Assembly: GCA_011364905.1 (NCBI GenBank)
Contig: RDNZ01000008.1
Coordinates: 4,401-68,400, forward strand
DNA length: 64,000 nucleotides
DNA from: Candidatus Thorarchaeota archaeon
GTDB lineage: Archaea > Asgardarchaeota > Thorarchaeia > Thorarchaeales > Thorarchaeaceae
Direction of reading: 5' to 3'
Part shown: positions 1 to 64,000 of the stretch, one piece after another
How the letters are laid out: the number at the start of each line of letters is the position of its first letter
Numbering within the stretch: position 1 is the first letter of the stretch
The notes under the pieces: generated by a model
Databases searched by the model: none
What the model saw: only the letters and a program-made list of their open reading frames with translations
Told to the model about the DNA's origin: nothing
Made by a program: the position numbers and the translations under genes

Positions 1-1
1 G

Positions 2-436
2 GCCTTCACCAATGGCCAATACACAGCAATTGATTTGGAACCAACACCTGCGAAAGGTCGTTCCGGTGCTGGTTTGGTCCTTCGAATCTGGGATGAGCGG
101 GATCAAGCATGGAAAAAGACATCTCAATTAAGTTATGGTGACAGGACCGCTATTAGCCTCGCACTTAGGTTGGGAATCAGCCGCACGATGAGCAGTATTC
201 GTCCACTCAAAGACAGTCCTGTGGTGACACCTCGGGTCCGTTCTGTACTTCTCGATGAGCCCCTCGGAGGACTGGACCGGAGCAGACGTGAGGCTGTTGT
301 AAGGAACCTCATTAATGACCAAAGTTTTGAACAGATTCTCCTCATAACCCACACCGATGTCCAAGGTTGGGAGGGAGTTCCTGTCATCGATGTTTCAAAA
401 ACTGGGACATCCAGCAATGCAGTCCTCGAAATGTGA
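2..436 (+). CDS. SMC/Rad50-family ABC ATPase, C-terminal fragment (N-terminus lies left of the window)
   Basis: Frame is open from the window edge. Degenerate signature motif QLSYGDRTAISLALRL, Walker B/D-loop VLLDEPLGGLD, H-loop ILLITHTD. Confidence 0.6.
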   Translation, partial: AFTNGQYTAIDLEPTPAKGRSGAGLVLRIWDERDQAWKKTSQLSYGDRTAISLALRLGISRTMSSIRPLKDSPVVTPRVRSVLLDEPLGGLDRSRREAVVRNLINDQSFEQILLITHTDVQGWEGVPVIDVSKTGTSSNAVLEM

Positions 437-490
437 ACGACGCACAGCGTTGGAACATATATTAATCAGTGAATAACCTTCGATGTCATT

Positions 491-2797
491 ATGTGTCCCC
501 TCGAGAATAGCCGCAAGCGTTTTCGACTCTTTGAGCGTAAAGTCGACAGATGGCTTCTTCGAGTGGGTCAAAAGGTTGCTAGATCACTAATAGAGAATCG
601 ATTGCTCATTTGTGTACTCTTGATTGGATTCATTGTCTGGGCAATCGTCTTCAACACCGCAGTCATTGACTATACGAACTCCAGTGCTTGGACTTCTCGA
701 ACGGCTTGGCTAGGCCCATTTCCTGGACCTGGCACGGTTCAGGTATTTGGATATACAATCCCGTATCAAATTGAAGGATACAGTGACTATTCTTTCTACT
801 ATGTTCACTGGGGATACAACTCTCTCTATGGAGTCATGCCCTATTCTCCCGATTACGGCGTATTGACGCTGGATGGTATAACAAATAAGAATGGGGCTTT
901 CCTGTTTCCTCCTTTCACCTCCTACTTTTACGCCGCAGGAATTGCTCTTGGTAATTTAATGGGCTGGGAGAACTGGGGGATTGGTCTCCTGATTGCGGCC
1001 CTTGGATATTTGACGGCTCTACCTGTCTATGGGATTGCCAAGGAGTTGTCATCTAACAGACGTGTAGGAGAAGCGGCAGCCTTGACATACTTGCTAAATC
1101 CTTTGATGCTTTACCATACTGATTTTCTGTGGTTTAATCCAGCTCCATTCGTCTTCTTTTTCTTCGCTGGATTTTATATGCTGGTTCGTGGACATCGGCT
1201 TTCAGGAACCCTACTCATAGTGTCTGCGGCGTTGTTCAAACAGACTGCTTGGTTTCTAGGGATTCCTCTTGTTGTGTATCTCTTGGTTAAACCACGGGTG
1301 AGGAGGACCGCAAATGATGATGAAACAGAGTCGAGTACAAAGGGTATCGATGAAGACAAGAAAGAGCGCAGTTTTGGCGAGAAGATCACCTATTTCCTAC
1401 AGCCTTTCGCCGATTATTTTGATTTCAGGAATTTCTTGATCAGCGTTGTTGTAGTACTCATCTTTGTGGGGGCAGTCATGCTTCCATACTTAATTGCTCA
1501 GCCGGGTTTCTGGAACTACTGGCGACTCGCACTAGGTTCATTCTCTTTTGAAGGCAATTACACCGACCCGCCACCTTACAATGTCCCGATGAGAATACAG
1601 GTTTTGGCCATTATTGCAGGAAAACCTGAGCTTGCAAAACTGCTTGATACAATCATTGTTTCTGGTGGTCCGCTTGGATTCGGAGTTGTACTGTGTGCTG
1701 GAATGATGGTGCTCAAGGACAAGTTTATTGGAGAAGAGAAGTTGTACTTCCGTCGCATTCTGTTTATGACTCTCCTCCTGCTCTTGATTGTCACGATATT
1801 GGGTCCAAGAGGAGTTTTCAAGTACTACTTCGTTATGCTAATGCCATTCTTCTCCATATTCTCTTCAGCAAGAATGATTAGAGGAACAGAAGAACACATA
1901 CCCTTCTCAGCATCGATGGTGTGGTTACCAATCACCTTTACGCTTTTGATATTAATTCCTGATCGAAATATCTACTTGGCTTACGTTCTTCTCATCTTCT
2001 TTGGGTATCTTCTAGCTCCACTTTTTGACAGACTATACCATATCGCTAAGTCCCCGTTCAGATACATCCGGAAACAGACTCGGAAGATGAGTAACATCGT
2101 CTGGACTCCCTTAACAGCTGAGGAAGACCTTACTCACTTTTCCAGAAGGCGGTCGCTTGCAAACATCGGCGTTCAAGTATTTACTCTTGGACTTGGATTA
2201 AGTCTCATCTTGTTTGGATGGTGGAGTGTACAAATGGCAATTGCTGTAGACATTGTCACTGGCCTCGAAGTGATTCTCTTTTTCAGCGCAGCTTTTGTAA
2301 TGGGATTCCAACTTTTATCAATCGCCTTGAGTTTTGGTTTAGAGAGTGAACTAAGGCTGACTTACTTGAATAGTAGGCTACATGAATTCTCCTTACTTGC
2401 AGCAGTAATACTCTGGGTTTACAACATTCTTACGTACTTTCAAAGTTGGCCAATCGATATAGCTCCTGAAAGGCAGTTGCTTGTTCTGTCAAGTGTCTTT
2501 GTTTCAATCTGGACAGCATCCCTATTAGTGGATCAGAGTAACAAAACCAGGATACTAACTGATGGTATGCTGCTTGGCGGATTAGGGGTAAGCCTATTTA
2601 TTTGGCATGCTTTGAGTAACCCCAACATCTTCTTCCTTGGAGGCATAGGATTCATTGCTATTGTGGTCCATCTTCTATTTGTCCTAGTCCATTATTCTGA
2701 TAGGAACATCGTGGATCAGTTGAGAGAAGAGCGGGCTACACAGCTTGCAGACGCAAGTTCAGATTTCAGTCAAAAAGGCGGAATGGCTAGTGAGTGA
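491..2797 (+). CDS. Polytopic membrane protein, GT-C-fold glycosyltransferase-like (DUF2029/PIG-M-like mannosyltransferase pattern)
   Basis: ATG start, 768 aa, many hydrophobic helices. First-loop motif EGYSDYSFYYVHWGYNSLYGVMPYS followed by FLFPPF resembles the D..Y...G..PY / YPP signature of GT87/DUF2029-type GT-C enzymes. Clear paralog of the next gene (LNPLMLYH..NPAPFVFFFF..RLSGTLL..AALFKQTAWFLGIPL; KYYFVMLMPFFSIF). Confidence 0.55.
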   Translation: MCPLENSRKRFRLFERKVDRWLLRVGQKVARSLIENRLLICVLLIGFIVWAIVFNTAVIDYTNSSAWTSRTAWLGPFPGPGTVQVFGYTIPYQIEGYSDYSFYYVHWGYNSLYGVMPYSPDYGVLTLDGITNKNGAFLFPPFTSYFYAAGIALGNLMGWENWGIGLLIAALGYLTALPVYGIAKELSSNRRVGEAAALTYLLNPLMLYHTDFLWFNPAPFVFFFFAGFYMLVRGHRLSGTLLIVSAALFKQTAWFLGIPLVVYLLVKPRVRRTANDDETESSTKGIDEDKKERSFGEKITYFLQPFADYFDFRNFLISVVVVLIFVGAVMLPYLIAQPGFWNYWRLALGSFSFEGNYTDPPPYNVPMRIQVLAIIAGKPELAKLLDTIIVSGGPLGFGVVLCAGMMVLKDKFIGEEKLYFRRILFMTLLLLLIVTILGPRGVFKYYFVMLMPFFSIFSSARMIRGTEEHIPFSASMVWLPITFTLLILIPDRNIYLAYVLLIFFGYLLAPLFDRLYHIAKSPFRYIRKQTRKMSNIVWTPLTAEEDLTHFSRRRSLANIGVQVFTLGLGLSLILFGWWSVQMAIAVDIVTGLEVILFFSAAFVMGFQLLSIALSFGLESELRLTYLNSRLHEFSLLAAVILWVYNILTYFQSWPIDIAPERQLLVLSSVFVSIWTASLLVDQSNKTRILTDGMLLGGLGVSLFIWHALSNPNIFFLGGIGFIAIVVHLLFVLVHYSDRNIVDQLREERATQLADASSDFSQKGGMASE

Positions 2798-4256
2798 GAC
2801 GCGCAGTGATTTTTCCTCCCGGTTGAAGGGTTTTCTCCGCTCAAACACAGTGCTAGTTGCGATTGTGTCAGTTGCTGCAGCTGTTTGGATCGTGGTGTTT
2901 TGTCAAGCTGTGTCTGACTACATCTTGATGCAGACATGGACTGGCACGGGGCAGTTCAACCTCTTTGGCTTTACAGTTCATGTGCAGTTTGAAGGTTGGG
3001 CTGACTATACATACTACTATCGGACTTGGGGGAATCAGTTTCTCAGCGGATACACACCATACACAAACCTCTTCGATTATCCGACACCTGATCATTATTC
3101 CCCTTACTTTTTCCCTCCACTTTACGTGTATTTATGCGCCTTGGGAAACCTTCTCCCGTTTGGCCCCTTTGGAATCGCAGTTCTACTCTGTCTTTTTGGC
3201 TTTGCCACTGCATTCCCGATTTATGGGATTGCCAACTATTTGTCGCAAAATAAGCATGTGGGGGAAATTGCTACTGCGACATACCTCTTGAATCCATTGA
3301 TCCTATTTCACGTGACTTATGACTGGTTGAATCCTGCGCCTTTCGTGTTCTTTATGATGTTGTCCTTCTATCTCATCATGAAACAACGACGTCTATCCGG
3401 AACTCTGGCCATGGTAACTGCAGCTCTTTTCAAACAGACTGCTTTCTTCCTAGCGCTCCCATTGATTGCTTATCTCATCAGAGTGCCTCCCTCGAAGGAA
3501 ATACCCAATTTAGAAGACGCAGAAACCAAGGATGCTGATGAAATGGTTCCAGCAGACCAACTTGATGTTCGAGGTTTTCTCAAGTTGTCGATGATTGTCA
3601 TCGTGTTTGTTGTCGCCCTCTCTATTCCATATATTCTGGATTTTGGAAACTATGCATTTCACATCTTTCTCAAACCCGGATCAGTTTTCTTGAAGGATGT
3701 CACGACTCTTCCCCCTTCAAATTCACCAATTACTTTCGCAGTGTTCTTGATGGTCCTTGGCGCACCAAAGGTATTGATTCAGCTCGTGAACATAGCGACA
3801 TCATACTCCCTACTCCTGCTCATTGGGGTTGTCTTTCTATTTATACCGATGCTTCTTGAAGCGAAAGATGACCGAAATCTTCCAAGCTATTGGCGCAGGA
3901 TGCTTTTTCTCACACTATTGCTGATGTTAACAGTCCATATCTTCTCGCCCCGAGGAATCTACAAGTACTACCTTGTTGCCCTCATACCTTTCTTCTCGAT
4001 TTTATCCTGCGAAAGAATGGTCTCTCGTGGTGTAGGGGAAATTTCTGCGTCACTCTCAATGATCATCAATCCACTTCTAATCACTTTGATAATTCTCATG
4101 CCCAGTCGTCTTGTATACGTTGGCCTCCTTCTCATGGTGCTGGCTGCCTACGTCGCTCACGAGCCGTTTGGTTTAATCTACAGCCTCATCGAGGAGCCGC
4201 TTTCTCATCTACGAATGCGAATCAAATCTGGAAGGTTTTCAAAAGGCCCCCTGTAA
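2745..4256 (+). CDS. Polytopic membrane protein, GT-C-fold glycosyltransferase-like, shorter paralog of 491..2797
   Basis: 503 aa. Shares EGWADYTYYYRTWGNQFLSGYTPY, YFFPPLY, LNPLILFH..NPAPFVFFMM..RLSGTLA..AALFKQTAFFLALPL and YKYYLVALIPFFSIL with the upstream gene. The ATG at 2745 overlaps the upstream stop by 53 nt; an in-frame GTG at 2790 is an alternative start. Confidence 0.55.
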   Translation: MQTQVQISVKKAEWLVSETRSDFSSRLKGFLRSNTVLVAIVSVAAAVWIVVFCQAVSDYILMQTWTGTGQFNLFGFTVHVQFEGWADYTYYYRTWGNQFLSGYTPYTNLFDYPTPDHYSPYFFPPLYVYLCALGNLLPFGPFGIAVLLCLFGFATAFPIYGIANYLSQNKHVGEIATATYLLNPLILFHVTYDWLNPAPFVFFMMLSFYLIMKQRRLSGTLAMVTAALFKQTAFFLALPLIAYLIRVPPSKEIPNLEDAETKDADEMVPADQLDVRGFLKLSMIVIVFVVALSIPYILDFGNYAFHIFLKPGSVFLKDVTTLPPSNSPITFAVFLMVLGAPKVLIQLVNIATSYSLLLLIGVVFLFIPMLLEAKDDRNLPSYWRRMLFLTLLLMLTVHIFSPRGIYKYYLVALIPFFSILSCERMVSRGVGEISASLSMIINPLLITLIILMPSRLVYVGLLLMVLAAYVAHEPFGLIYSLIEEPLSHLRMRIKSGRFSKGPL

Positions 4257-4261
4257 TAGCT

Positions 4262-5452
4262 TCATGATTGCTCTACCAGGGACTCTAGTTCTTTCTCCTT
4301 ACCATCAATTCTCGCTTTGAGAGTTTCAATCTGGTCTTCTAGCTTTGCTACTTGTTCGTTGTATGTTTCATCAGGCATTGCTCCCGATGTGTGTCTTTGT
4401 TCAATATGCCTGCGTAATTCCTCAACAGATTTCATTTCCTTCTTGAGGGCTTTCAGGTCTCCTTGTAAGGAAGATGTCCTGCTTTCATCTGCTGTCTTAA
4501 ACTGTTTAGCCGGTATCATTACACCCAGTTGTTGTTGTGTCTTTTCAGCGAAATCTTGGAATTGGTTACGCAGCATCTCGATGTTATTGTCGACATTAGT
4601 GACCTCTTCCTGCACCTTTGCAATGTCCTTCTGCAGATCAAATACGGCATTGACGAGGCGTTTCAAAGTCTTCTCAAATTCCGCTTCTACCATTGATTCT
4701 TCTGCAGGTTTTTCTACTTCTTTTCCTTTCCTCTCAGCTTTCTCCTGCTCCTTGACGATTGCACTGGGCTTAGCCATCAGGAGTTCTCCCGTTAGCCATT
4801 TGAAAGAACTCAGAGCGAATCTTGCATTACCCTTATGCTTTAGACCGCCTCCCCTTCTAAAGACCTCATAGCTGCCGATACACATGACTTTGCCTTTACC
4901 AATCTCTGCAATGGCCACAATTGGGGCTTTTCCTGGTTCTGCTGTGGCCGACGTAGTAGCCAGTGCTTGAGCTTTCCCCGAAATCTTAAGACTACACGCG
5001 GACGGAATAAGGAGGTCTGCGACATCCTCTGTTGCAGGATGAGCAACAACATCCGTGATGATCGGCATAGTTGGGAGTCCTGCATTGCTTCGTTCGTCCT
5101 TCACAGCTGTATTCTCGAATGTTATCCCAAATTCGCCAGATATTTTCGACATATTATTCATGAGTCCGCGGTCCCCTCCAGAGAGAGAGAGGAGCAACAA
5201 ACTACCGCCTTCTTGCACATATTTCTGAAGAACATCAATCTCTGCTGGTCTTACCTTTGAACTGTTGGGGCAACCAAAAACAAGAACATCTACATCTTTG
5301 AGATTCTTGGCTAGAATCATGAACTCGGTATATGCTTCCACATCGAAATCATTGTCACGAAGCATTTGTCCGAGTTCAGAGTATGTACTCTCTAGTCTAC
5401 CACGTTCATTCTGGGTCTGGTCAAAGAGGATTTTCTTTCTCCTTCCGCTCAA
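4262..5452 (-). CDS. Cytosolic GIFT-domain protein (IFT52 / GldG-like N-terminal domain) with long C-terminal coiled coil
   Basis: N-terminal ~230 aa line up with my recollection of the IFT52 GIFT domain: KKILFDQTQNE; VLVFGCPNSSKVRPAEIDVLQKYVQEGGSLLLLSLSGGD; ISGEFGITFENTAVKDE; PIVAIAEIGKGKVMCIGSYEVF; ARFALSSFKWLTG. No signal peptide or TM helix. Residues ~235-396 are heptad-like and E/K/Q-rich. Confidence 0.55.
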   Translation of the reverse strand: MSGRRKKILFDQTQNERGRLESTYSELGQMLRDNDFDVEAYTEFMILAKNLKDVDVLVFGCPNSSKVRPAEIDVLQKYVQEGGSLLLLSLSGGDRGLMNNMSKISGEFGITFENTAVKDERSNAGLPTMPIITDVVAHPATEDVADLLIPSACSLKISGKAQALATTSATAEPGKAPIVAIAEIGKGKVMCIGSYEVFRRGGGLKHKGNARFALSSFKWLTGELLMAKPSAIVKEQEKAERKGKEVEKPAEESMVEAEFEKTLKRLVNAVFDLQKDIAKVQEEVTNVDNNIEMLRNQFQDFAEKTQQQLGVMIPAKQFKTADESRTSSLQGDLKALKKEMKSVEELRRHIEQRHTSGAMPDETYNEQVAKLEDQIETLKARIDGKEKELESLVEQS

Positions 5453-5570
5453 CTGAATACACCCATATCAACCGTTTCTCGTCAATTCAGGAAAGAAGCG
5501 TTAATAGTACTTCCGTAGATGAGCTCATTCATTCGAATGTTTTATCTCAGTGTAGTGTAACAAAGACAGT

Positions 5571-5999
5571 ATGAGCGAGGAGAACTGCATCTTCTGCAAA
5601 ATAATCCGTGGTGAGATACCAGCCTCAGTTGTCTTTGAAGATGACCATTGTCTTGCATTTATGGATGTGTTTCCCATTTCTGAGGGGCACTGTCTCTTGA
5701 TTCCAAAGAAGCATTTCGTAAACATGTTTGATGTAGATCCTGAGGTAGTCGCGCATCTAGCCAAGAGACTTTCAGATTTGTCAAAAAGAGTGCAAAAGGC
5801 TACAGGTGCACAAGGAGTTCTCAATATTGTAGCCAACGGTGAAGGCGCTGGTCAGGATGTTTTCCATCTTCATCTCCATGCAATTCCACGCAACAAGAAT
5901 TCACCCTTCGGATTCAGATTTCCCCCTAATTATCGGGACTCTATGGCTCCGAGAGAAGTCTTGGACCAAATTGCTGACAAGATTCGTAACGCGGTCTAA
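5571..5999 (+). CDS. HIT-family (histidine triad) nucleotide hydrolase
   Basis: CIFCKIIRGEIPA N-terminus, GHCLLIPKKH, and the histidine triad HLHLHAIPR. Confidence 0.85.
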   Translation: MSEENCIFCKIIRGEIPASVVFEDDHCLAFMDVFPISEGHCLLIPKKHFVNMFDVDPEVVAHLAKRLSDLSKRVQKATGAQGVLNIVANGEGAGQDVFHLHLHAIPRNKNSPFGFRFPPNYRDSMAPREVLDQIADKIRNAV

Positions 6000-6430
6000 T
6001 CAATTTGGAGCAGATTCAAGCCGGTAACATCATCACGGGCCCTTATCAGTTCAATCTTGGTTTCAATAATGACAAGCTCGATAGTGACGGAAACTTCGCA
6101 TCCCGCCATCAGATGTCCACCCCAACATTTGCCATTTTCGTCAGCCACGACCATGTGAGCATGAATAACCAAGTCCCCTTCATGCGTGGAGATGTCACCA
6201 ATGCATGAAACCACTTCGACATCCTGGTTAACTGTGAAATCTTTGTAAGTTGACGATTCCCTATGGAAATAGCCGAGTTTTGCCTTTGAAACAGCTCCTA
6301 TCAAGCTCAACTGGCCCGACCTGACACCATTCTCTCTGGCAACAGTTTCGATAGATGTCAAAATGTCTTCTCCAGGTTCCATCCGTGCGAAAATTACATT
6401 CTTGATTTCAGTCTGAATTGAGCGCACCAT
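5996..6430 (-). CDS. PPC (DUF296) domain protein
   Basis: FARMEPGEDILTSIETVARENGVRSGQLSLIGAVSKAKLGYF...GDISTHEGDLVIHAHMVVADENGKCWGGHLMAGCEVSVTIELVIIE matches the PPC/DUF296 pattern. Start trimmed to the ATG at 6430 (MVRSIQ) because the longer ORF to 6622 would overlap the polB start. Confidence 0.6.
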   Translation of the reverse strand: MVRSIQTEIKNVIFARMEPGEDILTSIETVARENGVRSGQLSLIGAVSKAKLGYFHRESSTYKDFTVNQDVEVVSCIGDISTHEGDLVIHAHMVVADENGKCWGGHLMAGCEVSVTIELVIIETKIELIRARDDVTGLNLLQID

Positions 6431-6522
6431 GACTTCTTTGAACGCTATACTCTCTAATGAAGGACTCGCATGATAGGAAGTGCTTATCAGTGATACGCAG
6501 TCCACATAGACAGTGAAAGGTA

Positions 6523-9348
6523 TTGACCAAGGATGAACAACCAGCAGATGAGAGTCAGTCTTCTCTAGAGGACTTCTTCTCTGAATCAGAAGAAGCGGTA
6601 GAGGCCATAGAAGACCCGCCATCTGAGGTCAGTACCAAGTCATCAGACAAGCAGAACAAATCCCAGAAAAAACATGGGAATCCCGGGGATGACTCTGGTG
6701 AAGGTGATGAAGATGAGGAAGACTCCTCATTGGATGTTTCAATTGCGGACAGTGGAACTCCTACAAACTTGTCACCATCTTTTCTTTTATCCATCGACTA
6801 TTCTGGTCCACACAACAAGGCAATGGCTCGACTCTACAATCCCAACGACAAGAAAGTCTACTTCTGGTTTGACAACACAGGCCATAAGCCATACTGCTAT
6901 ACTGACTGGCCAAAACAAGTTGTTGAATCCAGCGTCAAAAGAAAGAAGGGATTTCTTCGTGCAGAAACGGTTGAGTTACACGATTTACTGAAAGACCAAC
7001 CAGTTAAGATGACAAAAGTCATTGGTGATAATCCCTTGGCTATTGGAGGCAGCTCAGACTCCATTAGAGAAGTATTGGTTGAAAAAATCAGTGATCCACT
7101 TGACCCTAATAGGAAGATAAAATCGAGTCATGCTTGGGAGGCAGCAATCCGCTATCAATTGTGCTATACCTATGATCGGAAACTTGTTCCTGGCTTGATG
7201 TACAAGATAGAAAATGGCAATCTTAATCCTTGTCCGCCAAATGTGGATGCTAAGACGCTTAAGGAGTTCAAAAAAACTATACAAGATGAAGAGAGTCTCG
7301 AATCAATCATCACAGAGTACTCACCAATGTTCTTTACGGAAGTTCCAGATATTAAACGGCTCGCGGTGGATATCGAGGTGTATAGCCCGGTTGTGAACCG
7401 TATTCCCGATGCTCGTACCACAGATTATCCTGTGACTGCAATTGGACTTTCCGACAATGAAGGATTCAACAAATGCTTTGTATTGAAGAGGGAAGGTTAC
7501 TCTGAGGGCAAGAAGAGTAAGGAGTTTCCAAAGGAGCTAGAGATAGTATATTTCGAAGAAGAAGGTGAGATGCTCGGAGAGGCGTTCAAAATCATTGATG
7601 AATATCCGATTGTTCTCACTTTCGTAGGTGATACATTTGATCTGAAGTATCTCCATAACCGTGCAAAACGACTGAGACTCGACATGAACAATTGCCCGAT
7701 AAAATTGAGAGGAAATCAGGATCCGCGACGGGAAAGAGCTAGCTTGGACCATGGCATCCATGTTGATATGTACAAATTCTTCACGAATCCGTCCATCAAA
7801 ATCTATGCTCTCTCAGGAGCCTACCAACGAGAAAACCTAGATACAATAGCTCAGGGTATACTTGGTATTGGAAAATTAGAACTGAGTGACAACATCTCTG
7901 ACTTGTCATATTTCGAGCTTGCCCACTATTGCTGGCTGGATGCGAATCTTGTCATGAGGTTCACGCAGTTTGAAGACAATCTCCTGATGCGTTTGATTGT
8001 TCTATTGATGCGTATCTCTCGAATGTCTATGGGTGACGTGACCAGATTCTATATCTCCTCATGGATTCAATCTTTATTCCGGCAAGAACATCGCTCTCAT
8101 AACTATTTGATTCCCCGACGTGTTGATATAGACAGCATGAAGACAGCTAGTGCACAGATTGAGGCGACTATCGATGGCAAGGGTTTCAAGGGTGCTATCG
8201 TAATCGAACCCGTAGCTGGTGTTCACTTCAATGCCACAGTGCTTGACTTTGCTAGCCTGTATCCGACCATCATGAAGACGCACAACATCAGTTATGAAAC
8301 TGTAGACTGCCCTCATGAAGTGTGCAAGAATGGTACAGGGAATCAAGTTCCAGAAACCGAACACTGGACCTGCACGCTCAAGCGAGGAATGATCAGTCAA
8401 ACAATAGGGTTCTTCAGAGACACTCGCGTCAAGTGGTTTAAGCCCAAAGCAAAGGATAAAACATTGGATGAAAAAACCCGCAACTGGTATTCTGTTGTTG
8501 AGAAAGCTCTCAAGGTGTTTGTTAATGCATCATATGGTGTTACTGGTGCACAACACTTTGAACTGTTCTGTATGCCCGCTGCTGAGAGTGTAACCGCATA
8601 TGGTCGAGACGCGATTATCAGAACAAAGAAGAAAGCTGAATCCATGGGAATTCGAGTTCTTTATGGGGACACTGACTCCGTATTCCTTGACAATCCGAAT
8701 GAAGAACAACAGAAAGAACTAGTACGTTGGTCTCGGTCAGAACTAGGCATTGATCTTGAGGTTGAAAAGAGCTACAAGTATGTAGCACTATCGGACCGCA
8801 AAAAGAACTACATTGGTGTCTATAAAGATGGTACAGTCGAGGTCAAAGGGCTTAGTGGAAAGAAACGAAATACTCCAGACTTCGCTCAAGAAGCTTTTCG
8901 AAAGATGTTGGAAGTCCTTAGTAGAGTTGATGATGCTGAAGGTTTCGATGCTGCGAAGGAAGAGATTCGTGAGATTGTTAACCATGTTATTGATAGATTG
9001 GAAGGAGAATCAGAACCGTATAGCCCGGAAGACTTGGCTTTCAGAATTCAAATGACTAAACCCCTTCACTCCTATGATACTAACATCCCCCACATACGTG
9101 CTGCTAGAATGCTTGTAGAGAAAACACAAGATCCAACAAAAGCATTGCCTGGGACTATTGTATCATTTATCAAGACAAAGGGGCAGGAAACTGTCCTACC
9201 AGTTGAGCTTGCAAAAGAAGGAAGCTACTGGATTGATAAGGACGCGTACATTGATATTTTGAAGAGTGTGTTTGAACAGGTTCTTGATTCCGTTGGCCTT
9301 GACTTCGATGAATTTCTTGGTTTCACAACTCTGGACCAGTTCTTGTGA
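6523..9348 (+). CDS. polB: Family B DNA polymerase
   Basis: ExoI LAVDIEVYS, motif A DFASLYPTI, motif B KVFVNASYGVTG, motif C VLYGDTDSVFL. Conserved N-terminal beta-strand region LLSIDYSG...YFWFDNTGHKPYCY lies upstream of the first in-frame ATG, so a TTG start at 6523 (or another non-ATG start) is required. Confidence 0.9.
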   Translation: MTKDEQPADESQSSLEDFFSESEEAVEAIEDPPSEVSTKSSDKQNKSQKKHGNPGDDSGEGDEDEEDSSLDVSIADSGTPTNLSPSFLLSIDYSGPHNKAMARLYNPNDKKVYFWFDNTGHKPYCYTDWPKQVVESSVKRKKGFLRAETVELHDLLKDQPVKMTKVIGDNPLAIGGSSDSIREVLVEKISDPLDPNRKIKSSHAWEAAIRYQLCYTYDRKLVPGLMYKIENGNLNPCPPNVDAKTLKEFKKTIQDEESLESIITEYSPMFFTEVPDIKRLAVDIEVYSPVVNRIPDARTTDYPVTAIGLSDNEGFNKCFVLKREGYSEGKKSKEFPKELEIVYFEEEGEMLGEAFKIIDEYPIVLTFVGDTFDLKYLHNRAKRLRLDMNNCPIKLRGNQDPRRERASLDHGIHVDMYKFFTNPSIKIYALSGAYQRENLDTIAQGILGIGKLELSDNISDLSYFELAHYCWLDANLVMRFTQFEDNLLMRLIVLLMRISRMSMGDVTRFYISSWIQSLFRQEHRSHNYLIPRRVDIDSMKTASAQIEATIDGKGFKGAIVIEPVAGVHFNATVLDFASLYPTIMKTHNISYETVDCPHEVCKNGTGNQVPETEHWTCTLKRGMISQTIGFFRDTRVKWFKPKAKDKTLDEKTRNWYSVVEKALKVFVNASYGVTGAQHFELFCMPAAESVTAYGRDAIIRTKKKAESMGIRVLYGDTDSVFLDNPNEEQQKELVRWSRSELGIDLEVEKSYKYVALSDRKKNYIGVYKDGTVEVKGLSGKKRNTPDFAQEAFRKMLEVLSRVDDAEGFDAAKEEIREIVNHVIDRLEGESEPYSPEDLAFRIQMTKPLHSYDTNIPHIRAARMLVEKTQDPTKALPGTIVSFIKTKGQETVLPVELAKEGSYWIDKDAYIDILKSVFEQVLDSVGLDFDEFLGFTTLDQFL

Positions 9349-9457
9349 TAGAAGAATTGACAGAGGGTCTGAATAAGAAATTCTTATAGCGGTGACATGA
9401 TACACGCAAGAGGACTGAGAGCCATCCTTACACCGATTTCGACGGGGTACAAAGATA

Positions 9458-10492
9458 ATGAAGATAAATTATCGTGAATTCTTCATGCAGAAGATGCTTA
9501 TTTTGTTCAAACCTGAGGACATAGAACTGTCTGCAAAGGAGTTCATTTCTACATATGCATCCTACATGCAAGAGGTCGGAATAGTGGGCAAGGGTCCGGA
9601 TGGTTATGCTTTGTATCCTAGCAAAACTGCACCGGTCAAACAGGAGTACACTGAATTTTTCGCTGAATGGGTTCAGCTCAATGATGCATTAAGCATCCAC
9701 GGCGTTGTGGGGATGGACTTCTATACTGATGGATGGTTTGCACGAGATCCAAAATACCAGACGATGAACGATAAGTCTTTGAAAATGGAGCATCAAATTT
9801 GTCCTAATCGAGAGGAGTTTTGGCAATACGGAGCCGAGATAGTCAAGGAGATTGGCTCTTACCCAATCAATGAGATTCTCCTTTTTGGAACCGGTTTCAT
9901 TCGTGATCACTTTTGTTTCTGCGAACGCTGCAGGAATGAATTTGCACCACTAGTTGATCAAGAGCCAGACCGTCTTAGCTATGCCCTTGTGTCGGAAAAC
10001 GAGGAGTATCATGAGAAATGGCATCAATTTCGCAGTGAGAAGGTGCATCAAGGACTTCAATATCTCCAAGACGCCGCATCTGAATCAGATGAAGCTACAG
10101 GAAGAGAACATCCTCTCAGACTCTCTGTTGAAGTTCTAATTGACCCTGAAACTGGTCTTGCAGAGGGGGCTCGCAATGAGTACGGATATGACTACTCCAA
10201 GATTGGCGAAATTACAAAGAATGTGCTCATTAACTTGTTTCCATGGTCGCCTATTCTCCCGGAGAAAGGAAGTGCAGAATATAGCGAACTTGTGGAATCA
10301 CTCTACTTTGTGAATGAATTCACAAGAAGAGGTGGGAGAGCATCTCTATTCCGATGGGGTGTGACTACCACAGAGCAACTACATGAGTTGAAGGCTCTAG
10401 GGAAAGATGTAGGTATAGATCGAATAGTGGGTACTTTTCACTATCCATCAGACTACTCCCGCAGGCGCGAAAGCGCGATTGGAAACTACTAG
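9458..10492 (+). CDS. Hypothetical protein (weak resemblance to glycoside-hydrolase-like TIM-barrel families)
   Basis: 344-aa ORF filling its interval. ICPNREEFWQYGAEIVKEI...ILLFGTGFIRDHFCFCERCRNEF resembles GHL-type proteins. The functional call is weak. Confidence 0.45.
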   Translation: MKINYREFFMQKMLILFKPEDIELSAKEFISTYASYMQEVGIVGKGPDGYALYPSKTAPVKQEYTEFFAEWVQLNDALSIHGVVGMDFYTDGWFARDPKYQTMNDKSLKMEHQICPNREEFWQYGAEIVKEIGSYPINEILLFGTGFIRDHFCFCERCRNEFAPLVDQEPDRLSYALVSENEEYHEKWHQFRSEKVHQGLQYLQDAASESDEATGREHPLRLSVEVLIDPETGLAEGARNEYGYDYSKIGEITKNVLINLFPWSPILPEKGSAEYSELVESLYFVNEFTRRGGRASLFRWGVTTTEQLHELKALGKDVGIDRIVGTFHYPSDYSRRRESAIGNY

Positions 10493-10495
10493 CAA

Positions 10496-11329
10496 TCACT
10501 GTCTTGCGCTACAGTATGGGCAAACTCGGTTATCAGAACGTATGCTTCTTCCACACGAGAAGCAGAAACTATATCCATCGTTTTCTTTTCGAGCATCATC
10601 TACAAATGGGCTTAGTTCGCCTTGTGAGAACAGAGATCCAATACCTTCGATTGACTCATCGGGTTGGTTGTTACAGACTTTGCGGTCCTCTTCTTGATTA
10701 AAGATGCGACTATCTCCTTGATAGTGGTAGGAATCTGAGGATTGCCTTGATTCAGGCCTTTCATCCCGCCACATTCCAGAACGATCACGGTATTGTGCAG
10801 TAACTGACTGCATTGTTTGATCGAGTGATTCGAAGTCCTGTCTATAGTCGTCAGAGCCATACCCGGGGTCCCGAGCTGGACGATTGGCTACACGATCACT
10901 AGAAGCTTGTTTTTCCCAGCTTGGATCCAGATTTGATAATCCTCTCGCGGTTTCGACGAATCTGATGTGAGAGTCGCTTTTTAGGTGTTCATACTCATCC
11001 AGTGTGAGGCCAAGGATTTCCAACGCGCGATCCCTTTCAGCACATCTCTTTGACAATGGACAGCAGTATGCAAGACTGCCATGACATAGTGATGCCATTG
11101 CCCGATCCTGACGCGACTTGAAGATTGGTGTGATGCGTTTGCTCCCGAGAACAAGTGAGTCCCCAACGGTCCTTAGCTCAGAATATCCACTCTGGGCTAG
11201 AGCTTCAATGATCTCTCTGGCGGGATATGCCCGCCCTTCAATGATGATGTGTCCTTCTGTCTTGTCAAGTCGAACAGGTCGCTCGCTGTCCTTGTTACCA
11301 TCATAGCTAGAATATCTCGTGTTACCCAC
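10496..11329 (-). CDS. Hypothetical protein with C-terminal zinc ribbon
   Basis: 277 aa. C-terminal CFSCGRSIRSDNRVCPYC (CxxC-x10-CxxC), central Cys cluster CHGSLAYCCPLSKRC, low-complexity acidic/Ser-rich linker. Confidence 0.5.
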   Translation of the reverse strand: MGNTRYSSYDGNKDSERPVRLDKTEGHIIIEGRAYPAREIIEALAQSGYSELRTVGDSLVLGSKRITPIFKSRQDRAMASLCHGSLAYCCPLSKRCAERDRALEILGLTLDEYEHLKSDSHIRFVETARGLSNLDPSWEKQASSDRVANRPARDPGYGSDDYRQDFESLDQTMQSVTAQYRDRSGMWRDERPESRQSSDSYHYQGDSRIFNQEEDRKVCNNQPDESIEGIGSLFSQGELSPFVDDARKENDGYSFCFSCGRSIRSDNRVCPYCSARQ

Positions 11330-11470
11330 CTCTCAGAATACTGAATAGATGTCATATTGTCATGTCCTCTGAACAATACAGGTGTATGTATTATCTGGGT
11401 CTGACGCGGGATAGTTATATACTCGCGAAGCATTATCAACGTCCAGCGACCCTTTGGAGGACAAAAAGAA

Positions 11471-11842
11471 ATGGGACTAAAAGCTGAAGGTGCCGCTCAG
11501 GGATATACTGTCCTTGGAGGCATTGTGCTTCTGGTTTATGCTTTCGAACGTATCTATCAAGCCATGATAGGTCCAGGAATTGACACTCTAGATGGAATCA
11601 TAGAAGTTCTTCTTGCCATTGTACTCATCGTCATGGTGGCTCTAGCATTTGATGCCTGCGGATTCATATCTTGGAAGGTCCACAAGTCTGGGGCGCTCTT
11701 AAGCCTCTTTGGACTTATTATCATCTTGATCGTTTCCTATCCAGCCATAACAATTAACCCAATCGCTTGGCTCCGAAGTCTATACACCCTTGCGGGTCTC
11801 ATGATTCTATTGGGCGGACTCCTCCTCGTATTCAGAAAGTAG
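11471..11842 (+). CDS. Small integral membrane protein (about 4 TM helices)
   Basis: 123 aa, four hydrophobic segments. GGAGG lies 12-13 nt upstream of the ATG. Confidence 0.55.
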   Translation: MGLKAEGAAQGYTVLGGIVLLVYAFERIYQAMIGPGIDTLDGIIEVLLAIVLIVMVALAFDACGFISWKVHKSGALLSLFGLIIILIVSYPAITINPIAWLRSLYTLAGLMILLGGLLLVFRK

Positions 11843-11915
11843 GTCTTTCACCTCGCTCACATCGGTAATTAGATAATGGGGATATAATCCTCAACGAACG
11901 TTCACTTCACAGAAG

Positions 11916-13271
11916 GTGAATGATATGGACGACAAACACACTCAGATCTTGAAGGAGCTCGGGTTTACGATTGACAAAAGCATGATGACCAATGAATATT
12001 GGAAGAAACGAGCGGCGGAAGCACTTGCTCTTACTACTCAAGACCGTGATGTATATGGATGCCTTGACCATACAGTAGGTGAGGGCGTCCAGCTGTTCGA
12101 TGTTGAAGGGACAGAATATCTTGATGTCACCGGAGGTGTCGCTGTTAGAGCACTTGGCCTCAGAAACAAATCCCTCCTCGAATTCGAAGAACGTATTTTG
12201 GATGTTGTCCACGAACTGCCAGGTATGGACTTTGATGCTATACCTCAAACTCTCTTGGCTGAACGCGTTATGGGAATTACACCTGGCAATCATAAGAAAC
12301 AGGTTGCATTCACAACGTCCGGAGGTCGAGCTGTAGAAGGATGTTTGAAGTCTGCATTGGACCTGTCAAACAAACGAAGAGTTGTTGCTTTCAGACCTGC
12401 TTTTCATGGTCGAACCGGATATGCTCTTGCACTCACAGCATCGAATTCCAGACACAAATCAGGATTTCCACAAGGATTGGATGTAATCAGGGTTCCATAT
12501 CCCTATTGCTACAGATGTCCTTACAACACTAACGCAGAGGATTGTAGTCTTGAGTGTGTTGAAGAACTCAGATACGCATTACAAGTGGAGGGAAATGACA
12601 TTGCAATCACAGTGATGGAACCAATATGCGGCGAGGGGGGTCTCATTGTGCCTCCATCTAAGGCAGTTCAAGGCATCTATGACCTAACGCGTGAAGTCGG
12701 AGCCTACTTCATGTCTGATGAGGTTCAAGCCGGAATGGGCCGAACAGGCAAATGGTGTGCGATCGAGAATCATGGTGTTGTTCCTGATTATGTTTCAATG
12801 GGCAAAGCCATTGGTGGTGGTTATCCAATGGGCGCCTCAATAGGGCCCTCACCCATGTTCTCAGGGATTGCACGTCATTCCGAAACTTTCTCTGCAGAGC
12901 CAAAGATGTCACTCCTTTCCCTATGGGTCATCAAAACACTAGAAGATGGTGAATATCTCCGAAAGAATAGAGAGAATGGTGAATATCTCATGAAACGTCT
13001 GAATGAACTGAGGGACAGACATGAGGTTGTTGGAGATATCAGAGGAATTGGTCTTATGATTGGAGTCGAATTCGTCAAAGACAAGAAATCCAAAGAAAAA
13101 GATCCAAAGCTTCGGAATAGTATTGTGAAAAACGCGGTCCAAGTGCAAAAAATGTGGATGCTTGGTGCAGGACAAAATGTGATCCGTTTCACTCCAAGCT
13201 ATATCATCTCAAGGGACAATATCGATGATGCCGTAGACCGTCTTGATAGAGCAATCAAAGCTTCTGTCTAG
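11916..13271 (+). CDS. Class-III pyridoxal-phosphate-dependent aminotransferase (acetylornithine/GABA aminotransferase family)
   Basis: TTSGGRAVEGCLK, AFHGRTGYALALT, DEVQAGMGRTGKW, and SMGKAIGGGYPMGA with the Schiff-base lysine. GTG at 11916 or ATG at 11925 could be the start. Confidence 0.85.
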   Translation: MNDMDDKHTQILKELGFTIDKSMMTNEYWKKRAAEALALTTQDRDVYGCLDHTVGEGVQLFDVEGTEYLDVTGGVAVRALGLRNKSLLEFEERILDVVHELPGMDFDAIPQTLLAERVMGITPGNHKKQVAFTTSGGRAVEGCLKSALDLSNKRRVVAFRPAFHGRTGYALALTASNSRHKSGFPQGLDVIRVPYPYCYRCPYNTNAEDCSLECVEELRYALQVEGNDIAITVMEPICGEGGLIVPPSKAVQGIYDLTREVGAYFMSDEVQAGMGRTGKWCAIENHGVVPDYVSMGKAIGGGYPMGASIGPSPMFSGIARHSETFSAEPKMSLLSLWVIKTLEDGEYLRKNRENGEYLMKRLNELRDRHEVVGDIRGIGLMIGVEFVKDKKSKEKDPKLRNSIVKNAVQVQKMWMLGAGQNVIRFTPSYIISRDNIDDAVDRLDRAIKASV

Positions 13272-13330
13272 TACAGAAAAAAGAAGAAGACCCATCTCTA
13301 GTCCAAAGACAAGAGATGAGTGCTCTACGT

Positions 13331-13663
13331 TTACAGTAGCCAGAGAATTGAGCCAATGATGACGAGTATGCCACCAATGTCGCTTGCGAACAGAACCATC
13401 AGGATACCAACAATGAGTACGACGATGAATTTGTTCGTCTTTCCAAAGTCTAAAGCTTTAATCTTGAGGAAACCGCTGTTCACTAATGCGATAAGTGAGA
13501 ATATGATCGCAAGAATGCCCAAGACAATCGCGTTAAGGTATCCTCCTAGTGGATTGAAAAACATGAAACCCCCACCTGGGATTAGAAGTAGGATTCCTTG
13601 GATTAAGCCGATAAGAGCACCAATGAGAACCAATAGGTCTCCAATTTGCTTCAGATTCGCCAT
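13331..13663 (-). CDS. Small integral membrane protein
   Basis: 110 aa, almost entirely hydrophobic helices (LLVLIGALIGLIQGILLLIPGGG...). Confidence 0.5.
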   Translation of the reverse strand: MANLKQIGDLLVLIGALIGLIQGILLLIPGGGFMFFNPLGGYLNAIVLGILAIIFSLIALVNSGFLKIKALDFGKTNKFIVVLIVGILMVLFASDIGGILVIIGSILWLL

Positions 13664-13816
13664 TTTTTCTTTTTTCTCCTTCTACGTATACACCCCTCAA
13701 AAGGGCTTAGAGACGCACATCTGCACAGTATTTAATGTTATCGACTAAATTAACAAACGTTAATTTGTAATGTGAACCTATAAGGGTGGGATTTTGTTAA
13801 AGCGTACTGGATATGA

Positions 13817-15163
13817 TTGCAAAAGGCGGTTAGAAAAGTGAATACTTCAACTCCAAATGATATGCATGATAGCTCTTCTCAAGAGTTGGAGTTTGAAGGG
13901 GGTATCAATCCTAGAATCGACATCCCCAATGGTGGTGAGATTCTTATTATAAGCAATGACCAGTCCTATCTGACGCATGGGATCCACAAGTTTCCAGCTA
14001 AGTTCTTTCCTGAACTGCCCCGTTATCTAATCCAGAAATATTCAGTTGCTGGTGAAACAGTTCTCGATCCAATGTGTGGGAGCGGGACCGTGGTCTTAGA
14101 GGCCATTTTAAACAATCGGATTGGAATCGGGATTGATATAGACCCAATCGCGAGATTGATTACAAAAGTAAAGACCACTACTATTGATCCTGGATTTCTA
14201 ATCAAATCAGCAAGAAACCTTGTCAAACAGATCCATGAACTTGATAGTCTGCCTGATTATCAGCCTTCGATACCTGAATTTCACTATCGAGAGAACTGGT
14301 TTCGTTCGTATGTGTTGCGCGAGTTGGCAATAATCACTGAGAGTATTGATAATCTATTCTTGCCAAAGCAAAACGATACCATGTTTCACGACATCCGTGA
14401 CTTCTGCCGAGTTGTACTTTCTTCTATCATTAGAGATGTTTCTAATGCGGATCCACATTGCACACGCACGGTTCTTAGAAAGAAAGTGGTGAAGAATATT
14501 CGCCCTGGTGATACGCTTAAGAAATTCTCCGAAACCATCTTTCGTCAGTGTGACTCAATGTGTGAGTTTTTTGATGTCTCTCAAGCACTAACCTTCAAAG
14601 ACGTGCGGCTCCCAGATAGGAATGCGCTCAAAACTGGATTGGACAGTGACACCATCGACCTGATAATAACTTCGCCTCCATACATCAATGCTGTGGATTA
14701 CCCTCGAACACACCAGTTAGAGATGTACTGGCTAGGTCTTCTAGGGGATGGTCCACTTTCCCGCTTGAAACGGACTTACATTGGAACTGAGACTGTTTAC
14801 AAGGAAGAGTATGAACATCTAAAGACCACTGGTTATGAAACCCTGGACCCAATACTTGAGGAGATATACGAGAAAGACCCTCGACGATCCTTCATCGTTT
14901 TCAAATTCTTTGATGATATGAAGTCCCAGCTTGAAGAGATGTACAGGATACTCAAGCCAGGGGGCCATTATTGTATCACAATTGGCAGTAATCAAATTCG
15001 TGGAGTGGAAGTCCGTTCAGACCGGATTCTCGCTGAAATTGCTACTGCAGGAATGGGATTCGAGCAGGAAAACACTTTCTTCTCGAAACTCATTCGTCAC
15101 TTTATCAGAATTCCTCGACCTGAACGGATGCTGGGCGAGTGGATTTTAATCTTGAGAAAGTGA
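13817..15163 (+). CDS. SAM-dependent N6A/N4C-type DNA methyltransferase, motif I before motif IV (permuted order), no partner nuclease
   Basis: Motif I VLDPMCGSGTVVLEA...IGIGIDIDP near residue 85, catalytic motif IV DLIITSPPYINAVDY near residue 285, then RILKPGGHYCITIG. Start is ambiguous (TTG 13817, GTG 13838, ATG 13862). Confidence 0.7.
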   Translation: MQKAVRKVNTSTPNDMHDSSSQELEFEGGINPRIDIPNGGEILIISNDQSYLTHGIHKFPAKFFPELPRYLIQKYSVAGETVLDPMCGSGTVVLEAILNNRIGIGIDIDPIARLITKVKTTTIDPGFLIKSARNLVKQIHELDSLPDYQPSIPEFHYRENWFRSYVLRELAIITESIDNLFLPKQNDTMFHDIRDFCRVVLSSIIRDVSNADPHCTRTVLRKKVVKNIRPGDTLKKFSETIFRQCDSMCEFFDVSQALTFKDVRLPDRNALKTGLDSDTIDLIITSPPYINAVDYPRTHQLEMYWLGLLGDGPLSRLKRTYIGTETVYKEEYEHLKTTGYETLDPILEEIYEKDPRRSFIVFKFFDDMKSQLEEMYRILKPGGHYCITIGSNQIRGVEVRSDRILAEIATAGMGFEQENTFFSKLIRHFIRIPRPERMLGEWILILRK

Positions 15164-15200
15164 TTCCGATTCTGAACGGTACTCGCGTTTCCTTTCCGCA

Positions 15201-18200
15201 TCATTTCTTAGCATCAAGATCCGCGTCGATACTTTTCAGGAGTTCATCAATTAGGGCACTAGGAAGATTCTTCGCTTGTTTCAGAATTGATGCGATTTCC
15301 TCTTGTGGTAAACCTCTTTGTTCAAGTTGTTCACGGAGATTTTCAATCTCAAGATCGCTCAATCGGTCCTCGAACTCCACCTCTTTAATTGGCACTTCAA
15401 GCTCTGTGTCTTCGATCGATTCGAGAAACGCCTGAATCTTCTCTCTCGGAGCTGTTTTTGCTTCCTCAATTATGGCGTCAATTTCCTGTTTCGGAACTTT
15501 CTTCCGGACCAATTCGGCGCGTAGGTCCTCTCGTTCCTTGTCTGATAACGTATCGACTTTCTTTCTGGGTTTTTTCTTGGTTTTTGTTTCTGGCTTTTTG
15601 AAGAACTCAAGAGCAAGTTCTCTTGGCAGCTCTCTGGCCTGCTCCATAATCGAATCTATTTCACGTTCACTTGCCTTTCGCTTGATCAACTCAGAACGAA
15701 GATCCTCTAACTCCTTTTCAGATAGATGTTCTACTTCTCCTTCTTCTATTTCTGGTTTCTTCCTAGGTGTGAAACCTTCCAGCAGCATCTGAACTACATC
15801 CTTCGGTAGATCTCTGGCTTGAGTGACGAATGACTCGATCTCATGAGATGGAATGCCACGTTTCTCTAGCTGCTCTGCCATTTCTGCTAATTCTATTTCA
15901 CGTAGTCGATGTTCAAAATCGAGACCAGTTTCCTCCTCTTCTGAGACCTCTGTATCTTCTTCGAGATCTTCATAGAGATCTGGTTTGGCTACGGTTGCAG
16001 CTCCCCCAATCCTCTTTCTTCTTTCTTCCACGACCTCGTCCATGACCTGCTCTACAGACTTGTTTTGAACCCCTGCAACCCTAATTGCCTCTTGCCCAAT
16101 TACCTCTCTCACAAAGCTAGTTTGTTGACTCATTTTCATCTTTGCAATCTCAAACTTGAAGTCGTCAAGCTCTTGTTGAGTCATTCCAGTGAGAATTGCA
16201 AGGTCAATAATCAGTTCATCTATTTCGGGGACTTCTATAATGATGGACTCTGCTGGTAGTTGAGAAGCTTTTCTCTTTATTCCAATTGGCTCATTCAATT
16301 CATTGAATAGTTCTGCAACGATGGCTTGTCTTGACCGCATACCCTTCGCTGGTTTTGGCACCTTATTCCTGCGTAGTCGTCGGACCTGACCACTGATTAT
16401 TCTAATTATCTTCGGCACCCTCAAAATCCTTACCCACAGGACACCGAAAAGAATCATGAAGATGATAAATGCACCACCAACTGTCATTACGAACCGTTGC
16501 GTAAGTTGTTCACTTGATGGGCTGACAGAGATCGAAAGCGCCACGTCATCAGCAACATAGTATGTCTTGTTGAAGTGAATTGTCACATCTGCAACACCAG
16601 TTCTATCCGTTGCTGTGACACGGAACAGATAGTAACCCTGGCGACTTTCATCCGGACCAAGATACTCGACCTTGGCAAATAGGGGTCCTTTATTATCTAT
16701 AGTAATCATGGCCTCAGTAATGCCCTCTGAAGGATGTCCTGGCCACGCGTCTGAATAATAGATCGAGAAAGTAGTGTTCATTCCCCAATGAAGCGATATC
16801 ACTTCTGGTCCCATGACCTCAAGATTCGTTTGAATCTCGATGATTTGAATATCGAAGTCAAATACTGCTGTAGTACGGTTTTCGAGAGCGAGTTGAATGT
16901 GAAACGATATCGTTAGATCCAAATCCCAGTCAAGTGTGTTAAAGACAAATGTGTAATTACCAAATCCTTGATCGGATAAAGTGAGTGGTTCTTCATAGAC
17001 ACCCCTTCCACTATAGAACGAACCATTGAAGATTCCATCAGGAATTCCCATTGCAGCGTAGGTGTCATTGTACAATAGTGTGATAGTTAGTATGTCTCCA
17101 TATGGGACTTGTAGATGTGCCCATGAGTCTCCGATTTGATATAATTCTGGTAGAAGAATTGAGATGTCAGTGGGGACTGGGGCAATATGAATTCTAATCG
17201 TTGTTTCCACATTATCATAGTTTGCCTTTCGGAATTCCATCGCAATGGTGTATGTACCTGGTCTCAATGTTGCTGTATCTATTGGGATGCCATAGACTCC
17301 TTCGCCAAGATAGGATGCACTGCCAACTCCTCCTGCCCAGGAGAACGTGAATGTATCTGCCTCCATGCCCTGGGCATGATAACTATCATAGTATGTAACA
17401 TTGACCAGCCCTGCCCATCCCCAATCAAATTCACCGGTTCCCGGTTGTATAATAATTGCCTCTAGATTCTTCACGAATATTGATGTGGAATTGTCTGCTC
17501 TCTCATAATCATCACTTGGTGCATTAGCAGAAATGATGAAGGTGTGCAGTCCAGTAATGTCTATGCTCGTATTGAAGTCATAGTAATAATATCCTGGTCC
17601 TCCTATTGATGCCCCATTCGTGAGTGTCCCATTTTTGGCGAGTTCTGGCGAGTTCCATGTCACAAAAAGCCCATCCAAACCTGTAGAAAATGGATATGAC
17701 GCGTTAAGGGCTGGAGCAAGAACATATACTCCAATTCTGACGACATCAGACCAATTGATAGGGTTGGATTCGTAAGCTGCAGTGATATTGTCGAACCAAA
17801 CGACCATCTGAATCTTTGATATCGCCATAATCAGCGTTGTCGATGCATCCGCGTAGTTTTGTTTTCCAGCATTCACATGAATCTGGTAACTTCCGAAACC
17901 AGCAGATCCAGTTGATATAAGAAATCTGTAGTATCCTGGTCTGCTTGGTATTTCTGTCAATGTGAGGTTGCCCTCATAATCCCACCACGCTGATACATAT
18001 GCTTCAGTCACAAGACTGTCATCAAGAGAGTCTCCAATATACACAATTACTTCTTCAGCATCTCCCTGGGAAACTGTGAAGACATAATTATTACCTTCTG
18101 GAATGACTTCCATGGGTCTTGGCAGTAACCTGAAAACTAGCTGCTCTGTAGCATCAATGTAGTTTGGTGCACTGCCTTTGATTACAACGATTATTGTATC

Positions 18201-21200
18201 AGATACTGTGCCAGAGCTAGTATCCAGAATTGCAGTGTAATTGCCGGGTACACCGGATGGGATGAATGGACCAACTCCACCATCCCAGTCAAATGTGATA
18301 GTTGCTAATGATACTGTCTGATTCCTCAATGTGTCATTCAAAGATGCGAAAATTGTGAGAGGTTCACCCCAATATACCTCATTTGTAGACCTTGGTCCAC
18401 TCCAGGCTATAATTAGGTTGGATGGGACTGCAAGGAGATTAATATCAACTTTCAACGTATTAATCGAATAATGCAAGAGATTTGCGCCCACAGTCAAAAT
18501 TTGCGAGCCATAGTTCAAATTGACTGTCTGAAGTGTCAGGTTATAGCTACCATTTCCAAGGTCATCATATGAGTTTGAGTCACTCCAAGTGAGATCGAGA
18601 GTGGCTCCAGCAAGTGGGCTATCGTTGTCATCAGAGTCAACAAGGTATATCATGACCGATGTGGCATAGCCTGCATAGTTTGCAGGAGCAACATCTGCTG
18701 AAAGTCCTGCAACTCTGTTCCTTAATCCAAACACTACAGCTGTCTGAGCGGTTTGATATTGAGACATAGCAATTGTCACATTTACTGTTTTCAGACCTGC
18801 ACTTATCGAATCCATCATGCTCAGAATAATGTTATATTGTCCACCACCTAATGCTTGGACAGTCCATGAGGATGGTTCCAGTCCTGATGGCTCGTATCTG
18901 ACTATTATCTGCCCTTCTGCTCCGTTTATTGGGACTGCATGGTCAGTATCATTGAATTGTATCACAAAAGAAACATCTTCATAAAATGCAACAACTGAGG
19001 GCGATGGCAATCCACTTGAAACAGATGTTTGAATTGCACGGACCACCCCATGTACCTCTGGTGAGCTGATATTTACATAAAATGGACTTACCAAAGCACT
19101 CCATTGTACTTCAATTGAGAATGTGAAAACGCCAATGCTTCCTAAAGAGGATGTGCTGATAAGAATTTCATACTTTCCCGAATCAATGCCTGTTCCCATT
19201 TGTACCCAATAGTCCAGTCCCTCAGCAAGACCCGGTACTTCAACACAATCGAGAACTATAGTTGCACCCTCTATTCCGTTTCTTTTCCTAAGATCAGTGT
19301 AGATCAAGTTTATACTCATTAGGTCTCCAATTGGCGTTTCTTCAATTTGACTTAACTCGACAGTTCCCACTCTGCCAACAGTGTTAACAAAGATTGAGAC
19401 TGCGTCATCCTTGTAATAAGGTGCTCCGCCAGTCCAACCAACCTGAATTGTTATGTTCCAGCTACTTACCAGGTTTGCAGCTATCACAGTAGAATTGATT
19501 TGTAGTCGAAATATTGAGCCAATTGGCTGAACCACATACTCACCAGATGCAAGAAGGATTCCTCCGCTGAATATCGTGATATCATTGAGAGAAACTAGCA
19601 CTCTTGCGCCCGTCGATATATCGACAAACGTAAAGTCCAATGTCACGTTATCAAGGTACCATGTCTGACCTGGTGGAAATACAATCTCAACATTTGATGG
19701 TCGCTCAGTGACAGGAATGTTGATTGCACGTAGTGCTTCGTTGTAGTAAGGCGATCCCGCAGACCAGTTGGCTGTAACCTGTATTGTTTTCACTCCTGGA
19801 ATTCCAAGAACTGATGTATCTATTGAGATTAGGTATTGACCTGGGCTATTCTCATTGATTATATAGTCGATGGATGGCTCAAGTAGTACCACTCCATAAT
19901 GGAGATAGATTGTTCCACCTGATATGCCTAAGGAGGTTGATGCATCCTTATACAGAATAGTGAAGTTTGCATAGTCCTGGTAAAGAGTTTGAGATGGTGA
20001 TGAAATCAAATCCAGACTTGTGTCGCGCTCCTTCATCTCGAAAGGCACAAGTATATCGTTCCAATCATAGAACGGTGCAGCAAATTCAGAACTGAAGTTC
20101 AACCAAAGATGATAGGTGCGTCCCAACTCGAGTGGTTGGTTATAGGTTTCAACTGTGAGGAGATAGTTCTGGTGTGAGGGTCTCCAGGAACAAGTGAATA
20201 GCCAATCTGTTCCATTAAGAATCTCTAGAGCTACTATAATTCCAGTATCGTTTCCTATCGGCAAAAAGGTGTCGAGGTCTTGATAATGCAAGACTATGCT
20301 GAAAGAGTTCTCATAAGGAACTGATGCAACAGGTTCCGCAGTCAACAGGGTGGATCGTGGACTGACAGTAAGGCTCTTTGTTCCACTTCTGCTCTGATAA
20401 TAAAACTGCTCAGATGAAGCTTCCACTCTCAATGAATAGAGTCCCGGTTGGCTGAAATACGATGTGTTCAGGTCCACACGATATTCTCCCGAACCTAAAT
20501 CTGTAACCTGAATATAATTGGAGGGAATCAAATCTACTCCAACATATACCTCAATCGTGGTGTTAAGAACTGCCTTGGAGGTTGAACCAGCAATATCAGT
20601 GTACGAAACAGTGAATGAAACATTGTTGCCGTATGGTGTGGCGGGAGGTGTAGGATAGGTCAGAATTGTCTGACGTTCCACTATCGTTATGCCGATGTTT
20701 CGTCCTGTTACGTTCGAATAGAATGGCAATCCACTCCAAGCAAGATTCAGTACTAGTGTTCTTGCTCCCAGTGGAGCTCCCAATTGACTTGTGTTGAATG
20801 AAACTTCATACAATCCTTCTAGGGAACTATAGGTCAGTGTGAAATCTGGTACATTTAGTGAAATCGTCATAACTGCGGGGTTGTAATCTATAGGGCTGGA
20901 TAAGCCTCCAGTCGTATCTTCATAAGTGAATGAGAATGTTGCATTTTCGCCAAAGGGCACATTGGTCGGAGGGATGACGGAGAGCGACGCAGTCCTAGGA
21001 AGGACTCTCACAGAAATCAAGTCAGTCCTGTTTGTGTAGAATGGAACCACACCAGCGGACCAGTTTATGAAAACTCTCATTGAAAAGATTCCAGTTCCTC
21101 CAACTATTGAATTGTTGAATCCGATTGAATACTCTCCTTTCCTGTTGACACTGTCTATCTCCCAAATGTCCACTATGGATAAATCAACGGAAGCGCCGAC

Positions 21201-24200
21201 AAACTCAACATTGATGAAGACGTTGGATGTGTCATTCGTAATTCCACCTGTAGATGGGCTAGAATACAGGAATGTATAGACCATATAATCAAGGCAAGGA
21301 GAGGGAAGAGCAGCTTCAATCAATGTTAGTTCAGTATCTGCTCCCAAAATTTCAACTACAATGGACAGGTATCTGTTCTCATACTTCTGAATACTTCCAG
21401 TCCAGTTGAAATAGACTCTAAGTTGTTGAATCCCAATGCCTCCAAACTGTGAGGCTGCAATCGATATAGTGTAATATCCATCGCCCCTGATTGAGTCATT
21501 ACCCCAATTAACCACCAACTGGTGAGTTGTATTCCAGACTGTGCATAGGACATCAGAAGAGGCAATTCCTTGTAAATGATCGCGATCACCATAGTAGACA
21601 GAAACATTGATTGTCCCATCCGAAGTCGTGTCCTCCACTGGTGACAAAAGTCGTAATTCTGTTGTTATTGTTCGAACGACGACCGTGACATTGAATGTAG
21701 CTGCTTCATATTCTGGCCCAGCTGCGAAGTCAAAGACTAGAAGATAAGATGTCAATGCATCGCTGTCATAGGTATGAATTGTGATACTATATCGATTAGC
21801 CACCCAAACGATGTCAAAATGAGCCGGTGTCCAACTGCAGTTGTGATTCAGAGTGAAGATTGGTAGGTTATGATCCATATCAGTATAATCGACATAGAAA
21901 GTTCGAGAGTCACCCACAGGTATTTCCAGCGCACTAATAGTAGCAGTGGCATAAGTTCTAATTTGTCGTATCTGAATGTCAATAGATATGGTCTTGTTCT
22001 CATAGGTTAATGCAGAAGCCTCAAAAGTCACACTATATGTTCCAATACCCCAAGAGGACGTGTTGAGCGTTACCCGATATCTTCCACTACTTATCAGTTG
22101 TTGACCGAGAATATCTGCTCCTGTCACATAAACAGTTGCTGTGTCAATTCCAATGCCTCTATCCAAATCAACAAACTCCAAGGTGACAATCGCATTTGTA
22201 CTGTAGGATATTGTAAGAAGGGGATAATCTGGAGAAGTCAAATCACTTTGAGCTTGCGTGAATTGAAAACTAATGATAGGCGTTTGTGTGTTGGAGTAGT
22301 TCTCTGATATTCCAAAGACTAGGAAAACCCGTATACCATAGGCGCCTCCCGCGAAATATAAGTGATCGAGAGTTAATACGTAAGTTCCTGAAGGTTGAGC
22401 TGAGAATGTTTTGATGGTGTAGACAGTCCCATTCTTATCCCTGATGATGAAGTGACTCTGTAAAAGACCATTCACGGGTGTATCGTCATATATTGAACTT
22501 GAGTCATTTACAGTCACATGAGTCGTTATCTCGAAGTCATCTCCGATTGGAAAAACATCAATGTCATCCCAAGAGAGGACAACGGCTAGCTTCTGGATCC
22601 TCAACAGTATCGACGTCGTCCCATCATAGAAGTACCTCGGAGAAGTTGTAGCGAGGATTGTAATGTCAATTACATAGGTGCCTAATGTCCAATCCTGAGA
22701 GTCGATGAGGACCTGAAGTGAACCAAAAGATGCAGACCCACCAGCCCACTCAGCCAAAACGCTAGACAGATTTCCTGATATTGCGGCATTTCCAGCGTCA
22801 CGGTCTAGTAATTGAAGAGTGACGGTGGCATTGGACCCCATGGATATAGTGCCATCATAGGAAGCCACTACGGTTGTCCTATGCGGTCTTACAGTTACTG
22901 CCACTGTGATTTGGGCTGGTTGATAATTAGTCCCATCGATTGTGAAATTGAACAAATAAACTCCAACGTCATAGGAATCAACTTCGATTTGGACCGAGTA
23001 TCTCCCATCAAGAAGGTCTGCGTATTGGAACACTCCATCACCAAGTAGTGTTCCTCCAATTATCCCCGCATCACTGTGATCAGTATCCAGCCAATTGAGT
23101 GTGATACTCGCATTACGTCCCCAAGGTACGCTGACTGGATTTACCTCGATCTGAACGAGGTCTGTCTTTATCTCCCTATAGCGGAATACAACATCAACTG
23201 AACTTCCTATCACAAAGCTTTGAGCTGGAACTGCATTTATTGTATAGCAATGTGTTCCGAAGCTCGAGCCTGTTGAAACCAGGCTGACAAGATACGTACC
23301 GTTGTTATAGTCTGTAACACCATTAATCGTACCATTTGATGTGAAAGATGCCCCATCGTAACCCGCTCTGGTAATTGCATCTTCAAGCTCCACTTTGACA
23401 CTAAAGTCATCACCATAGGGCGTTGAGGGGGGTGTCTTGAAAGATAGAATAGTGTTGCGTGAAAGTTCCAAATCAAAGAAAGTTGTTGCATCTATCAGGT
23501 ACTGATGGCTCGAAACGATATTGATTCTCCAATTTCCAGGTTGATTGAGGTCCGAGGTGTTGAGAGTCTTCCCATAGATGCCGTTACCATAGTCTTCCAA
23601 TTGAATCTGTGTTTCGGCTCCCGAGATACTCCAGTTCATTGCAACTTTAGAGCCCGCCACATCTTGGGAAGTTTCAGTATTTGTCAGTTGAACTTCGACT
23701 TTGAGAAGATCTCCTGCAGTCCGTACTGCCACACCATCTCCAACTGCGTCTGTGGGTGATAATAGACTAAGTGACGATGCATGTTTGACGGTGAACAATC
23801 TGCTATACCTTCCAACGCGTTCTGGACTTGAATCAGCTGTGTTATTGAAATCGACATGAACCTCCCAGAGCCCATTTGGCCATGCACTTGTCACACTTAT
23901 TCCAGTCCATTCAAACTGACCACTTCCATCCTGAGTAAGATCATCTGTGCTGTAAAAGAGCTGACCACTTGAATCAATCAAAGAAAGCCGCATTGCGGAC
24001 CCAGGAATCATCGTAGCAGTTCCTCGGAATTTTGCAGAGTCTCCAATTTGCAGTGCTACAGAGTTTCCATATGCCCCCGCATTCGCGCCACACTCAAGAT
24101 TTGTGATCTCATTGGAGGATGAGAACATAAATGTCCAAACTCCGTACACGTCAAGCACTGAAGAGGGCACCATGACCTGTAAGCTTGTAGCAGTGACGTA

Positions 24201-27146
24201 GAAGAGTCTGTCCTGACCGAGTGAATCGGTCACACTTGAAAGAGTCCAATCTGAAGGTTTCATAAGTGTGAAATTCAGTGTACTCACACCTGGCGGGGGG
24301 CTAACTAAGACATTAGCTGTCCATGATGCATCAGTGTCATTATTCACACTGAACGAAGAACCATATTCAAAGTTTGCATCGAGAGTTGAGTCAGAATGAG
24401 TCACATTGATTTTTAGTCTTGGAAGAATCTCAACAACTGAGTCTGAACTCGTGGCAAAGAGCAGTTTTGCCTTTTCTCCGAACTGCGTTGTCTGCTCAAT
24501 ACCTTTAGTCAGGAATCCTGAAGGATCATATTGGTTTGCATATTCTGTCTGAATCCAACCAGCCGATTTGTAACCATTGATTACTCTAAACTCATCAATG
24601 CCTCCTCGAAACGGAGTGCCTCCTCCTATTGTACCAATGACGAACATATTGCTATCGCTACGCAAAGAACCTCCAGTTCCCAAGGTGTTATCATTAAACG
24701 AGTCCAAAAGCACACCATCTACAAAGCTATAGCCCCGGTACCGCCCATCCCCGCTGCTCTCATATTTAAAGACCACATAGTTCCAAGCTTGTCTCTTGAC
24801 GAGCACACCTTGGAAAGCATCGTAGCCGTTGAAATGAACATCAACTTGGAAATTGGCATATCCAGGGACTCCAACATCGAATGTACGCGCCAGACTCATA
24901 GAAGTACCCTTATCGAATACTCTCCATTCGTTTGACCAGAACTCGGTATCAGTGGAGAAATTAAAGTAGATCCAGAATGAGAATTGCCAATCAGACCAGC
25001 CATCAAAGATGCTCTGACCGTCAACAAAGGAAATGTAGTTGCTCCCTACATTCTCGCTGTATCTGGCACCATCAATCATCCCGTTCGGCATATAGCTCGT
25101 TAAAGTTGGTTCTCCGCCGTGACCATTGATGCTTGAATCCATCAAGTACGCTGCAGTGCCTGACTGTTCAGAGAGATGCCAGATACTTTCGTATCCTTGC
25201 CAAATATTGGCTGAATTCTCTATTCTTTGAGGTTCAGGTGTTCCATATTGCATGCTGATTACGGTGTCCTCAGTTGCAGACAAATAGGGGACTTGAACCC
25301 ACGCAATCAGGTGCGCGTGTGTACCATTGTAATTCGGGTCAAATACTTCGACTTGATAGTCCAATGTTTCTGAGCCTGATACAAATCTAATGTCATCACC
25401 ATCTGATCGAGCATGGCTTTTAAGATCGGCATCAAGAATGTCGACAAGAACAGGGAAGTTTTCAAGGTCCGCGCTGACCTTTGTATGGTCTATTGTCAGT
25501 TCTTTACTGTACTGTTGTACTGATATTGTGTCTTCTTCCTGAGGTATCATAAAGTCAACATAGAGTCTTGCGAGGTTTCCTCCTCCATATGACCAAGTTC
25601 CCTTTATCGTGTTGTAGTCGCGATAGTTATCTGAGAACATGTAGCCAATCATTAAACCAATGTAGTTGCCACTAGACCATCCCGAACGGGAAACCACTGC
25701 TTGGACAAGTGATGAAATGTCCGGTGACGCATATCGATAGTCAGCCGTCCAGTAATTTGGTGCCCAGTCAATGCTGTTCTCAATCCAGGGATACTGAACC
25801 TCCAAAGGATTAGCGCCAGTGGCAAATGGTGCCATATTGTCAGCTGCAGCCACCCATACTTTGAACGTGTTGTCATCCCCATCCGAACTATACTCACCTA
25901 GAGCCTCAATTTCCAATCTCGCAGATGTAATTACAGCTCCTCTTGGGATGTTTAATGGAAACTGCATTCCAGTTTGATACTTAATCACATCAGTCCAAGC
26001 TGTGCCACTTGAACTGTAGACTCCCACCTCTGGAGTTCCTGTAACACTTATTCCGGTATCAGAGCGACTGACACAGTCTCTGTTTGCCCCATCTGGTACA
26101 AAGGGCATGGTACTATCTGACACGGTCCCTGTGATCACAGTCTGATTGGCATGAAGACCAACTTGTTCTGGGAAAGGCCTTACTGTGAATGTGGCCTCTA
26201 TCTCATCTATATACACGAAGTTATTAATATTGGATGGAGGTTGACCCGAAAAGTCTGTACTCAGACCAATTGACAATGGAACAGATCCCGGTACTGGAAT
26301 ACTTGAGAATACCGAGGCCGGTACATCAACAAATCCCTGCAGCCACGTGTCGGTGGTATAGCCTGTATCAAATACGCCAAACCTGGCCTCATAGTTTCCG
26401 ACCCTCACAAACAGATAAAACATGCCATTCAATGTCTGACCACTTGGTACTCTATGATAGAATGATAGTCTGCAGGAGTACACCTCTCTCCATGGCAACT
26501 GGACCTGCTGACTTAGATATATCTCCATGTTGGGATTAAGAGTCTTGGTTGTGTCAAATAGAACACTGGGTCTCCACCCCATAGAGCTCTCTCTCCCGGC
26601 TCCTGCTGATGTGTACCAATAGAGCCCTCCATGCCTAGGATGCGTTGTCGAGTCACCCTTTTTCACAAGTGACCAGCCATCAGGCAGATAGAATGTTTCT
26701 GAGTTCCATGTTGAGCCTGTTATAATGTAACGTTCTGTATGGTAGTCATCAAGAAGTCCATTTGTCAATTGGGAAATTCGCGTAGAAATGTGCTCCATTG
26801 TTCCACTTAGAGCATTTGCAGTCCAGCCTTGAGGTGTGGCGATGGGAACTGATGCTGGCGTTGATGAGTCGAGCATGACAATAGGCTGTGTGGCATTAGA
26901 GAAGACGCCGCTAAAATTGATTGGTTGTGCTGCTCCTGTTGAACTATACTCTTGAGAACCCTCGGAAGGCTCAAACCAGTAAGGCGAGTTTTTGTTAATG
27001 ACCTTTCCACTGGTCAAATCAGACTGATTTGGAGTGAAACCTGCTGGAGAGCAAAACATTAGCAGGATGATACATGGGATTATGGCTCTGGAACACACTA
27101 GCTTCCATATCTTAGCGCGTTTCTTAGGGGAAGTACCTACTATCAT
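15201..27146 (-). CDS. Giant type-I membrane surface protein (3981 aa), paralog of the upstream giant gene
   Basis: Uninterrupted 11,946-nt ORF. N-terminal hydrophobic signal/anchor KLVCSRAIIPCIILLMFCSPAGF. ~550-aa head domain. One DUF2341-like + LamG-like module (LTIDHTKVSADLENFPVLVDILDADL, DGDDIRF, IWHLSE, GWIQTEYANQYDP). More than 20 ~100-aa repeats. TM helix FVMTVGGAFIIFMILFGVLWV (16431..16493). 409-aa charged tail (15204..16430). The ATG overlaps the stop of the upstream gene (ATGA). Confidence 0.85.
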   Translation of the reverse strand: MIVGTSPKKRAKIWKLVCSRAIIPCIILLMFCSPAGFTPNQSDLTSGKVINKNSPYWFEPSEGSQEYSSTGAAQPINFSGVFSNATQPIVMLDSSTPASVPIATPQGWTANALSGTMEHISTRISQLTNGLLDDYHTERYIITGSTWNSETFYLPDGWSLVKKGDSTTHPRHGGLYWYTSAGAGRESSMGWRPSVLFDTTKTLNPNMEIYLSQQVQLPWREVYSCRLSFYHRVPSGQTLNGMFYLFVRVGNYEARFGVFDTGYTTDTWLQGFVDVPASVFSSIPVPGSVPLSIGLSTDFSGQPPSNINNFVYIDEIEATFTVRPFPEQVGLHANQTVITGTVSDSTMPFVPDGANRDCVSRSDTGISVTGTPEVGVYSSSGTAWTDVIKYQTGMQFPLNIPRGAVITSARLEIEALGEYSSDGDDNTFKVWVAAADNMAPFATGANPLEVQYPWIENSIDWAPNYWTADYRYASPDISSLVQAVVSRSGWSSGNYIGLMIGYMFSDNYRDYNTIKGTWSYGGGNLARLYVDFMIPQEEDTISVQQYSKELTIDHTKVSADLENFPVLVDILDADLKSHARSDGDDIRFVSGSETLDYQVEVFDPNYNGTHAHLIAWVQVPYLSATEDTVISMQYGTPEPQRIENSANIWQGYESIWHLSEQSGTAAYLMDSSINGHGGEPTLTSYMPNGMIDGARYSENVGSNYISFVDGQSIFDGWSDWQFSFWIYFNFSTDTEFWSNEWRVFDKGTSMSLARTFDVGVPGYANFQVDVHFNGYDAFQGVLVKRQAWNYVVFKYESSGDGRYRGYSFVDGVLLDSFNDNTLGTGGSLRSDSNMFVIGTIGGGTPFRGGIDEFRVINGYKSAGWIQTEYANQYDPSGFLTKGIEQTTQFGEKAKLLFATSSDSVVEILPRLKINVTHSDSTLDANFEYGSSFSVNNDTDASWTANVLVSPPPGVSTLNFTLMKPSDWTLSSVTDSLGQDRLFYVTATSLQVMVPSSVLDVYGVWTFMFSSSNEITNLECGANAGAYGNSVALQIGDSAKFRGTATMIPGSAMRLSLIDSSGQLFYSTDDLTQDGSGQFEWTGISVTSAWPNGLWEVHVDFNNTADSSPERVGRYSRLFTVKHASSLSLLSPTDAVGDGVAVRTAGDLLKVEVQLTNTETSQDVAGSKVAMNWSISGAETQIQLEDYGNGIYGKTLNTSDLNQPGNWRINIVSSHQYLIDATTFFDLELSRNTILSFKTPPSTPYGDDFSVKVELEDAITRAGYDGASFTSNGTINGVTDYNNGTYLVSLVSTGSSFGTHCYTINAVPAQSFVIGSSVDVVFRYREIKTDLVQIEVNPVSVPWGRNASITLNWLDTDHSDAGIIGGTLLGDGVFQYADLLDGRYSVQIEVDSYDVGVYLFNFTIDGTNYQPAQITVAVTVRPHRTTVVASYDGTISMGSNATVTLQLLDRDAGNAAISGNLSSVLAEWAGGSASFGSLQVLIDSQDWTLGTYVIDITILATTSPRYFYDGTTSILLRIQKLAVVLSWDDIDVFPIGDDFEITTHVTVNDSSSIYDDTPVNGLLQSHFIIRDKNGTVYTIKTFSAQPSGTYVLTLDHLYFAGGAYGIRVFLVFGISENYSNTQTPIISFQFTQAQSDLTSPDYPLLTISYSTNAIVTLEFVDLDRGIGIDTATVYVTGADILGQQLISSGRYRVTLNTSSWGIGTYSVTFEASALTYENKTISIDIQIRQIRTYATATISALEIPVGDSRTFYVDYTDMDHNLPIFTLNHNCSWTPAHFDIVWVANRYSITIHTYDSDALTSYLLVFDFAAGPEYEAATFNVTVVVRTITTELRLLSPVEDTTSDGTINVSVYYGDRDHLQGIASSDVLCTVWNTTHQLVVNWGNDSIRGDGYYTISIAASQFGGIGIQQLRVYFNWTGSIQKYENRYLSIVVEILGADTELTLIEAALPSPCLDYMVYTFLYSSPSTGGITNDTSNVFINVEFVGASVDLSIVDIWEIDSVNRKGEYSIGFNNSIVGGTGIFSMRVFINWSAGVVPFYTNRTDLISVRVLPRTASLSVIPPTNVPFGENATFSFTYEDTTGGLSSPIDYNPAVMTISLNVPDFTLTYSSLEGLYEVSFNTSQLGAPLGARTLVLNLAWSGLPFYSNVTGRNIGITIVERQTILTYPTPPATPYGNNVSFTVSYTDIAGSTSKAVLNTTIEVYVGVDLIPSNYIQVTDLGSGEYRVDLNTSYFSQPGLYSLRVEASSEQFYYQSRSGTKSLTVSPRSTLLTAEPVASVPYENSFSIVLHYQDLDTFLPIGNDTGIIVALEILNGTDWLFTCSWRPSHQNYLLTVETYNQPLELGRTYHLWLNFSSEFAAPFYDWNDILVPFEMKERDTSLDLISSPSQTLYQDYANFTILYKDASTSLGISGGTIYLHYGVVLLEPSIDYIINENSPGQYLISIDTSVLGIPGVKTIQVTANWSAGSPYYNEALRAINIPVTERPSNVEIVFPPGQTWYLDNVTLDFTFVDISTGARVLVSLNDITIFSGGILLASGEYVVQPIGSIFRLQINSTVIAANLVSSWNITIQVGWTGGAPYYKDDAVSIFVNTVGRVGTVELSQIEETPIGDLMSINLIYTDLRKRNGIEGATIVLDCVEVPGLAEGLDYWVQMGTGIDSGKYEILISTSSLGSIGVFTFSIEVQWSALVSPFYVNISSPEVHGVVRAIQTSVSSGLPSPSVVAFYEDVSFVIQFNDTDHAVPINGAEGQIIVRYEPSGLEPSSWTVQALGGGQYNIILSMMDSISAGLKTVNVTIAMSQYQTAQTAVVFGLRNRVAGLSADVAPANYAGYATSVMIYLVDSDDNDSPLAGATLDLTWSDSNSYDDLGNGSYNLTLQTVNLNYGSQILTVGANLLHYSINTLKVDINLLAVPSNLIIAWSGPRSTNEVYWGEPLTIFASLNDTLRNQTVSLATITFDWDGGVGPFIPSGVPGNYTAILDTSSGTVSDTIIVVIKGSAPNYIDATEQLVFRLLPRPMEVIPEGNNYVFTVSQGDAEEVIVYIGDSLDDSLVTEAYVSAWWDYEGNLTLTEIPSRPGYYRFLISTGSAGFGSYQIHVNAGKQNYADASTTLIMAISKIQMVVWFDNITAAYESNPINWSDVVRIGVYVLAPALNASYPFSTGLDGLFVTWNSPELAKNGTLTNGASIGGPGYYYYDFNTSIDITGLHTFIISANAPSDDYERADNSTSIFVKNLEAIIIQPGTGEFDWGWAGLVNVTYYDSYHAQGMEADTFTFSWAGGVGSASYLGEGVYGIPIDTATLRPGTYTIAMEFRKANYDNVETTIRIHIAPVPTDISILLPELYQIGDSWAHLQVPYGDILTITLLYNDTYAAMGIPDGIFNGSFYSGRGVYEEPLTLSDQGFGNYTFVFNTLDWDLDLTISFHIQLALENRTTAVFDFDIQIIEIQTNLEVMGPEVISLHWGMNTTFSIYYSDAWPGHPSEGITEAMITIDNKGPLFAKVEYLGPDESRQGYYLFRVTATDRTGVADVTIHFNKTYYVADDVALSISVSPSSEQLTQRFVMTVGGAFIIFMILFGVLWVRILRVPKIIRIISGQVRRLRRNKVPKPAKGMRSRQAIVAELFNELNEPIGIKRKASQLPAESIIIEVPEIDELIIDLAILTGMTQQELDDFKFEIAKMKMSQQTSFVREVIGQEAIRVAGVQNKSVEQVMDEVVEERRKRIGGAATVAKPDLYEDLEEDTEVSEEEETGLDFEHRLREIELAEMAEQLEKRGIPSHEIESFVTQARDLPKDVVQMLLEGFTPRKKPEIEEGEVEHLSEKELEDLRSELIKRKASEREIDSIMEQARELPRELALEFFKKPETKTKKKPRKKVDTLSDKEREDLRAELVRKKVPKQEIDAIIEEAKTAPREKIQAFLESIEDTELEVPIKEVEFEDRLSDLEIENLREQLEQRGLPQEEIASILKQAKNLPSALIDELLKSIDADLDAKK
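15231..15917 (-). repeat. Four tandem ~42-aa helix-loop-helix repeats in the cytoplasmic tail of the 3981-aa protein
   Basis: LREIELAEMAEQLEKRGIPSHEIESFVTQARDLPKDVVQMLL / LSEKELEDLRSELIKRKASEREIDSIMEQARELPRELALEFF / LSDKEREDLRAELVRKKVPKQEIDAIIEEAKTAPREKIQAFL / LSDLEIENLREQLEQRGLPQEEIASILKQAKNLPSALIDELL. One copy occurs in the larger giant (27176..27304: LDEDELKQIRKKLESVGIKGSELETIMDQARELPRSLAEELL). Confidence 0.7.
16494..23795 (-). repeat. Array of ~100-aa beta-sandwich-like (Ig-like) repeats, extracellular stalk of the 3981-aa protein
   Basis: At least ~23 recognisable copies of the same strand motif (ITLNWLDTDHSDAGIIGGTL, FYVDYTDMDHNLPI, VSVYYGDRDHLQGIASSDV, NLIYTDLRKRNGIEGATI, VMIYLVDSDDNDSPLAGATL, ...). 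Confidence 0.6.
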
Positions 27147-30100
27147 TCCTCTTCACCTCCTTTCCCGAGAATGCTTCTCAGGAGCTCCTCAGCTAGACTT
27201 CTTGGAAGTTCACGTGCTTGGTCCATGATTGTTTCAAGTTCGCTGCCCTTGATTCCAACACTCTCCAGTTTCTTGCGAATCTGTTTCAACTCATCTTCAT
27301 CCAACATCTCTGCTGATTCGACTTCTTCAAATTCCACTGGTTCTGGAATAGCTTCTTCAGGCTCTTCCACTTCTGGTGGAATGATCCTTTCTTCAAGTGG
27401 CTTGGATTCCACCACTACTTCAATCTCTTCTCCAGCCAGAACAGCACGCGCCTTAGCGGCGGTTTCCTCCAAAATTACCTCCATCGGTTTTCGTTCTAAT
27501 CGTGCCTGTTTGATGGCCTCTTGGTTGATTACCTCTTTGACAAAACTCACCTGTTCACTCAACTTCATCTTTGAAACATCAAGCTTGAAGTCTTCAAGTT
27601 CTTCAGGTGATAGCTTCGACAGGATTGATAGTTGAATGAGCAGTTCCTCAATTTCAGGAACATCACTGGCGATAGGTTCACTTGGCATACTGGATGCTAT
27701 CTTTGTGATACCAATAGGTTCTGCAATATCATTGAATAAGTTTGCAACAATCTCTTGCCTACTTAGAACGCCATCTGGAGGCTTGGGTATTTTTCCCTTA
27801 GCAATAGTTCTTACCATTTTCCTGATAGCCCGTAGCTGCTTTGGCACACTAAATAGCCTGGTCCATAGTACTGCTCCAAGCAATAATATTGCACCAATTG
27901 GAACACCGAAGAGTATTGCTTGTTCAACAAGCAAATCAAACTCAGAGGGTTCGACTGAAACTGTTACCAACGCACTGATTGAAACATAATTGTCCTTGGA
28001 TAGAATGATTGAAACTAGAGCTGTTCCTTCTGCTCTATTAGATCGCACTCTTATTTCATACCAGCCTGGTCTTGATGGATCGGACTGGTTTAGTGAAACG
28101 TCCACGAAGCGCGTATCTAGACTTGTAGCATTTATTGACGCTCCTACTATGCTCGCATTCATATGACCTTCCCAAGTGTCATAGTAAAGTACCCAGATAC
28201 TGAAGACTTGGCCATAGTTCATGGTTACGGAACTTGGATCAATATATAGCGCTGTTGGGACATCAATTATCGTGAGATGAATATCCAGTGTTGCCCTACT
28301 CCAGTTGGTAAGGTGGAAGTTTAGAATCAATCTATATGGATCTGAACTAACCGTCCATCGTGTGGTGTCAATCAGCAGACTATAGTTGCCATTTGTGATT
28401 TCTTCGATAAGGAGATTGTCTCCATCAGGAACCGAAGAACCAAGAATCACACATTTCGTTTCGGTAGCACCCATAATCCCCCGATTATACCATGTGTCAT
28501 TATAGAAAAGGGTGAGTGAGATTGTGTCTCCATAAGGTATCTGAAGATTTAGAACATCATGGTCAATCTGATTTATCGTGGGTGCGAATGCAGCTATATC
28601 TGTTGGGACTTCTTTTACATTAAGTGTGAAAACGCCTGTTCCACTCTTGTAATTGTCCATCAGAAACCTCACAGAAACAGGATAAATTCCGGGACTAACT
28701 AGGGAGGCATTTATGAATACTTGATATGTTCCATTTGCTACATACGTGGATGTACTCTCACCACCATCCCATTCCACCAGTACTGTGGCTCCAGCTATTC
28801 CTCTATCAAACAAGAGGTCCCAGTATGTGATATCAACCCAACCAGTCCACCCCCAGATTTTTGGACTCAAGTATGTTGATTCGACTGATGTTTCAATGGG
28901 TTTTATTATCAAGGTTGTAAGATTGCTAGAATACGCAAACATGCCGATATTGGGATAAGCTGTGATTCTAAGTGTGTAAGTAGAAACATCATAGTTCCAG
29001 GTTTCGAAATCGAAGTAGAAATATCCTGGTCCTTCCATTGACGTCCCATTGAGGAACTCTCCTGTAAAAGTGGTTCCCGAGAGTGACCATAGCACCGTGC
29101 AATTTGCCAAACCTGTTGAAAATGGATCAGACTCGTTCAATGAAGGTGCAAGAACATATACTCCAATTCGAATTGTATCTGACCAGTTGAAGCTTTGACC
29201 ACTGTAACTAGAGGTTAGCGCATCAAGTTGTAGAACTGTGGCTATCTGTTTGACCTTAATGCTTGCAGGGGCTACTGAACGAAGATAGTTAGTTCCACTT
29301 GCTTCTATCGTAATGGAATACTGTCCAACAAGGAAGTCGTTTGTGTCAATGAAACAGGTATAGTACCCATCTTTTGCAGGGATTGGAGATAAGCTAATGC
29401 TCTGCGGTCCTTGTAAAACCCATCTGACTGTGACAGTTGCTCCTAGTAGAGGTATGTTTCGATATGTGTTATTGACATAGACTGTCACATTTACAGGAGT
29501 GCCTTTAAACACCTCTTGTTGTGCGCTACTGATAATACTCACAGTGGTTGGCAGTTTTAGGACATTCACTATGACTTGCGAGGTATTAGTGACGTAGTTG
29601 TTGAATGTAGCTGTGATTGATATGACATAGGTCGATGCTAGCACTAGATTGCCCGTATCTACTGTGACTGTGTAATTCCCTTGGTCAGATACGATTTCAG
29701 TAAGACTACCACTCAATGTACCAAACTGGTAAGTGAGTGTTGCTCCAGATATTACAGTGCCAGCTTTAGTGTCATTGAAGATTGCCCAGAATGATATGTC
29801 ATCGCCCCAGTAGACATCTGGGATTGTCTGAGGCAGAATGAGTCCAGTTGGTATGCGTTGGATTTCAACTGGTACAGAAATATCTGAGATGAAGTAGTCA
29901 CTTCTTAATGCACCAACCATGAGTGTATAGAGACCCGCATCAAGACTAGATGTAGTGAGTGTAATGTTGTACTGGCCATTCCCAAGATTGGTATAGTATG
30001 GAGTATATCCGATGTCTGGCCAAGTGATTGATAGTGTGGCGTCACTAATGGGTGTGTTATTTGCATCTGTGTCAACAAGTTCTACGATAACAAAGGTGGT

Positions 30101-33100
30101 TTCGCTGTAGTATGGCTTCTGTGAAACCAGTTCATTCAGCTCTCCCTGCCGGAGTCTGATCTGAAATGGCACCTGCACTTGGACTGTCTGATAATCTGGT
30201 AACGCCAAGGTTATAATGAGTGCGTTGGTTACTGTTGTACCTGCATCATAACAATCCACGGTCAAATTGTATATTCCTGGTGATATCGGAGTTATGCTCC
30301 ATATGTAAGGCCCAGAAGCATTCGTCTTATATTCCACCGAGAATAGGCTCTCGGCTCCACTAATAGGAACGAAATGGTCCAAATCTTGGAGATTCAAAAT
30401 CACAGAAACATTGTCGTTTATCGGAACAGTGGATGGAACAGGTTCTTCATTTGTGAGCTGCAACTGTATTAGTCTGACAGACCCTTGGAGGAATATTGTT
30501 GTGGTGTTTCTGTAGTAAGGCGCAACTGTAGGATTCCAAAGCAAACGTAGAGAGAAGGTGAATGTGCCTATACTGCCAAGACTTGTGGTGTCAACAAAAA
30601 TTGAATAATCGCCAGAATTCCGATAAATCCAGAAATCTGTTCCTTCTGCAAGGCCACTTGGACTTAGACAGTCGAAAACTACAATTGCATCATTGATTCC
30701 TGCACCATTTGAATCATCAACATAAGTGAAGTTGAGTGTCATATTATCATATATTGGGACAGTTGGTGTTGCTCCACGGATAACGATTCCGATTCTGTTT
30801 GCCACTGTTACCCATGAGGATGCACGTCCATCTGCATAATATGGTGCAACAGTGTTATGCCAATCTATGTAGAAGGTTATGTTCTGATTGTCAATTAATC
30901 CTGCAGCTAATACTGATGAGTTGATAGAGATCTCATAGCCAGATCCGAGATATACCATAGCGAAATCATTGCTTGATAGCAAGGTTCCCTCATTGTATAT
31001 TAACAACTGATCCTTGCTAAACTGGATTGCTTTACCTGATGTTTCATCACTATATCTAATGGTAAAAGTGACATTCTCTAAGAACTTGACTTGTGTTGTT
31101 GATGATACTATCTCAGTGATTGAGTTTCTCTCTGTTACAGTAAGTGTGAGGCTCAGAGTCGAAGTTGAATAATATGGTTCGTTATCAATCCACGATGCTC
31201 CTAGTTCAAGATTAACTGATGATCCAGCTGGTCCCAGTACTGTAGTGTTGATTGAAATGTAATAGCTACCATCAAATGGACTAAGAAGTGAATAGTCTAT
31301 ACCTTCTACCAGGTTCGTTCCGCCAACTGCAAGAGTAATTGTGGCTCCAGCGATTCCGGCAGAGGACGATGAGTCTTGATAATACACAGCGAAGTCTACA
31401 CTGTCCAAGTACTGAGTAGGTTCCGGAGATTCTGTGACCTCCAAGATGGTTGCTCGCTCCTGAAGAGTAAATGAAACAAAAGCTTCGGCCGAAAGATAGA
31501 ATGGCGATGAATCCGGATAGCTAACCTGTATCCAAAGAACATACTCCTTGTTTATCTCAAGATTTTGATTATGAGTATCAATTGTGAGAAGATAGTCCTC
31601 TGGAGCCCCTCTCCAAACTGAAACAAAGAACCATGAACTTCCATTTAGAATCCAAACTGTTGTCGGTGTTGAACTGTTGCCAATTTCAGATAGAGTCAAC
31701 ACATCACTGTAATGAAACACTACCTGAAGGGAGTTGTTATATGCTGTTTCCTCAACGGGCTCTATGAGAAGGACTGTTAGTCTATATCGCAGACTAAGTG
31801 TTCGTGATGCAGTAACTATGTCATAGTAGAAATGACTTGTACTCATCGCTACTGTGATTGTGTAAGTGCCTGGCTTCGTAAAGTAGGTCGTCTTGAGTTC
31901 AACGTCATACTCTCCATTGCCAAGTGGCATGAATGAGTATTCAGTCACAGGAATTGCTCCCGACCCATTGTACAAAGTAATGAAACCATCATCAATGGTT
32001 TGTGACTGCCCCGGCGTGATGTCATTGAATGTTAAATGTAGGGTTACATTATCGCCATACGCCGTGGGACTAATTGTTGAATAATCGAACTCTGTTTCAC
32101 GGTATCTGACGCTAATGATGACATTTCTCCCTGTCAAATTAGCATAGAATGGCGCTCCAATCCAACTGACTCCTATTGTGAACTGACGCGTTCCGAGGGG
32201 GGCTCCCAGAATGCTAGTGTTGAATGAAACATGAAACTGTCTTGCAGATGTGTTGTAGGTGAGAGAGTAATCTGCCAGTCCAATAGTGACTCTCATCTGA
32301 GAACTGTTAGCAATACTATATGAGCCGCTTCCTGCAATATCATCAAATGAGAATGAAAATGTAGCATTGACTCCATAAGGAGTGCTTTCAGGTGGGACCA
32401 AATTAATCAAAGTGCTCCTCGGTATGACTCGAACTGACACCGTATCTGTCCAGTTACCATAGAATGGCTCCTGAGTTTCGGTCCAGTTCACATGTACAAC
32501 CATTGTATACACTCCTGGTTCAGCAAAAATTGTGCTGTTGAACTCAATTGTATAGTGTCCTAGATTTCCGGAATCTTCTTTGATTGAAAACAAGGAAGGA
32601 CTGAAAGACTGGCTAACAAACTCTACATAGATGAATACATTTCCTGCTGGCGCTGATACATTGGAAATGCCATTGCCACTGTATAGCTCACTATAGAAAT
32701 AGGTGTAACTCAGATTCTCTAGATATGGCGTTGGCTCAGCTGATACAATCAGTTCAAGATCAGATGCCTCGCCTACGATTCTAACAGAAGAAACTACGGA
32801 ATTATCATAGAACTTCGGAACAGGCCCTGTCCAATTGAAATATACAGTGATATCATAAATTCCAGAGGTACCTAAGTTCGTGGCTGCAAAGCTGATTATG
32901 TAATACCCATTTCCCAAAGTTGTGTCATTCTTGAAGGTAGATGAAATCCATCCCGAATCCCCATATACAGACAAGTTGACAGGAGCGTCAATTATTCCTA
33001 AATCGTTGTCCAAGTCACCACAATAGACGGAAATATTGACCATTGCATTGTAGCTTGTTGGTTCGGTAGCACTTGCGAGTCTGAACTCGGTTAGGTGTGT

Positions 33101-36100
33101 CCTTAGAATGATGCTTATGTTGATGTACCCAAATTGATAGTTGGGTCCTTTTGAAAAGTTTAGCACTACCAAGTAAGTGCCAAGACTATCTGTATCTATG
33201 CTAGGTAGCTCTATTCTATACTGGTCGCCAGTCCAACTAATACTCAATGGATAGGTCCAGTTATGATTCAGAGTCGCCCCGATTATCGCTTCATTATGTG
33301 TGATGTCCCAGTAGTCTGCGTAGAAGACAGCAGTGTCTCCCAAAGGCAAATCGATGATAGAAACAGAAGACCTTGCATATGCATATGCAATCTGCACAAG
33401 GATTTGGAACGTGAGTGTTTTTGCTTGATATCCACTTGCATCTGCAGTAATATTCACCTCGTGGGCACCAAGGTCCCATCCTTGTACGATAATCAAAACC
33501 TCGTAAGTTCCACTTCCAATGTGCTGCCATTCAATCAAAGCACCTTCCGAAGTCATGATACCCGTCGTAATGTTCTGAACATGATCAATATCAACATAGG
33601 ATAGTGTGATTGTAACATTCGTATCAAAACTAGTTGTTACACTTGGGTAATTTGAAGACGACAAGTAAGTAAGAATCGGGCGGTATGTGAATGAAACTTG
33701 AGTAGTACTACTGTCTGTGTAATTCTCTGTGGGCTGAAAGTCCACAAAGACAATGATTTCATACTGCCCTTCTAGGAACCTTGTGTTGTCAATCGTTATT
33801 TGATATCTCCCATCTCCAAGGTTCAAGAAACTCTCAAAGGTGTAAAGTCCACCTGTTTCGTTGCGAGCGCTGAAGTAGGTCTGATCAAGTCCAGCAATTG
33901 CTGTCCCGTCAATCGGACTATCCGGTTCGCTTACATTCACATGAACAAACATTACGAAGTCATTGCCATTTGGAAATGGTTCGAGAGGCTCCCAACTCAC
34001 ATACACACCCAGTTTTCGAATCTCAAGATGGATTATGATATACGAGTCCATATAGAATCTCGGGGATGCCGTGGCACTTATCGTCGCATTGATGGAGTAC
34101 GACCCCGCTGCCCAACCACTGGTATCCACCCAAAAGCCTAGCACAGAATGACTGTCACTTCCAGTTCCCCAATCCAAGCTTACTTGGGTCAGATTGCTAG
34201 GACTTACAGGAACTGAATCAAGATCTAGATCCATCCACAAGACATCAAAGTAGACATCAGTACCAACAGGTATGGTGGAGTTATAGTTCACGCTTGGCGT
34301 TGTTCTGTGTGGAAGAATCAAGATGCTTATTGTGGTCGTTGATGATTGGTAATTTTGCTTTGAGCATGTTAGGTCGAAGTAGTAAGTTCCAGGCATAAAT
34401 GAACTCACGTCGATTGTGATGAGATAATTGCCAATGCTGGTTTCATCTACCTGTATCGGAACAATTGGAGAAATTGAGATTGTGCTACTATCTACTCCAA
34501 TTCCTGCGTGGTCGATATCAAACCAGTATATACTTGTGTTCACTTGTTGCCCCCATGGAGCCTCAACTGCATCAGGACTGAGTGGAATAGTTTCAGTTGC
34601 AATAGGCCTATAATTGAATTGAACATCTATACTGCTACTCAATAGATACGTAGTACTTGGGGTTGCTATGAACCTAAATGTGTGCTCCCCACTTGAGAAC
34701 CCTGTACTATCCACTGTCACAAGGTATGTCCCATTTCCATAATCTGTAGGTATTCCTAAAATTGTCGCATTACAGGAGAGGGTTGCACCTGTCAATGGCG
34801 TGCTATCGAATTTGTCCCTCAATGTCAACCTAATCTCAAAATTGTCGCCATATGGTGTATCATTTGGAGGTTCATATGTCATGAATGTTCTGTGCGAGAG
34901 GTCTAAATAGAGGAAATCCGTTGCATCGCTATAGAATGAGTGTGATGCTTGAACATCTAACCTCCAACGGCCATAGCCGCCTAAATCGGACGTATTCAGT
35001 GTCTTGCCATATCTTCCGTCTCCATAATCATTGAGCTGAACATCCGTGGGTGTACCACTGACGCTCCAATTCATTGATACCGTTGCACCACTCACCATTG
35101 TTGAGGTCAATGTATCTTGCAGATCAAACTCAACATAGAGCTGCTCGCCGATGAGCTTGGTTGAAATTCCATCAAGTATAGCGTCTCCTGGTGCAGTGAG
35201 GCTTAAAGAAGTTCCACGTTTCACAATGAAAGTCCTATCAAATATACCTGTTCTGAGGTTTACGTCAGAATTGCTATCACTATACCTCGTGGTAGCATGC
35301 CAAACTCCTGCAGGAGCAGAGGTGTCCAAGTTGATGGACGCTGACTCTGAATATCCTATGTTTTCCTCCAATCCTATCGAATAGAAGTTGCTTGGATTGT
35401 ACTGATTGCTGAACTGCGTTTGAATCCATCCTGCTGAACGTGTGACATCCGAAACACGCACCTCGTCGATTTGGCCATCCCACTCTGCGCTCCAGGTCTT
35501 GTTCTGAGGTTGGTCACCTTGTCCAATCCAGAAGTCCTTCTCAAATGAAGAGGGTTCAATCGCATTCGTTTTTGTTAGAACATTTGGATCCTGAACTCCA
35601 TCCACATAGATTCTCATCAACGAACCATCGTAGGTTGCCACAATCTGATGCCAAGAACCTCCAGTGACATCATTGGCTCCGACAAGCTGATGAGTATCGC
35701 CGGGTAGGCTGAAGGTTGGTTTGATGGTTGAGCCTCCGCCATAATTGATGTACAAGGCATATCCATCATACCAGCCTTTGTGGTTCATTATGCCATAGAC
35801 ATGAGTATTAGGAGTGATGTCATGCTGAATCCACGCTTCAAGTGTTATCTGATATCCATCAATATCCCAAAGAGGACTGTCTCCACAGTCTATGAAATCG
35901 TAATAACCATCAAGATTATTGAATTCCTGACCAGCGCCAATCTTTCCGACTGTTTGAGTCGGAACAAACAAGCTATCCCCATCCCCACCTTGACCATCGT
36001 TCTTGTATTGGCTACTGTCTCGATACTCACCCAGTAGTCCCGTTCCACTTTCAGAGAGGTGCCAAACCCCCAGATATCCTGAATCCCAAACAGGTCCCGA

Positions 36101-39100
36101 ATCGTACACTATTGGGGCTAATGGGTTTCCATAATACATGCTAATTACGGTGTCTGTTGAACCAGACAGTACTGGCACATTTACCCAAGCCACGAGATGA
36201 GCATGAGTCAGGTTGTAGGTTTGGTCGAAAAGTTCTATCTCATGCGAGAGTGTTTTTTCGCCAATTGTGAAGGCAATGTCCCTACCGTCGGCGCGCACAT
36301 CTGTTCTTAGATCCGTATCGTATATGTCTACTAGCACGGGGAAGTTGACAAGGTTTTCCATGACGTTATCATGACTGATTGCCAAGTATTTTCTATGGTA
36401 GTACGGAAGGGTAAACCCAGCTCCCTGAAATGTTGTACTTCCCGCATACCATGTAGAGCCTGTTGGGTCCGTCAGCTCTAGAGAAATCGTAGAACCAATG
36501 GTTCCAGAACTCCAAACATGGAATTGGATATTCTCGCCAACTGCAAACTGCCCTGTGGTGGAATAGGGCCCTCCACTGGGTCCAATTTGCATGTCAAGAA
36601 CATGATTTCTATCTAGGAATTTAATCTTCCACATACCATATTCATCAATCGCAGTTGAGCCAACTATCAGTTTACCATCGAAACATGTCCAATCGGCTGC
36701 AAATGTTCTCTCGACCCCTGAGGGACTTGCAACAGAAAATGGCCACCACTCACCCTCTGGGTATGAAATCTCAAAAGAAACCGCTTCTAATTCAGGAGGC
36801 GGAGAAATCATCACATTCGCGGTCCAAATCGGCAGACTACCATTAACGATGGAAAATGATGTGCCTTGAGTAAAGTCATCAGCATAACTGAGTATCGAAG
36901 TCTGTACTCCAAGCGACAGTTCAGTTCCAACTGTGATGCTAGATTCAGAACTTGTTGTGAAGATGTATCCATTGCCACTCACCTGTTCCTCTGACTCGAT
37001 GGAGTAGAAGGAACTAGGATTGTATTGATTATTGTACTCTGTCAATATCCAACCAGAAGACCGAATAGCAGGTGAAACTTGAATTTCATCGAATCTCCCT
37101 AGAAAACGACTGGCTGAATCAAGTTGATTCCCTCCCCATAGCCAATCACCAAGACTTGCTAGTTGGGTCCATTGTGTTGGCACATTTTCTATGGCTAGAA
37201 TCAATTGTGTGCCATCCAAGTAAATCTCAACAGTTTTCGTAGAATAGTCAAGTGTGACAACGAGATGATGCCACACATTGTTTGTAAATGGATTGGTTAC
37301 AAGATTATAATCGATGTCGTTTCCGCCCCAGGGGTAGAAGAAGTTGTCACCATCAGGTTGTACCGCCCATTCAAAGCCATCGTCTTGGATGAGGGTGGGC
37401 GGAGGAGATGGGTTCAGTATGAATCGGTCGCTTGTCGTCATAATACGCTGATATCCCCCATCGGAAGAATTCACCCAGTTAATCCAGATTGAAAGAGTTC
37501 CCCCAGATTTAATGGAGTCTAAGCTGGAGCTTTCAGAAACATTGATCATGTCATCAATGCCATCCAACTCAAATCCACTGCCTATTTGACCTTGGACTAA
37601 ATCTGAACCGCTCATAGATCCTAAGGTCGCCCCATCATTATTGTAATGAGTACTGTCAAGCACTGTTCCTGCTGGACTTTGGTCTAGATGCCATACGCCA
37701 ACATAACTTCCCCATACTGCACTCGGATTTTCTTGATTCGTCAGATCTGGGTTGCCATAATACATGGTGATTGTTGTATCGATTGAAGAAGAAAGGTCTG
37801 TCTTGACCCAAGCAATAAGATGGGCATGCGTGCCATTATATGTTTGGTCGAAGTACACGATTTCGTGTGGGCACCAAGTATATCCATTCTTGAACATGAT
37901 GTCATCTCCATCAGCCTGTACATCGGTTCTTAGATCTGTGTCAAAGATGTCAATGAGCATAGGAAAATCAGTCAGGTCTTCTGCAACCATTGCGTGATCA
38001 ACAATCAAATTCTTCCTATACTTGAACTCCGCAGTATTAACATTAGGCTGATGTTCCGCCTGGGATGTCTTTTCCGGTCCAATAGTGTAGAAACTTGATG
38101 GACTATATTGGTTACTATATTCAGTCGCAATCCATTCAGGTGAAAGCGCAGTATTTGCAACACGCACTTCATCTGTGTTTGCAGTGGACCAATAGCCAAG
38201 AGTACCACCTATCTCACTGCGGAATGCGTTTATGTAGAAGGATTCCACCTCGTCAAGACTGCCATAACCTGTAATATCAATTGGAGAATTCGGATCCTCT
38301 GCTCCATCAATGTATAGTCGAAGATAGTTCCCATCTCTTATCATAGAAACAAGGTGCCACAAATTGTCCCCGTAGGTTGATGTCGAGTAGATGTTCTTCG
38401 CTACAGTATTGTCGTCAATCGCTGCCATCAACATTCCTGGACCTGATTCTATGCTAATTCGATATCTCTTAGCCATAAGTACAGCACCTTTTCCGGCAAG
38501 GGTTCCCATGTTCACACCATCATAATTGAACCACAGTGAAAATGAGAAGTCATTAGAACCCACATTTAACGAAGTATCATTCCCACAGTTAATGTAGTCC
38601 TGTGTATTGTCGAAATCAATGCTCCCATCAATCTGTCCTTCTACCTGATCGTCTGATTGAAGATTGTATCCTGTGCCATCATTCGAATTACTTGTCGAAT
38701 CATAAAGCGGTCCGGTCGGATTTTCACTAAGATGCCAGACCCCTCTGTAATTAGAGTCCCATACACCTGCGACGTTCTCTTGGTTCCCAACGACAGAGTT
38801 ACCGTAATACATTGTGATTACTGTATCAACTGATGATGAAAGGTCAGTCTTAACCCAAGCTACCAGATGTGCATGGGTGTCATTATAGGACTGCTCGAAG
38901 GACTCTATCTCATGAGGAAGGATAATTTCACCAGATTTGAATATGATATCATCACCGTCAGACTGCGCTTTCGTTCTTAGGTCAGCATCAAAGATATCTA
39001 TGAGCAATGGAAAGTCATTTAGATCTGTGCCAACCTTTGTATGATCAATGGCTATGTCCTTCTCGTAGTTGTATTGGGTGGCTTGATTGATTTCTATCCC

Positions 39101-42100
39101 AAGTGATGTTGTGGGTTCAGGACTAACGTATGGCCTTAGAAACACGTCATCCGCATAGACAGTATTGGGTTCCGTCTGAGGACTTGCCCAATAGAACACA
39201 GTACAGAACCTGTTGACACCCTCTGAGCCTAGATTTATTCCTGTTTCTTCGACTTCAAGGTTTCCATCAACCCACAGTCTTGCTTCTCCATCCGTGGTCG
39301 AGAATTTAGCTTGTATTTCTAGCATGTGCCAAGAACCCTTGGAAATTGGACTCGTAGTCCCGTAACCATATGCTTCACTCGCAATAGCGTTCCACAGGTA
39401 CAGGGACATATCGCTGTATATGGTCAGGCTTAGCTGGTTTACCCAAACTGGGGACGTATCAACGAATTGCATTATTGTGACATGATCAGTAGTCGAAAAA
39501 GTCGCAGGGAGATAGAAGTGGACTCTAGCAAACAGACTCGTCTTGTCACTGAAATCCTTCCAGATCATTGCCTGAGCTGCGGCCTGATTGTCAACCACTC
39601 CTTTTGCTGAATAGGTACCAGTATTGGCCTGCTCCGTGGTTACTGACAGCGAGTCTCCAATATCCGTGTATGAGCCATCCCAAGAGTTAAGGTCGCCACT
39701 CTCAAACCCATCATAGAATTGGAAGACGTTGGCGTGGTTGTCTGGTGGTGAAGATACCGATGGATCTCCATAGTATAAATAGTAATTATCATCAGCTGTT
39801 GAAGATGGAATGTCAGACTGAATCCTGAACCATACCTTTGTGGCTGCAGAGTCCCATGAAGAATCAGAGTCCAATACTCTGTCCAGTTCAATTAGGCTGA
39901 AACCATTCCAATACATAATCCGCATGTCATCACCATCAGCCTGTGATTTTCCTGATGCAACCAATGCTGCGTGATCGAATGTCACCGAAGTGGAGTATCC
40001 CGCCGTAACTGGCTCAGAACCAGTGGTGACAGTGATCTGTCTACTGAATTCGTAGGTTTCTCCAAGCATGGTTTCCTCCTTTACAGTATAGAATGATTCT
40101 GGATCATTCTGATTGTTGAACTCCGTAGTGATCCAGTCTGGGCTTCGATAGGAACTTGAAACTCGCACCTCATCAATGCGACCATCCCATTCCTGTATGA
40201 AGCCAGTTGAGCCGGGGTTATTGCCTATTTGGAGAACTGATGTGCCAGTCTGGGTCGTACCGCTATAGGGTGCACTATTCCGCTCAACTCCATCAACATA
40301 CAAGAGCAGTTCACTGGTTCCTGCGTTTGCCACACCGACAACATGATGCCACTTGCCATCATTCACGAGACTGATGGGTGCAGTCACGCTCTGAGTATTG
40401 TCGACATAAAATGCGAAGGTCGAACTATCCAACTTGCCTAACCAATAATTCCGATGACCCACAGCACCCCACTTGGCTACTATCACATCCGAAGTAGGAT
40501 CTGTATTGTTTGTATGTACCCATGCTTCCACCAGCATGTCTGATGATAGAACAAGTGAAGTAGAGTGTGGTGCCTCGATGCGTTCATTGGTTCCTTCTCC
40601 ATAGAACTCGGAGCATCCGTCGAATTTTCCTGTTTGAAGAGTGGGTTCAGTACCAATTGGGAGACCCACAGCGTCATTGCTATTTGAGGTACTATCATAC
40701 ACAGTGTCAGCTGGATCCTCGCTAAGATGCCACACGGCTGCAAAAGAAGTATCCCAGACACCGTGAGGATTCTCTAAACTATTCGAATTGGGATTTCCAT
40801 AATACATGGATAACACAGTATCAGAAGATGCAGAGAGATCTGTTCTCACCCAAGCAAGAAGGTGTCCATGTGTGGAATTGTATGACTGCTCGAACAGCTC
40901 AATCTCGTGAGGGAGTATCCATCCATCTTTTACAAACACAATGTCATCGCCATCAGATTGAACATCGAATCGAAGGTCTGAATCGAAGAGATCAATAAGA
41001 ACTGGAAATCCATAGAGATCCGCGGTCACCTTAGTGTGATCGATAACAATGTCTTTCTTGTACATGAAACCAAGAGGTACTTCTTGGGGAACTGTGACTT
41101 CTTGCTCAATCCCTATCGAGTAAAAGCTAGAAGGATTGTTTTGATTGTTGAACTCTGTAAGAATCCATTCTGAAGTGGTCGTAGAGCTGAGAACATGAAC
41201 TTCATCGATTTTCGCCGATAGAAACAGATTGGGTGCTCCAGCGTTGTCGTAGTTGTCACACGCCGCAATCAGAAATGGCTCAATGGAATTAATACTTCCA
41301 TATCCAGTGATGTCAACTGGCGAGGTCGGTACTTCAGATCCATCAATGTAAAGATGGAGAAGATTTCCTTCTCTCACCATGGCAGCGTAGTGCCAGAGGC
41401 CATCATTCAGCGCTGACGCCGAATAAATGCTGATTTTTCCAGGTGACGCAGAGTTGTCGTCGATTTCTGCCTTTATTGTTCCTGAACTTGTGACTGACAA
41501 CATGTATCTGTAGGCATCTGTGCCGATAGCTCCTTTATTGGCAAGAGGTGCGTCCAGATCGGATGTGGCGAACCACAAGCTCATAACAAAATCATTGTAA
41601 CCCACTGCAAGCGAGGCTGTATCTCCACAGTCTATATAGTCATTTGATCCGTCAAAGTCAATAGCATTGCCTATTAGACCCGGGACTTTGTCTTCTTCGA
41701 GCATTGTGCCGTACGTAGTCCCATCATTGTTGTTGTATGTACTGTCAATGATTTGTGGGGCTGGCTTGCCAACAGATGGACTTTCTCCGAGGTGCCACAC
41801 GCCTTGATACTGATTTCGCCAGACCTCCTCAGGACTTTCTTTGGCCCCCATGGCAGAATTTGCATAATACATTGAGATTATCGTGTCCGATACAGATGAG
41901 ATGTCTGCCCGTACCCAGGCGACTAAGTGTGCGTGTGTTGAGTTATACTGTTGGTCGAACAGTTCTAACTCATGCGGTAGACTCCTGCCATTTGATGTGA
42001 ACATTATGTCGTCGCCGTCTGGTTGGACCTTCGAATGCAGGTCTGAATCATAGATGTCAATCAACACTGGAAATCCCGTGAGGTCGGCTGCAACTTTATT

Positions 42101-44812
42101 GTGGTCAATTTTGATGTCCTTCTTATACTGGAAGTTGACTGCCTGTTCGCCAAGTGTCAGAAATAGCTGTGGATTTTTCTGATTGTTATATTGAGTTTTA
42201 ATCCATGCATCCGATCTTGCAGTATTTGAAATCCGAACCTCATCAACTATTGCATCGAGATATGACGTTCCACCTGGGTTATCGGACCTGCGGCCAATTC
42301 TAACCGGTCGAGCTGGGTCGTTCGTAGATGCTGGGATCCCGGTTGTCACCTCATCAACTAGCTCACCATTCAGGTAGAACCTGGCAAAGACTGAAGGGTA
42401 GAAGACTCCAACAACGTGGTACCATTGACCAGCATCGACCCGTTCATAACCAACAGTGTTGGTATTTACACCATCTGGGCTATACCGAAACATGACCCAC
42501 CCTGAAGGACTAATGGAAGAATCATCATCAAAACTGATGTCCCATCCTCGATAACCTGATTCGCCGGACTTGACTACAAGATAGTCATTATCTATGAAAT
42601 TCGCCTTGAACCAAGCTTCAACGGTGAATGCTCCAGTCATCTGCAATTCTGTTGGATCTCCAAAGTCTATGTAGTCATTCACGCCCTCCAGATCGATGGC
42701 ATCTCCAAAATACCCGCCGACGCTATCAGTAGAAGTCATTGTTCCATACGTCGTCCCGTCAAGATTGTGGGATGTGCTATCCACAATCTGAGGTTGATGC
42801 GGTAGATAGTCGGCTTGAGAAGAGTCCCACTGTGGTTGCGAAGGGTTGTCATTCAGATGCCAGACAGCAGAATAGCCCGAATCCCATACAGCCTCCGGAT
42901 TCTCTTGGCTTCCAAGATTCTCATCACCATAAACCATGACAATTGTTGTGTCTTCTACTGACGACAGATGAGGAGCTTTTACCCAACAAACCAGATGTGC
43001 ATTCGTTCCATCTCCCTGCTTGTCAAACAAATCCAAATCGTATGGAATAACTTGACCATTATACAGAAATGCGATATCGTCACCATCTGGTTGCGCATTA
43101 AGGTGAAGGTCCTGGTCCCATATATCTACAAGGACCGGGAAGTCTTGAAGATCCGAAACAACTTTGGTGTGGTCGATGACGATGTTCTTGCTAAAGCTGA
43201 AGCTGGGGATTGTATCAGATGCTTCTGAATCAGTGAAATCTACGAAAAGCCTGGCGAGGTCTGCTTGCGCAAATCCTGATGAGCCCTTTATTTGGTTGTA
43301 CGCATATTGCTGGTTCGAATATGCATAATCAATCATTATACAGATGTAATTGCCCCTCTGCCAACCCGGTCGTGAAACAACCTCCTGGATAAGGGATGAT
43401 ATATCCGGAGTGTCATACCTCCCATTTGCTGTCCACGTTGTAGGATGCCAATATACGCTCGTGTTCACCCAATCATACCTGTCTGGAAGAAGGGGGTACC
43501 CACTGGTGAAGGCAGCAACATTGTCTTCATCAGCTACGTAGACACGCATTCCTGGAAAACCAGTTGAGTCACTTACTGCTTCCACTCGCAGGTTCGCTGA
43601 AGTAATTGATGCTCCTTGAGGTACATACAGTGGAAACTGAAATCCAACTTGATACGCAAAGGCATCACTCCAATCGCTTCCAAAAGTCGTGGGAACATCA
43701 GCACCAACATCCAACCACCCATTATTACCGTAGCCGTCGAGATCGACTCCCCCAGACCCCCCATTTGAATCAGGGGCACTATAGCAGTCTCTGTTAATGC
43801 CATCTGGAACATATGGATTCACACTCCCTTGTGTTGAACCAGTCACGCGAGCACCATTAGCAAGAAGATCAATCTGCTCAGGAAACGGACGTACAGAGAG
43901 TCTTAGCTCTATCTCATCGATGAACACCTCATGATCTGCAGTACTGGGATTGCCATTGATATCTGTCCCAAGTCCTATATTGAAAAGTAATGCAGTCGTT
44001 ACTGGCAACGACTCAAAGTATGATGAAGGAACCGTGGCACTAGCCTGAAGCCATGTGTCCATAGGTGTACCAAGCCCAAACACGTGGTACTTTGAAACAT
44101 AGCCCTCAAGACTAGTTGTGATGAATACCTCATCATTCAGAGTAGAGGTGCTTGAAACATAATATTGAAAGCTAATTTCTGCTGAGTAGACATTCCTCCA
44201 AGGAATGGGGACCTGTTGACTCATATAGAATCCGTTGGTGGGATTGACGGTTGCCCCGCTATCTAGATTACCATCGAATCTCCAACCTGAACTCGCATCA
44301 TACCCAGCACCAGCTACGCGATTGATTTCAAAATAGCCATGCTGAGGGTGCTGGGTCCCACTGGGAACTGCGTCATTCTTCACAAATGTCCAAGCATCCG
44401 GGATAAAGAAGGGGTCGTAGTTATACTCCGGATGGTCTGTAAGAAACCAATGTTCCTCATGGTATGTATCGAGTTTTGAATTGACAAGCACATCATCGAC
44501 CCACATCGAGAGATGGTCAAGATCTGCTTCTAATCCCTCGGAACTCCAACCTAAAGGCGGATCAATGCCAACAAACGCTGTGTGCGAATAGTCAATTACA
44601 GAAGTTCCGCTTGCAACACTCAGCCCGTTGATGGTTCCAGGCAAGGGATTTCCATTCCCTGAGTTGGTGTCCTGCCAATCACTAGGGACAAAATAATCTC
44701 CTCCAGCTATGGGATTTTTATTAAATGAAAACCCATCATTGGTTATTGGACCACTTGCGAATGGGACCAAGAAGATTATAACAAATGCAAGAGCAATCCC
44801 TGCCTTTTTCAT
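27143..44812 (-). CDS. Giant type-I membrane surface protein (5889 aa) with multiple DUF2341-like/LamG-like modules
   Basis: Uninterrupted 17,670-nt ORF. Signal peptide MKKAGIALAFVIIFLVPFASG. ~540-aa head domain homologous to the smaller giant. Six canonical modules (FPVLVDI/FPVLIDI/FPLLIDI/FPMLIDI + DGDDI + VWHL + W..T.(Y/F)NNQ.NP) plus one divergent module. Long repeat array. TM AILFGVPIGAILLLGAVLWT (27860..27919). 238-aa cytoplasmic tail (27146..27859). Confidence 0.85.
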   Translation of the reverse strand: MKKAGIALAFVIIFLVPFASGPITNDGFSFNKNPIAGGDYFVPSDWQDTNSGNGNPLPGTINGLSVASGTSVIDYSHTAFVGIDPPLGWSSEGLEADLDHLSMWVDDVLVNSKLDTYHEEHWFLTDHPEYNYDPFFIPDAWTFVKNDAVPSGTQHPQHGYFEINRVAGAGYDASSGWRFDGNLDSGATVNPTNGFYMSQQVPIPWRNVYSAEISFQYYVSSTSTLNDEVFITTSLEGYVSKYHVFGLGTPMDTWLQASATVPSSYFESLPVTTALLFNIGLGTDINGNPSTADHEVFIDEIELRLSVRPFPEQIDLLANGARVTGSTQGSVNPYVPDGINRDCYSAPDSNGGSGGVDLDGYGNNGWLDVGADVPTTFGSDWSDAFAYQVGFQFPLYVPQGASITSANLRVEAVSDSTGFPGMRVYVADEDNVAAFTSGYPLLPDRYDWVNTSVYWHPTTWTANGRYDTPDISSLIQEVVSRPGWQRGNYICIMIDYAYSNQQYAYNQIKGSSGFAQADLARLFVDFTDSEASDTIPSFSFSKNIVIDHTKVVSDLQDFPVLVDIWDQDLHLNAQPDGDDIAFLYNGQVIPYDLDLFDKQGDGTNAHLVCWVKAPHLSSVEDTTIVMVYGDENLGSQENPEAVWDSGYSAVWHLNDNPSQPQWDSSQADYLPHQPQIVDSTSHNLDGTTYGTMTSTDSVGGYFGDAIDLEGVNDYIDFGDPTELQMTGAFTVEAWFKANFIDNDYLVVKSGESGYRGWDISFDDDSSISPSGWVMFRYSPDGVNTNTVGYERVDAGQWYHVVGVFYPSVFARFYLNGELVDEVTTGIPASTNDPARPVRIGRRSDNPGGTSYLDAIVDEVRISNTARSDAWIKTQYNNQKNPQLFLTLGEQAVNFQYKKDIKIDHNKVAADLTGFPVLIDIYDSDLHSKVQPDGDDIMFTSNGRSLPHELELFDQQYNSTHAHLVAWVRADISSVSDTIISMYYANSAMGAKESPEEVWRNQYQGVWHLGESPSVGKPAPQIIDSTYNNNDGTTYGTMLEEDKVPGLIGNAIDFDGSNDYIDCGDTASLAVGYNDFVMSLWFATSDLDAPLANKGAIGTDAYRYMLSVTSSGTIKAEIDDNSASPGKISIYSASALNDGLWHYAAMVREGNLLHLYIDGSEVPTSPVDITGYGSINSIEPFLIAACDNYDNAGAPNLFLSAKIDEVHVLSSTTTSEWILTEFNNQNNPSSFYSIGIEQEVTVPQEVPLGFMYKKDIVIDHTKVTADLYGFPVLIDLFDSDLRFDVQSDGDDIVFVKDGWILPHEIELFEQSYNSTHGHLLAWVRTDLSASSDTVLSMYYGNPNSNSLENPHGVWDTSFAAVWHLSEDPADTVYDSTSNSNDAVGLPIGTEPTLQTGKFDGCSEFYGEGTNERIEAPHSTSLVLSSDMLVEAWVHTNNTDPTSDVIVAKWGAVGHRNYWLGKLDSSTFAFYVDNTQSVTAPISLVNDGKWHHVVGVANAGTSELLLYVDGVERNSAPYSGTTQTGTSVLQIGNNPGSTGFIQEWDGRIDEVRVSSSYRSPDWITTEFNNQNDPESFYTVKEETMLGETYEFSRQITVTTGSEPVTAGYSTSVTFDHAALVASGKSQADGDDMRIMYWNGFSLIELDRVLDSDSSWDSAATKVWFRIQSDIPSSTADDNYYLYYGDPSVSSPPDNHANVFQFYDGFESGDLNSWDGSYTDIGDSLSVTTEQANTGTYSAKGVVDNQAAAQAMIWKDFSDKTSLFARVHFYLPATFSTTDHVTIMQFVDTSPVWVNQLSLTIYSDMSLYLWNAIASEAYGYGTTSPISKGSWHMLEIQAKFSTTDGEARLWVDGNLEVEETGINLGSEGVNRFCTVFYWASPQTEPNTVYADDVFLRPYVSPEPTTSLGIEINQATQYNYEKDIAIDHTKVGTDLNDFPLLIDIFDADLRTKAQSDGDDIIFKSGEIILPHEIESFEQSYNDTHAHLVAWVKTDLSSSVDTVITMYYGNSVVGNQENVAGVWDSNYRGVWHLSENPTGPLYDSTSNSNDGTGYNLQSDDQVEGQIDGSIDFDNTQDYINCGNDTSLNVGSNDFSFSLWFNYDGVNMGTLAGKGAVLMAKRYRISIESGPGMLMAAIDDNTVAKNIYSTSTYGDNLWHLVSMIRDGNYLRLYIDGAEDPNSPIDITGYGSLDEVESFYINAFRSEIGGTLGYWSTANTDEVRVANTALSPEWIATEYSNQYSPSSFYTIGPEKTSQAEHQPNVNTAEFKYRKNLIVDHAMVAEDLTDFPMLIDIFDTDLRTDVQADGDDIMFKNGYTWCPHEIVYFDQTYNGTHAHLIAWVKTDLSSSIDTTITMYYGNPDLTNQENPSAVWGSYVGVWHLDQSPAGTVLDSTHYNNDGATLGSMSGSDLVQGQIGSGFELDGIDDMINVSESSSLDSIKSGGTLSIWINWVNSSDGGYQRIMTTSDRFILNPSPPPTLIQDDGFEWAVQPDGDNFFYPWGGNDIDYNLVTNPFTNNVWHHLVVTLDYSTKTVEIYLDGTQLILAIENVPTQWTQLASLGDWLWGGNQLDSASRFLGRFDEIQVSPAIRSSGWILTEYNNQYNPSSFYSIESEEQVSGNGYIFTTSSESSITVGTELSLGVQTSILSYADDFTQGTSFSIVNGSLPIWTANVMISPPPELEAVSFEISYPEGEWWPFSVASPSGVERTFAADWTCFDGKLIVGSTAIDEYGMWKIKFLDRNHVLDMQIGPSGGPYSTTGQFAVGENIQFHVWSSGTIGSTISLELTDPTGSTWYAGSTTFQGAGFTLPYYHRKYLAISHDNVMENLVNFPVLVDIYDTDLRTDVRADGRDIAFTIGEKTLSHEIELFDQTYNLTHAHLVAWVNVPVLSGSTDTVISMYYGNPLAPIVYDSGPVWDSGYLGVWHLSESGTGLLGEYRDSSQYKNDGQGGDGDSLFVPTQTVGKIGAGQEFNNLDGYYDFIDCGDSPLWDIDGYQITLEAWIQHDITPNTHVYGIMNHKGWYDGYALYINYGGGSTIKPTFSLPGDTHQLVGANDVTGGSWHQIVATYDGSLMRIYVDGVQDPNVLTKTNAIEPSSFEKDFWIGQGDQPQNKTWSAEWDGQIDEVRVSDVTRSAGWIQTQFSNQYNPSNFYSIGLEENIGYSESASINLDTSAPAGVWHATTRYSDSNSDVNLRTGIFDRTFIVKRGTSLSLTAPGDAILDGISTKLIGEQLYVEFDLQDTLTSTMVSGATVSMNWSVSGTPTDVQLNDYGDGRYGKTLNTSDLGGYGRWRLDVQASHSFYSDATDFLYLDLSHRTFMTYEPPNDTPYGDNFEIRLTLRDKFDSTPLTGATLSCNATILGIPTDYGNGTYLVTVDSTGFSSGEHTFRFIATPSTTYLLSSSIDVQFNYRPIATETIPLSPDAVEAPWGQQVNTSIYWFDIDHAGIGVDSSTISISPIVPIQVDETSIGNYLITIDVSSFMPGTYYFDLTCSKQNYQSSTTTISILILPHRTTPSVNYNSTIPVGTDVYFDVLWMDLDLDSVPVSPSNLTQVSLDWGTGSDSHSVLGFWVDTSGWAAGSYSINATISATASPRFYMDSYIIIHLEIRKLGVYVSWEPLEPFPNGNDFVMFVHVNVSEPDSPIDGTAIAGLDQTYFSARNETGGLYTFESFLNLGDGRYQITIDNTRFLEGQYEIIVFVDFQPTENYTDSSTTQVSFTYRPILTYLSSSNYPSVTTSFDTNVTITLSYVDIDHVQNITTGIMTSEGALIEWQHIGSGTYEVLIIVQGWDLGAHEVNITADASGYQAKTLTFQILVQIAYAYARSSVSIIDLPLGDTAVFYADYWDITHNEAIIGATLNHNWTYPLSISWTGDQYRIELPSIDTDSLGTYLVVLNFSKGPNYQFGYINISIILRTHLTEFRLASATEPTSYNAMVNISVYCGDLDNDLGIIDAPVNLSVYGDSGWISSTFKNDTTLGNGYYIISFAATNLGTSGIYDITVYFNWTGPVPKFYDNSVVSSVRIVGEASDLELIVSAEPTPYLENLSYTYFYSELYSGNGISNVSAPAGNVFIYVEFVSQSFSPSLFSIKEDSGNLGHYTIEFNSTIFAEPGVYTMVVHVNWTETQEPFYGNWTDTVSVRVIPRSTLINLVPPESTPYGVNATFSFSFDDIAGSGSYSIANSSQMRVTIGLADYSLTYNTSARQFHVSFNTSILGAPLGTRQFTIGVSWIGAPFYANLTGRNVIISVRYRETEFDYSTISPTAYGDNVTLHLTFNDITPGQSQTIDDGFITLYNGSGAIPVTEYSFMPLGNGEYDVELKTTYFTKPGTYTITVAMSTSHFYYDIVTASRTLSLRYRLTVLLIEPVEETAYNNSLQVVFHYSDVLTLSEIGNSSTPTTVWILNGSSWFFVSVWRGAPEDYLLTIDTHNQNLEINKEYVLWIQVSYPDSSPFYLSAEAFVSFTLQERATILEVTESPEPTQYLDSVDFAVYYQDSSSSAGIAGATITLAVGGTNLVEGIDYSLLSPFDGSYYISINTTVLGPAGSSVNLELGASWIDNEPYYSTSTLSLTLTVTERNSITEIVSSTTQVKFLENVTFTIRYSDETSGKAIQFSKDQLLIYNEGTLLSSNDFAMVYLGSGYEISINSSVLAAGLIDNQNITFYIDWHNTVAPYYADGRASSWVTVANRIGIVIRGATPTVPIYDNMTLNFTYVDDSNGAGINDAIVVFDCLSPSGLAEGTDFWIYRNSGDYSIFVDTTSLGSIGTFTFSLRLLWNPTVAPYYRNTTTIFLQGSVRLIQLQLTNEEPVPSTVPINDNVSVILNLQDLDHFVPISGAESLFSVEYKTNASGPYIWSITPISPGIYNLTVDCYDAGTTVTNALIITLALPDYQTVQVQVPFQIRLRQGELNELVSQKPYYSETTFVIVELVDTDANNTPISDATLSITWPDIGYTPYYTNLGNGQYNITLTTSSLDAGLYTLMVGALRSDYFISDISVPVEIQRIPTGLILPQTIPDVYWGDDISFWAIFNDTKAGTVISGATLTYQFGTLSGSLTEIVSDQGNYTVTVDTGNLVLASTYVISITATFNNYVTNTSQVIVNVLKLPTTVSIISSAQQEVFKGTPVNVTVYVNNTYRNIPLLGATVTVRWVLQGPQSISLSPIPAKDGYYTCFIDTNDFLVGQYSITIEASGTNYLRSVAPASIKVKQIATVLQLDALTSSYSGQSFNWSDTIRIGVYVLAPSLNESDPFSTGLANCTVLWSLSGTTFTGEFLNGTSMEGPGYFYFDFETWNYDVSTYTLRITAYPNIGMFAYSSNLTTLIIKPIETSVESTYLSPKIWGWTGWVDITYWDLLFDRGIAGATVLVEWDGGESTSTYVANGTYQVFINASLVSPGIYPVSVRFLMDNYKSGTGVFTLNVKEVPTDIAAFAPTINQIDHDVLNLQIPYGDTISLTLFYNDTWYNRGIMGATETKCVILGSSVPDGDNLLIEEITNGNYSLLIDTTRWTVSSDPYRLILNFHLTNWSRATLDIHLTIIDVPTALYIDPSSVTMNYGQVFSIWVLYYDTWEGHMNASIVGASINATSLDTRFVDVSLNQSDPSRPGWYEIRVRSNRAEGTALVSIILSKDNYVSISALVTVSVEPSEFDLLVEQAILFGVPIGAILLLGAVLWTRLFSVPKQLRAIRKMVRTIAKGKIPKPPDGVLSRQEIVANLFNDIAEPIGITKIASSMPSEPIASDVPEIEELLIQLSILSKLSPEELEDFKLDVSKMKLSEQVSFVKEVINQEAIKQARLERKPMEVILEETAAKARAVLAGEEIEVVVESKPLEERIIPPEVEEPEEAIPEPVEFEEVESAEMLDEDELKQIRKKLESVGIKGSELETIMDQARELPRSLAEELLRSILGKGGEEE
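27930..35230 (-). repeat. Array of ~100-aa beta-sandwich-like (Ig-like) repeats, extracellular stalk of the 5889-aa protein
   Basis: Periodic strand motif of aromatic/aliphatic residues followed by D/T-rich turn and I.GA (e.g. IYWFDIDHAGIGVDSS, VTITLSYVDIDHVQNITTG, AVFYADYWDITHNEAIIGATL, VNISVYCGDLDNDLGIIDA). Collinear with the array in the smaller giant. Confidence 0.6.
35362..43198 (-). repeat. Array of ~350-aa DUF2341-like + LamG/ConA-like modules inside the 5889-aa gene (protein-level tandem repeats)
   Basis: Module starts read on the reverse strand near 43198, 42115, 41050, 40000 (divergent, lacks the FPVL motif), 39060, 38005 and 36385. DNA identity between modules is only moderate, so the duplications are old. 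A ~200-aa non-module segment sits between modules 6 and 7. Confidence 0.7.
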
Positions 44813-44967
44813 ACTACCTGCTCCTAATTACTACCACTGCGATAGAACAGCATATTATCAAAATATCAAGAAATAAGATAATCTAGTATAGTTGAATACC
44901 GCTTTTTGGAAAAGAAGGCAAAAAATTGAACAACCGTGAATCTAAATGAAGACCCTTTTTGAATACT

Positions 44968-45600
44968 TCACTCCAGGACAAACTCAATCCTGTTTCTTTC
45001 AATCAACTCATTAAGAGCGGGAGGATTCAAAGGCTGAATGTCTTTTTTAATTTTTGATACTAATCTTGTTGTTTCCGGCACTAGCAACTCGCGCAGCGAT
45101 GCACATAAGAAGAGAGGGGTAATATCAAGACGTTTCAGTGGGTTTTCCAAAAGATTGAACCTTTCGAGTTTCCAACATTTGGAGATGGGAGATACATCCA
45201 GATTCACTAACCGATTCTTCTCCAGACTGAGCGTTACCAGATTCTTGCATTCAGAAATTGCAGAAAGATTGACTCTTAGAATTTGATTATGGCTCATATC
45301 AAGTTGCTCTAGATGGGTACAATAACGTAGCGAATCCAAGTTTACTATCTGTAGATTATTGTCGCTTACATTCAATTGCCGAAAGTTTGCGCAGAAAGCC
45401 AAGACAGTCAGGTCAACTGTCATTAAATGATTACCACAGAGATTCAGGTCTTCAAGATCATCAAGCTGGTCGAGTTCTGTCAGGTCGATAGCAACAATTG
45501 AGTTCTTTGAGAGATCGACTATTTTTGAGCTAGAGGAGATTTGGATTTCTTTATTGGTGCCATCTGATAGGGTGACATTAACTTCTATCACTTTCGCCAC
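44968..45600 (-). CDS. Leucine-rich repeat (LRR) protein, cytosolic
   Basis: About eight 22-23-aa repeats of L..L.L..N.L..(V/L)(D/N)L (LEDLNLCGNHLMTVDL, FRQLNVSDNNLQIVNL, LEQLDMSHNQILRVNL, LVTLSLEKNRLVNLDV, LERFNLLENPLKRLDI). No signal peptide or TM helix. GTG start. Same strand as, and 155 nt upstream of, the giant gene. Confidence 0.8.
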   Translation of the reverse strand: MAKVIEVNVTLSDGTNKEIQISSSSKIVDLSKNSIVAIDLTELDQLDDLEDLNLCGNHLMTVDLTVLAFCANFRQLNVSDNNLQIVNLDSLRYCTHLEQLDMSHNQILRVNLSAISECKNLVTLSLEKNRLVNLDVSPISKCWKLERFNLLENPLKRLDITPLFLCASLRELLVPETTRLVSKIKKDIQPLNPPALNELIERNRIEFVLE

Positions 45601-45772
45601 TCTTTGTGAAACTGGATTAGTTCACTTCGTCTTGTTAATTCTCACATTTCAATATATGGCGACTCACCTTAACTACGAATAAACTGGCACAGACTCACGA
45701 TATTCCATTCTTACTTGAGTATTTTGACATCAAAGCTTCTGTGTTCCTTGTCTTCAATGGTTTAAGAAAGAT

Positions 45773-45780
45773 TTTAATAT
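45773..45780 (+). promoter_or_regulatory. Putative TATA box (TTTAATAT) for GTPase-like paralog 1
   Basis: The TTTAATAT core is shared with the paralog's upstream region, ~70 nt before the ATG. The downstream leader motif TTGAGGAAGGCGTGGTTG (45823..45840) is also conserved. Confidence 0.3.
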
Positions 45781-45848
45781 ATAAGAATAGTAATTAATTA
45801 CACCTCATAGTGTTGATTATTATTGAGGAAGGCGTGGTTGTCGTAAAG

Positions 45849-47090
45849 ATGCAGATTCCGGGTACAAACATTGACGTAAGTCTCAAGGTCAATCGCATAT
45901 ACGTTGCAGACCCGGCTGTAAATCGAAGACTAAAATTCGCCGGTAGGTCCTTCAAAGAAATCATGGAGGAAGTACAACGATTTACCTACTTGCGAGGATT
46001 CAACGTTCCTCTCCCAATTCTAAAGTTTATTTTGAAGAGGATAGGCCTTCCTGAAGTCGATATAATTCCTGGAGAAGATGAGCTAACAAAGGAGGATCTG
46101 CTCGAACTCTCAAGAGCGTTGAATGTTCTCGATTCACTAAAGGATGAATTTCTCTCGCCAACTGGCAAAAGTGGCATTCCCGACGATATTCAAAGCACTC
46201 TAATACGTTCCTCTCCAGAGCTTGAAGACTTGAAGATGGATGTTCCAGCTCCTCAAGAAACAAGTATTTGGGATATTCCTGCAAGCGAGGAGGTCAAAGG
46301 GTTGGTCTTTTCTTTCCATGGTGAGAATATCCCAAGCACCTCCACGCCAAGAACACAATCAGCGGATGAAAACAAATCTGTGAAATTCATATGGGATGAT
46401 CCAGAGGTAGTTGCATCATTGGAAGATGTATCTCAAGATGAGAAATCAATGCCTGAGGGCGTACCCGAAATTCTCGACCTGAAAGTCCTGTTTCTTGGCG
46501 AAGAAGGAGTCGGTGTGAACAGCATTATCTTTGAGTCAAATCTGAAGCTTGGAAACGACTATTCTTCTCTTGATTTACCCCCAACTAGACCATTCACATT
46601 CAGCAACATAATTGAGCGAAACGATGCAAATGTTAGAGTTGATGCTTGGACATTTCAGAAGAGTACTGAGGCAAAAGTTCCAAAGACGGAGTTTTACACT
46701 GGATCTGGAATTGTTGTGCTGGTTTATTCGGTGGCAGAGCGATGGAGCTTCGACAGCCTTGACTTCTGGATTCGAGAAGTTTCTAACGCCTTCCTTATAC
46801 CACCACCGATAATAGTCGTCGGAAATAAAACCGATCTCCGTGATCATCCAGTCTATGATGATGATGATGAGGTTGAAGTCCCAGTTTCAACAGAAGAAGC
46901 CCGTGAGTATTGCGAAAAAGTCGCAAAGACGCTTGGGGAAAATGGACAGTCTCATCCGCTGTTCTTCATTGAAACCTCAACAATAACGGGACAAGGAATC
47001 ACCGAGCTATTGAATAAAATCATCGACTTTTGGCAAAGCAATGAGCGCCCAAGCATGCCAGCAACCGAGCAACACGCACCAACACTCTAA
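45849..47090 (+). CDS. Ras-superfamily small-GTPase-like protein with degenerate P-loop and switch II, plus ~215-aa N-terminal extension (paralog 1)
   Basis: C-terminal domain: G1-like FLGEEGVGVNS (Lys replaced by Val, Ser/Thr by Asn), G3-like DAWTFQ (DxxG Gly replaced by Thr), intact G4 VGNKTD, G5-like ETSTITGQG. Start set at the ATG at 45849 (MQIPGTN) by alignment with the paralog; the 13 upstream codons of the ORF track have no counterpart. Confidence 0.75.
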   Translation: MQIPGTNIDVSLKVNRIYVADPAVNRRLKFAGRSFKEIMEEVQRFTYLRGFNVPLPILKFILKRIGLPEVDIIPGEDELTKEDLLELSRALNVLDSLKDEFLSPTGKSGIPDDIQSTLIRSSPELEDLKMDVPAPQETSIWDIPASEEVKGLVFSFHGENIPSTSTPRTQSADENKSVKFIWDDPEVVASLEDVSQDEKSMPEGVPEILDLKVLFLGEEGVGVNSIIFESNLKLGNDYSSLDLPPTRPFTFSNIIERNDANVRVDAWTFQKSTEAKVPKTEFYTGSGIVVLVYSVAERWSFDSLDFWIREVSNAFLIPPPIIVVGNKTDLRDHPVYDDDDEVEVPVSTEEAREYCEKVAKTLGENGQSHPLFFIETSTITGQGITELLNKIIDFWQSNERPSMPATEQHAPTL

Positions 47091-47176
47091 AGCTGGTTTC
47101 TTCAGGCATTGAATAGATAATCGAAGACTACATTTAATTCTCTCAACAAACAACCCCGCAAGATATCAGAAAAGTA

Positions 47177-47184
47177 TTTAATAT
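47177..47184 (+). promoter_or_regulatory. Putative TATA box (TTTAATAT) for GTPase-like paralog 2
   Basis: Identical 8-mer ~55 nt before the ATG. Conserved leader TTGAGAAAGATGTGGTTG (47211..47228) ends 7 nt before the ATG. Confidence 0.3.
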
Positions 47185-47235
47185 GTTCAAATATTACATA
47201 ATAATTACTCTTGAGAAAGATGTGGTTGCTTAGAT

Positions 47236-48480
47236 ATGCAGATCCCCAGGACTAACATTGAGGTAACGCTCAAGACCAATGGCATCTATCTCAGAGACCC
47301 GGCTACACATCGCAGGCTGCGCATAATTGGTAGATCTTTCAAGGAAATATTGGAGGATGTGCAACGGTTTGTATATATGCGCGGATTCAAAGTTCCTCAG
47401 CCAATTATCAAATTCATCTTGAAGCGAGTAGGTCTTCCTGAAGTCGATATCATTATTGAAAAACATGAGTTGACAGACGATGACCTTCAGGAGCTTTCGA
47501 AAACTCTCGACGTTATTGATAGTCTAAAGGACGAGTTCCTCACTCCATCTTACTCTCTCAAGGCAATTGATGAAACTGATAGTGGCATTTCAGAAATACC
47601 ACAAGAACTACCAGATTTAACAGCAGACATTCCAGCGCCTCAAAAAATGAGTGTCTGGGACATTCCTGTAGACGAGGAGATCAAGGATCTTGTTTTCTCC
47701 TTCCACCCAGAGAACATATCAACAAGTGTTCCCACCCCACGAACTCAGACGTCTGCGGACGAACAACCGATGAAATTCATCTGGGATGACCCTGCAGTTG
47801 CGGCAGCCATCGCAGAAACATCCGATGACGAGCAACTATCACCTGAAGTCATTTCAGACCTGCAAGACCTGAAGGTTTTGTTCCTAGGTGAAGATGGGGT
47901 TGGTGTGAACAGCATTATCTTTGAGTGCAACCTGAAGCTCGGGAACGATTATTCATCCCTTAGTTTGCCACCTACCAATCCATTTACATACAGTAACATA
48001 ATTCAAGACGATGGAACAAGTGTTCGTGTTGATGCTTGGACATTTGAGAAAAGTATGGAAGCGAAAGTGTCAAAGACAGAGTTCTATTCAGGATCCGGCA
48101 TCATAGTACTTGTTTATTCAGTTGCTGAGAGATGGAGTTTTGATAGCCTTGATTTTTGGACTCGAGAAGTTTCCAATGCCTTCCCAATTGCACCACCTAT
48201 AATTGTGGTTGGAAATAAGACTGACCTCCGTGACCATCCAGTTTATGACGAGGAAGATGAGGTGGACATCCCAGTGTCCACGGAAGAGGCTCGTGACTAT
48301 TGCTTCAAAATGGCTATGACTCTTGGAGAAAGTGGGCGGTCTCATCCTGTGTTCTTCATTGAAACTTCAACAATTACTGGACAAGGCATTACTGAACTTT
48401 TGAAGAAGATTGTTGACTTTTGGAAAGCAAATGAACGACCAAGCATGCCTGCCACTGAGCAAGATGTCCCAACAATCTAG
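47236..48480 (+). CDS. Ras-superfamily small-GTPase-like protein with degenerate P-loop and switch II (paralog 2)
   Basis: Same architecture and same substitutions: FLGEDGVGVNS, DAWTFE, VGNKTD, ETSTITGQG. High identity to paralog 1 along the full length, including the C-terminal peptide NERPSMPATEQ. Confidence 0.75.
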   Translation: MQIPRTNIEVTLKTNGIYLRDPATHRRLRIIGRSFKEILEDVQRFVYMRGFKVPQPIIKFILKRVGLPEVDIIIEKHELTDDDLQELSKTLDVIDSLKDEFLTPSYSLKAIDETDSGISEIPQELPDLTADIPAPQKMSVWDIPVDEEIKDLVFSFHPENISTSVPTPRTQTSADEQPMKFIWDDPAVAAAIAETSDDEQLSPEVISDLQDLKVLFLGEDGVGVNSIIFECNLKLGNDYSSLSLPPTNPFTYSNIIQDDGTSVRVDAWTFEKSMEAKVSKTEFYSGSGIIVLVYSVAERWSFDSLDFWTREVSNAFPIAPPIIVVGNKTDLRDHPVYDEEDEVDIPVSTEEARDYCFKMAMTLGESGRSHPVFFIETSTITGQGITELLKKIVDFWKANERPSMPATEQDVPTI

Positions 48481-48491
48481 AGAACGTCTTT

Positions 48492-49190
48492 CTATGAGAG
48501 AAATTGTCGGATGATTGCAACAATCTGAGTGAGGACCCTCAGTGAATCTGTTACGTTCCCCTCTATCTCCAAACTATGACTTGCTCCATCTATTACTATT
48601 CCACTTGTTTGGGTGGATGCGTTTAGTCGATCTATGATATCGCGATCATACTGCTGGTCTTTGGTCCCTATCACCAAGACCGCATCTTTCATGTATGTGA
48701 GCATTTGCTCAAGAAGCTCAGGATTCCTGATTAAAGGTGTCAGCCAGATGGTTTTGGTATCTCTGAGTTCTTCATGAGTTTCAAGGAGATGACCCAGAGC
48801 TAAAGTGCCAATTGACTTTCCAGTCAAGCAGACTATTTTCTGATTCTCATACTCACTCATGAATTTGAACGCAGCCTCCACGTCGTTTATGAGCCATTCT
48901 GATCGCTCCCTCATTGATTGCGCCATGTAATCCGAGTTGTTTGAATAGTCATAATCCAAAGAAAGTACATTGATGCCACTGGCAATCATTGTCTTGATTG
49001 AATAATACAAGAGGGGCATGTCTGAATTATATGCTAGTCCAGGGAATAGAATAGCAACATCTTGAGCATGGTCAGATTGTCTGAAGAATCTGTTTTTTAA
49101 TGGTCTGTTCGCATGTCCGTGAATATCCAATTGTTCAATGGATTTCATTGTTGAATCAACTCCTGAATACATTAGAGTCTCTGATGCCAA
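48492..49190 (-). CDS. Alpha/beta-fold hydrolase
   Basis: Nucleophile elbow GKSIGT (GxSxG), VAILFPGLAYNSD, C-terminal LVIGTKDQQYD and GASHSLE (likely catalytic His). TTG at 49190 or ATG at 49172 could be the start. Confidence 0.65.
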   Translation of the reverse strand: MASETLMYSGVDSTMKSIEQLDIHGHANRPLKNRFFRQSDHAQDVAILFPGLAYNSDMPLLYYSIKTMIASGINVLSLDYDYSNNSDYMAQSMRERSEWLINDVEAAFKFMSEYENQKIVCLTGKSIGTLALGHLLETHEELRDTKTIWLTPLIRNPELLEQMLTYMKDAVLVIGTKDQQYDRDIIDRLNASTQTSGIVIDGASHSLEIEGNVTDSLRVLTQIVAIIRQFLS

Positions 49191-49270
49191 GACTTATCAA
49201 TGAAGCTACATGCAAGAAGCAAAACAAAATGGAGGTACTGATAACATGGTAACAATAATACGGTGGGATC

Positions 49271-49504
49271 ATGTTTGCCCGACGCTCATTCTTGTCTCTG
49301 CCTCCTTCTGCGAAGTTTCTCTATGTGGTGCTTAAGAACCGGCGACGAATGTCCCGACAAGACCTGATTAGTAACACATACCTACCTCCCAGAACAGTGA
49401 ACTATGGCCTCAGTAGACTAAAGGCCTTGGGTCTCGTTCGGGAAGAAGAACACGAGAGCGACGCGAGGGAGCGAGTCTATGCACTGGTCGAAGCACCTAT
49501 GTAA
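49271..49504 (+). CDS. Small winged-helix (MarR/ArsR-like) DNA-binding protein
   Basis: 77 aa. FLYVVLKNRRRMSRQDLISNTYLPPRTVNYGLSRLKALGLVREE fits a helix-turn-helix plus wing. Confidence 0.5.
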   Translation: MFARRSFLSLPPSAKFLYVVLKNRRRMSRQDLISNTYLPPRTVNYGLSRLKALGLVREEEHESDARERVYALVEAPM

Positions 49505-49591
49505 TGGGAACATTGATCTAGAAGGTGGTTCTGGAATGCAATCTGGAACCGCTTTCGACTCCCTTTTTCTGAGAGTTCCAAAAGCCTCATA

Positions 49592-50995
49592 ATGTATTCG
49601 ACACCAGCAGATGCATCTCACACTGAGGCATCAATAATGGATTTCTACAAAGATACAGGCACGGAGCCAATTGGTACAGAGGTGCGAACCCATTTCAGTA
49701 CTGAGATAAATGGTGAGTTGGCTGGGAAGAAAGTGGTCCTAATGGGATGGACTCACATATTGAGGGATAAAGGGCGAATAAAATTCCTCATTCTCAGAGA
49801 CGAACGTGGAACTGTGCAAGTCACAATTCCTCAGAAGAAGGTGCCTGCAGAGGTCTTTAAGATATCTGAAACACTAAAGCCAGAAACTGCTGTAGCGGTT
49901 ACTGGAACAGTTGTTGCGACCAACCAGGTTGAAAGTGGAGCTGAGATTATCCCAGAGAAGATTAGGATAATCAATACTGCTGAGCGGCTCCCTATTGATG
50001 TCGTAGAAGGCAAAACTGACATCGATCTTGACACACGTCTTAACTATCGAATCCTAGACCTCAGAAAACCATCAACCCATGCAGTATTCAGGATTCAGTA
50101 CAATCTTGTTCGATTTGCGAGAGCATATCTGGAAAGCAATGATTTCATTGAGATTCATACGCCGAAGCTCGTCGCTGAAGCGACAGAGGGCGGTGCAAAT
50201 CTTTTCGAGGTCAAGTACTTCGACAGGAAAGCATACCTTGCTCAGAGTCCACAGTTCTACAAACAGCTCATGCTCCTCGCTGGGTTTGGAAGGGTCTATG
50301 AGATTGCTCCAGTTTTTAGAGCGGAGAAACACAACACGCGACGTCATATCAACGAGTATACATCATTTGATTTTGAGATGGCTTGGATAAGTGGTGTTGA
50401 GGATGTCATGGCAATGGAGGAGAGGATGCTTCATCATTCATTCAAGATGACTAAGAAGCATGCTGCTGCAGAACTCGAAGTCCTTGGTGTCGACTTTGAT
50501 GTACCAAAAGTTCCTTTCAAACGCATAAAGTATGAGAAAGCTATTGAACTTGTCAATGAGGCCGGGAAAGATCTTTCGATTACTGATGACCTTGATCCTG
50601 AGTGCGAACGCATCTTGGGTGAGGTGTTTCCAGAGAAATACGGGACTGACATGGTCTTCATCACTCATTATCCGCTTGAGCTTCGCCCAGCTTATACAAT
50701 GCCAAGTATGACTGATGAAGGCATGACGGAAAGCTTTGACCTGACATACAAGGGGATGGAGATAACAACAGGGGGTCAGCGTATCCATCTGTATGACCTT
50801 CTCGTTGAACGTTTCAGGGCCAAATGCTTCAATCCCGATGACTTTTCATTCTATCTTGATCCCTTCAAATATGGCGCACCGCCTCACGGCGGTCTAGGAC
50901 TTGGTGTTGAACGAATGACAATGCAGCTCCTAGGAATTGAGAACATCCGAGAAGCAACTCTACTACCTCGTGACCGAGACCGTTTGACACCGTAG
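49592..50995 (+). CDS. aspS: Aspartyl-tRNA synthetase, archaeal/eukaryal type
   Basis: OB-fold N-terminus VRTHF...GKKVVLMGWTHILRDKGRIKFLILRD, class-II motif 2 FRAEKHNTRRHINEYTSFDFEMAW, motif 3 GGLGLGVERMTMQLLG, C-terminal LLPRDRDRLTP. ATG 49637 is an alternative start. Confidence 0.9.
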   Translation: MYSTPADASHTEASIMDFYKDTGTEPIGTEVRTHFSTEINGELAGKKVVLMGWTHILRDKGRIKFLILRDERGTVQVTIPQKKVPAEVFKISETLKPETAVAVTGTVVATNQVESGAEIIPEKIRIINTAERLPIDVVEGKTDIDLDTRLNYRILDLRKPSTHAVFRIQYNLVRFARAYLESNDFIEIHTPKLVAEATEGGANLFEVKYFDRKAYLAQSPQFYKQLMLLAGFGRVYEIAPVFRAEKHNTRRHINEYTSFDFEMAWISGVEDVMAMEERMLHHSFKMTKKHAAAELEVLGVDFDVPKVPFKRIKYEKAIELVNEAGKDLSITDDLDPECERILGEVFPEKYGTDMVFITHYPLELRPAYTMPSMTDEGMTESFDLTYKGMEITTGGQRIHLYDLLVERFRAKCFNPDDFSFYLDPFKYGAPPHGGLGLGVERMTMQLLGIENIREATLLPRDRDRLTP

Positions 50996-51045
50996 ATAAT
51001 ACTCCCTCTTAAAGCACGAGTGGTTCTAAGACATCTGCCGACCAA

Positions 51046-51837
51046 GTGCGGATTAGAAGAACGAAGGGACACACTCCAATGCATGAGCGACTTCAATCAG
51101 AACTCTATGCTTCAATTGCTACACTTGACCAGCTGAAAAAACTCTATGACTTTGGTGCAGTGGATATAAGGTCCTATCAGAGGGAGTCCGAAGCCCTTCT
51201 TCAGGATGTTCGCACTCAGATTGAGAATCTTCGACGTTTGGGTCTTGATATTGGGAGATTTGTCACAAGCGAACGGATAATCGAGATATTTCCTGAGGCT
51301 GCAAATCTACTCCGACTTGGTACTCACGCTCCAAGACGGTCTCTTCAGGGCATGACATTGGACCAGTTCTACGATTACATTGGCCTTGCTATACTTGACG
51401 TGGCAACCGAGAACTCATCAAAGGGCCTCATGGGCTTAGCAGAGCTTATTGTAGAGGTCGTCCGGCGACTTCCTGAGATTGAATCAGTGACCTACAATGA
51501 TGTCATTGAATCTGTTAATCGTGTTGCTGAAAACGGGCTGATTCCTGGTATTCGAACCCTGCGAGGAGGAGTCAAAGTCGTGGAGCTTCGACCGCTAGAA
51601 CTTCGGCGAGACCAAGCTGATGTGATCAATCTTGCAGCTACAAAAGGATACGTTTCTGTCGAGGAGGTCATAATGCAGCTCAAATGGTCCGAAGATCATG
51701 CGCGTCAAGTTCTTTCAAGTTTGGTGGATGCAGGCATGGCTGTAGCTGATATCCGCTTCTCCACAGGTGGCCGGTACTATTTCCCTGGCTTAAGGTCTCG
51801 TGAAAGCACCGATTCACGAAACACAGGTGCTTACTGA
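51046..51837 (+). CDS. ESCRT-II subunit, EAP30-domain protein (Vps22/Vps36-like)
   Basis: Tandem winged-helix C-terminus aligns with eukaryotic SNF8/EAP30: LRPLELRRDQADVINLAATKGYVSVEEVIMQLKWSEDHARQVLSSLVDAGMAVADIRFSTGGRYYFPGL versus P.EL..D...VL.LAE..GYVTV.E....LKW...RARQVLE.LL.EGLAW.D......YW.P.L. GTG 51046 or ATG 51079 could be the start. Confidence 0.8.
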   Translation: MRIRRTKGHTPMHERLQSELYASIATLDQLKKLYDFGAVDIRSYQRESEALLQDVRTQIENLRRLGLDIGRFVTSERIIEIFPEAANLLRLGTHAPRRSLQGMTLDQFYDYIGLAILDVATENSSKGLMGLAELIVEVVRRLPEIESVTYNDVIESVNRVAENGLIPGIRTLRGGVKVVELRPLELRRDQADVINLAATKGYVSVEEVIMQLKWSEDHARQVLSSLVDAGMAVADIRFSTGGRYYFPGLRSRESTDSRNTGAY

Positions 51838-51839
51838 CT

Positions 51840-52577
51840 CTATGATGATGAAATTATAATCGCTCCTTTCTTCTCATCAATCCACTCAGCTAGTCCTTTC
51901 TTGACCATAAGGGCAAGAACTATGTGAATGTCCTTCTCTGGGAGGTTAGCAAAATCCTCCTCGACTTCTTGAATGACGATTGATTTCACATCTAGTCTAA
52001 GTTTTCCTGTCTTCAATGCCCACTGGTACACTATGTCCGCCCAATCTTCAAGAGGTCGCCAATAGACTCTTAGCTGGCGCTGTTTCTTGTCGACCCACTC
52101 AGCAACTTCTTTGTTCACGAGGACTTCTGCTATATCCCTGAATGAATCTACTTTGTTTCTCAGATCCTTGAATGGTGGTTCACTGATGAACGTAGCTAGA
52201 GACAGAATGTGCACCTTGTTATTCTCTGTCCACTCCAAGAGATAATCTGCCCATTCCTCTGCCCAAAGATTTCGGTCCTCCTCTCTGGTTGGTATTCCAT
52301 ACATCCATTCAGTTTCCTCAATATCTCCCCAACTTGGCATCAGAGAATCGGGTTCAACGATCTTAGTTTCAAGTTCCGCATCATTCGCAGTTTCGATTTC
52401 TGTTTTGGGCTTGACTACTTCCGTAGTTTCCTCAACTTCGACAACAACTTCTGGAGAATGAGTTGTGTCCTCAGTGATGGTTCTATCAATATCTGGGGAT
52501 TCAATTTGTTCTTGTTTTACGGGCTTGGCTGACTTCTTTTGTTTGGCCTTCTCCCGTTTTCTCTCCTTGACACCCAA
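51840..52577 (-). CDS. ESCRT-II subunit, Vps25-like (two winged-helix domains) with possible K/E-rich N-terminal extension
   Basis: NKEVAEWVDKKQRQLRVYWRPLEDWADIVYQWALKTG and FANLPEKDIHIVLALMVKKGLAEWI match the Vps25/EAP20 pattern (EWLDK....I.WRRPEEW..LIYQWV..SG). A TTG start at 52577 lies 1 nt after the vps4 stop codon. The first ATG is at 52340 (MPSWGD). Confidence 0.75.
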   Translation of the reverse strand: MGVKERKREKAKQKKSAKPVKQEQIESPDIDRTITEDTTHSPEVVVEVEETTEVVKPKTEIETANDAELETKIVEPDSLMPSWGDIEETEWMYGIPTREEDRNLWAEEWADYLLEWTENNKVHILSLATFISEPPFKDLRNKVDSFRDIAEVLVNKEVAEWVDKKQRQLRVYWRPLEDWADIVYQWALKTGKLRLDVKSIVIQEVEEDFANLPEKDIHIVLALMVKKGLAEWIDEKKGAIIISSS

Positions 52578-52580
52578 ACC

Positions 52581-53798
52581 TTAGGAACCCTCCGCCCAGT
52601 CAATATACTTCTTGACATCCTCAGGTGGAGTTGCAGGGCGAATGTTTTCAATGGCATGTAGGAAGTCGTCCCTCGATACGGGACGAATGTCGAGGATCTC
52701 CTGTTCATCTTCCATTCTGCCAGTCCGCTGCAAATCCCTAATTGGTTCCAGAGCTGCCTCTCGACAGACTACACTGATGTCTCTCCCGCTGTACCCTTCT
52801 GTGAGGTCCGCAAGCTCCTCATACTCGACAGTCGGGGCAACCTCGACATCTTCCATGTGAATCTCGAAAATCTTCGCACGCGCATCTCTGTTCGGAAGAG
52901 GAACATGTATCTTCTTCTCAAACCTAGATCTCAGAGCAAAATCCAACTCCCAAGGCAGATTAGTTGCACCAATTAGAGTGATTCGTTCATCCTCATTACT
53001 TGCTAGTCCTTGGAGTTCAGTGAGCAGCTGTGTTTTCAGACGTCTCTCACCCCCAACATCATCTCCTGATCTTGAAACACCAATGGAATCCAACTCATCA
53101 ATGAAGATGATGGCGGGCTGATTTTTTCTTGCTAGTTCAAAGAGGCTCATCACCAATCTTTCAGATTCGCCCAACCACTTGCTTACTATATTTGCTGCTG
53201 ATACGTTGAAGAATGTTGCATTAACCTCTGAAGCCACAGCTTTGGCGACGAGGGTTTTGCCACACCCTGCGGGACCATAGAAGAGAATGCCTCTCCAGGG
53301 TTGTCTGGCTTTTCCCTTGAAGAGCTCGGGATGCTTCATTGGTGCGATTATCGCATCATCAATAGCTTGTTTTGCATCTTCAAGACCTGCAACCTCTGAC
53401 ATTTTTATTCTAGGACGTTCCGTAATGATAGTGTCTGAAATCATCTCTCTGAGTCGTTTTTCCTCGTCGTCTAATTCAACTTCCGTCTTTGAGGCTTCAT
53501 GGATTGAAACTGGCTCAGCTGTATCAACATCGACTGTCGGAGGTGAAACAAGTCCATCTACAGGTCCGTGTGACTTCTTCTTGATACCTGAAAGATACCT
53601 CACTCTATCCACGCATTCCTGAGCTCTATCAAAATAGTGCTTCTTAACTGAAGGCAACGCTGATGAATTTGATAACTTAATGAGAATCTTGCTTGCTTTG
53701 AGATACTCTTGGCAAGCCTCTTTTTTCATGCCCCTTTGGTCTAATTCTATTGCTTTAGAGAGCATTGCCTTTAGTCCCTGATCTACGCGGTCTGCCAT
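52581..53798 (-). CDS. vps4: Vps4-type AAA+ ATPase with N-terminal MIT domain
   Basis: MIT-like three-helix N-terminus (KAIELDQRGMKKEACQEYLKASKILIKL...YFDRAQECVDRV), Walker A GPAGCGKT, Walker B IIFIDELDS, second region of homology. Confidence 0.9.
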   Translation of the reverse strand: MADRVDQGLKAMLSKAIELDQRGMKKEACQEYLKASKILIKLSNSSALPSVKKHYFDRAQECVDRVRYLSGIKKKSHGPVDGLVSPPTVDVDTAEPVSIHEASKTEVELDDEEKRLREMISDTIITERPRIKMSEVAGLEDAKQAIDDAIIAPMKHPELFKGKARQPWRGILFYGPAGCGKTLVAKAVASEVNATFFNVSAANIVSKWLGESERLVMSLFELARKNQPAIIFIDELDSIGVSRSGDDVGGERRLKTQLLTELQGLASNEDERITLIGATNLPWELDFALRSRFEKKIHVPLPNRDARAKIFEIHMEDVEVAPTVEYEELADLTEGYSGRDISVVCREAALEPIRDLQRTGRMEDEQEILDIRPVSRDDFLHAIENIRPATPPEDVKKYIDWAEGS

Positions 53799-53940
53799 CT
53801 GAGTTCATGTGAACAGTATTCGTAAGGTGTTAAGAATTTCTGTCACATCCGAGTACATACATACACAATATCATCTGCGAACTGCGAAGGTTTAAACGGT
53901 ATCTCCCCACTGGATGAGCTGAGTATCTCTCTTGGAATAG

Positions 53941-54558
53941 GTGATAGAATTGGGTTCAATTAGAAAGGCATTCTCCTGGGGCAGAAAAAAACCAGATATA
54001 GGTGAGGTCTCAAGCCGACTCAGGATCTTATCCAAGCAGCTAGCGCGCCAAAGGAACAAATTGGAAAAAGAGGAGAGGGACGCTAAATCGCGAGCAGTCC
54101 GAGCGCGAAAAGCTGGTCAATTGGAAGCCTATCGAACATATGCTACTGAGATGGTTCGATTTCGCCGATATGCCCTTTCGGTTGACAAGTCGCGCCTGCA
54201 AATTCTGAAGATTCTAGCTCATCTAAATCGCGCTCAGACATCAGCGAAGACACAATTAGCATTGCAGGAGGTCGCAAAGATTCTTGGAATGTTGGGGGAC
54301 GGTTCCGACGCCACTAAGGTAGTAGCGAATGTAGATGAGATTGCTCGTCGCCTCGAGGAGTTCGAGATTGAAGCGAGTATCTCCGATGAGGCTCTGGATT
54401 CAACAATGGAAGTGTCATCTGAAGACTTGACATTTGCATATCAGGAAATCGATGCTGAAGCTGGGCTTGCTGATACTCCGGCTGTAACAAGACCTGCTAG
54501 TGAATCCGAATCTCTTGAAGAAGATATCAAAGCGTTAGAACGCGAACTTGGAGTGTAG
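53941..54558 (+). CDS. ESCRT-III (Snf7-family) protein, probably Vps2/24/46-like
   Basis: 205 aa. Basic helical hairpin N-terminus (LSKQLARQRNKLEKEERDAKSRAVRARKAGQLEAYRTYATEMVRFRRY), acidic C-terminus ending in the amphipathic ESLEEDIKALERELGV. GTG start (no nearby in-frame ATG). Divergent from vps4. Confidence 0.75.
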   Translation: MIELGSIRKAFSWGRKKPDIGEVSSRLRILSKQLARQRNKLEKEERDAKSRAVRARKAGQLEAYRTYATEMVRFRRYALSVDKSRLQILKILAHLNRAQTSAKTQLALQEVAKILGMLGDGSDATKVVANVDEIARRLEEFEIEASISDEALDSTMEVSSEDLTFAYQEIDAEAGLADTPAVTRPASESESLEEDIKALERELGV

Positions 54559-54560
54559 AA

Positions 54561-56138
54561 TCACCACAGTGCATCACGAGATTCTTTGCCGATTCGTTCC
54601 ATCTCTAGTCTAGTATGGTAGGAGTCCCTCATCAACTCTCGATATCTTCTAATGAAGTCCTCGGCCATAAGCTGACCACTTCGTAGCATGTGGACAGTAT
54701 CTCGAATTGCTGCTTCAATGGATGCTGCATCTCTTTGTAGCGAATGTAGCCTGGGATTAGTATCATAACTTGGGTGAATACTTGGTTTCTGACCATATTG
54801 GCCAACGACTCTGCCAAGCTCATCTTTGAATGATTCCGGTTTTCTGTAGTAACTATCGTAGGGGTAATGGCGAACAGGAGAAGGATTCCACCCCTCTGCT
54901 CCAGGTATTGAACCTGGTCGCATCATTGACATATCTTCCTTGTACTGAGACCTGTCATTGGTGGAGAGGAGTGAATAAACCATCCCTTCGATCTTTAATC
55001 GCACATCGCTTGTGCTGATATCGGTTTGCTCAATCTTTCTGACCCTTTGCATATCAGTTTGTATATACTTCTCAAACTTCCTAGCAATTTCAATATAGTC
55101 TGGCAAGACTTTCTTTGTCTGGTCAGCACATGTTAGTCTAATCTCCCCTTGTTTTAACTTTAAGACGAGGCGTTTTCGGAGTCGCCCATCCTCCTCAATA
55201 GATTTCAAATAGAGCAACGGGAAGTCAAAGATGGTTTCCATCTTCTTTCTGACTCTTCCAGTTTCTGCAATGAACAGCAGTCGTTTGTTTGTCATGAAAA
55301 GCATTCCAAGGGCCTTATCGTTTTTGAGAAAGTCGCTACCTGATATTTTGATATCAGGAAGGGCACACACAGGCAACTCTCCAACTGAAAGTTGACCGTG
55401 TTCATAGAACATGGTAAACTGCCCTTTGTAGTAATCGAGCCCATCAAGCTGCCTCTTGACGTCCTTGAGTGTTTCTCTTAGAGGTTCGAGGGACTCGTCA
55501 ACATTCTGTTTATAGTAGATACCCATCTCTGTTATTCTGTTCGTTATCCCCTCTATGAATGGGAATTGATTTGGATTCCATTGATTATAGTCGATGAAGT
55601 CCCTTGTTTCAGCTGCCATTCTCTTTGCTATGATCTCTGCTTGACTAGAGATTCTATTCTTAATCGCCGGCAGTTCATCCTGCATGCCTTCAATCTTCTC
55701 TTCTATCCATTTGTAGTGGAGAAAGTTAGCCATTCTTAGAGATACAAGCAGTCTCTTTGCACTCGCTAGTTTGTTTGTGAACTCTCTGAGTTTAGTATGT
55801 CCATACTGAATAGTCATTATGGCATGTCGCATATCTAGGGCAAGAGACCTTCTCCGGTCTTCCAGAAGTACGACTCTGGTAGAGTGGCACTTCGGACAGA
55901 TATCCACTGTTTTTCGTCCCTTGCTGAGTTCCTCTGATTCACATTGCGGGCATGTTTCGAACTTCTCACCGGGCACTGGTGTTCCCAGTATGTGGTGGCA
56001 CTCACTGCAAACAATGTACTCTGTGGATTTTGATTCAAGACATTCCGTACACAAGGCGGCCCCACAGTCTTCACACATATGTGTCGCTCTTCCAGATTGA
56101 CACGATTTGCATTGGCCCGTTGGAGAGTCTTTTATCAA
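54561..56138 (-). CDS. Zinc-finger (B-box-like + zinc ribbon) protein with coiled-coil region and PH/GRAM(GLUE)-like segment
   Basis: N-terminus CKSCQSGRATHMCEDCGAALCTECLESKSTEYIVCSECHH and CPQCESEELSKGRKTVDICPKCHS. Long helical region. ALGMLFMTNKRLLFIAETGRVRKKMETIFDFPLLYLKSIEEDGRLRKRLVLKLKQGEIRLTC resembles GRAM/GLUE/bacterial-PH strands. Pro/Tyr-rich linker and helical C-terminus. TTG start. Confidence 0.6.
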   Translation of the reverse strand: MIKDSPTGQCKSCQSGRATHMCEDCGAALCTECLESKSTEYIVCSECHHILGTPVPGEKFETCPQCESEELSKGRKTVDICPKCHSTRVVLLEDRRRSLALDMRHAIMTIQYGHTKLREFTNKLASAKRLLVSLRMANFLHYKWIEEKIEGMQDELPAIKNRISSQAEIIAKRMAAETRDFIDYNQWNPNQFPFIEGITNRITEMGIYYKQNVDESLEPLRETLKDVKRQLDGLDYYKGQFTMFYEHGQLSVGELPVCALPDIKISGSDFLKNDKALGMLFMTNKRLLFIAETGRVRKKMETIFDFPLLYLKSIEEDGRLRKRLVLKLKQGEIRLTCADQTKKVLPDYIEIARKFEKYIQTDMQRVRKIEQTDISTSDVRLKIEGMVYSLLSTNDRSQYKEDMSMMRPGSIPGAEGWNPSPVRHYPYDSYYRKPESFKDELGRVVGQYGQKPSIHPSYDTNPRLHSLQRDAASIEAAIRDTVHMLRSGQLMAEDFIRRYRELMRDSYHTRLEMERIGKESRDALW

Positions 56139-56304
56139 GTGAGTACCTCCGGTAGTCTACTTACATCGAGGAGTTATCCAAGAATAACTCGTGTATTATT
56201 CTGGAAACATCGGGGTATCTCTGTATAAATTGCTAAAAGATTGTACACGCCATATCAGTTATATCCGACTAGAATTGCCTGACCTTAATTCACAGGCGAT
56301 ATTC

Positions 56305-57690
56305 ATGGAAGACCTAGCTCAGGCAGCCATCGATGCAGCTCTAAAAACCGGTGCAAGTTTCGCAGATGTCAGAATCGAGAATTCTACCACGACTATTATC
56401 GAACTTAACGATGGCATCACTCGACAGTCAATGGCTTCGCGGCTGAGAGGTGCTGGAATCCGTGCATTTGTCGACGGAGCATGGGCATTTGCTCAGACAA
56501 CGAACCTGACGCGTGAGGGGCTGAAAGAAACCGCCGAATCCGTCGCCAAGCTTGCTATGGCTACTCGAAACAAAGTCGACGAGAGATTTTCAATTGATGG
56601 TCCCGTTTATGAAGACAAAGTTGAACTGAACGTTAGACGCCCTTTTGAAAGCGTAACGATTGATGAGAAGATGCAATTTGTCCAATTGATTGATAATCAG
56701 GCACGTGAGTTCGACCCGAGAATCGTTTCTACGAGAACTATCTATGGCGAGTTGACCTCTGAACTATATATAGCCAATTCAATAGGAACGCGAGTTTATC
56801 TTCAAAATGCAATTCCAAGAATAATCTCAGTACCAACTGCAAAGGACGGTCCAAATCGACAACGAATCCAACAGTCCATCAGTCTTCGAAGCGGGTTCGA
56901 AGAAATGGAAACAGAGGCTGCACAGAACATTGGTGTGACAGCTGCGAAACTCGCTATCGCTCTCTTATCCTCTAAGGCCGCTGAGGGTGGGATGTATGAT
57001 GTAGTCCTTGACCCAGCTCTAAATGGTGTAGTGACTCATGAGGCGTTTGGCCATGCCACAGAAGCTGACAACTGGATCTCTCACTCGACTGTCCTTGAAG
57101 ATAAAATCAACAAGAAGGTAGGTCCTGAATATCTCAGCATAAGCGACGATCCAACACTAGATGGCAAGCGTGGGTCAACAGAGTATGATTGGGAGGGGAC
57201 CAAGACCAAGAAGCGGCATCTTGTGAAAGATGGAATTCTTACTGACCTACTTCATAGTCTAGAAACCTCAAGCCGGTTAGGTCTAGAACCTAATGGGGCG
57301 GCTCGCTCGCAGTCGTTCATGCATGTTCCACAGCCTCGAATGAGCAACACTTTCATGGAGCCAAAGGACTGGGAGGTAGATGAACTCATTGAGGATACGA
57401 AGCAGGGGATTCTTCTTTGCAGTTTCAACTACGGCTATACGCAGAGTGCAAAAGGTCAGTTCATGTTTCAAGCAAGCTATGGATATGTTATCGAAAACGG
57501 AGAGAGAGGAACTATGGTCCGAGATGTATCGCTTGCAGGAAACATCCTCGATATACTAACAAGGATTGATGCGATTGGAAAAGACTTCGAGTTGGAGGCG
57601 GGGACATGTGGAAAAGATGGGCAGAGCGTTCCTACAATGACTGGGGGTCCACATGCTAGAATCAGACAGGTGCCCGTAGGAGGAATGTAA
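56305..57690 (+). CDS. tldD: TldD-family metalloprotease
   Basis: HEAFGHATEAD (HExxxH) motif and C-terminal GTCGKDGQSVP...GGP pattern. Start trimmed to ATG 56305 (MEDLAQAAIDAALKTGASFADVRIE), the typical family N-terminus. Confidence 0.85.
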   Translation: MEDLAQAAIDAALKTGASFADVRIENSTTTIIELNDGITRQSMASRLRGAGIRAFVDGAWAFAQTTNLTREGLKETAESVAKLAMATRNKVDERFSIDGPVYEDKVELNVRRPFESVTIDEKMQFVQLIDNQAREFDPRIVSTRTIYGELTSELYIANSIGTRVYLQNAIPRIISVPTAKDGPNRQRIQQSISLRSGFEEMETEAAQNIGVTAAKLAIALLSSKAAEGGMYDVVLDPALNGVVTHEAFGHATEADNWISHSTVLEDKINKKVGPEYLSISDDPTLDGKRGSTEYDWEGTKTKKRHLVKDGILTDLLHSLETSSRLGLEPNGAARSQSFMHVPQPRMSNTFMEPKDWEVDELIEDTKQGILLCSFNYGYTQSAKGQFMFQASYGYVIENGERGTMVRDVSLAGNILDILTRIDAIGKDFELEAGTCGKDGQSVPTMTGGPHARIRQVPVGGM

Positions 57691-57727
57691 ACTGAAGGAG
57701 CAGCTCCTTGAAATTGCAGAATCTGCA

Positions 57728-59041
57728 GTGAGGTTGGCTGAAAAACTAGGGGCCTCGCAGGCTGAGGCTTATGTGGGTCAATCTCACGCTTTTTCCATAG
57801 AAGCTGAAAACTCCGCAATCCGAAATGCAGAGGAAACTGTTGATGCAGGGATTGGTATTCGAGCAGTCATAGACAAAAAGATAGGATTTGCGTTTGTCAC
57901 CACGCTTTCAGATGATGATGTACGTGAGGCTGTGGAAAAGTCAGTGATTCTTTCTAGAGCCTCAATACCCGATCCCGACTTTGTTAGTCTTCCGTCTGGT
58001 GACGACTCATATCAACCAGTCAATGGTCTCTATGACAAGGAAATTGCTGCTCTCTCATCTGAAGAAATCGCTGACATGATAATTAGGGTGATAGATTCTT
58101 CCAGACAGGTTCTAGAAGGCCGAAGTTATGCAATTTCTGCTGGCGTGCAGAGTTCGTTCGGAGTAAATGCAGTTGTCAATTCATTAGGAATCTCATGCTC
58201 AGAATCACGGACATCACTGTTTCTAAGTTCATCTCCAGTAGTAAAGAGTGAGGACGACCAAACAACAAGTTATGATTTTCAATTGACTAGGGACCTCAGT
58301 GAAGCGAATCCGGAGCATGTGGGCGAAAGCGGCGCTGAACGAACACTTAGTTTACTTGGTCCAAGGATTATCGAAGGGGGCGAAATGCCTGTCGTCTTCG
58401 CTCCTCTAGGAGCCGCAACTGTCATAGGGAGAGGTTTTGCTGGTGCTGTGTATGCAGAGGAGGTCCAGAAGGGCCGCTCATATGTCAGCGACGCATTTGG
58501 CGATACCATCGCTTCCGAACACCTTGAGATAGTGGACGATGCACTGTTGCCCTCTGGTTTGGGTTCAAGAACGTTTGATGCAGAAGGCTATCCATCGCAA
58601 AAGACATTGATAATAGAAAAGGGTGTATTGAAGGGACTACTTCACAACTCGTATACTGCAAACAAAGATAAAGTTCCGAATACCGGGAATGCTAGTAGGC
58701 CATCATATTCGGGTCTCCCTTCGATATCGACTTCTAACTTTATCATCAAACCAGGGAGTGGTACATTAGATGACTTGGTTTCTGAAATAGATAGGGGTGT
58801 TGTATGCAGAAACACTGCAGACCGTCCGAATATGACCACTGGTGATCTCAGCGCGATGCTATATGAGGGATTTTACATTGAAAGAGGCGAAATAAAGCAT
58901 CCACTCAAAAACACCCTTATTGGAATAAACATGCGTGACTTGCTGAAACGGGTCACCCGAGTCGGAAGTGATACAAGAACAACACTCGCAATGATCACTC
59001 CCTCGTTTGTAATTGAAAATGCCACAGTCACATCTGGCTAG
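57728..59041 (+). CDS. pmbA: PmbA/TldE-family protein (TldD partner)
   Basis: AEAYVGQSHAFSIEAENSAIRNAEE, GIGIRAVIDKKIGFAFVT, TFDAEGYPSQKT, GNASRPSYSGLPSISTSNF; lacks the HExxxH motif, as expected for PmbA. The GTG at 57728 is the first canonical start, but family-like residues KEQLLEIAESAV are encoded in frame just upstream. Confidence 0.8.
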   Translation: MRLAEKLGASQAEAYVGQSHAFSIEAENSAIRNAEETVDAGIGIRAVIDKKIGFAFVTTLSDDDVREAVEKSVILSRASIPDPDFVSLPSGDDSYQPVNGLYDKEIAALSSEEIADMIIRVIDSSRQVLEGRSYAISAGVQSSFGVNAVVNSLGISCSESRTSLFLSSSPVVKSEDDQTTSYDFQLTRDLSEANPEHVGESGAERTLSLLGPRIIEGGEMPVVFAPLGAATVIGRGFAGAVYAEEVQKGRSYVSDAFGDTIASEHLEIVDDALLPSGLGSRTFDAEGYPSQKTLIIEKGVLKGLLHNSYTANKDKVPNTGNASRPSYSGLPSISTSNFIIKPGSGTLDDLVSEIDRGVVCRNTADRPNMTTGDLSAMLYEGFYIERGEIKHPLKNTLIGINMRDLLKRVTRVGSDTRTTLAMITPSFVIENATVTSG

Positions 59042-59042
59042 T

Positions 59043-60995
59043 TTACATACGCTTTACAACCGGGATGCCCAAGACGGTCAGGCAGTTTGCCATGGTTGTT
59101 TTGAATGCTCTTACTAATGCCATTCTAGATGCCCTCACATTCGCCTCCGCCTTCAACACTGGACAAGAGTCATAGAACTTGCTGAAGAGGTTTGCAAGGC
59201 CATAGGCGTATGCCGTGAGTCTGTTTGAGGCAAAGCTTGTCCCCCACACGTTCTTCTTCAGGGATCTGGCAACCTCAAGAAGTTCCTCAGGAAAATGAGC
59301 AAGAGCTTTGACCAAAGCAAACTCCGCGTCAGACACGAGAATTTTGAGGTCGGCATCGGATGCCACATCTTCACCTGCCTTTTCTAGTATTCTCTGAGCT
59401 CTTGCATGAGAATATTGGAGATAAGGCGCTGCATCACCGTTGAAATCGAGAACCTCATTCCATCTGAAGGTGATCTGCCTATCAGGGGAAGCATTCAGCA
59501 TGAAGTATCGAATTGCTCCTACAGCTATCTGGCTGGCGACAGTGTCTTTGAATGTATCATCATCTTCTGGATTTCTCTTATCGACCTCGATTCTTGCTAG
59601 CTCTGTTGCCTTGTTTAGAACGTCATCAGTCGAATATCCAATCCAGGTTCCCTCTCTTCCAGAAAAGTCTGCATCGTCAAGTCCAACGAACTCGTAAGCG
59701 ATATGATGTGAGTTCTCGCTTTCTTTTGAATACCCGAGTATATCAAGGACTGTGTAAACCATCTTCTGTGGGTGCGCCTGCCGAGAACCGATGACATTCA
59801 TCACAACATCAAATTTGCCCAACTTAGATTCCTTTCCTTTGAGGTCCGTTCGCATCACAGTTTTGCCGTTTGGTTGTTCCTCAAATTCTGAATACTTGAA
59901 CGGATCTTCAATAATCCCAAACTTCCAGAGCTGAAGGGCCACATCAGCCCCTGTATACGTCCTTGTACCATCAGACCTGAACAATATCTTGTATGGGTCC
60001 TTTAAGTCTTTGAACTCATCAATGATTGAGAGGTCCGCAACTATACATCCTGCTTTTTCGCCTTCCTCAATCTTCAGTATGTTCTTCGACTTCAACATCA
60101 TCTTCTTGGCAAGTTCAAGTATGCCACTATGGGCTATTGCACTCTCCCAGACCTGATAGTCATGATAGATACCTAATCTGTATGATGTTTCATTTTGTGC
60201 TTTGAGACACCTTGTCACCATCTTTGCACTGAGCTTAGCTTCATCACTATTCAGCTCCTCGAGCTTCCTAGAAACTTCACGAACCTCTCTTTGAATGGTT
60301 TCACTACTGTCAAAGGCTTTCTGAACATCAACATATAGATGACCAAGCAAGTGGTCATATTTCATATCGCTTCTCTCATCCTCAACCTGCCTGAGTTTCC
60401 ATATCAATTGTGCAATCTGAAGTCCGAGGTCATTAATGTAGTCTAGTCTTACGGCGTCATATCCAACCCAGTCGAGAATGTTGCAAAGAGTGTCCCCAAG
60501 AATCGCGTTTCTTGCATGTCCTATGTGCCAAGGCTTGGAGGGATTGACAGCGGGATACTCAATTAGAGCTCGTTTTCCTTGGAATTCTTCACAACGTCCG
60601 TACTTGTGATCTAGTTCAAGGATACTTCCCACTGTCAACTCTGCGAGTTGGCCTTGATCAATGAATATGTTGATGTAGGGTCCTTTTGTTGTGACCTCCT
60701 TTATCATTGACTCATGGCTTGCTCGCTCCTTGAGTTTCGGTAAGAAATCATTAACAACAGCTACCGGGTTCTTCTTGAGTTGTTTTGCCAACGCGAACGC
60801 AATTGTTGAAGCAAGGTCTCCCAGAGCAGAATCAGGAGGTCTCTCTATCGTTGCATCAACGACGTCCTGCGAAACTGAAAAGACGTCCGATAGTACTTTC
60901 ACTAACGTTTGTCTAACTGTTTTCCAGGGGTTTGTGGAAATCTCGCTCACTTGCGCTTCACCAGAAACGAGAGACAATCCACACTGACGCCTCAT
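59043..60995 (-). CDS. argS: Arginyl-tRNA synthetase
   Basis: Class-I HIGH region PSKPWHIGHARNAILGD, anticodon-binding (DALR-type) C-terminal domain, family-typical C-terminal Met (...VVKRM). Confidence 0.9.
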   Translation of the reverse strand: MRRQCGLSLVSGEAQVSEISTNPWKTVRQTLVKVLSDVFSVSQDVVDATIERPPDSALGDLASTIAFALAKQLKKNPVAVVNDFLPKLKERASHESMIKEVTTKGPYINIFIDQGQLAELTVGSILELDHKYGRCEEFQGKRALIEYPAVNPSKPWHIGHARNAILGDTLCNILDWVGYDAVRLDYINDLGLQIAQLIWKLRQVEDERSDMKYDHLLGHLYVDVQKAFDSSETIQREVREVSRKLEELNSDEAKLSAKMVTRCLKAQNETSYRLGIYHDYQVWESAIAHSGILELAKKMMLKSKNILKIEEGEKAGCIVADLSIIDEFKDLKDPYKILFRSDGTRTYTGADVALQLWKFGIIEDPFKYSEFEEQPNGKTVMRTDLKGKESKLGKFDVVMNVIGSRQAHPQKMVYTVLDILGYSKESENSHHIAYEFVGLDDADFSGREGTWIGYSTDDVLNKATELARIEVDKRNPEDDDTFKDTVASQIAVGAIRYFMLNASPDRQITFRWNEVLDFNGDAAPYLQYSHARAQRILEKAGEDVASDADLKILVSDAEFALVKALAHFPEELLEVARSLKKNVWGTSFASNRLTAYAYGLANLFSKFYDSCPVLKAEANVRASRMALVRAFKTTMANCLTVLGIPVVKRM

Positions 60996-61182
60996 AAATG
61001 AAACGCTCAGACTTTAGTGATTGATATTTCCAATTTCTAACATACTAAGAGCAGCATTCTGGTGCAATTTCAAGGGTTAGCCGCAATATCAAAGAAGACC
61101 AAGATATGAAATCAATCATTAATTATTCAAAGATTTGTTTGAATAGTCTACAAAGGCTTTATATTGGTTTTTGTGTGGGCAA

Positions 61183-61301
61183 TGGTGTTCGTTCGCCCGT
61201 CGAACGAATCACTGGCGCCGCAAACTGACAAGGATTCCCTCTACGCCAGAGGGAATCGATGCATTCGATTACCACACAGCTCTGACCGCAGCGCTGCCAA
61301 T
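61183..61301. other. GC-rich, hairpin-dense element upstream of tfb (candidate structured RNA or 5' leader)
   Basis: Perfect stems: TTCGTTCG(61188-61195)/CGAACGAA(61201-61208), loop CCCGT; GATTCCCTCT(61233-61242)/AGAGGGAATC(61248-61257), loop ACGCC; AATCGA(61254-61259)/TCGATT(61265-61270), which shares 4 nt with the second stem. Visibly GC-richer than the flanking DNA. Confidence 0.35.
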
Positions 61302-62282
61302 ATGGTGGCCTGCATGGAGATGATTGGACTGGCCAGCAGACACTCAAAGACCCAAAAGAAAAGAGAGCGCATTGGTCCAGCTAGTTATGTCTGTTCTGCT
61401 TGCAACTGTGTTGACGTATACATTGATCACACTCGTGGAGAAGTTATTTGTTCTAGTTGTGGCTTGGTTCTTTCAGACCGTTCTATAGACATGGGACCAG
61501 AATGGAGAGCCTTTACTGCTGATGAGCAAAATGCACGACAGCGTGTAGGAGGCCCAACAGACTGGAGCAAGTTTGACCAAGGTCTAACTACTACCATCGG
61601 TCGACAGAATGTTGACGCATCCGGAAGAAAACTGACTTCAACACGAAGAGCAGAGATACATAGACTCAGGAAATGGCAGATTCGTACCAAGGTGCACTCT
61701 TCTGACAAACGCAACCTCGCAGTTGCGATGACAGAACTCCATAGAATAAGCTCTCAATTGAGCATCCCGTACTCGATTCGAGAGACCTCGGCCGTGATCT
61801 ACAGGAAAGCCTTACGAAAGAGGCTGACCCGTGGTCGTACCATTCTTGGGATGATTGCAGCCTCTCTATATCTCGCGTGTCGTGTTCATCAGGTTCCACG
61901 ACCTCTGGAGGAGATTGTTGAACAGATACACATCACGCGAAAAGAACTCAGCCTTTGTGTTCGACTCATTCTACGCTATCTCAACCTTAAGATACCTCAT
62001 AGCAACCCTGTTGAGTTTGTACATCGGTTCGGAACCGAGTTAGACCTCCCTGGTGAGGCGAAGAAGAAGGCTATCGATATCTTAGAGTTGGCGCGGGAGC
62101 AAAGACTTACCATCGGTAAGGATCCCAAAGGAATGGCGGCTGCAGCAATCTATGTTGCTAGCATCCTCACAGGTGCTAGAAGGACCCAACTTGAGATTGC
62201 TAGAACCGCACGAGTGACTGAGGTCACCGTGAGGAACCGCTACAAAGAGATGGTTGAGAAGCTAGGCATCTCGACCACTTGA
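61302..62282 (+). CDS. tfb: Transcription initiation factor IIB (TFB)
   Basis: Zinc ribbon CSACNCVDVYIDHTRGEVICSSCGLVL, B-reader/linker GPEWRAF, two cyclin-fold repeats (AASLYLACR..., AAAAIYVASIL...). Start placed at ATG 61302; the ORF-track start at 61164 runs through a GC-rich hairpin element with atypical codons. Confidence 0.88.
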   Translation: MVACMEMIGLASRHSKTQKKRERIGPASYVCSACNCVDVYIDHTRGEVICSSCGLVLSDRSIDMGPEWRAFTADEQNARQRVGGPTDWSKFDQGLTTTIGRQNVDASGRKLTSTRRAEIHRLRKWQIRTKVHSSDKRNLAVAMTELHRISSQLSIPYSIRETSAVIYRKALRKRLTRGRTILGMIAASLYLACRVHQVPRPLEEIVEQIHITRKELSLCVRLILRYLNLKIPHSNPVEFVHRFGTELDLPGEAKKKAIDILELAREQRLTIGKDPKGMAAAAIYVASILTGARRTQLEIARTARVTEVTVRNRYKEMVEKLGISTT

Positions 62283-62287
62283 GCCAC

Positions 62288-62319
62288 AGAGGGGGATATC
62301 CCCCTCTTTCTCCCTTTTT
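62288..62319 (+). terminator. Hairpin plus T-tract immediately after tfb
   Basis: Palindrome AGAGGGGGATATCCCCCTCT (8-bp G/C-rich stem, ATAT loop) starts 6 nt after the tfb stop. It is followed by TTCTCCCTTTTT (T5 at 62315-62319). Confidence 0.5.
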
Positions 62320-62476
62320 CGGATTGTCATCCATTATTGTACTTTTCAGAGGATATTATCTTGGACAGGATTCACTGAATCGGGTGCAATATGAAATCTA
62401 TTGAGATTCTCTATATTTCCCTCGTCGTATATAGGCTTATCATTGTAGGTTTCAACGGTATGATGTGAGGAGTGAA

Positions 62477-63313
62477 ATGTCCTTAAAACGATCCATACTC
62501 GGTGTTTGGCTCATTGAGCGAGGCAGCGGTAGGAATCTTGTTTCCAGATGCTATTCTGAAGCAGTAAAATTGGATATGGATCTAATTGCTCCATTCCTCT
62601 CAGCAACTCATACCTTTATTGACAAAGCATCCAGTGAAACCCTAAAGACAGTAGATACCGAAACCAGCAGATACGTTTGGGAAGCCAACGATTATCTTCT
62701 CTTTGTCATGGTCGTTTCCAAAGCGGCTCGCCTTGGGCATATGCGTTTCATGCTTGAGTACGCTCTCAGCGAGTTTATGAACCGAGAGGTTCCTCAAAAT
62801 TCTGACATCTCTACTGTGCTGAAGAATTGGCTAGGGTCTCCAAACACATTCAAGAAATTTGGAGACTTCATTGATGAGTTGGTGACTCAGTATGAGATCA
62901 CTGATGAGAGTCTAGTGGCTGGAAAATCCATGGATTGTCTTGAGGTTTACAGCCATCTGTTTAGAGGCATTATGAGAGTGAAAGGCGGACAAAGGAAAAA
63001 GCAGGCAATTGTTAAACGCATGAAATCTCTTATAGAACCACTTTTGGACAGATATCCATTCCTCAATGAAGTCCCGATCGATGCAGCTGGAATTGAGGTT
63101 TTAAACATAGATGTCAATACCGTGGCGTACCAACATCTTCGCGACGCTTTGGAGGAGTTGCTCCGCCTTCTCGGAAAGGCTGTTCGTGAGATTGCCTCTG
63201 CCAAGGCATATCGGGATATGCTGTTTGACCATGTTATGCCCTATGTGAAACACGACATTATGAGGCTTCAAACCTATGCGATTCTTGATGACGTCGTCAG
63301 ATATCTCTTCTAA
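62477..63313 (+). CDS. Hypothetical protein with N-terminal roadblock/longin-like alpha-beta domain
   Basis: SILGVWLIERGSGRNLVSRCY...DMDLIAPFLSATHTFIDKAS..LKTVDTETSRYVWEANDYLLFVMVVSKAARLGHMRFMLEYA follows the beta-beta-alpha-beta-beta-beta-alpha pattern of longin/roadblock (LC7/MglB) domains. ~170-aa helical C-terminal part of unknown type. ATG 62477 preferred over GTG 62465. Confidence 0.45.
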   Translation: MSLKRSILGVWLIERGSGRNLVSRCYSEAVKLDMDLIAPFLSATHTFIDKASSETLKTVDTETSRYVWEANDYLLFVMVVSKAARLGHMRFMLEYALSEFMNREVPQNSDISTVLKNWLGSPNTFKKFGDFIDELVTQYEITDESLVAGKSMDCLEVYSHLFRGIMRVKGGQRKKQAIVKRMKSLIEPLLDRYPFLNEVPIDAAGIEVLNIDVNTVAYQHLRDALEELLRLLGKAVREIASAKAYRDMLFDHVMPYVKHDIMRLQTYAILDDVVRYLF

Positions 63314-64000
63314 TCACTTCTCTAGGACTATGACTGCTCTTTGAACTATCTGTCCTCGTTTTCTTTCAGGAATCAGTTCTCGATTTGGTCTTATCTTCAG
63401 CCTGGTGTCGATATTCTTCCCAGTCTTGATAGATTCATCTGAAAGCATTCTATACAATCCAAGACCTGTGTTTTCTATCAATTTGTCAAACTCAATCGAT
63501 ATAGGACCGCCCACTGAGTTGATTACAGGAATCGTCATTGCGACACGGCCATCAGGTCGAAGTATGGTAGAGATTTCTTTGAGTACCTCACGATAAAGAA
63601 CCGTGAGTGATCTAATAGTCTCTGCAGCTTCCTTCATTGATGGTGGATTCTTGTATATTGGCCCCAGAGGAGGTTCAAAAGCAACCGCATCAATCTGTGT
63701 CTTGATTAAGGATGAGAGATTTCTTGAGTCTCCTTTAATAATATTGTAATCAAGCTTCTCGCCCAGATCATTAGCGAGCCATTTCAGATTTGATCTTGCA
63801 CCCTGCACTTGGTCTCCATCAATATCTACTCCTATGCACTTCATATCCAACAGCGCTGCTTCCATGAGTAGAGTTCCAGTCCCGCAGAACGGATCAAGGA
63901 TTTTGTCTCTGGGCCTTGCTCCCGCGAGATTGAGTAGTGTTCTACAGATCTTAGGACTCGTGCTAATCTCTGCTGAAGTGAATGGTCTTGACTCGTCTCG
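63314..64000 (-). CDS. SAM-dependent RNA methyltransferase, Trm11/Trm-G10-like (UPF0020 family), partial (N-terminus right of the window)
   Basis: The reading frame stays open upstream of the annotated Met to the window edge. It encodes ...RPFTSAEISTSPKICRTLLNLAGARPRDKILDPFCGTGTLLMEAALLDMKCIGVDIDGDQV (motif I), then VAFEPPLG (DPPY-like motif IV). Confidence 0.7.
   Translation of the reverse strand, partial: RDESRPFTSAEISTSPKICRTLLNLAGARPRDKILDPFCGTGTLLMEAALLDMKCIGVDIDGDQVQGARSNLKWLANDLGEKLDYNIIKGDSRNLSSLIKTQIDAVAFEPPLGPIYKNPPSMKEAAETIRSLTVLYREVLKEISTILRPDGRVAMTIPVINSVGGPISIEFDKLIENTGLGLYRMLSDESIKTGKNIDTRLKIRPNRELIPERKRGQIVQRAVIVLEK

What the first reader, a model, noticed from the sequence alone, without database searches (positions are those of the whole stretch)
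45849..48480. Tandem paralogous small-GTPase-like proteins with the same inactivating-looking substitutions
Both copies have a Ras-fold C-terminal domain in which the P-loop reads G(E)(E/D)GVGVNS instead of GxxxxGK(S/T); the Lys is replaced by Val and the Ser/Thr by Asn. The switch II DxxG reads DAWT, so the Gly is replaced by Thr and no Gln follows. The guanine-specificity NKxD (GNKTD) and G5-like ETST are intact. Identical deviations in both paralogs argue for selection rather than decay. The proteins are probably pseudo-GTPases or have non-canonical nucleotide handling. Both carry a conserved ~75-aa N-terminal domain (MQIP.TNI.V.LK.N.IY..DPA..RRL...GRSFKEI.E.VQRF.Y.RGF.VP.PI.KFILKR.GLPEVDI), an acidic linker, and a conserved C-terminal peptide NERPSMPATEQ without a prenylation Cys. 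I do not recognise this N-terminal domain.
Basis: partly seen in the sequence, partly recalled or inferred. Interest (0 to 1): 0.7.

Follow-up and report, generated by a model that had tools for sequence, protein, structure and literature searches.

The report
Lysine-less Rab-derived pseudoGTPase pair, Thorarchaeota
Two neighbouring genes in an Asgard (Thorarchaeota) genome encode Ras/Rab-like proteins that have lost the residues needed to grip and split GTP yet are strongly conserved, carry an unrecognised N-terminal module, and always sit beside a small leucine-rich-repeat gene (and usually giant surface-protein genes), so they probably act as non-enzymatic adaptors.

Summary
Two tandem genes (45849..47090 and 47236..48480, + strand) encode 413- and 414-aa proteins that are 69% identical. 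Each has a Ras-fold C-terminal domain (Pfam Ras E~1e-12; Foldseek TM 0.7-0.8 to Rab/Rho/Ras).

Gap-free alignments confirm P-loop Lys->Val and Ser/Thr->Asn. The comparators were solved Rabs, canonical Rab-likes from the same genomes, and a 33%-identical full-length relative that still reads GVGKQS. The Trp aligns with the Trp of Rab "WDTAGQ", so DxxGQ is T-F-x-K-S.

The proteins belong to a Thorarchaeota-restricted family of about 120 sequence clusters under strong purifying selection (G-domain dN/dS ~0.05). The family is nested among Lys-bearing relatives, so the Lys loss is derived. NKxD and most of G5 are retained.

The N-terminal domain models confidently but has no sequence or fold match. 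The "linker" holds the most invariant motifs. The whole N-module also exists as a stand-alone paralog.

A cytosolic LRR gene is divergently adjacent in almost every locus. In this subfamily one or two giant LamG membrane-protein genes follow it.

Verdict: a new pseudoGTPase variant, probably a non-hydrolysing adaptor working with the LRR protein. Nucleotide binding is untested.

The parts
45849..47090 (+). Paralog A, 413 aa (possibly 418 aa from GTG 45834): N-module plus Rab-derived pseudoGTPase domain
   Evidence: ORF. Pfam Ras 1.7e-12, Roc 2.6e-7. Identical to NCBI protein P0031 (EAX87_04305, Candidatus Thorarchaeota archaeon).
47236..48480 (+). Paralog B, 414 aa: same architecture, 69% identical to A
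   Evidence: AF2 models.
47236..47451 (+). B N-terminal domain (aa 1-72; three strands then two helices). A equivalent 45849..46064.
   Evidence: AF2 pLDDT above 90 over aa 1-70. No Pfam, PDB sequence or PDB fold match. Only 33 hits among 1.84e9 representative proteins.
47470..47547 (+). B long helix ending in the conserved L-x-D-E-F-L-[ST]-P motif (aa 79-104). A equivalent 46083..46160.
   Evidence: Helix 81-102 in the AF2 model. The motif is kept in the distant tier as D-S-F-M-A-P.
47650..47745 (+). B short-motif block 1: W-D-[IV]-P-x-x-E-E...[FY]-x-F-H-x-E-N-[IL]...T-P-R-T (aa 139-170). A equivalent 46263..46355.
   Evidence: Invariant P144 E147 E148 L152 F156 H157 E159 N160 T167 P168 R169. 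Predicted disordered, pLDDT below 50. The F-x-F-H-x-E-N-I-P core is shared with stand-alone paralogs.
47773..47793 (+). B short-motif block 2: K-F-I-W-D-D-P (aa 180-186). A equivalent 46383..46403.
   Evidence: W183 and D184 are invariant. The stand-alone paralogs have F-D-W-E-E.
47869..48432 (+). B Ras-fold domain (aa 212-399). A equivalent 46479..47042.
   Evidence: Pfam Ras/Roc. Foldseek hits to Rab11, Rab8, RhoA and KRAS at E~1e-10. dN/dS 0.04-0.06.
47887..47913 (+). B degenerate P-loop G-E-D-G-V-G-V-N-S (Lys->Val224, Ser/Thr->Asn225). A equivalent 46497..46523 (GEEGVGVNS).
   Evidence: Register fixed. Family tally. The loss is derived.
48031..48054 (+). B switch-II remnant D-A-W-T-F-E-K-S. 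W268 corresponds to the Trp of Rab WDTAGQ, so DxxGQ becomes T-F-E-K-S. A equivalent 46641..46664.
48211..48243 (+). B retained G4 motif G-N-K-T-D-L-R-D-H-P-V. A equivalent 46821..46853.
   Evidence: GNKTD in 111 of 117 members. GNKTDLRD is identical in canonical Thor Rab-likes.
48361..48381 (+). B G5 remnant E-T-S-T-I-T-G (canonical ETSAKTG). A equivalent 46971..46991.
48430..48462 (+). B conserved C-terminal peptide N-E-R-P-S-M-P-A-T-E-Q, no Cys. A equivalent 47040..47072.
   Evidence: [ED]RPSMP in 102 of 120 members. pLDDT below 50. Absent from the distant tier.
44968..45600 (-). Divergently transcribed cytosolic LRR protein (210 aa), the inferred partner
   Evidence: Pfam LRR_8 4.6e-14. No hydrophobic segment. 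The orthologue is directly upstream and divergent in every locus with enough upstream DNA except one second-copy locus. It is also present at the intermediate-tier locus L055 (33% id, E 4e-35).
27143..44812 (-). Giant-1, a 5,889-aa LamG/DUF2341 membrane protein downstream of the LRR gene (context; functional link inferred)
   Evidence: ORF. N-terminal hydrophobic segment, TM at aa 5627-5651 and a ~238-aa cytoplasmic tail. Its 5' end lies next to the LRR gene in loci L001-L004, L007, L009-L011, L013, L014, L017, L019-L021, L024, L025, L028 and L031.
15201..27146 (-). Giant-2, a 3,981-aa membrane protein overlapping the giant-1 stop by 4 nt, with a homologous cytoplasmic tail (context)
   Evidence: tails 37% id, E 2e-42.

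Best explanation
A and B are members of a Thorarchaeota-specific family of Rab-derived pseudoGTPases.

Shown. Each has a Ras fold that descends from the canonical ~190-aa Thor Rab-like GTPases. Each lacks the P-loop Lys (Val/Ile), the Mg2+-ligand Ser/Thr (Asn here), the switch-I Thr, and the switch-II Asp, Gly and Gln. NKxD and most of G5 are kept. The whole protein is under strong purifying selection.

Shown. The Lys loss is a single derived event, nested inside Lys-bearing relatives that share the same N-domain/linker/Ras architecture.

Inferred. The domain no longer works as a Mg-GTP-hydrolysing on/off switch. It serves as a constitutive protein-binding module, possibly resembling a nucleotide-free or GDP-like state. 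Asn at the Ser17 position is the classic dominant-negative type of change (established Ras/Rab knowledge).

Inferred from synteny. Its partner is the small cytosolic LRR protein encoded divergently next to it. This is a split LRR + Ras-like pair.

Inferred, weaker. The N-module is a small novel domain, a helix, and two short conserved motifs in a disordered acidic stretch. It recruits further partners or mediates pairing between paralogs. The complex may act at the cytoplasmic tails of the giant LamG surface proteins encoded in the LRR operon.
For: Ras fold.

Motif states and register. Family-wide P-loop tally among the 117 of 120 sequences that matched the pattern: GE[ED]GVG[VI]NS 76, GExxVG[VI]KS 33, GERGVGISS 7, GEKGVGVGS 1, none canonical.

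Descent from Thor Rab-likes: shared GNKTDLRD, VTTEEG and ETS.TG signatures.

Purifying selection: dN/dS is 0.11 for the whole gene between A and B and 0.04-0.06 for the G domain. About 120 full-length clusters are 44-97% identical.

Derived loss: NJ tree with T3 100/100, T2+T3 89/100 and all tiers 100/100, rooted on canonical Rab-likes; every outgroup has Lys at position 7 except two with Met.

LRR partnership: the LRR orthologue is divergent and adjacent in all loci with at least ~1 kb upstream except L018, a second copy in a MAG whose other copy (L019) has the LRR. It persists when downstream genes differ (L004). It is also present at the 33%-identical intermediate-tier locus L055, where the LRR is likewise 33% identical.

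N-module as a functional unit: the stand-alone paralog family P0121-P0140 keeps the domain, the helix and both motifs and is encoded beside full-length genes. Invariant columns concentrate in a region AF2 predicts as disordered.

Cytosolic location: A, B and the LRR protein have no hydrophobic segments. Both giants have a single C-terminal TM plus homologous tails.
Against: Nucleotide binding was not and cannot be tested here.

The P-loop glycines (G218, G223), S226, NKxD and ETS are almost invariant. Class-i pseudoGTPases that bind nothing have all five G motifs degraded, as reported for p190RhoGAP pG1 in PMC5593906. This family's retention therefore argues that some ligand is still bound.

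106 of 119 members keep a Lys either one position after the canonical site or at the switch-II Gly position, which could mean relocated phosphate contacts.

The LRR and giant links rest only on gene order in related MAGs; no interaction was modelled. The giant genes are absent at the intermediate-tier locus. The distant tier has neither LRR nor giants.

The full-length AF2 model is of modest quality (mean pLDDT 61).
Confidence: 0.6

Rival explanations
1. It is a genuine but non-canonical nucleotide switch. The guanine pocket (NKxD, ETS) and the P-loop backbone still bind GDP/GTP. The lost Lys is functionally replaced by a relocated Lys, either at P-loop position 8 (GVKS clade) or at the switch-II Gly position (WTFxK in the window's clade). 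This would be analogous to WNK kinases, which moved their catalytic Lys. The replacement Lys or Arg might instead be supplied in trans by the paralog or the LRR protein. The protein would then cycle, or be constitutively nucleotide-bound (class ii/iii pseudoGTPase).
For: Near-invariance of G218, G223, S226, GNKTD and ETS under strong purifying selection. Lys at one or other alternative position in 106 of 119 members: N+K 72, K+non-K 26, both 7. The distant tier keeps GK[x][ST], so nucleotide binding is probably ancestral to the architecture.
Against: 13 of 119 members have no Lys at either alternative position. The covariation follows clades, so it reflects few independent events. The Mg2+ ligands (Ser/Thr, switch-I Thr, switch-II Asp) are all missing. 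The aromatic residue that stacks on guanine has no conserved counterpart, and one clade has a 9-residue deletion in switch I. GNKTDLRD is inherited verbatim from the canonical ancestor, so part of its conservation may be structural.
Confidence: 0.27
2. It is a split ROCO-like system. The LRR protein plus this Roc-like domain form a dimerisation-activated GTPase, as in bacterial and archaeal LRR-Roc-COR proteins. The tandem paralogs would provide the dimer.
For: Pfam Roc is above its gathering score (31-32 bits against 27). The LRR gene is invariably adjacent. Paired paralogs recur, either full + full or full + N-module only.
Against: No COR domain is detected in A, B or their neighbours. The Ras/Rab profile scores much higher than Roc (48 against 32 bits). 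The closest relatives are Rab-likes. The catalytic P-loop Lys is absent. Many genomes have a single copy.
Confidence: 0.07
3. The genes are decaying duplicates (pseudogenes), or the result is an alignment or annotation artefact in which the true P-loop Lys lies elsewhere.
For: None beyond the unusual motifs.
Against: The reading frames are intact and dN/dS is 0.04-0.2. The same deviations occur in about 120 clusters across Thorarchaeota MAGs. The register is fixed by a gap-free alignment to Lys-bearing full-length relatives. No other GxxxxGK[ST] occurs in either protein.
Confidence: 0.01

Closest known systems
Canonical Thorarchaeota Rab-like small GTPases (~190 aa; e.g. the class represented by Thor-Rab of SMTZ1-45, PMC10933270)
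   Same: Same Ras fold and the nearest sequence relatives (26-31% id over the G domain). They share GNKTDLRD, VTTEEG, ETS.TG and [FY]-x-G-x-G...VYS motifs, and neither has a C-terminal prenylation Cys.
   Different: The canonical proteins have GDGSVGKT, TIG and WDLAGQ and consist of the G domain alone. The window proteins lack Lys, Ser/Thr, the switch-I Thr and DxxGQ. They add a ~210-aa N-module, a 3-aa insertion in P-loop/helix 1, a 5-aa insertion before strand 6, and a conserved C-terminal peptide.
[quoted passage not shown]
   Same: [quoted passage not shown]
   Different: There is no sequence relationship; this is an independent archaeal origin from a Rab-like ancestor. Class-i examples such as p190RhoGAP pG1 have lost all five G motifs, whereas G4 and most of G5 and the P-loop glycines are retained here. 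From my own knowledge (not checked here), Rnd and RGK proteins keep the P-loop Lys, which this family lacks. I found no paper combining 'pseudoGTPase' or 'pseudo-GTPase' with Asgard or describing an archaeal one.
Distant and intermediate tiers of the same architecture in Thorarchaeota (T1: P0148-P0170; T2: P0141, P0143)
   Same: The same N-domain (profile E 1e-10 to 1e-4 in T1, about 1e-31 to 1e-19 in T2), an acidic linker carrying the D-x-F-[LM]-x-P motif, a C-terminal Ras domain lacking DxxGQ, and a retained NKxD. T2 also has the divergent LRR neighbour.
   Different: They keep Lys at the canonical P-loop position (GK[SHRAKQ][STC] in 20 of 22). T1 lacks the F-H-x-E-N-I-P and F-x-W-D-D motifs, the ERPSMP tail, the LRR neighbour and the giant neighbours.
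LRR + Ras-type pairings in eukaryotes and prokaryotes (ROCO LRR-Roc-COR; SHOC2-MRAS). This analogy is from general knowledge.
   Same: A leucine-rich-repeat solenoid is genetically coupled to a Ras-superfamily domain. SHOC2 is among the better PDB sequence matches of the LRR neighbour (E~3e-14).
   Different: The LRR matches are generic; TLR3 and LRRC proteins score higher. There is no COR, no kinase and no phosphatase. The LRR is a separate 210-aa polypeptide, and the Ras-like partner lacks the residues for GTP-dependent switching.

Membership tests
Ras superfamily (small GTPase fold, Pfam PF00071 / PF08477) | Sequence match above the curated threshold, and the six-stranded sheet/five-helix G-domain fold | tested here: met
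   PF00071 at 47.7 and 48.9 bits (cut-off 21.6); PF08477 at 31.3 and 32.2 bits (cut-off 27). AF2 G domain pLDDT ~80. Foldseek probability 1.00, TM 0.65-0.79 to Rab, Rho and Ras structures.
Catalytically competent small GTPase | G1 P-loop GxxxxGK[ST] | tested here: not met
   GE[ED]GVGVNS. Lys->Val and Ser/Thr->Asn, with the register fixed. None of 117 family members is canonical.
Catalytically competent small GTPase | G2 switch-I Thr and G3 DxxG(Q) | tested here: not met
   No conserved Thr aligns with the TIG of canonical relatives, and one clade deletes 9 residues there. The G3 equivalent is T-F-[EQP]-K-S.
Catalytically competent small GTPase | G4 NKxD and G5 SAK guanine-specificity motifs | tested here: met
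   GNKTD in 111 of 117 members. G5 reads ETS[TS][IV]; Ser is kept, Ala->Thr/Ser and Lys->Ile/Val, so G5 is only partly canonical.
Catalytically competent small GTPase | Measured GTP binding and hydrolysis | not testable with these tools
   Requires recombinant protein.
PseudoGTPase (definition in PMC5593906) | [quoted passage not shown] | tested here: met
   The fold is met and G1-G3 are degraded (see above). About 120 clusters are conserved, with dN/dS 0.04-0.06 in the G domain.
PseudoGTPase class i / ii / iii | No nucleotide binding / binding without catalysis / retained catalysis | not testable with these tools
   The sequence is ambiguous. The Lys and the Mg2+ ligands are lost, but G4, G5 and the P-loop glycines are retained.
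Rab family | C-terminal prenylatable Cys motif and RabF motifs (IGVDF in switch I, KLQIWDTAGQE, RFrsiT) | tested here: not met
   There is no Cys in the C-terminal 30 residues; the tail is NERPSMPATEQ(H/D)(A/V)PT(L/I). Switch-I and switch-II RabF equivalents are absent except the Trp. The best PDB and Pfam matches are nevertheless Rabs, so it is Rab-derived but not a Rab.
ROCO proteins | Roc domain immediately followed by a COR domain in the same polypeptide | tested here: not met
   No COR hit at E<=1 in A or B, and the protein ends ~15 residues after the G domain. The LRR is on a separate polypeptide.
Known N-terminal domain families (Pfam-A; PDB by sequence; PDB by fold) | Significant match of residues 1-105 | tested here: not met
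   Pfam gives none at E<=1 apart from a sub-threshold TbsP_N hit in the linker. The best PDB profile hit has E 0.035. Foldseek's best hit has E 0.33 and TM below 0.4 with a pLDDT-85.5 model. AlphaFold DB could not be searched.

The most novel reading that the evidence does not exclude
These would be the first archaeal pseudoGTPases. In this reading the Rab-derived domain has no canonical P-loop Lys or Mg2+ site, yet still binds a guanine nucleotide through G4/G5 using a relocated Lys (a WNK-kinase-like solution). It forms an obligate complex with a dedicated LRR protein and, through its novel N-module motifs, couples the cytoplasmic tails of giant LamG adhesin-like proteins to intracellular machinery next to the ESCRT locus. 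That would be an Asgard LRR/Ras-type signalling or adhesion adaptor that evolved independently of eukaryotic ROCO and SHOC2-RAS modules.
Probability: 0.2. Interest if true: 0.8.

Novelty: new variant of a known kind. Interest (0 to 1): 0.6.

Why it matters
Asgard small GTPases are studied as forerunners of eukaryotic membrane-trafficking switches, and so far attention has gone to canonical Rab-, Arf- and Rag-like proteins. This family shows that Thorarchaeota also evolved a pseudoenzyme offshoot.

It offers a stepwise natural series: canonical GKT, then GK[x]S, then G[VI]KS, then GVNS. In this series the catalytic machinery erodes while the protein stays under tight constraint.

The family also gained a new N-terminal module and a dedicated LRR partner, beside giant surface proteins and the ESCRT cluster. 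This gives a concrete, testable system in three respects:

- How GTPase folds are repurposed as scaffolds outside eukaryotes.
- What an LRR/Ras-like pair does in an archaeon.
- How giant archaeal surface proteins are connected to the cytoplasm.

The N-domain and its two short motifs are uncharacterised and restricted to this lineage.

Tried and rejected
1. Looked for a true P-loop Lys elsewhere or an alternative register. Rejected for the canonical position. However, 28% of family members have Lys one residue later (GVKS).

2. Rejected: the Trp aligns with the Trp preceding DxxGQ in Rabs and in Thor Rab-likes.

3. Pseudogene decay. Rejected by dN/dS and family conservation.

4. N-domain identification failed by every route: Pfam, a PDB profile search (a first attempt was swamped by the G domain), and Foldseek against the PDB with a pLDDT-85.5 model.

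5. ROCO membership. Rejected: no COR.

6. ESCRT linkage as functional. Not supported as specific. The EAP30/Vps25/Vps4/Snf7 cluster lies 2.5 kb downstream here and in close relatives, but is absent next to the 44-49%-identical members. It may simply be inherited gene order.

7. LRR identity of the recurring 211-216-aa neighbours of the distant tier. No Pfam LRR hit.

8. Lys covariation between P-loop position 8 and the switch-II position. The pattern is present but clade-structured, with 13 of 119 exceptions. It is kept only as a hint.

9. Literature searches for prior descriptions (Asgard + pseudoGTPase; Asgard + Rab-like + LRR/Roc; Walker A lysine; giant LamG proteins) found nothing specific.


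Full report
**1. What is in the window**

Two + strand ORFs lie in tandem: A at 45849..47090 (413 aa from MQIP) and B at 47236..48480 (414 aa). A longer ORF for A begins at GTG 45810. A GTG at 45834 would give MVVVKMQIP, the N-terminus annotated in orthologues P0031, P0048 and P0059. A and B are 69% identical across their whole length (287/414).

Each gene is preceded, within about 50-80 nt, by an AT-rich TTTAATAT-type element. The duplication therefore seems to have included the promoter region; calling this an archaeal TATA-like box is my inference. Protein A is identical to an NCBI protein of a Candidatus Thorarchaeota archaeon MAG (EAX87_04305).

**2. The C-terminal half is a Ras-superfamily domain**

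- Pfam Ras (PF00071) scores 47.7 and 48.9 bits against a 21.6 cut-off. Roc (PF08477) scores 31-32 bits against 27.
- phmmer against PDB chains finds Rab9, Ypt6, Ypt1, Rab7, Rab8 and Rab11 at E 6e-10 to 3e-7.
- An AlphaFold2 model of B gives pLDDT ~80 for residues 209-400. Foldseek aligns that domain to Rab11, Rab8, RhoA, KRAS and Cdc42 structures with probability 1.00 and target-normalised TM 0.65-0.79.

**3. Motif states and register**

Four independent HMMER alignments to solved Rabs place GEDGVGVNS on GDGGVGKSS / GEQGVGKTS / GNSGVGKSC without gaps. This gives Lys->Val224 and Ser/Thr->Asn225.

The same register comes from a MAFFT alignment with canonical ~190-aa Rab-like GTPases taken from the same Thorarchaeota MAGs (loci L033-L046). 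Those carry GDGSVGKT, TIG, WDLAGQ, GNKTDLRD and ETSAK.

The decisive test is the 33%-identical, fully collinear relative P0143. There LGEEGVGKQSI aligns gap-free on LGEDGVGVNSI.

W268 matches the Trp that precedes DxxGQ in Rabs, so DxxGQ corresponds to T269-F-E-K272-S273. The switch-I Thr has no counterpart, and one clade deletes nine residues there.

G4 is intact (GNKTD, in fact the whole GNKTDLRD of the canonical relatives). G5 is ETSTI instead of ETSAK. So G1, G2 and G3 are degraded, G4 is intact and G5 is partly intact.

**4. Not decay**

A database search found 123 homologues. The 120 listed are nearly all ~400-440 aa and collinear, at 44-97% identity. The great majority come from Thorarchaeota MAGs, with a few labelled Sif-, Odin-, Hod- or Hermodarchaeota or 'Promethearchaeota'.

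P-loop tally among the 117 sequences that matched the pattern:

| P-loop | Count |
|---|---|
| GE[ED]GVG[VI]NS | 76 |
| GExxVG[VI]KS | 33 |
| GERGVGISS | 7 |
| GEKGVGVGS | 1 |
| canonical | 0 |

Nei-Gojobori dN/dS is 0.11 for A against B overall and 0.04-0.06 for the G domain in paralog and orthologue pairs. Synonymous sites are near saturation. Invariant columns include G218, E219, V222, G223 and S226 of the P-loop, F270, the Y294-S295...R299-W300-S301 block, and L331-R332 after NKTD.

**5. Evolutionary polarity**

A profile of the N-domain was searched against 1.84 billion representative proteins. It found only 33 proteins at E<=1e-3. Besides the family itself (tier T3) these fall into two further tiers:

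- **T2** (P0141, P0143; 395-399 aa).
- **T1** (P0148-P0170; 420-565 aa).

Both have the N-domain, a long acidic linker and a C-terminal Ras domain. Named members are again Thorarchaeota MAGs.

T1 and T2 have Lys at the canonical P-loop position in 20 of 22 cases (GK[SHRAKQ][STC]). They already lack DxxGQ (W-[SCD]-F-D-x-A) and keep NKxD.

I built a neighbour-joining tree of G domains (186 columns, 36 sequences, 100 bootstraps), rooted on the canonical Rab-likes. Support is T3 100/100, T2+T3 89/100 and all three tiers 100/100. The Lys->Val/Ile change is therefore a single derived event at the base of T3. G[VI]KS is probably ancestral within T3, and the window's GVNS is a further step.

The series canonical GKT -> GK[x]S -> G[VI]KS -> GVNS is a stepwise erosion of the phosphate/Mg2+ site.

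**6. The N-terminal half**

Residues 1-72 model confidently as three strands followed by two helices (pLDDT above 90 over 1-70, mean 85.5 for 1-105). A long helix follows at 81-102, ending in L-x-D-E-F-L-[ST]-P. Nothing recognises it:

- No Pfam family.
- Best PDB profile hit E 0.035, a designed protein.
- Best Foldseek PDB hit E 0.33 with TM below 0.4.

Residues ~97-205 are predicted disordered (pLDDT below 50). Yet they contain the densest run of invariant columns in the family. These are W-D-[IV]-P-x-x-E-E-x-x-x-L-[IV]-[FY]-x-F-H-x-E-N-[IL]-...-T-P-R-T and K-F-[IV]-W-D-D.

A separate family of 140-196-aa proteins (P0121-P0140) consists of just this N-module, without a G domain. It has the domain, the helix, F-x-F-H-A-E-N-I-P and F-D-W-E-E. 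It is encoded next to single-copy full-length genes in the more divergent clade, for example L030 2100..2579, ACFE7R_05815/05820 and ACFFD6_05340/05350.

The module therefore behaves as an independent functional unit with short linear motifs. Gene pairs recur as full + full (window, L007, L008, L016) or as full + N-module only. This suggests, but does not prove, pairing through the N-module.

**7. Genomic context**

Immediately upstream and divergent is a 210-aa LRR protein (44968..45600, - strand; LRR_8 E 4.6e-14) with no hydrophobic segment. Its best PDB matches are generic LRRs, with TLR3, LRRC4B and SHOC2 among them.

tblastn across 32 related loci shows its orthologue directly upstream and divergent wherever about 1 kb or more of upstream DNA is available. 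The one exception is L018, a second copy in a MAG whose other copy (L019) has the LRR.

The pair persists around a 49%-identical member whose downstream genes are entirely different (L004). It also persists at the T2 locus L055. There the neighbour is 33% identical to the window's LRR over 206 residues (E 4e-35; LRR_8 6e-18), while the Ras-like gene is likewise 33% identical. T1 members have no LRR neighbour. The LRR/Ras-like pair thus predates the Lys loss.

In T3 the LRR gene is followed on the same strand by giant-1, a 5,889-aa LamG/DUF2341 protein (27143..44812). In the window giant-2, a 3,981-aa protein (15201..27146), follows with a 4-nt overlap. Each giant has an N-terminal hydrophobic segment, one C-terminal TM and a cytoplasmic tail of roughly 240-400 aa. 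The tails are 37% identical (E 2e-42). In the divergent T3 clade a second giant's C-terminal end lies convergent downstream of the Ras-like gene.

An ESCRT cluster lies 2.5 kb downstream here and in close relatives, but not next to divergent members. It comprises EAP30/Vps36-like 51046..51837, ESCRT-II/Vps25-like 51840..52577, Vps4 52581..53798 and Snf7 53941..54558. I treat that adjacency as possibly inherited gene order.

**8. Most likely mechanism**

- *Shown:* a Rab-derived fold has lost the Lys that contacts the beta/gamma phosphates and all three Mg2+/gamma-phosphate ligands, under continued strong constraint.
- *Established knowledge:* in Ras and Rab proteins Lys16 and Ser17 are required for high-affinity Mg-nucleotide binding. 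Ser17->Asn gives the classical dominant-negative, GEF-sequestering, GDP/empty-state protein.
- *Inference:* A and B do not cycle as GTP-hydrolysing switches. They act as constitutive binding modules, most plausibly in complex with the LRR protein.
- *Inference:* the N-module motifs recruit further partners or the paralog.
- *Speculation from gene order:* the complex may work at the tails of the giant surface proteins.

A weak hint from Foldseek is that many top matches are nucleotide-free GEF complexes or GDP forms, for example Rab8:Rabin8, Ara7:Vps9a, Rab1b:DrrA, KRAS:SOS and Rab11:SH3BP5. The score differences are small.

**9. What argues against a completely nucleotide-blind scaffold**

The P-loop glycines, S226, NKxD and ETS are almost invariant. 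Class-i pseudoGTPases such as p190RhoGAP pG1 have all G motifs degraded (PMC5593906).

106 of 119 members carry a Lys either at P-loop position 8 or at the switch-II Gly position: N+K 72, K+non-K 26, both 7, neither 13. This could reflect a relocated phosphate contact. However, the pattern tracks clades, so it counts as few events.

I therefore keep 'non-canonical nucleotide binder' as a serious rival at about 0.27. A split-ROCO reading fails on the absence of COR. Decay and artefact are excluded.

**10. Comparison and novelty**

[quoted passage not shown] Their class (i, ii or iii) cannot be assigned without biochemistry.

They are not Rabs: there is no prenylation Cys and the switch RabF motifs are absent. 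They are not ROCO proteins. They are unrelated in sequence to the eukaryotic pseudoGTPases.

Database names are 'hypothetical protein', 'Rab family GTPase', 'P-loop NTPase family protein' or 'GTPase SAR1 family protein'. Full-text searches found no paper describing an Asgard or archaeal pseudoGTPase, this architecture, or the LRR/giant association. The library does not cover most subscription journals.

I rate it a new variant of a known kind: a pseudoGTPase with a new N-module, a dedicated LRR partner and a documented stepwise loss series. Interest is 0.6.

Noticed in passing
window 15201..45600 (- strand): An apparent ~30-kb operon: LRR gene (44968..45600), then the 5,889-aa LamG/DUF2341 protein (27143..44812), then the 3,981-aa protein (15201..27146, with a 4-nt ATGA overlap). 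Both giants have an N-terminal hydrophobic segment, a single C-terminal TM and homologous cytoplasmic tails. The tails carry repeated E-L-x-x-L-R-x-x-L-x-x-x-G-[LI]-P-x-x-E-I-x-x-I-x-x-Q-A-[KR]-x-L-P-like helices (37% id, E 2e-42). Pfam finds nothing in the last 299 aa of giant-1 (its tail); the giant-2 tail likewise has no hit.
   Followed up: partly
window 51046..54558: A complete Asgard ESCRT cluster lies 2.5 kb downstream of paralog B: EAP30/Vps36-like (+), ESCRT-II/Vps25-like (-), Vps4 with MIT + AAA + Vps4_C (-), and Snf7 (+). An alpha/beta hydrolase, a MarR-like wHTH gene and an AspRS-like gene lie in between. The arrangement is conserved in close relatives but not next to divergent family members.
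   Followed up: partly
L030 2100..2579 (+); also L025 ~6054..6332; proteins P0121-P0140: A stand-alone paralog family (140-196 aa) consists only of the N-domain, the helix and the F-x-F-H-A-E-N-I-P and F-D-W-E-E motifs, without any GTPase domain. It is encoded beside single-copy full-length genes in the divergent clade.
   Followed up: yes
window 48430..48462 and 47040..47072: The conserved C-terminal peptide N-E-R-P-S-M-P-A-[TV]-E is proline-rich and sits near a Vps4/MIT-containing locus. From memory it loosely resembles proline-type MIT-interacting motifs. This is an untested lead, not a finding.
   Followed up: no
window 45765..45850 and 47160..47236: Both paralogs are preceded by a similar upstream stretch: a TTTAATAT-type AT box, then TTGAG[GA]AAG...GTGGTTG. 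In A it reads through as V-V-V-V-K-M (possible GTG start at 45834). In B the homologous stretch contains a TAG stop, so B starts at the ATG.
   Followed up: partly
L049 4416..7868 (-): Next to the distant-tier member P0157 (canonical GKSS P-loop), the divergent upstream gene is a 1,150-aa HEAT/ARM-repeat protein with a faint nSTAND NTPase hit. This is another solenoid neighbour, but it is seen in only one lineage. Other distant-tier loci instead share a geranylgeranyl-reductase-like / AMP-binding / phosphoribosyltransferase block upstream, with unannotated ~102-aa and ~211-216-aa genes downstream.
   Followed up: partly
family alignment A1; proteins P0001-P0120: Clade-structured covariation. 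Members with Asn at P-loop position 8 have Lys at the switch-II Gly position (72 cases). Members with Lys at position 8 mostly have Gly, Gln or Asn there. 13 of 119 have Lys at neither position.
   Followed up: partly
L018 (MAG TM2M.152) versus L019: In one MAG the two paralogs are on different contigs. One copy has the LRR and giant upstream. The other has no LRR, but has the alpha/beta hydrolase and a giant-protein C-terminus downstream. This suggests the tandem pair can be split by rearrangement or by assembly.
   Followed up: no

What the first reader, a model, noticed from the sequence alone, without database searches (positions are those of the whole stretch)
54561..56138. Zinc-finger protein with a PH/GRAM(GLUE)-like segment encoded tail-to-tail with ESCRT-III
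The 525-aa protein combines a B-box-like Cys cluster, a zinc ribbon, ~170 aa of predicted coiled coil, and a segment (ALGMLFMTNKRLLFIAETGRVRKKMETIFDFPLLYLKSIEEDGRLRKRLVLKLKQGEIRLTC). The G.L..TN.RL.F strand pattern of that segment is typical of GRAM/GLUE/PH-like domains. In eukaryotes the GLUE domain of Vps36 supplies membrane and ubiquitin binding to ESCRT-II. The EAP30 protein in this cluster has no such domain. Its position 2 nt from the ESCRT-III stop raises the possibility of an accessory targeting factor for the ESCRT system. This is inference from adjacency plus a motif-level resemblance.
Basis: inference. Interest (0 to 1): 0.65.

Follow-up and report, generated by a model that had tools for sequence, protein, structure and literature searches.

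The report
Asgard zinc-finger/PH/steadiness-box ESCRT protein
This gene encodes a Thorarchaeota member of an already described Asgard-only protein family (Znr_CC_PH_SB) that joins zinc fingers, a helical stalk, a membrane-binding-type PH domain and a Vps23-like "steadiness box", and probably targets the ESCRT membrane-cutting machinery to membranes, though nobody has tested this experimentally.

Summary
ORF 54561-56138(-) is a real, conserved 525-aa gene. Its stop codon lies 2 nt from the stop of a convergent Snf7/ESCRT-III gene, beside Vps4, Vps25 and an EAP30/Vps22 gene.

The predicted architecture is:
- 12 invariant Cys in six CxxC pairs, enough for three Zn sites (residues 10-84)
- three long helices (92-240)
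- a 7-strand + C-helix PH fold (254-357; domain model pLDDT 92)
- a disordered linker (394-459)
- a C-terminal helical hairpin (460-524)

The best Foldseek matches of the PH domain are MTMR2 PH-GRAM, EAP45/Vps36 GLUE and Lam6. A profile of the hairpin hits the yeast Vps23 steadiness box (E 2.7e-6) and TSG101.

Outside Thorarchaeota, homologues about 20-25% identical sit convergent with, or one gene from, an Snf7 gene in 10 of 12 loci examined, while their other neighbours differ.

Makarova et al. 2024 (mBio, PMC10936438) described this family as Znr_CC_PH_SB (asCOG cog.011556), proposed it as an ESCRT-I-like component and expected its PH domain to be membrane-associated. The window protein is homologous to Lokiarchaeial members (BLASTP 4e-39; hhalign E 4.6e-46).

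The protein is not a Vps36/GLUE orthologue. It has no winged-helix domains and misses Pfam thresholds. Lipid binding and binding partners are untested.

The parts
54561..56138 (-). Whole gene: 525-aa Znr_CC_PH_SB family protein (TTG start, TGA stop). No transmembrane segment; pI 8.5.
55866..56117 (-). N-terminal zinc module, residues 8-91. Four CxxC pairs (10/13, 22/25, 30/33, 44/47) are arranged as in B-box/RING/FYVE-type cross-brace fingers. A zinc ribbon follows (63/66, 81/84). Together they can hold three Zn sites.
   Evidence: The 12 Cys are invariant in 42 distant homologues; in the Thor alignment, C10/C13 are absent only from three N-terminally truncated entries. Weak Pfam zf-B_box, DZR and ANCHR-like_BBOX hits recur across members. 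PDB profile matches are only weak, to RING, B-box, FYVE and eL43 fingers.
55398..55865 (-). Helical 'CC' region, residues 92-247, with three long helices (92-136, 143-177, 189-240).
   Evidence: AF2 model, block-mean pLDDT 75-94 (mostly >=82). Together with the PH domain it resembles the helical-bundle+PH arrangement of DH-PH proteins in Foldseek.
55068..55379 (-). PH-like (GRAM/GLUE/bPH-type) domain, residues 254-357: seven beta-strands plus a C-terminal helix. Conserved basic loop residues are K275, K285/R286, R297-K299 and R319/K322/R323.
   Evidence: pLDDT 92.4; Foldseek; PDB profile hits only PH/GLUE/GRAM chains; bPH_3 in 19/27, GRAM in 8/27; basic residues; net charge +6
54762..54959 (-). 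Poorly conserved, predicted-disordered linker, residues 394-459. It is much longer and of low complexity in Lokiarchaeial homologues.
54567..54761 (-). C-terminal helical hairpin, residues 460-524: a Vps23-type steadiness box.
   Evidence: AF2 helices 462-487 and 492-524, pLDDT ~92. The profile of 38 family C-termini hits the yeast Vps23 SB 2f66_A (E 2.7e-6), TSG101 6vme_B (5.7e-4) and VPS37B (0.037). Weak Pfam Vps23_core and Mod_r hits.
53941..54558 (+). Convergent neighbour: Snf7/ESCRT-III, 205 aa. It belongs to paralogue group 'b', not the Vps20-like group that neighbours the family gene in other lineages.
52581..53798 (-). Vps4 (MIT + AAA + Vps4_C).
51840..52577 (-). ESCRT-II Vps25-like protein.
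51046..51837 (+). EAP30/Vps22-like protein with an N-terminal Vps28/SB-like hairpin (residues ~11-94). It is the candidate partner of the target's steadiness box.
   Evidence: Pfam EAP30 3.5e-14 and VPS28 0.011. hhalign with SB profile A3, residues 11-64, E 0.0098 but probability only 4%. HHpred 99% for the SMTZ1-45 orthologue in Table S3 of PMC10936438.

Best explanation
The gene encodes the Thorarchaeota orthologue of the Asgard-specific Znr_CC_PH_SB family (asCOG cog.011556). It is a soluble, modular adaptor that most likely acts upstream of ESCRT-II/III.

Proposed mechanism:
1. The basic PH (GRAM/GLUE-like) domain docks the protein on an anionic membrane surface (inferred).
2. The C-terminal Vps23-type steadiness-box hairpin packs with other steadiness-box hairpins, most plausibly the Vps28-like hairpin fused to the N-terminus of the neighbouring Vps22/EAP30. 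This would build an ESCRT-I-like headpiece joined directly to ESCRT-II (inferred).
3. Vps22-Vps25 then nucleates ESCRT-III, and Vps4 recycles it. These steps are known for Asgard homologues from yeast two-hybrid and biochemical work in PMC9192718.
4. The N-terminal three-zinc module and the helical stalk provide spacing and a further, unknown binding surface for cargo or a partner (inferred).

Loki- and Thorarchaeia lack UEV-Vps23, and Thorarchaeota lack ubiquitin. In these lineages the protein may therefore be the main, ubiquitin-independent, early-acting ESCRT factor.

Shown here: the gene, the domain architecture, the PH fold, steadiness-box homology, family membership and conserved linkage to ESCRT-III genes. 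Inferred: lipid binding, the steadiness-box partner, and the order of action.
For: **Architecture.** Twelve conserved Cys. AF2 full-length model with pLDDT 77 and the domain boundaries given above.

**PH domain.** The domain model alone has pLDDT 92.4 and pTM 0.84. Foldseek against the PDB gives MTMR2 PH-GRAM at E 1e-4 and TM 0.70, EAP45 GLUE at 1.4e-4, Vps36 PH at 2.7e-4 and Lam6 at 1.4e-3. All seven PDB sequence matches of the PH profile are PH, GLUE or GRAM chains.

**Basic surface.** Basic residues are conserved in four loops, and the median net charge across 31 diverse members is +6.

**Steadiness box.** The family profile hits Vps23/STP22 at E 2.7e-6, TSG101 at 5.7e-4 and VPS37B at 0.037.

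**Family membership.** BLASTP to the Lokiarchaeial protein P0257 gives 4e-39 over 404 residues. hhalign of the Thor profile against the Loki profile gives probability 100% and E 4.6e-46. The P0257 locus has the same gene order and lengths (family gene of 1953 nt, then MetE, then Snf7 on the minus strand) as the Lokiarchaeum GC14_75 rows annotated cog.011556 / Znr_CC_PH_SB in Table S2 of PMC10936438.

**Linkage within Thorarchaeota.** Snf7 is convergent and adjacent in 69 of 72 Thor loci. The other three loci end at a contig edge.

**Linkage outside Thorarchaeota.** Snf7 is the convergent next gene in L078/L079, L081, L082 and L083. It is one or two genes away in L073-L077 and L084/L085. Other neighbours differ between these loci. 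L082 and L083 also carry Vps4 and Vps25 downstream.

**Candidate partner.** The EAP30 N-terminus carries a Vps28/SB-like hairpin.

**Literature.** The family was proposed as an ESCRT-I-like component with a membrane-associated PH domain (PMC10936438). Thor lacks ubiquitin (PMC9192718). Loki and Thor lack UEV-Vps23 (bioRxiv 10.1101/2023.07.25.550441).
Against: - No experiment on any family member was found in two literature searches.
- No Pfam hit of the window protein reaches its gathering score.
- The PH profile matches to the PDB are individually non-significant (E 0.011-1.5).
- PH-like folds often bind proteins rather than lipids, so the basic loops are only suggestive. The conserved basic residues lie in loops at both ends of the sandwich.
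- Within Thorarchaeota the whole region, including tRNA synthetases, TldD/PmbA and TFB, is colinear. In-class synteny alone is therefore weak evidence.
- Two non-Thor loci show no Snf7 in the flanks examined: L080 (4.8 kb downstream to the contig end) and L086 (10 kb each side).
- The steadiness-box match to the EAP30 N-terminus is weak: hhalign probability 4% against a single sequence. No match was found to Vps25.
- No complex prediction could be run.
Confidence: 0.6

Rival explanations
1. CdvA-like direct recruiter. The protein binds the membrane and recruits or nucleates the adjacent ESCRT-III subunit directly, bypassing ESCRT-II. Its C-terminal hairpin would act like the CdvA coiled-coil, which is related to the steadiness box.
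For: The most conserved neighbour across lineages is an Snf7 gene, not Vps22 or Vps25. In non-Thor lineages that neighbour is consistently one paralogue group, annotated Vps20-like in Table S2. Makarova et al. report HHpred similarity between steadiness boxes and the CdvA hairpin. [quoted passage not shown]
Against: Asgard ESCRT-III proteins lack the winged-helix domain that CdvA binds in Crenarchaeota (established knowledge; PMC10936438). The hairpin profile matches Vps23, TSG101 and VPS37, whose known partners are other steadiness boxes. In Thor the adjacent Snf7 is the other paralogue group.
Confidence: 0.2
2. Protein- or ubiquitin-like-modifier-binding adaptor, or a TRIM-like E3 ligase. 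The PH domain would bind a protein ligand, as EAP45 GLUE binds ubiquitin. The N-terminal B-box/RING-like fingers plus coiled coil would act in a ubiquitin-like conjugation pathway rather than in membrane targeting.
For: B-box followed by coiled coil recalls the TRIM architecture. The N-terminal profile gives weak matches to RING (RNF4, RING1B) and B-box (TIF1-beta, MID1) fingers. EAP45 GLUE in complex with ubiquitin is among the best structural matches.
Against: All N-terminal matches are non-significant (E >= 0.007). Thorarchaeota seemingly lack ubiquitin (PMC9192718), yet they conserve the protein strongly at 51-84% identity. No E1/E2 genes were seen in the ESCRT-proximal part of the window.
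Confidence: 0.1
3. The protein is functionally unrelated to ESCRT. The adjacency would be a by-product of a frozen gene order, and the protein would instead be a zinc-ribbon nucleic-acid-binding or regulatory factor. Some database names suggest this: 'transposase-like protein', 'ribosomal protein S17E'.
For: The whole 15-kb region is colinear in all Thor genomes, housekeeping genes included. The gene is divergently transcribed from tldD-pmbA with only a 52-nt spacer. The JGI names are listed.
Against: Adjacency to Snf7 persists in distant lineages where every other neighbour has changed. The protein carries a Vps23-type steadiness box, a module otherwise specific to ESCRT-I. The odd JGI names are explained by generic zinc-ribbon matches.
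Confidence: 0.05

Closest known systems
Znr_CC_PH_SB family, asCOG cog.011556 (Makarova et al. 2024, mBio, PMC10936438)
   Same: The domain order is the same: three zinc modules, helical or coiled-coil region, PH domain, steadiness box. The protein is homologous to Lokiarchaeial members. All named sources are Asgard archaea. The gene is linked to ESCRT-III genes.
   Different: Thor members are shorter (about 500-530 aa against 600-900 aa) because the low-complexity linker before the steadiness box is short. In Thor the neighbouring Snf7 is the other paralogue group, and the gene sits directly in the Vps4-Vps25-Vps22 cluster.
GLUE domain of Vps36/EAP45 (ESCRT-II)
   Same: PH-like fold with TM about 0.6. 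A weak profile match covers ~65 residues, including the 'G.L.LT..R.IFI' strands. Both are associated with zinc fingers and with the ESCRT pathway. Both are presumed to target membranes.
   Different: The PH domain is not fused to winged-helix ESCRT-II core domains. There is no NZF insertion; the zinc fingers are N-terminal and of a different type. Pfam PF11605 is not reached. The protein ends in an ESCRT-I-type steadiness box instead.
Vps23/TSG101 (ESCRT-I)
   Same: The C-terminal helical hairpin is homologous to the steadiness box. It is preceded by a long helical region.
   Different: There is no UEV domain. The N-terminus is a zinc module, and a PH domain is inserted between the helical region and the steadiness box. 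The stalk is predicted as an intramolecular three-helix arrangement.
GRAM / bacterial PH (bPH_3) domains (MTMR2, Lam6/GRAMD1, DUF1696)
   Same: These are the best structural matches (MTMR2 TM 0.70, Lam6 0.66). The nearest sequence relatives outside the family are small PH-only or PH+Zn-ribbon proteins that reach the bPH_3 and GRAM gathering scores.
   Different: The context is entirely different: there is no phosphatase or StART domain. The window protein itself is sub-threshold for both Pfam models.
CdvA (crenarchaeal Cdv system)
   Same: Both are early-acting factors thought to contact the membrane, encoded next to ESCRT-III/Vps4. The CdvA helical hairpin is reported to be related to steadiness boxes.
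   Different: CdvA uses a PRC barrel and an E3B peptide that binds the winged-helix domain of CdvB. Neither feature is present here.

Membership tests
Znr_CC_PH_SB (asCOG cog.011556) | Three N-terminal zinc-ribbon/finger modules | tested here: met
   Six CxxC pairs (12 Cys), invariant in 42 distant homologues and conserved in the full-length Thor homologues.
Znr_CC_PH_SB (asCOG cog.011556) | Coiled-coil/helical region | tested here: met
   AF2 helices 92-136, 143-177 and 189-240, block-mean pLDDT 75-94 (mostly >=82).
Znr_CC_PH_SB (asCOG cog.011556) | PH domain | tested here: met
   Domain model pLDDT 92.4. The listed top Foldseek hits are almost all PH-like domains.
Znr_CC_PH_SB (asCOG cog.011556) | C-terminal steadiness box | tested here: met
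   The profile of the family's C-termini hits the Vps23 SB at E 2.7e-6 and TSG101 at 5.7e-4.
Znr_CC_PH_SB (asCOG cog.011556) | Sequence homology to a member listed by the authors (Lokiarchaeum GC14_75, 650 aa) | tested here: met
   BLASTP 4e-39 and hhalign E 4.6e-46 to Lokiarchaeial proteins. P0257 has the same gene length and the same MetE and Snf7 neighbours as the GC14_75 rows of Table S2. That P0257 corresponds to the GC14_75 entry is inferred from this context, not from an accession number. The stored copy of the table is truncated, so Thor rows could not be read.
GLUE domain / Vps36 (ESCRT-II) | PH-like fold | tested here: met
   TM 0.60-0.62 to 2hth_B and 2cay.
GLUE domain / Vps36 (ESCRT-II) | Fused to the tandem winged-helix ESCRT-II core (EAP30/Vps36 family) | tested here: not met
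   No EAP30 or winged-helix hit in the protein. The AF2 model has no winged-helix domain.
GLUE domain / Vps36 (ESCRT-II) | Matches Pfam PF11605 (Vps36_ESCRT-II) at its gathering score | tested here: not met
   Only 2 of 27 members hit, with best E 0.12.
GLUE domain / Vps36 (ESCRT-II) | Binds phosphoinositide and/or ubiquitin | not testable with these tools
   The only evidence is conserved basic loops.
GRAM domain (PF02893) / bPH_3 (PF14470) | Pfam model at its gathering score | tested here: inconclusive
   The window protein scores 15.6 bits for bPH_3 against a cut-off of 23. bPH_3 is hit in 19 of 27 members and GRAM in 8 of 27, all sub-threshold. Nearest out-of-family relatives do reach both cut-offs.
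ESCRT-I Vps23/TSG101 | N-terminal UEV domain | tested here: not met
   No UEV or UBC hit. The N-terminus is a zinc module.
ESCRT-I Vps23/TSG101 | C-terminal steadiness box (Vps23_core) | tested here: met
   The Pfam Vps23_core hit of the single sequence is only E 0.087.
B-box zinc finger (PF00643) | Pfam model at its gathering score | tested here: inconclusive
   The window protein scores 17.9 bits against a cut-off of 24.1. 17 of 27 relatives hit, with best E 7.9e-6. Three homologues carry a precomputed PF00643 assignment.
FYVE domain | Basic R(R/K)HHCR PI3P-binding motif | tested here: not met
   The Cys spacing is FYVE- or B-box-like, and there are weak matches to ZFYVE19, RUFY1 and EEA1. 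The corresponding motif reads RATHMCE in Thor and is not basic in Loki. The motif definition comes from established knowledge.

The most novel reading that the evidence does not exclude
In Thor- and Lokiarchaeia, which lack UEV-Vps23 (and, in Thor, ubiquitin), this protein could be the sole early-acting ESCRT factor, independent of ubiquitin. It would be a single polypeptide that combines a Vps36-GLUE-like membrane anchor with a Vps23-type steadiness box. That box would plug directly into the steadiness box fused to Vps22, so ESCRT-I and ESCRT-II would form one complex. Its zinc-finger + PH module could also be the evolutionary source of the eukaryotic Vps36 GLUE domain. The ancestral Asgard gene order [Znr_CC_PH_SB>][<Vps20-like Snf7][<second Snf7][Vps4>][Vps25>] would then mark it as a core, not accessory, component.
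Probability: 0.2. Interest if true: 0.65.

Novelty: already known. Interest (0 to 1): 0.33.

Why it matters
How Asgard ESCRT machinery is brought to membranes is an open question for the origin of eukaryotic membrane trafficking. Asgard genomes have no Vps36 GLUE domain, no Vps27 FYVE protein and no CdvA. This family is the obvious candidate for the missing membrane anchor, and it links modules that eukaryotes distribute between ESCRT-I (steadiness box) and ESCRT-II (GLUE-like PH domain). The idea is already in the literature as a computational prediction. The value here is confirmation for this genome, plus three details. The PH domain is closest to the GRAM/GLUE branch. The steadiness box is specifically Vps23-like. 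The convergent pairing with an ESCRT-III gene is conserved across deeply divergent lineages. The compact Thor version is only 525 aa with a short linker, so it would be a convenient construct for the lipid-binding and interaction experiments that are still missing.

Tried and rejected
1. A single-sequence search of PDB sequences gave only noise: MotB, RpoM and FYVE fragments at E >= 0.08.
2. The single-sequence Pfam scan gave only sub-threshold hits. Profiles and structure prediction were needed.
Non-Thor synteny had to be obtained through the look-up of encoding contigs instead.
4. The first profile search with long Loki proteins (A2) was swamped by low-complexity linkers and returned only 15 proteins. 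A trimmed N-terminal alignment (A5) worked.
5. I tried to read the Thor rows and the accession of the SMTZ1-45 orthologue in the supplementary tables of PMC10936438. The stored files are truncated and KXH75182 is not present.
6. The steadiness-box profile against the Vps25 neighbour gave no match.
7. A FYVE-like PI3P-binding reading of the N-terminal fingers was rejected because the basic motif is absent.
8. TRIM-like E3 and nucleic-acid-binding readings were considered and ranked low (see rivals).
9. A link to the divergently transcribed tldD/pmbA pair was rejected because those genes are not neighbours outside Thorarchaeota.
Full report
**1. The observation**

The ORF at 54561-56138 on the minus strand exists as described. 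It is 525 codons long with a TTG start. A GGAGGT motif lies 8-13 nt upstream of the start. The TGA stop is separated by two bases (AA) from the TAG stop of a convergent 205-aa gene.

Pfam identifies that neighbour as Snf7/ESCRT-III. The next genes are Vps4 (MIT + AAA + Vps4_C), an ESCRT-II/Vps25 protein and an EAP30/Vps22 protein, all above their gathering scores. On the other side the gene is divergent from tldD-pmbA.

The quoted segment is at residues 276-337. The protein has no hydrophobic segment compatible with a transmembrane helix: the maximum Kyte-Doolittle 19-residue mean is 0.83.

The database holds 166 related protein clusters, nearly all from Thorarchaeota MAGs and nearly all named 'hypothetical'. 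So the window comes from a Thorarchaeote.

**2. Anatomy**

An alignment of 27 Thor homologues (51-82% identical) shows twelve conserved cysteines in six CxxC pairs: 10/13, 22/25, 30/33, 44/47, 63/66 and 81/84. The same twelve are invariant in 42 homologues that are only about 20% identical.

The spacing of the first four pairs is that of cross-brace B-box/RING/FYVE fingers, and the last two pairs form a zinc ribbon. All matches to such families are weak. The FYVE basic motif is absent.

AlphaFold2 with this alignment (mean pLDDT 77) gives the following layout:
- small beta elements in the zinc region
- three long helices (92-136, 143-177, 189-240)
- seven strands plus a helix (256-357)
- two short helices
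- a disordered stretch (394-459)
- a helical hairpin (462-487 and 492-524)

**3. The PH domain**

Foldseek on the full model returned PH-containing structures. These included the Lam6 PH-like domain, DH-PH exchange factors, human EAP45 GLUE, MTMR2 and yeast Vps36 PH.

I then modelled residues 246-360 alone, using an alignment of 31 diverse family members. The model has pLDDT 92.4 and pTM 0.84. Its best PDB matches are:
- MTMR2 PH-GRAM, E 1e-4, TM 0.70
- EAP45 GLUE, E 1.4e-4, TM 0.60
- Vps36 PH, E 2.7e-4, TM 0.62
- GRK2 PH
- Lam6, TM 0.66

A sequence profile of the domain matched only seven PDB sequences at E < 10. All seven are PH-like: two bacterial PH proteins, three Vps36/EAP45 chains, a GRAM protein and MTMR6. 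None is individually significant (E 0.011-1.5).

Scanning all 27 Thor members against Pfam gave bPH_3 in 19, GRAM in 8 and Vps36_ESCRT-II in 2, all below threshold. The nearest relatives outside the family are small PH-only or PH+Zn-ribbon proteins that do reach the bPH_3 and GRAM thresholds.

Basic residues are conserved in four loops (K275, K285/R286, R297-K299, R319/K322/R323). The domain carries a median net charge of +6 across the family.

It is not evidence of orthology with Vps36.

**4.

A profile of 38 family C-termini hits the C-terminal steadiness box of yeast Vps23/STP22 in three ESCRT-I core structures: 2f66_A (E 2.7e-6), 2p22_A and 2caz_A. It also hits human TSG101 (5.7e-4) and, more weakly, VPS37B (0.037). 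The alignment spans the whole hairpin.

This module forms the ESCRT-I headpiece in eukaryotes.

The EAP30/Vps22 neighbour in the window has a weak VPS28 N-terminal hit at residues 18-94 (E 0.011). It also aligns with the family steadiness-box profile over residues 11-64, at E 0.0098 but low probability. Makarova et al. report 99% HHpred probability for the same region of the SMTZ1-45 orthologue. Vps25 gave no match.

**5. Synteny**

All 72 Thorarchaeota loci retrieved have the same order: TFB-ArgRS-PmbA-TldD-target-Snf7-Vps4-Vps25-EAP30-AspRS. Snf7 is convergent and adjacent in every locus that extends far enough, 69 of 72. Because housekeeping genes are equally fixed, this alone says little.

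A profile search of 1.84 billion representatives found a small family: 119 clusters at E <= 1e-3 and 88 at E <= 1e-10. Many of the members are 600-900 aa long. Source names place these in Lokiarchaeia/'Promethearchaeota', Sigynarchaeota and other Asgard bins.

Their loci show different flanking genes but a recurring Snf7:
- Snf7 is the convergent next gene in L078/L079, L081, L082 and L083. The last two also have a second Snf7, Vps4 and Vps25 downstream.
- Snf7 is separated by one large TPR gene, plus a small ORF in some, in five Loki/Sigyn loci (L073-L077).
- Snf7 is separated by MetE in L084/L085.
- No Snf7 was seen in the flanks examined in L080 (4.8 kb downstream to the contig end) or L086 (10 kb each side).

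The Snf7 genes fall into two groups. The neighbour in non-Thor lineages is always the group annotated Vps20-like by Makarova et al. The Thor neighbour belongs to the other group. This suggests an ancestral order [family>][<Snf7a][<Snf7b][Vps4>][Vps25>], from which Thor lost Snf7a at this position. That ancestral order is inference.

**6. What is known**

Makarova et al. [quoted passage not shown] They state that it is absent from eukaryotes, present in several Asgard lineages and probably ancestral. They call it a likely ESCRT-I component and, by analogy with Vps36, expect its PH domain to be membrane-associated.

Their Table S2 lists a 650-aa member in Lokiarchaeum GC14_75, followed by MetE and a minus-strand Vps20 gene. 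P0257 is 650 aa with exactly that neighbourhood. The window protein matches it at BLASTP 4e-39 over 404 residues. The Thor and Loki profiles align with probability 100% and E 4.6e-46. All four defining domains were verified here, so the window gene is a member of this published family.

A 2023 preprint lists cog.011556 among 'Steadiness/Vps23 box' asCOGs and notes that Loki- and Thorarchaeia lack UEV-Vps23. Hatano et al. 2022 note that Thorarchaeota seemingly lack ubiquitin. I found no experimental work on the family.

**7. Mechanism**

The best-supported model is an early-acting adaptor:
- The PH domain sits on the membrane.
- The steadiness box joins a headpiece with the steadiness box fused to Vps22.
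- Vps22-Vps25 nucleates ESCRT-III, and Vps4 recycles it.

Shown here: the architecture, the homologies and the conserved linkage. Inferred: lipid binding, the partner, and the order of events.

Rivals, in order of likelihood:
- a CdvA-like direct recruiter of the adjacent ESCRT-III
- a protein- or ubiquitin-like-binding or TRIM-like role for the PH domain and B-box
- no functional link to ESCRT

I give the main model 0.6. Family identity alone I put above 0.9.

**8. Verdict**

However, the finding rediscovers a family, and a functional hypothesis, already published from comparative genomics.

It remains a good experimental target. The details added here are modest:
- the PH domain is closest to the GRAM/GLUE branch
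- the steadiness-box hit is specifically Vps23-like
- the convergent pairing with ESCRT-III is conserved across lineages
- the neighbouring Snf7 paralogue is switched in Thor

Noticed in passing
window 15201-27146 (-) and 27143-44812 (-): Two giant ORFs of 3981 and 5889 aa overlap by 4 nt. The larger has many repeated modules and a C-terminal hydrophobic segment followed by an acidic tail. They look like huge surface proteins. Neither was analysed.
   Followed up: no
window 45810-47090 (+) and 47236-48480 (+): Two tandem paralogous Ras-family small GTPases, each with an N-terminal extension of ~210 aa of unknown function (Pfam Ras E ~1e-12). At least one copy is conserved beyond AspRS, next to the ESCRT cluster, in many Thor loci.
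   Followed up: partly
window 4262-5452 (-): A 396-aa protein has a clear IFT52 GIFT-domain hit (E 1.3e-16). The domain is best known from eukaryotic intraflagellar transport.
   Followed up: no
window 51046-51837 (+): The EAP30/Vps22 protein carries an N-terminal Vps28/steadiness-box-like hairpin. Pfam VPS28 gives E 0.011, and the alignment to the family SB profile over residues 11-64 is weak. The literature reports this for the SMTZ1-45 orthologue.
   Followed up: partly
window 62465-63313 (+): A 282-aa protein has a weak hit to the first longin domain of FUZ/MON1/HPS1 (E 0.019). It may be a longin-type trafficking protein.
   Followed up: no
window 53941-54558 (+) compared with L078, L082, L083, L084: The Snf7 next to the target in Thor belongs to a different ESCRT-III paralogue group from the Vps20-like Snf7 that neighbours the family gene in other Asgard lineages. 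The Vps20-like copy is missing from this position in Thor.
   Followed up: partly
L073-L077 (Lokiarchaeia/Sigynarchaeota), about 11.9-16.0 kb in locus coordinates: A conserved 1270-1300-aa TPR-repeat protein is encoded convergently between the family gene and the Snf7 gene in these lineages.
   Followed up: no
L080 1582-2664: In one lineage the family gene has no Snf7 in the 4.8 kb of contig downstream. It lies two genes downstream of an inositol-1-phosphate synthase gene, which is of possible interest for an inositol-lipid ligand of the PH domain. This is a single case and may be coincidence.
   Followed up: no
window 54564-54566 (last codon of the target): Thor family members end in a conserved C-terminal tryptophan (20 of 27 sequences). 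Non-Thor members do not. Its significance is unknown.
   Followed up: no
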